A DNA stretch of 28,423 bases from Candidatus Dormibacteraceae bacterium. Its GTDB lineage: Bacteria; Chloroflexota; Dormibacteria; Dormibacterales; Dormibacteraceae. Position 1 is the stretch's first letter; every line of letters starts with the position of its first letter. The translations under genes and the position numbers were made by a program. Shown one piece after another: positions 1 through 28,423 of this stretch. The stretch covers positions 1 through 28,423 of the forward strand of contig JBGPOC010000001.1 in assembly GCA_041487825.1 (NCBI GenBank), in the 5' to 3' direction. Below the pieces are notes generated by a model. The model worked only from the letters and a program-made list of their open reading frames with translations, did not search any database and was not told where the DNA came from.

Positions 1-393
1 AGCGAAGAGGACCGCAAGAGCATCATCTGGGGCCGCCACGTCACCGGGCACCCGATCGAGTACGACTACCACGACGGCACCGGTTTCGTCGGCACGGATC
101 TGAACATGGGGCCGCCGCCCTACCCGCTCGAGTACATCCTGCGCGACGCCGTCGGCCCGGAAGGCCAGTTCCACGGGAACGTCGGCCACGAGACCTCGGT
201 CATCGTCGACTACCCGTTCATCACGGGTCGCTCGACGGCGGACTCGGTCCTCACCGGCAAGATGCTGGTCGAGGTCCTGGAGGAGGGACGCCTGTACTAC
301 GGATGGCGGGGGCCTGACCGCGTCGGGACGCCGCAGGTGCCCAAGGCCACCAAGGCCAACGGGCGCAAGGTACCGGTCGCCGCCGGCTCATAA
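1..393 (+). CDS. DJ-1/PfpI (type 1 glutamine amidotransferase-like) protein, 5'-truncated by the window edge
   Basis: Frame 1 is open from base 1 (SEEDRKSIIWGRHVTGHPIEYDY...). 'GRHVTGH' and 'VIVDYPFITGRSTADS' resemble the C-terminal half of DJ-1/PfpI proteins (G+xVTG ... VvvDgxlITgr). The catalytic Cys region is outside the window. Confidence 0.6.
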   Translation, partial: SEEDRKSIIWGRHVTGHPIEYDYHDGTGFVGTDLNMGPPPYPLEYILRDAVGPEGQFHGNVGHETSVIVDYPFITGRSTADSVLTGKMLVEVLEEGRLYYGWRGPDRVGTPQVPKATKANGRKVPVAAGS

Positions 394-401
394 GGCACCC
401 G

Positions 402-2144
402 ATGGTCGTCCAGGATCAGAATGCCGCCGCTGCCGGAGCGGTGGCGCCCCGGCCGGGCCGTTACGCGCTCTTCGAGCAGCTGCGCGCCGACGGCTTCAAA
501 TTCATGTTCGGCAACCCGGGGACGGTCGAGCAGGGCTTCCTGGACACCATCGGTGAGTTTCCCGACATCTCGTACATCCTGGCGCTGCAGGAGACGATCG
601 CCGTCGGGATGGCCGACGGCTACGCCCGCGCGGCGGGCCGGCCGGCCATCGTCCAACTGCACAGCGGAGTCGGGCTCGGCAACGGGGTCGGCATGCTGTA
701 CCAGGCCAAACGCGGGCACGCGCCGCTGATCGTTTTCGCGGGGGAATCGGGCGTCGTGTACGACGCTATGGACGCCCAGATGGCGTCCGACCTCGTCGCG
801 ATTGCCCGCCCGGTGACCAAGTGGGCCACGCGCGTCGTTCACCCGTCATCGCTGCTGCGGGTCATCCGCCGAGCCATCAAGATCGCCAGCACGCCGCCGA
901 TGGGGCCGGTCTTCGTCGCTTTGCCGATGGACGTGCTCGATGACGTCACCACCGAGGCGGCCGTCCCGACCTCCATCCCGGTGACGCAGGTGGCGCCCGC
1001 CGCGGCCGAGATCGAGCAGGCGGCCCGCCTGCTGGCCCATGCGAAACGCCCCCTGGTCATCTTCGGCGACGGGGTCGCCTTCTCCGGCGGCCAGCGAGAG
1101 CTGGTGGCGGTGGCGGAGGCGCTTGGCGCCGACGTCTGGGGGGCCGACTGCTCGGAGATCAGCATGCCGAGCTCCCACCCCCAGTACCGCGGCCAGCTCG
1201 GCCACATGTTCGGGAGTCACAGCGGGCCGATCGTCGGCGCGGCCGACGCGATTCTCGTGGTCGGAACGTATCTCCTGCCCGAGGTCTTTCCGAACCTCGA
1301 GAGCATCTTCGCCCGTGACGCATCCGTGGTCCACGTCGACCTGGACGCCTACGAGATAGCCAAGAACTTCCCCGTCGATCTCGGCCTGGTCGCCGACCCG
1401 GCAGCCACCTTGCGAGCGCTGCTGCCGGCCCTGAAGTCGGCGATGAGCCCGGACGACATCGCCGGTGCAGCCTCGCGCCGAACCGCCGCAGGCGCGCGTC
1501 GAGACGACGAGGACAAACAGGCAGAGGCGGCCGACGCGGCGGCCTGGGACCAGACGCCGATGCGCCCGGCCCGCTTCATGAGCGAGCTCGCGAAGCGGCT
1601 CGGCCCGAAGAGCGTGATCTTCGACGAGGCGCTGACCAGCTCGCCCGACCTGACGCGGTACCTGTCCCCGGACCAGCCCGGCGGTTACTACCAGACAAGA
1701 GGCGGCTCGCTTGGCGTAGGCATCCCGGGCGCGATCGGCGCCAAGCTCGCACATCCGGAGCGGACCGTCATCGGCTTCACGGGAGACGGCGGGAGCATGT
1801 ACACGATCCAGGCGTTGTGGACAGCCGCCCACCACGGGATCGGCGCCAAGTTCGTCATCTGCAACAACGGCAGCTACAAGCTGCTGAAGCTGAACATCCA
1901 GCAGTACTGGCGGGAGCGCGGCATGCCCGAGCACGACTTCCCGGCGTCCTTCGACCTACTGAAGCCGGAGATCAGGTTCGACCTGATGGCGCAGTCGATG
2001 GGAGTCGGGTCGGTGCGGGTCGAGCGCCCAGACCAGATCGGGCCCGCGCTGGACGCAGCGCTGGCGGACGACAAACCGTTTCTCATCGATCTCGTCCTGA
2101 CGGACGAGGTTGCCGGGCACGGACACGTGCGTTGCGGTCAGTAA
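402..2144 (+). CDS. Thiamine diphosphate-dependent enzyme, benzoylformate decarboxylase/acetolactate synthase-like
   Basis: 580 aa. FGNPGTVE N-terminus, LQETIAVGMADGY (catalytic Glu), QLHSGVGLGN, RGGSLG and the GDGGSMY...CNNGSY ThDP/Mg motif. Confidence 0.9.
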   Translation: MVVQDQNAAAAGAVAPRPGRYALFEQLRADGFKFMFGNPGTVEQGFLDTIGEFPDISYILALQETIAVGMADGYARAAGRPAIVQLHSGVGLGNGVGMLYQAKRGHAPLIVFAGESGVVYDAMDAQMASDLVAIARPVTKWATRVVHPSSLLRVIRRAIKIASTPPMGPVFVALPMDVLDDVTTEAAVPTSIPVTQVAPAAAEIEQAARLLAHAKRPLVIFGDGVAFSGGQRELVAVAEALGADVWGADCSEISMPSSHPQYRGQLGHMFGSHSGPIVGAADAILVVGTYLLPEVFPNLESIFARDASVVHVDLDAYEIAKNFPVDLGLVADPAATLRALLPALKSAMSPDDIAGAASRRTAAGARRDDEDKQAEAADAAAWDQTPMRPARFMSELAKRLGPKSVIFDEALTSSPDLTRYLSPDQPGGYYQTRGGSLGVGIPGAIGAKLAHPERTVIGFTGDGGSMYTIQALWTAAHHGIGAKFVICNNGSYKLLKLNIQQYWRERGMPEHDFPASFDLLKPEIRFDLMAQSMGVGSVRVERPDQIGPALDAALADDKPFLIDLVLTDEVAGHGHVRCGQ

Positions 2145-2169
2145 GTCAGAAGCGAATAGGGAGGGACGG

Positions 2170-2928
2170 TTGAGCGATTTTCAAGGCAAAGTAGCGCTGG
2201 TCACAGGTGGTGGCTCGGGTATCGGGCTGGCGACAGCGGTGATGCTAGGCAAGCGTGGTGCGCGAGTCCTGGTCACCGAGCGCAACCAGGAGCATGGCGA
2301 CTCGGCGGTCAGGACCATAGAGGAGGCGGGCGGCAACGCCAAGTTCTTCCGTGCCGACCTCACCAAGAAGGAAGACATCGACGCGCTGTTCGAGCACATC
2401 GGTGAGAGCTATGGGCGCCTCGATTGCGCCTTCAACAACGCCGGCATCGCGGGCGAGCTGCAAGCGACCGCCGACGTCACCGAAGACGACTGGGACATCG
2501 CGATGAACATCAACCTGAAGAGCGTCTGGCGCTGCATGCGCCACGAGATCAAGATCATGCTGGCCGAAGGCAAGGGCTCGATCGTGAACACCGCCTCGGC
2601 CGCCGGTCTCGTCGCCCTTCCTGGGGCGGCCGCCTACGTCGTCGCCAAGCACGGGGTCGTCGGGCTGACCAAGAACGCGGCCATCGAGTACGTCAAGCAG
2701 GGCATTCGCGTCAACGCGGTCTGCCCCTCGTTCGTGGGCACGCCCCTGACGGGCGCGGTCAACGCCAAGTACCCGGACTTCGTCGCGCACGCGTTCCAGC
2801 TGCAGCCGATCGGCCGCGTGGGCACGCCGGACGAGATTGCCGAGACCGTTTGCTTTCTGCTCTCGGACGCCTCGTCGTTCACGACCGGGGCGATGATCTC
2901 CGCCGACGGCGGATACGTGGCGCAGTGA
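2170..2928 (+). CDS. Classical short-chain dehydrogenase/reductase
   Basis: TTG start at 2170 after AGGGAGGGA. TGGGSGIG, NNAGI, N-T-A-S, YVVAK (YxxxK), NAVCP and DGG motifs. Confidence 0.92.
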   Translation: MSDFQGKVALVTGGGSGIGLATAVMLGKRGARVLVTERNQEHGDSAVRTIEEAGGNAKFFRADLTKKEDIDALFEHIGESYGRLDCAFNNAGIAGELQATADVTEDDWDIAMNINLKSVWRCMRHEIKIMLAEGKGSIVNTASAAGLVALPGAAAYVVAKHGVVGLTKNAAIEYVKQGIRVNAVCPSFVGTPLTGAVNAKYPDFVAHAFQLQPIGRVGTPDEIAETVCFLLSDASSFTTGAMISADGGYVAQ

Positions 2929-2974
2929 TGAAGACAAATTCGAAGACGAGTTCCACAGAGATGGGAGGTTGCTG

Positions 2975-3823
2975 ATGCCGACGATCACCCGAGTGACCGG
3001 TGAGTTCCCGGTCTACCCAGACCACGTGCATGCCTACATCATCGAGTTCGAGAAGTCGGTGGTCATCGTCGACGGGATGTTCGCGCTCTCGAACGCGAAG
3101 GGCCTCCGCAAGCATGCCGAGACGACCGGCAAGAAGATCGAAGCCGTGGTGATCACGCATGGCCATCCCGACCACTGGCTTGGGCTGGCGGCGTTCCCGG
3201 ACATCCCCAAGCACGCCACCCAGGCGTGCATCGACTTCATGCACCGCGAAGACGACGCCAAGCACGAGGTCGCCAAGGCCATGCTCGGCGCCGACTTCCC
3301 GGAGCCGCGCGTATACCCCGACGTGGTCATCAAGGACGGGCACACGCTGAACATCGAGGGCCATTCGCTGAGGTTCATCGACCTCGGTCCAGGCGAGTCG
3401 GACGCGGATGGGTGCTGGGTCATCGACATCGACGGCCAGACGAACGCGTTCGTCGGCGACTCGATCATGAACCGCACTCACGGCTTCTTCGGCGACGGCC
3501 ACGTGTACGAGTGGCTGAAGCTGCTCGACCGGCTGGAGCTGGAGCTGCCCGACGCGAAGTACCACATAGGCCACGGCATCACTCCGGCGGACAAGGCGTC
3601 GATCGAATGGATGAAGGGCTACATCAAGCACTTCATGAAGACGCTGAAGGCGATCGGGCCGAACGTGCCCAACGACGACGCGCTGCGTAGTCGATTGGTC
3701 GCCTGGCAGCAGGAGTACCTGCCCGGCAACGAGTTCCTGTTCCTGACCACGTTCGAGCTGGAGCGCGGGGTCAACCGGATTCGCGCCGCGATGGCGGCCC
3801 AGCCGGCCGGAACCACGGCCTGA
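2975..3823 (+). CDS. Metallo-beta-lactamase-fold hydrolase
   Basis: ATG 2975 with GGGAGG at 2963-2968. THGHPDH (HxHxDH), FVGD and IGHG metal-ligand motifs. Confidence 0.88.
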   Translation: MPTITRVTGEFPVYPDHVHAYIIEFEKSVVIVDGMFALSNAKGLRKHAETTGKKIEAVVITHGHPDHWLGLAAFPDIPKHATQACIDFMHREDDAKHEVAKAMLGADFPEPRVYPDVVIKDGHTLNIEGHSLRFIDLGPGESDADGCWVIDIDGQTNAFVGDSIMNRTHGFFGDGHVYEWLKLLDRLELELPDAKYHIGHGITPADKASIEWMKGYIKHFMKTLKAIGPNVPNDDALRSRLVAWQQEYLPGNEFLFLTTFELERGVNRIRAAMAAQPAGTTA

Positions 3824-3857
3824 GCCGCAACCAACAATCCCAAGGAGAGTCGAAACC

Positions 3858-4301
3858 ATGACCGAGACCATCCAGGCGCTCACCGACCAGGAGGTCGAGA
3901 AGCTTGCGCGCGACTGGTATCACGCGCTCGACGTTCACGTGCCCATCGAGCAGCTGTGGCCGATGCTGGCCACCGAAGGATTGAGTTTTGTCTTTCCCGA
4001 GGGCGAGCGGAACGGCGTCGAGGGGTTCAGTGTCTGGTACGAGGCCGTCACGCACCGCTTCTTCGACGAGGTGCACACGGTCAAGCAGGTGAAGTCGAAG
4101 CCAAGCGGAAACGGCGCAGACGTCTCGGTGGTCGTCAACTGGCAGGCGAAGATCTGGGACGCGCCCGAGGCCAAGAGCAAGTGGCTGGGATTCGACGCCT
4201 ACCAGACCTGGGTCGTCACCCGGGGACCGGCGGGAACTCCCGTGATCCAGAAGTACGTCGTCGACTCGCTCAAGCCGATGGAGGGCTCAGCCTCCCTGTG
4301 A
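3858..4301 (+). CDS. NTF2/SnoaL-like protein
   Basis: AAGGAG RBS, 147 aa. An N-terminal helix (LARDWYHALD) is followed by a beta-rich pattern typical of the NTF2 fold. Confidence 0.7.
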   Translation: MTETIQALTDQEVEKLARDWYHALDVHVPIEQLWPMLATEGLSFVFPEGERNGVEGFSVWYEAVTHRFFDEVHTVKQVKSKPSGNGADVSVVVNWQAKIWDAPEAKSKWLGFDAYQTWVVTRGPAGTPVIQKYVVDSLKPMEGSASL

Positions 4302-4690
4302 GCACGAAGATCCGGACCACGCGCGAGGTCGTCGACGAGTATTACCAGGCTGTAAACACCGGCAACTGGGATGCCTGGCTTGCGCTCTTCAACGAGACCG
4401 TGAAGATGGACGAGCAGCTCGCGGGCCACGTCGTCGGCGCGGCGATCCTGCGCGGAGCGGTCGGCGGCCTCAAGAAGGGCTACTCCAAGTTCCTGATGCA
4501 CCCGCAGAAGATCGTCGTCGACGGCGAGTCGGCGGCGGTGATCTGGCACTGCGAGGCCGCCAACGCGGCCGGCGTGCCGATCGACGCGATCGGCGCCAAC
4601 TACTTCGAGGTGGTGGGCGGTTACATCACCTACGTCCGCACGATCCACGACACGGTGCCCTTCAAGCCGTTCACCGATCAGAAGCTGTAG
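4298..4690 (+). CDS. NTF2/SnoaL-like protein
   Basis: GTG start overlapping the upstream stop (GTGA), 130 aa. REVVDEYYQAVNTGNWDAWLALF...IVVDGESAAV...NYFEVVGGYITYVR matches the SnoaL_2 pattern. Confidence 0.75.
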   Translation: MSTKIRTTREVVDEYYQAVNTGNWDAWLALFNETVKMDEQLAGHVVGAAILRGAVGGLKKGYSKFLMHPQKIVVDGESAAVIWHCEAANAAGVPIDAIGANYFEVVGGYITYVRTIHDTVPFKPFTDQKL

Positions 4691-4694
4691 TCAG

Positions 4695-5288
4695 ATGGGA
4701 AACAACCTGAAGGGCCGCAAGATCGCGATCCTGATCGAGAGCGACTACTACGAGCCCGAGATCCATTACTACCAGCACCGGTTCGCTGAGGAGGGTGCTG
4801 AGGTTCACTTCATGAGCCGCCTCTGGGGCAACCCCAAGTTGACCTTCCTCGGCCACGAGGCGCGCATGCCTTTCGAGTGCACCGAGAGCTTCGAGGGCAT
4901 CGACGACGCCGAGCTGGCGACCTACGCCGCGGTGATCGTCCCCTCGGGCATGGTCTCCGACCGCCTCCGTTATACGGAGGACGTCACGAAGCTGCCGCCG
5001 GCCACCGAGTTCCTGCGTCGCGCCTTTGCCAACCCGAAGGTGCTCAAGGGCATCATCTGCCACGGCATGTGGCTGGTCGCCCCGACTCCTGAGCTCGTGC
5101 GCGGCCGCCGCGTCGTCGTGCACAACAACCTCCACGGGGACGCCGTGAACATGGGGGCCGTCTACGTGAACGAAGACGTTGTCGTCGACGGTGACCTGGT
5201 CACCGCCCGCACCGGCGCACACTGCCACCTCCTGGCCGGCAAAATGATCGAGCTGCTGGCCCAGCGCGCTCCCGTGGGGGCCGTCTGA
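4695..5288 (+). CDS. DJ-1/PfpI family protein
   Basis: KIAILIESDYYEPE (conserved Glu), ICHGMWL nucleophile elbow (Cys-His), VVVDGDLVTAR. Confidence 0.87.
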   Translation: MGNNLKGRKIAILIESDYYEPEIHYYQHRFAEEGAEVHFMSRLWGNPKLTFLGHEARMPFECTESFEGIDDAELATYAAVIVPSGMVSDRLRYTEDVTKLPPATEFLRRAFANPKVLKGIICHGMWLVAPTPELVRGRRVVVHNNLHGDAVNMGAVYVNEDVVVDGDLVTARTGAHCHLLAGKMIELLAQRAPVGAV

Positions 5289-5720
5289 GTGGCGGCGACA
5301 ACCTTCTCGCACATCGCCATCACCTGCGCGGACCCGCTGGCCATGGAGCGCTGGTACACGCGGCACTTCGGCTTTCGTCGTGCTCGTGTCTACGCGCCAG
5401 GGGCCGGCCAGGTCGTGATGATCAAGCGTGGCGACCTGTACCTGGAGCTCTTCCCCAAATCGAAGGAGGCGCCGGCGCCTCCGGCCGGCGCCGACGGTGC
5501 GGGTTACCCGGGCTGGCGGCACCTCGCGTTCCTGGTCGACGACCTCGACGCCAAGCTGGCCGAGATGGGCGACGACGCCCACATCAACCTCGGCCCGCTC
5601 GACATGGGCGCGTTCATCCCGGGCATGAGCTCCGTCTGGCTGGCCGATCCGGAGGGCAACGTCGTCGAGCTCAACCACGGCTACGTCGACGAAGCCGAAC
5701 CACCGGCGTTGGACGCATGA
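5289..5720 (+). CDS. VOC family protein (glyoxalase I/epimerase fold)
   Basis: GTG immediately follows the upstream TGA. Four metal ligands are present: SHIA, LELF, RHLAF and NVVEL. Ends with the DPEGNVVE motif. Confidence 0.88.
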   Translation: MAATTFSHIAITCADPLAMERWYTRHFGFRRARVYAPGAGQVVMIKRGDLYLELFPKSKEAPAPPAGADGAGYPGWRHLAFLVDDLDAKLAEMGDDAHINLGPLDMGAFIPGMSSVWLADPEGNVVELNHGYVDEAEPPALDA

Positions 5721-7858
5721 GCGCGGTCGACCCGGGCGTCCGACCCCCCTCTACCGGCAAACCGGCCGATCCCCTCGGCCCGACGATGCACCTGGTCGAG
5801 AACGGCCGCACGCACCCGCTCGGCGCCAGCCTCGACGCCCAGGGCGTGAACTTCTCTGTGTGGAGCGAGTTCGCCACCGGGGTCGAGCTTCTCCTGTTCC
5901 AGCACCACGACGACCTGGACCCGTACCAGGTCATCAAGCTGAACCCGAAGTTCAACAAGACCTTCCAGTTCTGGCACTGCTACGTCCGGGGCGTCAAGGC
6001 GGGAACCTTCTACGCCTTCCGGGTGGATGGCCCCTGGGACCTGGTGGCCGGCCAGCGCTTCAACCGCAACAAGGTCCTAATCGACCCGTACGCGCGTGCC
6101 ACCAACAGCTACCTGTGGAATCGTGGGGACGCGTGCGGTCCCGCGGACAACGTGCACACGTCGCAGCGCTGTGTCGTCGTCGACGAGAGCTACGACTGGG
6201 AGGGCGACCAGCCCCTGAACAGGCGCATGAGCGAAACGATCATCTACGAGATGCACGTGGGCGGCTTCACCAAGTCGCCGACCTCAGGCGTCGCTTATCC
6301 AGGGACCTTCGCCGGCGTGATCGAGAAGATCCCCTATCTGAAGGAGCTGGGCATCACCGCCGTCGAGGTGCTCCCGGTGTTCGACTTCGACCCGCACGAG
6401 ATCGACAAGCCGAACCCCGCGGGCGGCACCAACCTGAGCAACTACTGGGGATACAGCACAGTCAGCTTCTTCGCGCCTCATTCCCGCTATTGCGTCTCAC
6501 CGAGCTCAGGTACCCACCAGCGCGAGTTCCGCAACATGGTCAAGGCCCTTCACGAGGCGGGCATCGAAGTGATCCTCGACGTGGTTTTCAACCACACGAG
6601 CGAGGGCAACCACGAGGGCCCGATGATCAACTTCAAGGGTTTCGGGAACAGCACCTACTACTACCTCTGGCCGCCCGACCACCAGTTCTACATGGACTAC
6701 TCGGGGTGCGGCAACACGCTCAACTGCAACCACCCGATCACCGAGAAGATGATCATCGAGTGCCTCGAGTACTGGCACGAGGAGATGCACGTCGACGGCT
6801 TCCGCTTCGACGAAGGCTCGATCCTGTCCCGCGGGCCGGACGGCGCGCCGATGTCCTACCCGCCGGTTCTCTGGCACATCGAGCTGTCGGAGAAGCTGGC
6901 CGACTGCAAGATCATCGCGGAGGCCTGGGACGCGGCAGGCCTGTACCAGATCGGCTACTTCCCAGGTTTTCGCTGGGCCGAGTGGAACGGGATGTACCGG
7001 GATGGGGTGCGCCGCTTCGTGCGCGGGGACCGCGGGATCGTCGGCCTCATCGCGTCCCGCATCGCCGGCAGCGCTGACATCTACGAGCACAGCGGCCGCT
7101 TGGCCGTCAACAGCATCAACTTCATCACCTGCCACGACGGGTTCACCCTCAACGACGTGGTCAGCTACAACCACAAGCACAACGATGCCAACGGCGAAGG
7201 CAATCGCGATGGCAACGACCAGAACGACAGCTGGAACTGCGGCATCGAAGGCGAAACCGACGACCCGGAGGTCGAGGCGCTTCGACGCCGCCAGATCAAG
7301 AACTTCGCCGCGATCCTGCTGCTCTCGCAGGGCGTGCCGATGATCACGTCCGGAGACGAGGTGAGGCGAACGCAGCACGGCAACAACAACGCCTACTGTC
7401 AGGACAGCGAGCTCAGCTGGTTTGACTGGACGCTGGTGGAGAAGAACCAGGACCTGTTCCGCTTCTTCAAGCAGATGGTCAAGCTCAGGCGCCAGACCGG
7501 CGCCCTGCACCGCGTGCGATTCCTGCGCGGCGAGGTCAACGAGCGCGGGCTCCACGACATCGAATGGCACGGCTGCAGCCTCAGGTCGCCCGGGTTCGGC
7601 GACCCCTCGTCGGGGGTGCTCGCATTCACGATCGGCAACATGGTCGGCCCGGGCCCGGACCTCCACGTCGTGCTCAACATGGAAGACCAGGAGCTCGATT
7701 TCGAAACTCCGCCGATGACTGGTCGCAGCTGGTATCGACTGGTCGACACGTCGCAACCGAGCCCCGCCGACTTCTGCGACCCCGGAGACGAGGTTGCGGT
7801 CGCCGGCAACAGCATCAAGGCGGCCCCGCGCAGCGTGGTCGTGCTGATCTCAAAGTGA
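5717..7858 (+). CDS. glgX: Glycogen debranching enzyme/isoamylase (GH13, CBM48 N-terminus)
   Basis: ATGA overlap. GVNFSVWS, IIYEMHVGGFT, NYWGY, DVVFNHT, DGFRFD, AEAWD, NFITCHDGFTL, QGVPMITSGDE and NNNAYCQD motifs. Confidence 0.93.
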   Translation: MSAVDPGVRPPSTGKPADPLGPTMHLVENGRTHPLGASLDAQGVNFSVWSEFATGVELLLFQHHDDLDPYQVIKLNPKFNKTFQFWHCYVRGVKAGTFYAFRVDGPWDLVAGQRFNRNKVLIDPYARATNSYLWNRGDACGPADNVHTSQRCVVVDESYDWEGDQPLNRRMSETIIYEMHVGGFTKSPTSGVAYPGTFAGVIEKIPYLKELGITAVEVLPVFDFDPHEIDKPNPAGGTNLSNYWGYSTVSFFAPHSRYCVSPSSGTHQREFRNMVKALHEAGIEVILDVVFNHTSEGNHEGPMINFKGFGNSTYYYLWPPDHQFYMDYSGCGNTLNCNHPITEKMIIECLEYWHEEMHVDGFRFDEGSILSRGPDGAPMSYPPVLWHIELSEKLADCKIIAEAWDAAGLYQIGYFPGFRWAEWNGMYRDGVRRFVRGDRGIVGLIASRIAGSADIYEHSGRLAVNSINFITCHDGFTLNDVVSYNHKHNDANGEGNRDGNDQNDSWNCGIEGETDDPEVEALRRRQIKNFAAILLLSQGVPMITSGDEVRRTQHGNNNAYCQDSELSWFDWTLVEKNQDLFRFFKQMVKLRRQTGALHRVRFLRGEVNERGLHDIEWHGCSLRSPGFGDPSSGVLAFTIGNMVGPGPDLHVVLNMEDQELDFETPPMTGRSWYRLVDTSQPSPADFCDPGDEVAVAGNSIKAAPRSVVVLISK

Positions 7859-7869
7859 AGAGGAAGAAG

Positions 7870-10104
7870 ATGGATCAACAACTGACCTGGACGTTCTCGG
7901 ACACCATCGCCGGCTACGTGACCACCGCTGACGTGCCGAACAAGAAGTTCGGGCTCAAGACGACCGACGGACGCGAATTCGAAGTCCATCTGACGCCCGC
8001 CACCTATGCGGAGGTGACGCGCAACCTCGGGGAGCCTTTCCAGGATCCGGGCTCCCCTCTCGAGACGCTGCTCACTCCCGACCGGTACCTGTTCGCCTAC
8101 GGCATCTTCTACCCGGAGCAGGGGGAGCTGCGGTTCGAGGCCAAGCGGCTGATCCTCACTGGCCGCGGCGAGCACGAATTCCGGGCCGAGGCCGCCGCCT
8201 GGTGGGTCGACCAGGTCCGGCAGCTCGCCGAGTTCTATTACAACGCCCAGTTCGCCAACGGAATCGTCGACTATCGCAACTACCGCACTCACCTGACCCT
8301 CGAGGGAAAGCAGATCGAGTCGACCAGGCAGGAGACGGACACGATCTCGCGCATGGTCTATGGATTCGCCACCGCCTACCTTCTCACCGGCGAGGACAAG
8401 TACCTTGAAGCAGCCGAGAAAGGCACCGAGTACCTGCGGGACCACATGCGCGCGGTCGACGAGAACGAGGGAATCGTCTACTGGTACCACGCCATGGACG
8501 TGCGGGGCGGGCGCGAGAGGAAGATCCTGGCCTCGCAGTTCGGCGACGACTACGACGCGATTCCGGCCTACGAGCAGATATATGCCCTGGCGGGCCCGAT
8601 CCAGACTTACCGGGTCACCGGGGATCCGCGCATCCTGCGCGACGCCGAGATGACTGTGGAGCTCTTCGATCGGTTCTTCAAGGACAAGGAGAAGGGCGGC
8701 TACTTCTCGCACATCGACCCGGTCGACTTCGACCCGCGCGCCGAATCCCTCGGCATGGACCGAGCCCGCAAGAACTGGAACTCTGTGGGCGACCACGCGC
8801 CTGCGTACCTGATCAACCTCTACCTTGCGACGGGTGAGGAGAAGTACGCCGACTTCCTCGCCTACACCGCGGACACCATCGAGGAGCGGTTCCGGGATTA
8901 CAAGCACAGCCCGTTCGTGCAGGAGAAGTTCTTCGAAGACTGGAGCCATGACTCCAAGTGGGGTTGGCAGCAGGATCGCGGCGTGGTCGGCCACAACCTA
9001 AAGATCGCCTGGAACCTCCTGCGCATCCATCACCTGCGCCCTCACGACAAGTACGTCGCATTCGCGCGCGAGATCGCCCGCATCATGCCAACCATTGGCA
9101 TGGATCGCCAGCGCAGCGGCTGGTACGACGTGATGGAGCGTCGCAAGGAAGAGGGTCAAGAGTGGCATCGCTACGTCTGGCACGATCGCAAAGCGTGGTG
9201 GCAGCAAGAGCAGGCCATCCTTGCCTACCTGATCATGCATGGGTCTCTCAAGGACCCCGAGTACCTGCGCCTGGCTCGTGAATCGGTCGCTTTCTACAAC
9301 GCGTTCTTCCCAGACCACGACAACGGCGGCGTTTACTTCAACGTCCTCGCCACCGGGGTTCCGTACCTGGAGGGCACCGAGCGGCTGAAGGGCAGCCACT
9401 CGATGTCCGGCTACCACTCCTTTGAGCTCTGCTACCTGGCGGCGATCTACACCAACCTGCTGATCACGCACCAGCCGATGGACTTCTACTTCAAGCCACA
9501 GCCGGGCGCTTTCAAGGACAACGTGCTTCGCGTCGCCCCAGACCTGCTCCCGCCGGGCAGCATCAGGATCGAGAGCGTCACCATCAACGGCGCCAACTGG
9601 ACCGAGTTCGACGCGGATGCGCTTACCGTCAACCTCCCGACGCTCGGGACCGAGGACCATCCGCTCGAGAAGCGGCCGGGCTGGGCCGGCAATCCCCAGC
9701 TGGCTTCGATCGCGACCCGAGAGCTGAAGATCAAGGTCAGGATCGTGCCTTCAGCGCTACTCTTCGACGCTTTCCTCAACATCGTTGACGGCACCGCGGA
9801 GCTCACCCTCGTCGGGGAGCTCAGCGACGCGGCCGAGCCCGCTTTCCGTGCTGAGCTCGACCGGCTCATCCCGGCCCGCCCGAAGCGGGTGGTGATCCGC
9901 GTGGAGAACCTGCGCACGATGTCCAACCGGTCTGCGCGCGCGCTCGACTTCGTGAGCGGCAAGCTCGCGCTGGACGACGACATCTACGTGGTGGGCGCCA
10001 ACGACGCGGTGAAGCGAACCCTCCAGGACGTTGGCATCTGGGAGGAGTTCAGGGCCATGGACACCTACGATTTAGCGGCCTTGACCGCGAAGTCGGAGGC
10101 CTAG
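7870..10104 (+). CDS. AGE/cellobiose 2-epimerase-like (alpha/alpha)6 barrel protein with an N-terminal extension and a C-terminal STAS domain
   Basis: ATG 7870 after a purine-rich stretch, 744 aa. GHNLKIAW, KAWWQQEQAILAY and GYHSFELCY resemble AGE-family motifs. The last ~115 aa (LTLVGELS...LDRL...KRVVIRVENLRTMS...VVGANDAVKRTLQDVG) follow the STAS pattern. Confidence 0.8.
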   Translation: MDQQLTWTFSDTIAGYVTTADVPNKKFGLKTTDGREFEVHLTPATYAEVTRNLGEPFQDPGSPLETLLTPDRYLFAYGIFYPEQGELRFEAKRLILTGRGEHEFRAEAAAWWVDQVRQLAEFYYNAQFANGIVDYRNYRTHLTLEGKQIESTRQETDTISRMVYGFATAYLLTGEDKYLEAAEKGTEYLRDHMRAVDENEGIVYWYHAMDVRGGRERKILASQFGDDYDAIPAYEQIYALAGPIQTYRVTGDPRILRDAEMTVELFDRFFKDKEKGGYFSHIDPVDFDPRAESLGMDRARKNWNSVGDHAPAYLINLYLATGEEKYADFLAYTADTIEERFRDYKHSPFVQEKFFEDWSHDSKWGWQQDRGVVGHNLKIAWNLLRIHHLRPHDKYVAFAREIARIMPTIGMDRQRSGWYDVMERRKEEGQEWHRYVWHDRKAWWQQEQAILAYLIMHGSLKDPEYLRLARESVAFYNAFFPDHDNGGVYFNVLATGVPYLEGTERLKGSHSMSGYHSFELCYLAAIYTNLLITHQPMDFYFKPQPGAFKDNVLRVAPDLLPPGSIRIESVTINGANWTEFDADALTVNLPTLGTEDHPLEKRPGWAGNPQLASIATRELKIKVRIVPSALLFDAFLNIVDGTAELTLVGELSDAAEPAFRAELDRLIPARPKRVVIRVENLRTMSNRSARALDFVSGKLALDDDIYVVGANDAVKRTLQDVGIWEEFRAMDTYDLAALTAKSEA

Positions 10105-10122
10105 CGACAGTATTGGTGGATT

Positions 10123-10168
10123 GACCCGGCGGCTTGGGGGCCCCGACACCCTCCAGGCCGGCCGGGTC
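10123..10168. terminator. GC-rich hairpin between convergent genes, probable bidirectional terminator
   Basis: GACCCGGC-GGCTTGGGGG pairs with CCCTCCAGGCC-G-GCCGGGTC (about 18 bp with one bulge and GU pairs). No U-tract. Confidence 0.6.
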
Positions 10169-10178
10169 GCCTGGCCGT

Positions 10179-10466
10179 CTACAGCTCCTTGGTTTCTACG
10201 GCCTCGACGATGCGTGCCTGGGGGTTTCTCATCACTCGCTGGCCGTCTCCGGTGCTCCAGACCCGGCGCATGGTGGCAAGGAGCCCCTCCGCCTCGTCCA
10301 AAGTGTCGAACTCGAGGTCGATCATGACGTAGTTGGGATCCTCAACCGACCGCAAGACTCGGTAGCGGCGAACACCTGAACCTTTGCGGTCGGCAGGATC
10401 GCTGTCAAAAGCTTGCTTCCAGCTGTCGAAGTCCGGAACGGCATGTTCAATCCGCAGGATTGGCAT
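10179..10466 (-). CDS. Small hypothetical protein, probable dimeric alpha+beta barrel
   Basis: AGGAG RBS, 95 aa. The H-x-V-x-DFDSWK..FD ... V.IDLEFD..EA pattern is typical of small ferredoxin-like barrel proteins. Confidence 0.7.
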   Translation of the reverse strand: MPILRIEHAVPDFDSWKQAFDSDPADRKGSGVRRYRVLRSVEDPNYVMIDLEFDTLDEAEGLLATMRRVWSTGDGQRVMRNPQARIVEAVETKEL

Positions 10467-10605
10467 CTAGCTCCTAAGTTTGCGCCATCTGCCCTGCCTT
10501 GACCGGGGCGCCGCCCGGACGCCGGTCTGAAACGTAACCCTCCATTCCCATGGCCTGGGGACCGTGCCTCAGCATGGCGACTTCTCGCGGTGCCTCGGTT
10601 ACACC

Positions 10606-12534
10606 ATGAGCATGGGGCGGAATGCTCTTCAAGCCGACCTGCCCGCTTCCAGGACCCTGGTTGAGATCCCGGGCGCGGCCCTCGAGACGGACGTCCGGGT
10701 GGCGCCGCCGAGGTTCTCGGTGCTCCCGACGGGCCCAGTCGATGAGCTTGGCCGTACCCGCAAGAACGTTCGGTTTGGCCGGATCGCCGGCTGGCTCGGG
10801 TCTCGCAGGGCATCTACCCTGCTCGCGTTCCTGGCCATCTTCACCATGGGGCCCCTCATCCTGCTCTCCGCCCTGAGCGTCAACTCGACCTATTCGACGC
10901 TCACCCAGGCTGCCAAGGTGAGGCTCGCCGACGCGAGCGCTCTGGTCTCCGTCTACGTCAACGCCACCATGTCTGCCCGCGCAGACCTGGAAGACTCCTA
11001 CGCCGCCCGGCGTTCGCTGATCGCTGCACTGAAGGACGGCAACCACGTCAACTACGACAAGCCTGTCATCCTCGATGCCCTCTCCGGAATCCGGGCCATC
11101 CAATCGGACACCCGGTTCGCCGGCATCGTCGACGCCGCAGGCACGTATTGGGGCGACCAGGACCCGGTGGGGCCGGCAAGCGCGCTCGGACAGAACTTCA
11201 GCGCTAAGGATTGGTACCAGGGCACCGCCAGAACGGGTGTGGCTTACGTTTCGGCTGCGTATGTGTCAGCCGACCAGGGCGCTCCTCTCGTAGTCGCGAT
11301 CGCCGATCCCGTGAAGGCGGATGGGCGCTATGCGCCGGCCGGCCAGGTCGTCGGGATCCTCGTCGTCGGCTACGAGCTCAACACCACGCAGCGGCTGTTC
11401 TCCGATTTCGCCCGTGATCGCGGCGTGTTGGTAGAGGTGACAGATCAGAAAGGGACAGTTGTGGCGGGCGGCGGGGCCGTTCCCACGCGGCTCGTGCAGG
11501 ACACGAGCGCAGGCGTGGCCGGCGCGCTCAAAGGCAAGAGCTCTATTGCTTCCGTGAGCAGCAACGGCCAGGATGCTTTCGCGGCATATTCGCCCGTCGC
11601 CGACATCGGCTGGACCGTCGTGACGAGCGTGCTTGCTTCCGTCGCTCTCGCCGATGCCAACCGCCTGCGAGCGTACGTGGTCGGCATCACGATTGTCCTT
11701 CTGGCGCTCTTGGCCGCAGCCAAGCTCACCGTGTACCTGGTCTTCCGCGACCGGCAGGCGATCAACATGGCCCTGACCGGAGCGAACAGTGGCCTGTACC
11801 AGAAGGTGGTGGCCCGGACCGCGGAGCTCGAGGCGAGCAATCGCGAGCTCGAGGCCTTTAGCTACAGCGTCTCTCACGATCTCCGGAGCCCGCTGCGGGC
11901 CATCGACGGGTTCTCTCGCCTGATGCTCGAAGAGGAGCGCGCGGGGCTCTCGTCAGAAGCAGCCAGGAGGCTCGGTCTCATTCGTGCCGGCGCCCAGCAG
12001 ATGGGAAGCCTGATCGACGATCTGCTCAGCTTCTCGCGGCTCGGCCGCGTGGAGCTGAAGAAGCGGCGTGTCTACACCACCGACCTCGTCAACGAGGTGA
12101 TGGGCGAAATCAAGCTGGAGAGTCCCGAGCGGCACATCGATTTCGTGGTTGGGGATCTACCCCCTTGTCACGCTGACCCCGTCCTGCTGAAGCAGGTGTT
12201 CAGGAACCTTCTGGGTAACGCCGCGAAGTTCACTCTCCCGCGCCCCGCCGGGCGCATCGAGGTTGGTGGCATCGCAAGCACGAATGAATCGAAGGGAATG
12301 GTCACCTACTTCGTCAAGGACAACGGCGTCGGCTTTGACATGCGCTATAGCGACAAGCTCTTCGGGGTGTTTCAGCGCCTGCACCGGATGGAGGACTTCC
12401 CCGGCACGGGTGTCGGGCTCGCCCTGGTCAGACGAATCGTCGAACGTCATGGCGGAAAGGTCTGGGCCGAAAGCGTAGTGGATGCGGGAGCGACCTTCTA
12501 TCTAACTCTGGAGGACGGAAATGCAAGAACCTGA
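10606..12534 (+). CDS. Membrane sensor histidine kinase with a Cache-type extracellular domain (start uncertain)
   Basis: Two TM segments flank a Cache-like region (KDWYQ...YVSAAYVS...VAIADPV). H-box [14 protein letters not shown]-box [15 protein letters not shown] and GTGVGL. Confidence 0.9.
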
Positions 12535-12970
12535 AGCGGTCGAAATCCTGCTGGTCGAGGACAACCCGAATGACGTCGAGCTCACGCTCCACGCCCTGAG
12601 GGCGAGCCGCCTGGCCAATGACATCAAGGTCGTGCGCGATGGGGCAGAGGCGCTCGACTTCATCATGTGCCGAGGGCCTCACGCCGACCGCGACATCAAC
12701 AGCGGCCCCAAAGTGATCCTGCTCGACCTGAAGCTGCCCAAGATCGACGGGATCGAAGTCCTGCGCCAGACCAAGGGTGATCCGCGGACGAAGATGATCC
12801 CGATCGTGGTCCTGACCTCATCGGCGCAGGACCGAGACATCGTCGAAAGCTACGAGCTCGGCGTCAACAGCTACATCACGAAGCCGGTCGACTTCCAGCA
12901 GTTCACGGAGGCGGTGCACAACCTGGGCCTCTACTGGCTCGTCTACAACCAGCCACCGCACAAGGTCTGA
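12521..12970 (+). CDS. Stand-alone response regulator (receiver only, Rcp-like)
   Basis: LLVEDN, LLDLKLP (phospho-Asp), VLTSS and YITKP. Overlaps the kinase stop. Confidence 0.92.
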
Positions 12971-12972
12971 AG

Positions 12973-14928
12973 TTGCAGGCTCCCCTTCGCGTCCTGATAG
13001 TCGAAGACGTCCCCACCGACGCTGAGCTCATGTGCGCCCAGCTCCGGCGGAGCGGACATACCGTCGACTGGACGCGCGTCGACACGGAGTCGGCGTTTCG
13101 ATCCGCCTTGAATGAGCGGTTCGACGTGGTGCTGAGCGACTGCAGCCTGCCCAGCTTCAGCGCATCCCTCGCTCTCCAGATCGTCCGTGAATCCGGCCTG
13201 GACGTGCCCTTCATCGTGGTTTCCGGCACAGTCGGCGAAGAGACCGCGGCTGGGCTCATGCGTGAGGGCGCGGCGGACTACGTCCTGAAGGACAGGCCCA
13301 GCCGGCTCGGCATGGCCGTCTCCAGGGCGATGGCCGAGGCGGAGGTGCGGCGCGACCGTGAGCGCGCCCTCGACGGACTCCGACGCTCGGAGGCCCGTTT
13401 CCGCGCCCTGTTCGAATCCAACGTGATCGGGATCATCGTGGCCGACCGCGCCGGGCGGATCGTGGAGGCGAACAGCTACTTCCTCTCGATGGTCGGTCGC
13501 CCCCTCCGGGACCTACCCATGGATTGGGCGGCGATGACCCCCGATGAGTTCAAGTCGAAGGACCGCGAGGCCCTGAACGAGCTGGAGCTCCACGGCCGGG
13601 CCACACCGTGGGCGAGTGAATTCCTGGACGGGGACTCGAACCGGGTGCCGATCCTGATGGGAGGCGCAAAGCTCCCTGATGACACCATGGTTTGTTTCGT
13701 CGTCGACATGACCGAGATGAAGGCGGTCCAGGCCAATCTCGAGCAGGCGAAATCACAGCTCGAGGACGCGATCAATCAACTCAAGCAGACCCAGGACACG
13801 GTCATCGCCGAGGAGCGCCTGCACGCCCTCGGGCAGATGGCCGCGGGCATCGCTCACGACTTCAACAACTACCTCAGCCCGATCATCGGGCTCAGCGAGC
13901 TCATCCTCACACGGCCGCGTCTGATCGATGAGCACGAAAAGGTCCTCAAGTTCCTGCGCGCGATCCACCAGGCGGGCCTGGACGCCGCCCTGGTGGTGCG
14001 ACGTCTGCGCGAGTACTACCGCACCGCGGATGTCGACGACCAGGTGGAGGTGATCGATCTCAAGCAGGTGGTCGAGCAGACCATCGAGCTGACCCAGTCC
14101 AGGTGGGGCGACCAGTCGCAGTCCACGGATGCGAGATACCGCATCACGACCAACCTGCAGAGCGCCGGCGTGTCGGGTCGCGCCTCGGAGCTTCGCCAGA
14201 TGCTGGTGAACCTGATCTTCAATGCCCTTGACGCGATGCCGAACGGAGGGGAGCTCTCCCTGACGATCGAGTCCGACGCCGAGCGGCCCGCAATCGTCCA
14301 CCTCGAGGTGAACGACACCGGCGTCGGAATGACTCCCGAGGTTCGGAAGCGCTGCCTCGAGCCCTTCTTCACCACCAAGGGGGCATCCGGCACCGGGCTG
14401 GGGTTGGCGACCGCGTACGGGATAGTCAAGCGCCATCACGGCGACATCCAGATCGAGAGCGAGGTTGAGCAGGGCACCCGCGTCGTCATCACGCTCCCCA
14501 TGGTCCCGATGGACAGCCTGGTGTCCACACCGAAGCAGAAGAGCCGGACGCCGGCCATGCACATCCTTGTGGTCGACGACGAAGAGATGGTCCGCAACGT
14601 GCTTGCCGAGTACCTGCGGGTGGACGGGCACGATGTGGACCTGGCGGAAGGCCCCACGGTCGGGCTCCGCATGATCAACGATGGACAGTACGACCTGATC
14701 ATCACCGATCGGGCCATGCCCGAGATGAGCGGCGACCAGCTCGCGCTCAAGGCCAAGCAGATGGCGCCGCATGTTCCGATCCTCATGCTGACCGGATTCG
14801 GCGACTTCATGATCGCGAAGGGAGAGCATCCAACCGGCGTGGACGCGGTGATAGGCAAGCCGATCACCATCGACGCCTTGCGCGAAGCGATCGAGGACGT
14901 CACGGTGGCGCGAGTCCCGGTTTCCTGA
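12973..14928 (+). CDS. Hybrid sensor kinase REC-PAS-HisKA-HATPase-REC
   Basis: TTG start 2 nt after the upstream stop. N-terminal REC (VEDV, LSDC, VLKD), PAS-like segment, H-box IAHDFNN, NLIFNALDAM, DTGVGM, GTGLGL and a C-terminal REC (VDDE, ITDRAMP, IGKP). Confidence 0.9.
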   Translation: MQAPLRVLIVEDVPTDAELMCAQLRRSGHTVDWTRVDTESAFRSALNERFDVVLSDCSLPSFSASLALQIVRESGLDVPFIVVSGTVGEETAAGLMREGAADYVLKDRPSRLGMAVSRAMAEAEVRRDRERALDGLRRSEARFRALFESNVIGIIVADRAGRIVEANSYFLSMVGRPLRDLPMDWAAMTPDEFKSKDREALNELELHGRATPWASEFLDGDSNRVPILMGGAKLPDDTMVCFVVDMTEMKAVQANLEQAKSQLEDAINQLKQTQDTVIAEERLHALGQMAAGIAHDFNNYLSPIIGLSELILTRPRLIDEHEKVLKFLRAIHQAGLDAALVVRRLREYYRTADVDDQVEVIDLKQVVEQTIELTQSRWGDQSQSTDARYRITTNLQSAGVSGRASELRQMLVNLIFNALDAMPNGGELSLTIESDAERPAIVHLEVNDTGVGMTPEVRKRCLEPFFTTKGASGTGLGLATAYGIVKRHHGDIQIESEVEQGTRVVITLPMVPMDSLVSTPKQKSRTPAMHILVVDDEEMVRNVLAEYLRVDGHDVDLAEGPTVGLRMINDGQYDLIITDRAMPEMSGDQLALKAKQMAPHVPILMLTGFGDFMIAKGEHPTGVDAVIGKPITIDALREAIEDVTVARVPVS

Positions 14929-14935
14929 CGTGAGG

Positions 14936-14967
14936 GGCCGCGCGGCATCCCTGGTGCTCGCGCGGCC
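14936..14967. terminator. Hairpin between convergent genes
   Basis: GGCCGCGCG (14936-14944) and CGCGCGGCC (14959-14967) form a perfect 9-bp stem, extended by GCATC/GGTGC. Confidence 0.6.
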
Positions 14968-14981
14968 GACCATGTTGGTGG

Positions 14982-15299
14982 TTACTGCTTGGGAGCCGCC
15001 GGCTGCTTGAAGGCCTTCTCGATCTCGTCTCCGACCTCGTGGAAGGTCTCCGCCAGCGCCGAGCCGAATGATCGTGCCGCCCGCTTTGTGCTCGCGCGCA
15101 CCTCGGGGTCACGAGTCGCGGTGTCGAGCGAGCCGAAGAACGCTTCGGCCGACTGCCCGAGCTGGCGCAGCGAGCGGTTTATCTCGGCCGCCTGCTTTTC
15201 GTCCGTGCTGTCCCTGTAGTTCCGGCGCACCTCGGCGGCCAGCGTCTTCATGTCCGCCTGGAAGCGATCCCAAGCCTCAGTCCTGTGGGTGTCTGTCAT
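14982..15299 (-). CDS. Hypothetical amphipathic all-helical protein
   Basis: GGAGGAGG RBS before ATG 15299, 105 aa (MTDTHRTEAWDRFQADMK...). Confidence 0.7.
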   Translation of the reverse strand: MTDTHRTEAWDRFQADMKTLAAEVRRNYRDSTDEKQAAEINRSLRQLGQSAEAFFGSLDTATRDPEVRASTKRAARSFGSALAETFHEVGDEIEKAFKQPAAPKQ

Positions 15300-15457
15300 T
15301 TTTCTGAACCTCCTCCACATGAGGTTAGCTGGGCTTTGTCCGAGCCGCCGGGGCGGGATGGCCCGCCTTCCGGGGGCCAATCGCCTCCAGCGGGATCCAG
15401 CGCAGCGAGGCATTGTATTCATCGATGAGGGCAGCTCTTCTGAACCGGAGGCGATGA

Positions 15458-15832
15458 ATGGGTGACCAGGGCGTCCAGACGAAAACTCGCACCCGCTATC
15501 GCAATCGAGGCTGCGGTTGCGGCTGTGGCGGGTTCCTCTTCGTGCTCACAGTTGGCATCCTGTTGAGCCTGTTCAACACCGGAATCGGCATCGGGGTGTC
15601 GGTGCGAATTCCTGGCACCACCAGCAATCTGACCGTCGCCGGCTCGGTGGGCGCGAAGGACAAAGCCCTCCGAGCTCTGCCGGATTACACCGAAGGCAGG
15701 CTGGGCGGAAACCAGAACTTCATCAACAACTCGACGACCATGACCATAGGACCGGCCGAAGGCGCGGCGATGGTGATCCTGGGACGGCAGGCCGGAGCGC
15801 CCGCGGTCGACCTGCACCTCGATTTGAGATAG
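15458..15832 (+). CDS. Hypothetical membrane-anchored protein with a GCGCGCGG motif
   Basis: GGAGG RBS. A basic N-terminus and Cys/Gly repeat precede a hydrophobic segment. Confidence 0.65.
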   Translation: MGDQGVQTKTRTRYRNRGCGCGCGGFLFVLTVGILLSLFNTGIGIGVSVRIPGTTSNLTVAGSVGAKDKALRALPDYTEGRLGGNQNFINNSTTMTIGPAEGAAMVILGRQAGAPAVDLHLDLR

Positions 15833-15919
15833 GCCAAAGGGGCAGCGGATCTGGGGTCTAAAGCCTCAGGTCCCGGGCCCCGGGGCGGTCCAGCCTTCAA
15901 GACGGAGGTGGACCAACCG

Positions 15920-16402
15920 ATGTCTTACTTGAAAACCCGGATCGGACTCGTGGCGCTCGAAGCGATCCTGGCCCTCACGGCAATCGTCAGCGCGTTCACC
16001 GTCATCCCCAACCTGCCGCCCGATTGGATCAAGGGCTCTGTATTCTCCGACTACACGATCCCCGCGCTCGCGCTTGGCGTCCTCGTCGGCGGCAGCGCAG
16101 CCTTCGCCGCGCTGGCAGTGGTCTTCAAGCCCACGTTGGGAGCGGCGGCGTCGGTCGTGGCCGGCCTGATGATCATCGGTTTCGAGCTCGTCGAGATCGT
16201 CGTCGTCGGATTCACGCTCGTGACCTACGGCCCCGGTGTGCCGCAGGCATGGCTGCAGATCGTGTTCATCGCGCTTGGCGCTGCGATCTCGATCCTGGGC
16301 ACCCGCCTGTGGTTGGCCCACGGCGGCCGCATCCCGCCGTTCCGCGCAGGCCAGTCGTCACAAGCGGCGCGCCGTACGACCGTCGCAGGCCGGGGCCTGT
16401 AA
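15920..16402 (+). CDS. Hypothetical integral membrane protein (about 4 TM)
   Basis: GGAGG at 15904-15908 and four hydrophobic segments. GTG 15908 is an alternative start. Confidence 0.7.
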   Translation: MSYLKTRIGLVALEAILALTAIVSAFTVIPNLPPDWIKGSVFSDYTIPALALGVLVGGSAAFAALAVVFKPTLGAAASVVAGLMIIGFELVEIVVVGFTLVTYGPGVPQAWLQIVFIALGAAISILGTRLWLAHGGRIPPFRAGQSSQAARRTTVAGRGL

Positions 16403-16408
16403 CACCAC

Positions 16409-17643
16409 ATGCCTGCTCGCCCTCTCAGCACGCTCATGGACACGGCCGGGCTTGCGACCCCGATGACAGGCGAGGTCGCCCTGATCACGGGCGCCGGGCG
16501 CGGCATCGGTCGAGAGGCGGCGCTGGCTCTCGCCAGGCTCGGGGCGTCGGTGGTCATAGCCGAGATCAGCGACGCCGGCGCCTAGACCGAGGCCACCATC
16601 AAGGAGGCCGGGGGCTTGGCGCTTCACGTGAAGGTCGACATTTCAGATCCCGAGTCTGTGGCGTCGCTCCACGAAAGGGCGATTCGCACCTTCGGACACG
16701 TTGACGTCGTGGTCAACAATGCCTGTGTCTTCTACACCAAGCCGCTGCTGGACCACTCGGTCGAGGAGTGGGACCGCGTGATGGCGGGCAACCTGCGGGG
16801 CGCCTTCTTGACCGCGGTTTACTTCCTGCCGGAAATGGTGGCGCGCCACCACGGAGTCTTCGTGACTATGGAGTCGGGGGAGGGCATGCCCTACATGGCG
16901 CCGTACTTCGCTTCCAAGGCGGCGTTGGGCTCGCTGGCGGGTTCGCTCGGCCAGGAGCTCGGCCCGGATGCGGGCGTATCGGTCTTCTGCTTCGGCGCCG
17001 GCATGGTAGACACGCCGGCCATAAGGGAGGCGATCCCCAGGCTGGCTCCGTTGTACGGCATGACGGAGGAGCAGTTCGTAAAGCAGGCGGCCCCGGGTGG
17101 ATCAATGCTCACTGCTGAGGAGTGCGGAGCCGGTCTTGTGGGCTGCATCCTGAACGCGGCGCGCTTCCACGGCGAGGAGACCGCGGCTCCGGCTGGGTTG
17201 GCGCTTTTGGGCCTGGGCGCGCGGACGAGCCCGGCCGGAGGTGAACCCGCTCGATCCGCCGCTCACACCGGCGGCGAGCCGCGTGAGGGTGCTCGCGAAA
17301 CGGCTCAGCTGATAGGAGAGCTGCGCAGCGAATACGACAGCCTGGGCATGTTCCAGCGCCAGTGGTACCGGCGCATGTTGAAGCAGCGCACGGGGCTCAG
17401 CCTGGAGGACTGGGAGTCCGCCAGCCAGGATCTCGCCAAGCTTGCCGACGATCCCGCGGCAAACGCCCAGGCGATTGCGGCCCATGCGGCCGACATCAAG
17501 CTCCGGCAGGCTACTTCCAGAAGCTGGAGGCGGAGGCCCGGGGGTACATGAGAGATCCGCGGCAGCTCCAGGAGGCGGTGTCCGCGCTGGAGCGCCGCCG
17601 GGCGGCTGCGGAGCATGCCGCGGCGAGCCTGACGCCCGGCTGA
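16409..17643 (+). pseudogene. SDR oxidoreductase with a helical C-terminal extension, disrupted by an in-frame TAG and a probable 1-nt deletion
   Basis: ATG 16409 opens TGAGRGIG in frame with the 16616 ORF (NNAC, YFASK), interrupted by TAG at 16583-16585. Near 17501-17505 the protein-like reading switches frame to AGYFQKLEAEARGYMRDPRQLQEAV, ending at TGA 17643. Confidence 0.75.
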
Positions 17644-17661
17644 GCGTGCGGGGTCGGGTTC

Positions 17662-18216
17662 TTATCGCCTCTTGGGCTTGGGTCCGGTTGCGCGTCGCCC
17701 TGGAGCGGCCGGGCTCTTGGGGCGGCCGGCGGCCGACGGCTGGGCGGATTTCTGCTTCGCGACACTCGAGATCAACAGGATGGGGCGCTTTGAGTGCAGC
17801 ACCAGCTCGTGGCTCACGCTGCCGAGAACCAGCTCAGCGACGCCGCCCCTGCCCCTGCGGCCGACCACGATGACGTCGGCATCGAGACTGTCGGCAACCT
17901 GAGCGATCACCGAGGCTGGGCGGCCGTCCTCCATGATCGTCCGGTATCGAACGCCCGCGTCCTTCAGCGGCTTGATCCACTGAAGCTCGAACTCCTTCTT
18001 CATGCCTTCACGCCACTCCGGGTCGAACTGGGGCGGCGCGACGGGGGCAAAGTACGCACCCTCGAAGTAGACCGGCGGAGAGATTGCAAAGACGGCGATC
18101 ACCTCGGAACCCATTCCCTTGGCCATCCGCACCGCCCACCCGAGAGCGGCTGCCGAGTGCTCGGAGCCATCCACGCCGACGACGATCCGACCGATGCCTG
18201 AAACCTTGGTCGCCAT
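17662..18216 (-). CDS. Universal stress protein (UspA family, ATP-binding type) with a basic tail
   Basis: IVVGVDGS and a G-2X-G-9X-GS motif (GRRGRGGVAELVLGS). AGGAG RBS. Confidence 0.92.
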   Translation of the reverse strand: MATKVSGIGRIVVGVDGSEHSAAALGWAVRMAKGMGSEVIAVFAISPPVYFEGAYFAPVAPPQFDPEWREGMKKEFELQWIKPLKDAGVRYRTIMEDGRPASVIAQVADSLDADVIVVGRRGRGGVAELVLGSVSHELVLHSKRPILLISSVAKQKSAQPSAAGRPKSPAAPGRRATGPKPKRR

Positions 18217-18248
18217 ATCCGACTCCTATTCAACCCGTGATGTGCAGT

Positions 18249-18263
18249 GATCAGTGACTGATC
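18249..18263. promoter_or_regulatory. Perfect inverted repeat GATCAGT-G-ACTGATC between divergent genes, candidate operator
   Basis: 7-bp perfect arms with a 1-nt spacer in the usp/baeRF intergenic region. Overlaps tandem CAGTGA copies. Confidence 0.4.
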
Positions 18264-18383
18264 GTGGCTAGTCTTCGATATCACAATAGGGAGCCGGGGC
18301 CCCCTCGAGAATAGAGCCCGAGGTCCCTCGAATCGGGGGCCGGTCGCGCCTGTCAGCGCCACCCGACACGTGCGAGGTTCAAC

Positions 18384-19190
18384 GTGATGGAAGTACACAC
18401 CACGCTCTCCGCTCTCATGTCGTTCGCCCCTGGCCTGCGCAAGGCTTCCGGCCACGCCCTCAGCGTCTATCTGCCCGCGCGGGCCGAGGGATACGACGCG
18501 CGCCACTACGACCTCGAAATCGGCCACATTGAACGCAGATACCGTGACCGCTTGCCCGCCGAGGATCGTGAGGTCATGAAACGCGAAATCGACCGCGTAC
18601 GCGTTCATCTCGCTCTGGTACGGCCCGCCGGCTGTCCCGCCGTGGCGGTATTCGCCGACGAACCCCAGGGACTGCTCGAGCTCATCCGCCTGCCGGTTGA
18701 GACCGAACCCCGGCTCGAGGTCGGACCGCTGCTCCTCGCGCCGATCGAGCGGATGCTCGAGCAATTCCCGCCCGCCCTGGTCGCGGTGGTCGACAAGAGG
18801 GAGGCCATGGCGTTCGGCGCCATCCTGGGTGAGGTGATCCCGCTCGAGCACCTGGTCGGCAGGAAGGTCAAGCACCACAAGGCGGGGGGCACGTCCGCGT
18901 CGAGCAATCAGCGGAAGTCCGAGAACACGGCGAAGGCAAACCTGACCGCGTTCATCGCGACCATCGAACAGGAGATGCGCGCCGTTTCATATCGCCGGCT
19001 GTTCGTGGCGGGGCCGGACGAGGCCCTTGCCGAATTCGAGCACCTGCTGTCCCCGGGACTCAAGCGACTGATCGCGGGCAGGCTTTCGGCCTCGCTCGAC
19101 TCGGCTCAGCTCCAGCACCAGCTCCGCGAACAGATCAGCGCGCTGCCCGCGGCGCCTCAGCATCGGGCAGAAGGTCATGCCGTCAGTTAG
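18384..19190 (+). CDS. Bacterial archaeo-eukaryotic release factor (baeRF/eRF1-like) protein, short form
   Basis: ALSVYL, AVFA, LVAVVDKREA, KHHKAGGTS...QRK and LFVAGPDE follow the eRF1 domain 1-2 pattern. GAGG RBS. ATG 18387 is an alternative start. Confidence 0.7.
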   Translation: MMEVHTTLSALMSFAPGLRKASGHALSVYLPARAEGYDARHYDLEIGHIERRYRDRLPAEDREVMKREIDRVRVHLALVRPAGCPAVAVFADEPQGLLELIRLPVETEPRLEVGPLLLAPIERMLEQFPPALVAVVDKREAMAFGAILGEVIPLEHLVGRKVKHHKAGGTSASSNQRKSENTAKANLTAFIATIEQEMRAVSYRRLFVAGPDEALAEFEHLLSPGLKRLIAGRLSASLDSAQLQHQLREQISALPAAPQHRAEGHAVS

Positions 19191-19230
19191 GGCGGTGTTG
19201 AAGGCCGAGCCGCGGACCGGCGCTTCCGGC

Positions 19231-19830
19231 ATGCGAATCGCCGCCGGCATCGCCGTTTCGATCCTGCTTGTCGCATGTGGCTCATCCGGTCCAAGCGGCA
19301 ACAACCCGCCGGCGACCCCAAGCCCGTCCAGCTCGCCGTCGGTGTCCCCGACACCGTCACCTTCCCCATCGCCGGCCCCAACCGCAACGCCTTCGCCGTT
19401 ACCAACTCCAACGCCAACCTGCACCTTCCCGGTGCACGGGGGGACGGCGGCCAGGGCCACCATCACCGACGTTCGTGTTGGTTCACACGCCGGCTACGAC
19501 CGCCTGGTGATCGAGTACACCGGCGGGCAGCCGGCTTACAAGATGGTCCCTCAAGACCCCAAGACGTTCGTAGGACCATACAGCGGCTTGCCGGTGAGCC
19601 TCACTGGCAAAGCGGGTATCCATCTGTTCATCTACAACATGGACATTCCGCCCACCTTCCCACACGGGACCAACCAGAAGCCGGGCTACAGCGAGTTGAA
19701 GCAGGTGATCGTGCTCGCCGTGTTCGAGGGCCAGGCCGACATAGCCATCGGGCTCGACCGGCTCCGGTGCCCCACGGTTTCCCTGTTGAGCGCTCCAAAC
19801 CGCTTGGTCATCGACTTCGCGACCCCGTAG
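19231..19830 (+). CDS. Lipoprotein with a Pro/Ser/Thr linker and an AMIN-like domain
   Basis: Signal peptide with lipobox LVAC, a PST-rich linker, ITDVRVGSHAGYDRLVIEY and a terminal NRLVIDF. Confidence 0.75.
   Translation: MRIAAGIAVSILLVACGSSGPSGNNPPATPSPSSSPSVSPTPSPSPSPAPTATPSPLPTPTPTCTFPVHGGTAARATITDVRVGSHAGYDRLVIEYTGGQPAYKMVPQDPKTFVGPYSGLPVSLTGKAGIHLFIYNMDIPPTFPHGTNQKPGYSELKQVIVLAVFEGQADIAIGLDRLRCPTVSLLSAPNRLVIDFATP
19300..19420 (+). repeat. Low-complexity Pro/Ser/Thr coding repeat (linker)
   Basis: Encodes PPATPSPSSSPSVSPTPSPSPSPAPTATPSPLPTPTPT. Confidence 0.7.
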
Positions 19831-19833
19831 CCC

Positions 19834-20490
19834 TCAGGCAGCTGAGGCTGGTCGCCGCATCGCCGCAATCTGCCAGAAAAGACCAGGGCGGTTCGCCGAC
19901 AGCATCAGGCCGTGTAGGTCCCCAGCGGCGATGATCTCGGCTGTCGGATGCAGGAAGAGGCGGAACTCTCGCCGGGTGATGGCCATCCCGACATTGGCCA
20001 TCCACACCATGATCCGCGTCCACCATCGCTCTTTAGGAAAGCTCATGACCAGGACACCCCGAGCGTGATCCGCCGCGGCGCCGGCGAGCCGCGGCAGGTC
20101 GGGGTAGCAGCAGATCACGCGGTTCATGACCACGATGTCCGCGGACCCGACGCCAGCCCCGGCGTCGACGAAATCCATGACCTTGCGCTCGACGCGATCC
20201 TCGAATCCGGCCTCACGAAGCAGCTCGGCTGCCGTGTCCTCGTACGTCGGCGTCAGCTCAATGCTGACCGCCCGTGCCAGCCCTGCTTTAAGCAACTCGA
20301 TCTGGAGGGCTCCGATCCCGCCGCCAACCTCGAGCAGCGTCATGCCGTCGACGCCCTGTTCGGTCAACAGCCCGACGATCCGGCGAGACGTCGTGTCGAG
20401 GCCGTTGCGGCGGTAGGCCCGCGCCTGGGCTTGGGCGCCCCGCGCGCTGAACATCTGTCGATAGCCCTTCGGCGTGCAGCAGTCGCTCAC
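19834..20490 (-). CDS. Class I SAM-dependent methyltransferase (Mg-protoporphyrin methyltransferase-like, substrate unknown)
   Basis: LLEVGGGIG motif I, VSIEL acidic residue and DIVVMNRVICCYPD. Confidence 0.85.
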   Translation of the reverse strand: MSDCCTPKGYRQMFSARGAQAQARAYRRNGLDTTSRRIVGLLTEQGVDGMTLLEVGGGIGALQIELLKAGLARAVSIELTPTYEDTAAELLREAGFEDRVERKVMDFVDAGAGVGSADIVVMNRVICCYPDLPRLAGAAADHARGVLVMSFPKERWWTRIMVWMANVGMAITRREFRLFLHPTAEIIAAGDLHGLMLSANRPGLFWQIAAMRRPASAA

Positions 20491-20533
20491 GGTCCAGAGT
20501 ATGTCGGCCGTCCGGGCCTGACGGCGGGTGCGC

Positions 20534-20947
20534 TCAGCCCTCGCCGACCCACCGCAACGCAGCCGGCATAGAGTCGAAGGTGCGCATCAGCAAACCCTTG
20601 TTGTCGACCATGTCGACGATCTCCTCGACTGTGAGCTTGCCCAGCCCGCTGGCCGCCGTCACCAGCGCCATGCGCTCGAGGCCCGCGGCGACCATCAGGG
20701 GAATCACAGTCTCCTGGGCCCATTTCTGGTCGTCACGGACGATGACCTTGATCATTCGCGTATCGCTGACATAACCCGATGCGCGCTTCTCGCGAACCGC
20801 CTGAAGGCCCTTGAGCAGGCCGGCTCTGAACTCGGCGCTGTTGGCGAAACCCTTCCATACCGAATGAACGCAGCTGTGGACGGAATCCCAGTGGATGTGC
20901 AGCCATGGCTCATCCACGTAAACGTCGGCTTGAGGAGGGGACGTCAT
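20534..20947 (-). CDS. SpoIIAA/STAS-SEC14-like hypothetical protein
   Basis: ATG 20947 overlaps the upstream stop (ATGA). The alpha/beta pattern (GYVSDTR, RMALV, RTFDSMPAALRWV) resembles SpoIIAA-like proteins. Confidence 0.6.
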   Translation of the reverse strand: MTSPPQADVYVDEPWLHIHWDSVHSCVHSVWKGFANSAEFRAGLLKGLQAVREKRASGYVSDTRMIKVIVRDDQKWAQETVIPLMVAAGLERMALVTAASGLGKLTVEEIVDMVDNKGLLMRTFDSMPAALRWVGEG

Positions 20948-21465
20948 CGCGAATCGACCGCACCATCGCTCGTGATCGCCTCGTGTCTTGCCGACACCCG
21001 GGTGCGCCACGCGAGGTAGCCACCCACCAGGCTCACGGCGGCGCCCAGCACGTTCAAGTTGGATCCGGTGCCAATGGTATTGAGCATTACGTCATGGGTA
21101 TCGGTCTGCGCGATGGCATGAACGACGCTTGCGTCAGCCCAGATCGCCAGGCCGAGCTGCGTGACCGCCATCAGGATGAGCACGATCCCGACCGCGGCCG
21201 TGGCCGGCCGGCGGAGGAGCACCAGCGTGGCGATGCCCGCGGACAGCAGCGCCAGCCCGGCGAGTGACCCCGCCGCACCCAGGCCCAGCCTGGCGAGCGA
21301 GATCCCAAAGGCGACCAACACCACCCATGGCAGCAGGACGCCGACGATTGCCGTCGACGAGCCCGCCAGGATGACGGCTCCTGCTCTTCGGGCCGGGGCG
21401 GCGGGGCGCGGAAGGGTGATCTCGTGTTCGGAGGCAGGGTGAAACGGCGCGGCCTTTAGCTGCAC
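20944..21465 (-). CDS. Hypothetical integral membrane protein (about 4 TM)
   Basis: Several hydrophobic segments (VLLPW-type first helix). Coupled to the downstream gene. Start uncertain. Confidence 0.65.
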   Translation of the reverse strand: MQLKAAPFHPASEHEITLPRPAAPARRAGAVILAGSSTAIVGVLLPWVVLVAFGISLARLGLGAAGSLAGLALLSAGIATLVLLRRPATAAVGIVLILMAVTQLGLAIWADASVVHAIAQTDTHDVMLNTIGTGSNLNVLGAAVSLVGGYLAWRTRVSARHEAITSDGAVDSR

Positions 21466-21481
21466 ACCTTGGTTTTACGCC

Positions 21482-21500
21482 GCGACGGTCGATCCGTCGC
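21482..21500 (-). terminator. Perfect 7-bp hairpin downstream of the cNMP-binding gene
   Basis: GCGACGG-TCGAT-CCGTCGC. Confidence 0.4.
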
Positions 21501-21591
21501 CATCGGTCGGCACTGGCCCGCCCCCTGAAAGCTGCTGGGTTGCCGAGATTCCGCTGGTCTTCCTTAGGCGCTCGGCTAGACCGCTCCGGCT

Positions 21592-21987
21592 TCAGGCACC
21601 CTCGGCCTGACGGATCCGCTGGCTGAGAACCTGCAGGAGGCGGTAGGCGACCTCGGGGTACTCTTCAAGGAACGATTTGAAGCCCCATTCGGGGATGGTC
21701 GCCAGCGATACGTCCGTGTCGGCTTTCACCGTCGCGCTTCGACCCTCGTGGTCGAGGAGGGCCATCTCGCCAAACGAGTCACCCGGACCCAGCTTGCGTG
21801 CCTTGCCCTGGACGGTGGTCACAGTCACCGTACCGTCCGTGATGATCATGAAGCCGATGCCGCCCTCGCCCCGTACGAGGATGTCGTGGCCCGCGGGGTG
21901 GTGGACCATCTTCAGCTGGCGCTCGATCTTCTTGATCTCGCCGTCCGGCAGGCCCTTGAACAGCTTGGCCGATTTGAGGTCCAGCAT
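21592..21987 (-). CDS. Stand-alone cyclic nucleotide-binding domain protein
   Basis: LFKGL, GEGGIGFMIITDG and the GDSFGEMALLDHEGRSATV phosphate-binding cassette. No HTH follows. Confidence 0.9.
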   Translation of the reverse strand: MLDLKSAKLFKGLPDGEIKKIERQLKMVHHPAGHDILVRGEGGIGFMIITDGTVTVTTVQGKARKLGPGDSFGEMALLDHEGRSATVKADTDVSLATIPEWGFKSFLEEYPEVAYRLLQVLSQRIRQAEGA

Positions 21988-21994
21988 GTCCCCG

Positions 21995-22000
21995 ATACTA
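21995..22000 (-). promoter_or_regulatory. Candidate -10 element (TAGTAT) of a leaderless transcript
   Basis: TANNNT hexamer 7 nt upstream of ATG 21987. Confidence 0.45.
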
Positions 22001-22052
22001 TGCCGCCTCCGGCGGCTGTCCACAAGTCGGGAACTCCGGAACCGGCGGAATC

Positions 22053-22058
22053 TACCAT
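22053..22058 (+). promoter_or_regulatory. Candidate -10 element (TACCAT) of a leaderless transcript
   Basis: TANNNT hexamer 6 nt upstream of GTG 22065. No SD sequence. Confidence 0.45.
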
Positions 22059-22064
22059 TTCCAT

Positions 22065-22727
22065 GTGCCGCACCGCTCCCAGCTTGTAACCGAGCTCGCG
22101 GGCACCTTCTTGTTCCTATCCGTCATCGCCCTGTCGAGCTTGAGCGGCGCATTCGCCCCCCTGGCGATCGGCACGGCGCTGCTGGCGCTGGTATACATGG
22201 GCGGCCATATCTCCGGCGCCCATTACAACCCGGCGGTCACCCTCGGCATGTTTCTCCGACGCAAGATGGCCGGCCTCCACCTCCTGGCGTATTGGGCCGC
22301 ACAGCTGGCCGGCGCTGTGCTGGCATTCATCGTCTGCTACCTCGTCAGCGGGCACACGCCCGGGATCCATCCGGGGCCGAAGGTCCAGGCCGTTCAAGCG
22401 CTTGGGGTGGAGATCCTTTTCACGGCGGCACTGGTCCTGGTCGTCCTCAACGTGGCCGCCTCCAAACGAACGCACGGCAACTCGTACTACGGGATGGCGA
22501 TCGGATTTACCATCGCCGCCGCCATCTTCGTTGGCGGGCCGATCTCGGGAGGTGCCTTCAATCCGGCGGTGGGCTTCGGGGCTACTCTCGGGGCGGCGAT
22601 GTTCGCCGGCGGTGGATGGTCGAACCTATGGCTCTACATCGCCGGACCGGCGATCGGCGCAGCCGTCGGCGCGGCGATCAACTACGCGCAATCGGACCCG
22701 GCGGAGCCCAGCGACATCACGCCATAA
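22065..22727 (+). CDS. MIP/aquaporin family channel
   Basis: ELAGTF, GGHISGAHYNPAVT and SGGAFNPAV. Six TM segments. Confidence 0.95.
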   Translation: MPHRSQLVTELAGTFLFLSVIALSSLSGAFAPLAIGTALLALVYMGGHISGAHYNPAVTLGMFLRRKMAGLHLLAYWAAQLAGAVLAFIVCYLVSGHTPGIHPGPKVQAVQALGVEILFTAALVLVVLNVAASKRTHGNSYYGMAIGFTIAAAIFVGGPISGGAFNPAVGFGATLGAAMFAGGGWSNLWLYIAGPAIGAAVGAAINYAQSDPAEPSDITP

Positions 22728-22739
22728 CGGTCCGCCTGT

Positions 22740-22914
22740 CTAAGCCGGCGTGTCGACTTTGATGCCGCGCGGCAGGGCGCCCAACTTCACCCGCGTGCCC
22801 TCAACCGAGAAGTCGATTCGATGACCCGCGAAATGGAGGCCGGTGACCTCCACCTTCCGCCACAGCGGCGTTTCGACAGGGGCGATCCGCAGCCGCCCCC
22901 GACAGGCGTCGGCC
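22740..22914 (-). pseudogene. Possible 3' remnant of a glycoside hydrolase/phosphorylase gene (C-terminal beta domain)
   Basis: RADACRGRLRIAPVETPLWRKVEVTGLHFAGHRIDFSVEG...* is protein-like, resembles the tail of (alpha/alpha)6 glucosidases and has no plausible start of its own. Confidence 0.4.
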
Positions 22915-24141
22915 CTAGACACGCTCGGGAAGCCGCGATGCCCGGGCGACTGCACCAAGCCACTCGGCGCTCGGTTTCGGATGCCGCGCGAAGGTCTGCC
23001 GGTCCACCGCCACGAGACCGAAGGTGGGCGCGTAGCCGAACGTCCATTCGAAGTTGTCCAGGAGCGACCGGTGCAAGTAGCCCCGCACCTCGATGCCTTC
23101 CGCGGCGCATATCTGGACCTCCCTTAGAGCGGCGTCGATGAACGCGATTCGTTTCTCATCGACCGAGGTGGCGATCCCGTTTTCGGTCACCAGGATCGGG
23201 ATCCCACCGGTACTCTTCCATGCGTGCCGGATCGCGCCTCCGAGGGCCTTGGGGTGGTACTCGTAGCCCATCTGGGTCGTTAGGTCCGTCTCCTGGGTCT
23301 CGCGCGTCCAATCGCTCCAATCGTGGCCGGGGCTGCGATGCCCCTCCGGCCCAATCCGAAAGCGGGTGTAATTCTGCACTCCGATGAAATCGTCGCCGCG
23401 CGCCAGTTCGAAGAAGCGATCGCCGATCCGCGACTCGACCTCGAGGGAGGTGTTCCCGGGCTCGGCGCCGTCCTCGTACTGGATATCGGGGATGGCGAGC
23501 GTAACGCCGACGGGTGCGTGCGTGTGGGCTCTGATTGCCGCGGCGCCCAAGCGGTGGGCCTCGAGCAGATGGTCGGTCGCGGCCTGCGCGCCCGTGTGAT
23601 CGTCCGTGTGGCCCGGCGGATTGATGCCCAGGAGATATCCGCTCTGCCCCAGCCCCTGCGGCTCGTTGATCGTGCAGGCGACGCCGATATGATCTCCGAG
23701 GGCCGCAGCCGCACGGTCGCAGTAGCGCTCGAACAGGGACGGGAATTGGTCCGATGCAAAACCGCCCAGGTCGAGGAGCCATTTCGGCAGCGTGAAATGT
23801 TGGAAGGTCAGGACCGGGGTCACGGACCGCCGGTGGCAGGCATCCAGGATCCGGCGGTAGTGGTCGAGCTCGGCGAGCGAGAATTCGCCCTCCGCGGGCT
23901 CGATACGCGCCCATTCCAGGCCGAAACGAAAGGCGTTCATGCCGAACCCGGCCAGCAGCTCGATATCGTCGGTGTACCTGTGGTAGAAGTCGCAGGCGTC
24001 GCCAGACGGCTCGCGGCAGGGGGTGCCGTCGCGGTGCTCCCACCACCACCAGTCGCTGTTCGTGTTGCCACCCTCGACCTGGTGCGCGCTCACCGCCGCG
24101 CCGAAGAGGAAGCCGGCTGGGAACTGGCTGCTCTGGTTCAT
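22915..24141 (-). CDS. GH1 beta-glucosidase
   Basis: FLFGAAVSAHQVEG, RFGLEWARIEP, TINEP (acid/base), VTENG (nucleophile) and DNFEW. The usual WSLxDN reads RSLLDN. Confidence 0.93.
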   Translation of the reverse strand: MNQSSQFPAGFLFGAAVSAHQVEGGNTNSDWWWWEHRDGTPCREPSGDACDFYHRYTDDIELLAGFGMNAFRFGLEWARIEPAEGEFSLAELDHYRRILDACHRRSVTPVLTFQHFTLPKWLLDLGGFASDQFPSLFERYCDRAAAALGDHIGVACTINEPQGLGQSGYLLGINPPGHTDDHTGAQAATDHLLEAHRLGAAAIRAHTHAPVGVTLAIPDIQYEDGAEPGNTSLEVESRIGDRFFELARGDDFIGVQNYTRFRIGPEGHRSPGHDWSDWTRETQETDLTTQMGYEYHPKALGGAIRHAWKSTGGIPILVTENGIATSVDEKRIAFIDAALREVQICAAEGIEVRGYLHRSLLDNFEWTFGYAPTFGLVAVDRQTFARHPKPSAEWLGAVARASRLPERV

Positions 24142-24329
24142 CCGGCGGAGTGTTCCACAGATTGGCCCTGCGGCGGGCGGCGGTCGGCGGCCCAGGTATC
24201 CCATCCCGACGAGTGTCAGAACACATCGACACGCGATTTCGGCCCAGTCAGTCGACGGATCGCGGAGCGCTGGACCATGATCTACATGCCAATGCTCGAG
24301 AGCAGTGAGGTGGCGCCGAGGCCGGCAGG

Positions 24330-24902
24330 GTGATCGGGATCATCTTTGGGCCGCCCGGGAGCGGCAAGGGGACGCAGGCGGCTCGGATTGAATCCGAGTT
24401 CAAGCTCTCTCATCTGTCGACCGGCGACATCCTGCGCGCCGAGGTGGCGCGCGGCACTGAGATCGGCAAGGAGGCTGGACGCATCATGCGCGCGGGCGAC
24501 CTCGTGCCCGACGACCTGATCATCCAGATCGTTCGGGGCATCCTACGCGACCCGGCGGTCAGCTCGGATGTGCTTCTCGACGGGTTCCCCCGCACCCTCG
24601 AGCAGGCGAGGGCGCTGGACGAGATGCTGCCGCAGGAAGGCCACAAGGTCGACGTCGTGATCGCCTTCAACGTGCCGGAAAGCGTGCTCGTCGAGAGGCT
24701 CTTGCACCGGGCCAAGGTGGAGGGCCGGCCGGACGACACGCGGGAGGCGATCACCGAGCGGATGCACGAGTACAGGAAGCTGACGGCGGCGGTGCTGGAG
24801 CACTACCGCAGGGGCGCGGTCCGCGTCGAGGAGATCGACGGCGTCGGGGACGTCGATGAGGTCTTCGCGCGCATCCGCAAGGCGTTCGACGGCGTCAAGT
24901 AA
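24330..24902 (+). CDS. adk: Adenylate kinase, short LID type
   Basis: GPPGSGKGTQA, LSTGDILR, GDLVPDD, LDGFPRTLEQA and GRPDD. GTG start. Confidence 0.95.
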   Translation: MIGIIFGPPGSGKGTQAARIESEFKLSHLSTGDILRAEVARGTEIGKEAGRIMRAGDLVPDDLIIQIVRGILRDPAVSSDVLLDGFPRTLEQARALDEMLPQEGHKVDVVIAFNVPESVLVERLLHRAKVEGRPDDTREAITERMHEYRKLTAAVLEHYRRGAVRVEEIDGVGDVDEVFARIRKAFDGVK

Positions 24903-25074
24903 CCCGACTCTGTTCGGTACCGCACGAGATTTGTCCCGGGAGCCACCTCAGGGTGCAGTCAGCGGGTCGTCGGAGGGACCCGACCGCCGTACCCGTCGAC
25001 GGCGGGCCAGATTGCGCGTCTGTGGGGAGTGATCGCAGCTCCGGCTAGGGAACTGAGCAGCAGTCTGCTTCGAC

Positions 25075-26031
25075 TTAGAACCCACCCCTCGAGGGTAGGT
25101 TTGGAGGCGGTGGCAGCGGCGTGGACCCGAGGCCGGGAAAGAGGACTTGCTGCGCGAACGCCCCTTCGCTCGTGAAGTACCGGGTGACGCGGAGGCGCGT
25201 CCGGCCGCCGTCGACGCGTGCGACGCTGAAAGAGCCGCTCCAGAGCATGCCGCGCCGGAACCTGGCCTCGGAGACCATCGAGCGCGGGACCGCGAAGGCG
25301 AGGGCACTGGGAGCCCCGCTGAGCTGCGGGCCGGTTAGCGCAATGAGCCGGCGATCGGTGACCGTGACGAAGTAGGCGCCCGACTGGCTGGCGGCGATGA
25401 GCATGCCGATGACGCCAAATGCGGCCTGCCAGACCTGGGCCTGGCGATCGACCCCATAGAGCGATACGACGACCCTTTCGCCCTGCTCAAGAAGCGGCAG
25501 GGTACCCGCGCCGAGGCGCGAGAGCTGGCGGATCTTGCCGGTCGGCGTCTTGGTCGGCAGGCTGACGGCGCCGGCCATCGAGGTGACGGTGGCCGCAGCG
25601 CGCCGGGCGGCCTCAGCGGCTCCCGAAGAGTTTCCGGCGGCGGCCTCGGCCATCGCCGCCGTGGTCGCGGCGTGAAGGGCGATGGCGTTCCCTCCGATCT
25701 CCCGCTGGCACCATCCGAACCACTGGATGTAGGAACTCGCTAGATCGACGGGCGCGTACGGAGCTGCGAGGCCCGGAGCGCCGCCGCCGTAGGCCACGCC
25801 CTGGTTCATGAGAGCAAGGGTGCTGCGCGACGATGAGCGGACCAGGAAGAACAAGCAGGGGACGAACACGGCCAGACCCACTGCGATAAAGAAGAGCGAA
25901 CCATAGATCTCGTCACTGCGATCGGACGCCGATACGGTGGTGTCGGTGATGGAGCCGGCGAGCGCCAGGAGCCCGAAGGCGAGTATCAGGCCCCCCAGCA
26001 CGCTGCCGATGGTCAGAAGTATCTTGCGCAA
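25075..26031 (-). CDS. Hypothetical membrane protein: two N-terminal TMs, Ala-rich linker, possible PH-like C-terminal domain
   Basis: Probable TTG start at 26031 (MRKILLTIG...). The C-terminus GERVV...YFVTVTDRRLIAL resembles bacterial PH-like domains. Pro-rich tail. Confidence 0.6.
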   Translation of the reverse strand: MRKILLTIGSVLGGLILAFGLLALAGSITDTTVSASDRSDEIYGSLFFIAVGLAVFVPCLFFLVRSSSRSTLALMNQGVAYGGGAPGLAAPYAPVDLASSYIQWFGWCQREIGGNAIALHAATTAAMAEAAAGNSSGAAEAARRAAATVTSMAGAVSLPTKTPTGKIRQLSRLGAGTLPLLEQGERVVVSLYGVDRQAQVWQAAFGVIGMLIAASQSGAYFVTVTDRRLIALTGPQLSGAPSALAFAVPRSMVSEARFRRGMLWSGSFSVARVDGGRTRLRVTRYFTSEGAFAQQVLFPGLGSTPLPPPPNLPSRGGF

Positions 26032-26112
26032 GGCTCTAACAGGGTGGCATGCAGCAACATCGGGCGGCACCTTGTGTTGAGCGAGCCGCTTCAGTCGCGA
26101 CCCGCAAGGGCG

Positions 26113-28008
26113 TTACTTTTCCGGCTTGAGGAAGATCGCCGCCAGCGGCGGGAGAGTGAGGGTCAGGCTGTGCAACTGGCCGTGGCGGCCGACCGGCGAC
26201 GCGTCGACCCCGCCGAGGTTGCCCTGGCCGCTGCCGCCGTAGATAGGCGCGTCGCTGTTCAGCAGCTCGCGCCAGTGTCCGCCGACCGGCGCGCCGATCT
26301 GATAGTTATGGCGCGGCACGGGAGTGAAGTTGAACGCGGCCAGGACCAAATCGTTCGGCGCCGAGCCCCGCCGGAGGAGGCTCACCACGCTCTGCTCGTT
26401 GTCGCTGGCATCGATCCAGCTGAAGCCCGCGGGGTCGAAGTCGATCTCGTGCAGGGCGTTCTCCTCGCGCAGGACTCGGTTGAGGTCACCGACCCACCGG
26501 CTCAGCCCCGCGTGCGGCGCCTGCTCCAGGAGGTGCCAGTCGAGGCTGCTGTCGTGGTCCCACTCCTCCCACTGCCCGAACTCCCCACCCATGAAGATCA
26601 GCTTCTTCCCCGGCTGCGCGAACATCCATCCGAACAGGAGTCGCATGTTGGCGAACTTCTGCCATGGGTCGCCCGGCATCTTCCTGATGAGCTATCCCTT
26701 CCCGTGGACCACCTCGTCGTGCGAGAGCGGGAGCATGAAGTTCTCGTTGAAGGCGTACAGCATCCGGAACGTCAGGTTGTTGTGGTGGAACCTGCGATGG
26801 ACAGGGTCCTCCGACATGTACTTCAGGGTGTCGTGCATCCAGCCCATGTCCCACTTCATGCCGAAGCCCAGGCCCCCCAGGTAGGTCGGACGTGACACCA
26901 TCGGCCATGACGTCGACTCCTCGGCCACCGTCTGCACCGTGGACTGCTCCTTGTAGACTTCGATGTTGAACCGGCGCAGGAAATCCACCGCTTCGAGGTT
27001 CTCCCGCCCGCCGAACTTGTTGGGAATCCACTCCCCAGGCTTTCGCGAGTAGTCGAGGTAGAGCATCGAAGCGACGCCATCGACCCGCAGGCCATCTGCG
27101 TGGTACCGGTTGAGCCAGCACAACGCGCTGCTCATCAGGAAGCCGCGGACCTCGTTGCGCCCGTAGTTGAAGATCGAGCTGCCCCAGTCGGGGTGGAGGC
27201 CGCGGCGCGGGTCCGCATGCTCGAACAGGTGCGTGCCGTCGAAGTTCTGCAGCCCGAACTCGTCGGTCGGGAAGTGCGACGGCACCCAGTCGAGGATCAC
27301 GCCGATGCCACGCTGGTGCAGGTGGTCGACGAGGTACATGAAGTCCTGGGGCGTCCCGTACCGGCTCGTGGGCGCGAAATAGCCCTCCACCTGGTAGCCC
27401 CATGAGCCATAGAACGGGTGCTCCATCACCGGCATGAGCTCGACGTGCGTGAAACCCATGCTGATCGCGTACTCAGCGAGCTTCGTGGCCAGCTCGCGGT
27501 AGGTCAGCCACCGGTTGTCCTCCTGGGGCACCCGCATCCACGAGCCGATATGCACCTCGTAGACGGACCACGGCGCCTGGCGACCGTTGGCCCGCCCGCG
27601 CTCCGACATCCAGGCGCCGTCACCCCAGTCGTAGGTCAGGTCCCAGACCACGGAAGCCTGCCTTGGCGGCGGCTCGGCGAAAGCCGCGTACGGGTCGGCC
27701 TTGTCGACGCCCTGGCGCGTGGCGCGCGAGCGGACGTGGTACTTGTACAGCGCGCCGTGGCCCACCTCGGGCACGAAACCTTCCCAGATCCCTGACTGCT
27801 CTCGCGGGTGCAGCTGGTTCGCGGACTTGTCCCAGAAGTTGAAGTCTCCGATCACGCTGACCGAATCGGCGTTGGGCGCCCAGACGGCGAACGAGGTCCC
27901 CTTGGGCTCGCTGGAGATGTGAGCTCCGAGCTTCTCGTAAAGGTGCCCGTGGGTGCCCTCGTTGAACAGGTGCAGGTCGAAGGGCGTGAGCAGCGACGCC
28001 ACGATCAT
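26113..28008 (-). CDS. glgB: 1,4-alpha-glucan branching enzyme with an internal in-frame TAG (26692-26694)
   Basis: [42 protein letters not shown] and [19 protein letters not shown]. The two listed ORFs are in the same frame, 12 nt apart. Confidence 0.93.
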
Positions 28009-28423
28009 GCGGGCGCCATGAGGTCGAGGATGCCACGCAGCGGGATGCGCACCCAGTCCGGCCGGCTGTTCAGCTCGTACCTGAGCTCGTAGAGCGCTTT
28101 CTCGATCAGCATCGTCGTCAGCTGCATCTCGAGGTCGTCAGGGGTGTGCGGCACGAATGAAGCCGCGCCGGCGGTGCCCAGGTAGCTGCGCAGGAAGGCG
28201 GCCGAGACGGATTCGACCCAGAGCCGCGACCACGGCTGCAGCCGCTCCACGGCGTCGGGTGCAAGCTGGGCCGACTTGAGCGCGGTCTGGCTCGCGTAAT
28301 GGAAGGATCGCAGCATCCCCGCCACGTCCCTCAGCGCGAGTCGCTTGAGCCGGCGCTCGTAAAGGGTTCGGGTCGGCTCGCCCTCGAAGTCGATGATCAC
28401 GAAATCGTGCCCCGTGTACAGGA
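28005..28423 (-). CDS. Maltokinase (Mak/Pep2) or TreS-Mak C-terminus, 5'-truncated by the window edge
   Basis: [30 protein letters not shown] and [26 protein letters not shown] overlap with glgB. Confidence 0.88.

Follow-up and report, generated by a model that had tools for sequence, protein, structure and literature searches.

Organization of the operon

Ten open reading frames, all on the + strand, occupy positions 1 to 10104 of the window (the whole stretch of 28,423 nucleotides that was analyzed), and a hairpin lies beyond the last stop codon. Domains were assigned by comparing the operon proteins with Pfam and NCBIfam profiles. The features are the following:

1..393, + strand: C-terminal 130 aa of a ThiJ_like/DJ-1-superfamily protein of about 301 aa, truncated by the contig end (gene 1)
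402..2144, + strand: ThDP-dependent enzyme, benzoylformate-decarboxylase-like (TPP_enzyme_N, M and C all present)
2170..2928, + strand: classical SDR oxidoreductase (adh_short; adh_short_C2, 1.4e-68)
2969..3823, + strand: metallo-beta-lactamase-fold (MBL) hydrolase (Lactamase_B, 2.7e-14)
3858..4301, + strand: NTF2-like protein of the dehydratase/eliminase type, cluster-specific family, assigned by predicted structure (gene 5)
4298..4690, + strand: SnoaL_2/NTF2-like protein (PF12680, 1.5e-12)
4695..5288, + strand: DJ-1/PfpI protein, core member of the cluster (PF01965, 4e-17)
5289..5720, + strand: VOC (glyoxalase-fold) protein (PF00903, Glyoxalase, 1.2e-9)
5717..7858, + strand: GlgX-type GH13 enzyme with CBM48 (CBM_48 and Alpha-amylase; TIGR02100)
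7870..10104, + strand: AGE-STAS protein, with an N-terminal beta domain, an AGE-fold (alpha/alpha)6 barrel, a beta-rich module and a C-terminal STAS domain (Pfam GlcNAc_2-epim and STAS)
10122..10168, + strand: GC-rich hairpin, 3' of the AGE-STAS stop codon (inverted repeat GACCCGGC/GCCGGGTC)

Judging from the sequence, the ten genes form a genuine, closely packed operon. The spacing is tight: NTF2/SnoaL and VOC/GlgX overlap by 4 nt (GTGA and ATGA, respectively), DJ-1 and VOC abut with no intervening nucleotide, and the gaps are 4 nt for SnoaL/DJ-1, 8 nt for ThiJ/ThDP, 11 nt for GlgX/AGE, 34 nt for MBL/NTF2 and 40 nt for SDR/MBL. The ThDP/SDR junction measures 25 nt if the TTG at position 2170, which has a GGGAGGG site ahead of it, is taken as the SDR start. 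The catalytic motifs are intact in every gene, apart from a Lys in the AGE motif that is described below. The run of ten co-oriented genes reported in a preliminary description of this DNA, with its overlaps and short gaps, was thus confirmed, as was its statement that the usual glg neighbors are missing: glgA, glgC and glgP were all absent from the operon in domain searches. A glgB gene is located 17 kb away, inside the window.

The region from 10105 to 10185 has a folding energy of -43.3 kcal/mol (z = -2.5), the main stem spanning approximately 10122-10168. The hairpin has no U tract, and a simple terminator scan of the + strand found none; a convergent 95-aa ORF comes after it. The hairpin probably marks the end of the operon. 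Synteny with a same-genus genome begins only at about position 10780, and none of the 40 relatives searched yielded the cluster, which identifies it as an accessory island.

The accessory enzymes

The fragment of gene 1 itself gave no Pfam match. It matches the C-terminus (residues 173-301) of a full-length 301-aa ThiJ_like/DJ-1 copy on contig C112 with 96% identity; that copy has hits to PF17124 and PF01965 and retains the nucleophile-elbow Cys in AAECYG. In 20-21 of the 80 loci used for comparison (see below), the ThiJ and ThDP genes occur as a pair. The ThDP-dependent enzyme carries the GDG...NN motif; its nearest solved structures were benzoylformate decarboxylases (E ~1e-64), and its score with the NCBIfam BFD model, 319 bits, was under the cut-off of 493.

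The SDR has intact TGxxxGxG and YxxxK motifs and reached 221 bits with the glucose-1-dehydrogenase subfamily model NF005559 (cut-off 215); it shares only 37% identity with its counterpart in a cyanobacterial icfG-type locus. The MBL protein, for which the PDB yielded remote matches only, contains the HxHxDH motif and is also present in the clusters of locus L090 and metagenome contig P0005. SDR and MBL are lineage-specific additions, not core members of the cluster.

Gene 5 had no Pfam match, and hhalign detected no similarity between its profile and that of the SnoaL family (probability 0.07). Its predicted structure (pLDDT 92.8) shows a clear NTF2-like fold, for which the best Foldseek matches, at a TM of 0.74, were LinA, a putative scytalone dehydratase and ketosteroid isomerase. 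D25, H27 and H73 are invariant in the family. The two SnoaL proteins of the preliminary description therefore hold at the level of the fold; at the level of sequence profiles gene 5 is not one of them. Among 201 sampled Chloroflexota genomes, the gene 5 family occurred in 4 of the 9 AGE-positive and in none of the 192 AGE-negative genomes, always within about 14 kb of AGE (hypergeometric p ~4e-5 without the center genome, related genomes not being independent). In loci with the full set of genes, SnoaL_2 always follows the gene 5 family and precedes a GMC oxidoreductase gene.

The DJ-1 protein contains Cys122 of ICHG and shares 35% identity with its counterpart in the cyanobacterial icfG-type locus. 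Curated glyoxalase cut-offs were not reached by any of the candidates: the MBL protein gave 24.7 bits with GloB (cut-off 200.8), the VOC protein 35 with VOC models (cut-off 140) and the DJ-1 protein 67 with PfpI (cut-off 139). The folds, the catalytic Cys and the metal motifs are present. The distance of VOC, MBL and DJ-1 from the cut-offs was counted against the route proposed below.

The GlgX-type enzyme and the AGE-STAS protein

The GlgX-type protein scored 710.6 bits with TIGR02100 (cut-off 640.9), and its regions I-IV are intact, with GFRFD, AEAWD and CHD carrying the catalytic triad. It is 59-68% identical to other cluster-linked copies and 45-48% identical to the GlgX of split-type icfG loci, a value close to the 44-45% measured with canonical GlgX. 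Same-genus relatives without the cluster have a different GlgX, scoring about 1000 bits. On these comparisons the GlgX of the window appears to be an accessory, cluster-linked paralogue.

For GlgX2, the cluster-linked paralogue of Synechocystis, in vitro assays gave no debranching activity, and knocking it out produced no phenotype (bioRxiv 10.1101/2022.11.21.517384); its function in that organism was explicitly described as elusive. Since GlgX2 is inactive and its knockout silent, the first step catalyzed by the cluster GlgX may be other than glycogen debranching. The inactivity need not transfer to the window enzyme, however, given that identity to the slr1857-type protein is only 45-48%. 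The earlier proposal that the operon mobilizes glycogen is doubtful in the light of this result and of the difference in score from the GlgX of the cluster-less relatives.

For the AGE part of the last protein (model pLDDT 72), the best Foldseek matches were a glucose-2-epimerase, a mannose isomerase and a cellobiose 2-epimerase, the (alpha/alpha)6 barrel matching 8h1l, 5x32, 3wkf and 2rgk with E-values of ~1e-8. The motif GHNLK aligns with GHNSE of 8h1k, His375 matching the His, and the Glu position of GHxxE, which is Glu in characterized members, is an invariant Lys378. A second catalytic His was sought: H516 is invariant, but it lies outside the stretch aligned to 8h1k. Isomerase activity would thus not be assured, given the Lys in place of Glu. 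More than 200 columns are invariant among 20 sequences from several phyla.

The STAS part matched SpoIIAA and RsbS at a TM of 0.8. Its MSNRSARAL corresponds to MASAGLRVL and MSSAGLRML of the split STAS proteins; the canonical phospho-serine position is Asn in the window and variable across the fused family, and the preceding Ser is conserved.

Distribution and variants of the cluster

A database search scored more than 4600 AGE homologues, the closest 89% identical. The comparison set consisted of 80 fetched loci, labelled as about 11 phyla, in which AGE identity was 55-77% across phyla. AGE occurred in all 80 loci, GlgX in 75, DJ-1 in 54, VOC in 27, ThiJ in 21, and ThDP, GMC and NTF2 in 20 each. 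GlgX adjoins AGE in each of its 75 loci. This is the conserved co-occurrence across genomes on which the preliminary description had made its proposal depend, and the genes are a conserved functional unit rather than a chance neighborhood.

The order and orientation of the modules were shuffled among the 80 loci, with linkage retained. The recurring modules were DJ-1, VOC, ThiJ with ThDP, and NTF2 with SnoaL and GMC, the last two having a fixed internal order. The core stands alone in many loci, which makes the accessory enzymes dispensable for its role, a point likewise counted against the route proposed below. We regard the cluster as modular and horizontally spreading, with a core of the GlgX-type GH13 enzyme, AGE-STAS and DJ-1. 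Neighbors that recur are LtrA, aquaporin, CMD, a response regulator fused to a thioredoxin-reductase-like protein and a cNMP-binding kinase; transporters adjoin some loci, an MFS protein in L087 and a MIP channel in Nostocales.

The full form, ThiJ-ThDP-NTF2-SnoaL-GMC-DJ-1-VOC-GlgX-AGE::STAS, was found in several lineages. Four such operons (L085, L087, L013 and L081, from Chloroflexota, Dormibacterota, Actinomycetota and Acidobacteriota) share families, order and translational coupling with the window, and their proteins are 55-84% identical to those of the window. They differ from it in having GMC between SnoaL and DJ-1, where the window has none, and in lacking the SDR and MBL genes that the window carries between ThDP and NTF2. 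This rare SDR-MBL form without GMC was also observed in the independent metagenome contig P0005 and in C112. The window has no GMC oxidoreductase gene, and none turned up elsewhere in this 62%-complete genome. A GMC oxidoreductase, which the preliminary description had suggested looking for, does occur regularly in relatives; it resembles alcohol oxidase, choline oxidase and pyridoxine 4-oxidase more closely than pyranose oxidase. This resemblance to primary-alcohol oxidases rather than sugar oxidases was also counted against the route proposed below.

Relation to the cyanobacterial icfG cluster

The window cluster is a STAS-fused, kinase- and phosphatase-less form of the icfG cluster, slr1852-slr1862 of PCC 6803 (Beuf 1994 and Shi 1999, by way of PMC12329169 and PMC8670252). 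The cyanobacterial locus L120 contains EthD-SnoaL, SDR, DUF4432, DJ-1, AGE, STAS, GlgX, STAS, GAF-PP2C and an RsbW-like kinase; its gene order equals the published slr1855-slr1861 order (PMC12329169; PMC8670252), a likeness of order that does not identify L120 as Synechocystis. Over residues 5-591, the window AGE shares 64% identity with the split-type, slr1855-like AGE of this locus.

In both clusters AGE adjoins a GlgX-type gene and is accompanied by a STAS domain, and DJ-1, SDR and SnoaL-type genes lie upstream; the enzymes are uncharacterized in both. In the icfG cluster STAS is a separate gene and the order is AGE-STAS-GlgX, whereas in the window STAS is fused to AGE, GlgX precedes AGE, and Asn takes the phospho-serine position. 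The window lacks the second STAS, the IcfG-type PP2C and the RsbW-type kinase, as well as EthD and DUF4432, and adds ThiJ, ThDP, VOC and MBL; the GlgX proteins are merely 45-48% identical. Both split and fused AGE/STAS forms occur in cyanobacteria. No RsbW/SpoIIAB-like kinase or IcfG-type PP2C was found in the window, and such genes lay within 10 kb in only 4 of the 80 loci. One module of canonical STAS, RsbW-like kinase and RR-PP2C is located elsewhere in the genome, on contig C279.

In Synechocystis the operon is salt-repressed (PMC8670252), the STAS proteins of the cluster are phosphorylated by the Slr1861 kinase, which itself doubles as an anti-SigC factor, and icfG mutants show carbon- and glucose-regulation phenotypes (PMC12329169); the cluster has been suggested to act as a hub that balances carbon anabolism against catabolism. 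It has so far been investigated for signalling only. The view that no characterized pathway has this composition must accordingly be qualified: the icfG-type cluster is a precedent, and the literature searched yielded no biochemical characterization of this set of enzymes.

Possible function of the cluster

We tentatively favor, at slightly less than an even chance, a route of oxidation, elimination and C-C cleavage or detoxification acting on a glucan-derived sugar, read as a stress-linked shunt for breakdown or detoxification and not as the synthesis of a special metabolite. The GH13 enzyme would release or trim an alpha-glucan-derived oligosaccharide, the reducing-end sugar of which might be opened and isomerized by the AGE barrel. 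An oxidoreductase, GMC in most genomes and SDR here, could then produce a keto- or aldehydo-sugar, and the two NTF2-fold proteins would carry out elimination of water and tautomerization. The resulting dicarbonyl might be cleaved or ligated by the benzoylformate-decarboxylase-like ThDP enzyme, and reactive 2-oxoaldehyde or lactone products would be cleared by the two DJ-1-superfamily proteins, VOC and the MBL hydrolase. The STAS domain may tie the enzyme to carbon- or stress-status signalling. This order of reactions was suggested by the known chemistry of the GMC, SDR, NTF2 (LinA, scytalone dehydratase, ketosteroid isomerase), ThDP and DJ-1/VOC/MBL families, and the link to stress by the recurring neighbors (LtrA, aquaporin, CMD and others) together with the salt repression of the Synechocystis operon (PMC8670252).

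The more specific proposal of an undescribed non-phosphorylative route, spread over at least eleven phyla, is possible but doubtful. It would comprise isomerization by a Lys-variant AGE, oxidation, an NTF2-type eliminase and ThDP cleavage, with the fused STAS coupling flux to stress signalling; the replacement of the GMC flavoprotein by an NAD(P)-dependent SDR would suit a sediment lineage living under little or no oxygen.

The cluster could instead be a sensor and stress regulon, a reading that we consider rather unlikely: AGE::STAS would mainly sense sugar and feed an RsbV/RsbW-like partner-switching circuit, for which the C279 module could be the partner, GlgX would be a binding or regulatory partner, and the small enzymes would be co-regulated general stress proteins with no common pathway. 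DJ-1, SDR and ThDP (pyruvate oxidase) proteins also belong to the general-stress regulons of Bacillus and E. coli, which was counted for this reading, and the STAS fold is well preserved (TM 0.8). The action of Slr1861 on the cluster STAS proteins and its role as an anti-SigC factor, together with the icfG mutant phenotypes (PMC12329169), and the inactivity of GlgX2 in vitro (bioRxiv 10.1101/2022.11.21.517384) point in the same direction. Against this, the phospho-serine position is Asn and 76 of the 80 loci have no kinase or phosphatase within 10 kb; the catalytic-motif His and the many invariant columns of AGE fit an enzyme, and the catalytic triad of GlgX is intact. Moreover, the fixed-order NTF2-SnoaL-GMC and ThiJ-ThDP modules, with an NTF2 family found only beside AGE, exceed generic stress co-regulation.

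Dedicated biosynthesis of a specialized small molecule from a glycogen-derived sugar, comparable to the anhydrofructose/ascopyrone/microthecin route, had been put forward in the preliminary description and appears improbable to us. The cluster is conserved, relatives carry GMC at the equivalent place, the NTF2-type protein is dehydratase-like and transporters lie beside some loci. Nothing points to such a product, however: the 62%-complete genome yielded no GH31 glucan lyase (no PF01055 match), and neither this family nor an aldos-2-ulose dehydratase recurs near the cluster in the 80 loci. GMC is choline/alcohol-oxidase-like and absent here, typical tailoring genes of secondary metabolism (transferases, ligases, aminotransferases) are lacking, half of the accessory genes have detoxification-type folds, and many genomes have the core alone. 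Housekeeping glycogen catabolism, with GlgX a normal debranching enzyme beside unrelated genes, is hardly credible. The TIGR02100 score exceeds the cut-off, the cluster-linked copy is the sole GlgX above it in two Chloroflexia genomes, and glgB is within the window; yet the cluster-less relatives of the same genus have a distinct GlgX, the adjacency of GlgX and AGE extends across phyla, and the operon is without glgA, glgC and glgP.

The GlgX paralogue and AGE-STAS are among the more widely conserved gene pairs without an assigned function, with AGE-STAS homologues in bacteria from soil, sediment and crust as well as in model cyanobacteria. The list of partner enzymes and the natural variants (STAS as a fusion or a separate protein, with or without kinase and phosphatase, with GMC or with SDR plus MBL) make the GlgX2/icfG question testable biochemistry. 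If the favored reading in terms of carbonyl chemistry is true, it would reveal a new link between the use of storage glucan and the handling of reactive sugar carbonyls in stress or dormancy.

Comparison with other known systems

Canonical GlgX proteins (E. coli type; Synechocystis GlgX1, slr0237) have the GH13 and CBM48 architecture and the catalytic Asp/Glu/Asp in common with the window copy, which likewise scores above the TIGR02100 cut-off; it differs in being 44-45% identical to the canonical copies of G043 and G044, in scoring 710 bits where the housekeeping copy of relatives reaches about 1000, and in being unlinked to glg or tre genes. To the fungal and algal anhydrofructose pathway the likeness is conceptual only, an alpha-glucan-derived sugar passing through a keto-sugar, dehydration and tautomerization; the GH31 glucan lyase, aldos-2-ulose dehydratase and pyranose oxidase of that pathway were not found here.

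Myo-inositol catabolism proceeds by oxidation, dehydration and ThDP-dependent C-C cleavage (IolG, IolE and IolD). No window protein is homologous to these enzymes, and the dehydratase candidate here has an NTF2 fold. By analogy only, a dehydrogenase, a dehydratase-type and a ThDP enzyme are likewise encoded together in the window, an arrangement that would suit the cleavage of a cyclic 1,2-dicarbonyl of polyol or sugar origin.

Organization of the operon

The window is an entire contig of a metagenome-assembled genome (62.5% complete, 330 contigs, ~65% G+C). DNA nearly identical to it was found in sediment metagenomes and in one hot-spring metagenome, all of them DNA runs. Ten ORFs on the + strand occupy positions 1-10104 and encode, in order, a ThiJ/DJ-1-like protein, a ThDP enzyme, an SDR, an MBL-fold hydrolase, an NTF2-like protein (gene 5), a SnoaL_2 protein, a DJ-1 protein, a VOC protein, a GlgX and a sugar-isomerase-like protein fused to a C-terminal STAS domain (AGE::STAS). 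The ORF series starts at the contig end, and gene 1 is therefore incomplete.

The successive junctions measure 8, 25, 40, 34, -4, 4, 0, -4 and 11 nt, in agreement with the spacings given in the preliminary description. A GC-rich hairpin with a folding energy of -43.3 kcal/mol (z = -2.5) lies 3' of the last stop codon and is followed by a convergent ORF. Scanning of the + strand for sigma-70 promoters and intrinsic terminators gave no match, and none of the N-termini of the operon proteins resembles a signal peptide. Judged by its gene arrangement, the operon is real.

Assignment of the encoded proteins

Searches against Pfam and NCBIfam identified the classical SDR, MBL-fold hydrolase, SnoaL_2, DJ-1/PfpI and VOC proteins, as well as a GlgX-type GH13 enzyme with CBM48 (710.6 bits on TIGR02100, cut-off 640.9). 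The ThDP enzyme contains all three domains; its best family match is benzoylformate decarboxylase, below the cut-off of that family, and its nearest relatives are benzoylformate decarboxylases. Catalytic signatures are complete across the operon: GDG...NN; TGxxxGxG with YxxxK; HxHxDH; the DJ-1 cysteine elbow; and GH13 regions I-IV. For the MBL and ThiJ-like proteins the solved relatives are all remote.

The fragment of gene 1 (1-393, 130 aa) had no match in Pfam; its sequence corresponds, at 96% identity, to the end of a 301-aa ThiJ_like/DJ-1 protein encoded on another contig of the same assembly, C112. Gene 5 (3858-4301) had no family match either. Profile alignment of its family with the SnoaL family by hhalign showed no similarity, and the fold was assigned from a structure model (pLDDT 92.8): NTF2-like, nearest to LinA, putative scytalone dehydratases and ketosteroid-isomerase-like proteins. 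The sole match of the family profile among PDB sequences was a designed NTF2 protein (E 0.09). Residues D25 and H73 are invariant in the gene-5 family and may correspond to the Asp25-His73 dyad of LinA.

AGE::STAS is 744 aa long and carries GlcNAc_2-epim and STAS domains. At 15-20% identity, its structure model (pLDDT 72) resembles glucose-2-epimerase, mannose isomerase, cellobiose 2-epimerase and YihS; the tail resembles STAS proteins of the SpoIIAA type. In the profile alignment the motif GHNLK falls on GHNSE of a solved glucose-2-epimerase, indicating that the catalytic His is retained and that the Glu position is taken by an invariant Lys (Lys378). Members of the fused family differ at the canonical phospho-serine position (Asn in the window) and share the Ser just before it.

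Conservation of the cluster

More than 4600 database sequences scored as homologues of AGE-STAS, the closest at 89% identity. Carriers of the cluster that can be cultured include Dictyobacter arantiisoli, Actinoplanes subtropicus, Nostoc and Chlorogloeopsis. Eighty loci with 10-kb flanks were sampled and families were counted by tblastn. The loci are labelled as Dormibacterota, Chloroflexota, Actinomycetota, Cyanobacteriota, Abditibacteriota, Acidobacteriota, Chlorobi/Ignavibacteria-type Bacteroidota, Pseudomonadota, Planctomycetota, Nitrospinota and one Bacillota; across phyla, AGE-STAS identity in the fetched loci is 55-77%.

Families found by tblastn in the sampled neighbourhoods
AGE: 80/80 loci
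GlgX: 75/80 loci
DJ-1: 54/80 loci
Response regulator fused to Pyr_redox_2: 36/80 loci
VOC: 27/80 loci
ThiJ: 21/80 loci
ThDP: 20/80 loci
GMC oxidoreductase: 20/80 loci
Gene-5 NTF2 family: 20/80 loci
Cyanobacterial-type SDR: 19/80 loci
GH63-like: 12/80 loci
MIP channel: 12/80 loci

All-against-all clustering of ORFs also recovered a cNMP-binding histidine kinase at 32 loci, LtrA at 21, a CMD-family protein at 14 and a bestrophin-like protein at 10. Within the ThiJ+ThDP and NTF2+SnoaL+GMC modules the internal order is fixed; their position relative to the core of GlgX, AGE-STAS and DJ-1 shifts, and at times they lie on the opposite strand (loci L020, L021, L073 and L090). That linkage is kept despite rearrangement argues for a shared function.

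Of 201 Chloroflexota genomes sampled, nine are AGE-positive and 192 AGE-negative; the gene-5 family occurred in four of the former and in 0 of the latter, always within ~14 kb of AGE. With the centre genome left out, the hypergeometric p for this association is ~4e-5, the related genomes not being independent. Conservation of the cluster is strong.

GlgX and AGE are separated in one genome of the Chloroflexia by two genes carrying RRXRR and HNH endonuclease domains (L085:8677-9970), a mobile-element-like break in an otherwise constant pair.

An accessory region with its own GlgX

No AGE-STAS protein was found in 40 relatives, 15 same-genus genomes among them. When the window was compared in translation with a 93%-complete same-genus genome, synteny appeared only from ~10780 on, so that the cluster represents an insertion or loss polymorphism. 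The syntenic stretch covers the signalling genes just downstream of the operon:

10564-14928, + strand: dCache histidine kinase, single-domain response regulator and PAS hybrid kinase

These genes were ruled out as cluster-specific regulators, since they are conserved in a relative without the cluster. In the closest full-form loci, the cluster and its MFS transporter have an RVT_1 reverse-transcriptase gene immediately downstream (L087:13736-14839 and L088:13374-14678), which fits with mobility of the region.

Relatives without the cluster carry a different GlgX, which scores ~1000 bits on TIGR02100 versus 710 for the window copy. The latter shares 59-68% identity with other cluster-linked copies, 45-48% with GlgX proteins from cyanobacterial clusters of the split type and 44-45% with canonical copies.

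The only other glycogen gene of the window, glgB (26113-28008, - strand), lies ~16 kb away from the operon and runs in the opposite direction. It is split into two adjacent ORFs, 26692-28008 (model positions 2-429) and 26113-26679 (positions 435-618), owing either to a frameshift or stop or to a sequencing error. The window also encodes a bacterial eRF1-like protein (baeRF family 10) overlapping an AMIN-like domain protein (18384-19830, +), immediately preceded on the other strand by a universal stress protein (17662-18216), a GH1 beta-glucosidase (22915-24204, -) and an adenylate kinase (24330-24902, +). Several ORFs at 19.9-22.8 kb had no family match.

The window carries a variant of the cluster

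In related contigs the full form of the operon reads ThiJ_like, ThDP, NTF2, SnoaL, GMC oxidoreductase, DJ-1, VOC, GlgX and AGE::STAS, sometimes with an MFS transporter next. In the window a gap of 4 nt separates SnoaL from DJ-1, with no intervening GMC gene, and the SDR and MBL hydrolase are placed between ThDP and NTF2. A search of the rest of the incomplete genome gave no GMC orthologue. The SDR-MBL arrangement occurs also in an independent metagenome contig (AGE 81% identical) and begins on C112 too, which identifies it as a lineage variant and not an assembly artefact. The window carries a distinct variant of a cluster known genetically, not biochemically.

Contig C112 (L002:1-3914) carries a second ThiJ-ThDP-SDR copy in the same bin, with ~84% DNA identity and 96% in the ThiJ protein. 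Divergence of this degree points to a paralogous second cluster or else to a co-binned contig of a related species. Two ORFs upstream of its ThiJ (147 and 212 aa) are of low complexity, have no relatives and were judged spurious; a 166-aa ORF also located there has no relationship to the divergent SnoaL_2 gene at locus L087.

In the 80 loci GMC and SDR hardly ever occur together, albeit along a split that mostly tracks cyanobacteria versus other phyla; at L090, MBL stands alongside a GMC-containing version. These patterns suggest that one oxidoreductase step is required, which either cofactor type could serve, and an exchange for an NAD(P) enzyme would suit scarce oxygen in a sediment organism. 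The GMC proteins of relatives are nearest to bacterial alcohol oxidase, a chloramphenicol-oxidising enzyme, choline oxidase and pyridoxine 4-oxidase, and fall under the cut-offs for choline dehydrogenase and MftG. By these matches they resemble primary-alcohol oxidases, not pyranose oxidases.

Relation to the icfG cluster of Synechocystis

The operon slr1852-1862 of Synechocystis sp. PCC 6803 is salt-repressed and encodes Slr1855, of the N-acetylglucosamine 2-epimerase family, the anti-sigma antagonist Slr1856, a GlgX and IcfG (PMC8670252). Its genes slr1856 and slr1859 encode STAS proteins, slr1857 an isoamylase, slr1860 the IcfG phosphatase and slr1861 a kinase of STAS proteins that is also an anti-SigC factor; the operon has been proposed to act as a hub at which anabolism and catabolism of carbon are balanced (PMC12329169). 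The debranching enzyme at work in this organism is reported to be GlgX1, not the cluster-encoded GlgX2, which was inactive in vitro and whose knockout had no phenotype; the authors call its function elusive (2025 preprint, 10.1101/2022.11.21.517384). No assignment of the chemistry of Slr1852-1855 or homologues was found in the literature searched.

The cyanobacterial locus L120 reproduces the published slr order: AGE (606 aa, no STAS), STAS, GlgX, STAS, GAF-PP2C and an RsbW-like kinase, preceded by an EthD-SnoaL protein, SDR, DUF4432 and DJ-1. Its AGE is 64% identical to that of the window, and the AGE and STAS genes, adjacent but separate there, are those joined in the window fusion.

Kinase and phosphatase together are present in only 4 of the 80 loci. 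Besides the AGE fusion, the only STAS found in the assembly belongs to its sole canonical partner-switching module, on contig C279 (L133):

1054-1353, - strand: STAS
606-968, - strand: RsbW-like kinase
1441-2619, + strand: response-regulator-PP2C phosphatase, divergent from the other two

At 32-36 loci, cyanobacterial ones such as L058:12415-15575 among them, the genes after AGE::STAS encode a response-regulator receiver joined to a thioredoxin-reductase-like flavoprotein, then a cNMP-binding histidine kinase and frequently LtrA. The receiver-flavoprotein and cNMP-binding kinase may serve as a regulatory module in place of the kinase/phosphatase pair. A lead to lti2/OrrA in Anabaena was followed, and no tie to the cluster was established.

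Proposed function

The preliminary description had likened the cluster to the anhydrofructose route, as a glycogen-fed pathway to a specialised small molecule. The enzymes that define that route were found neither by the search of the incomplete genome nor in the neighbourhood of the 80 loci. The recurrence of stress-type neighbours, together with the salt response of the Synechocystis operon, suggests a stress-linked role, which would be catabolic or detoxifying and not the synthesis of a special metabolite. A serious alternative remains that AGE::STAS acts mainly as a sensor and that the small enzymes are co-regulated stress proteins.

We infer that the facts best suit a multi-enzyme route of carbonyl chemistry joined to a glucan-processing core, with putative substrate and product. 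In such a route the oxidoreductase would generate a carbonyl, the NTF2-type enzymes would carry out elimination and tautomerisation, and the ThDP enzyme would break or form a C-C bond beside the carbonyl; the DJ-1, VOC and MBL folds could deal with reactive 2-oxoaldehydes, thioesters or lactones. Inositol catabolism proceeds through dehydrogenase, dehydratase and ThDP-hydrolase steps, and the proposed route would resemble it in logic and not by homology.
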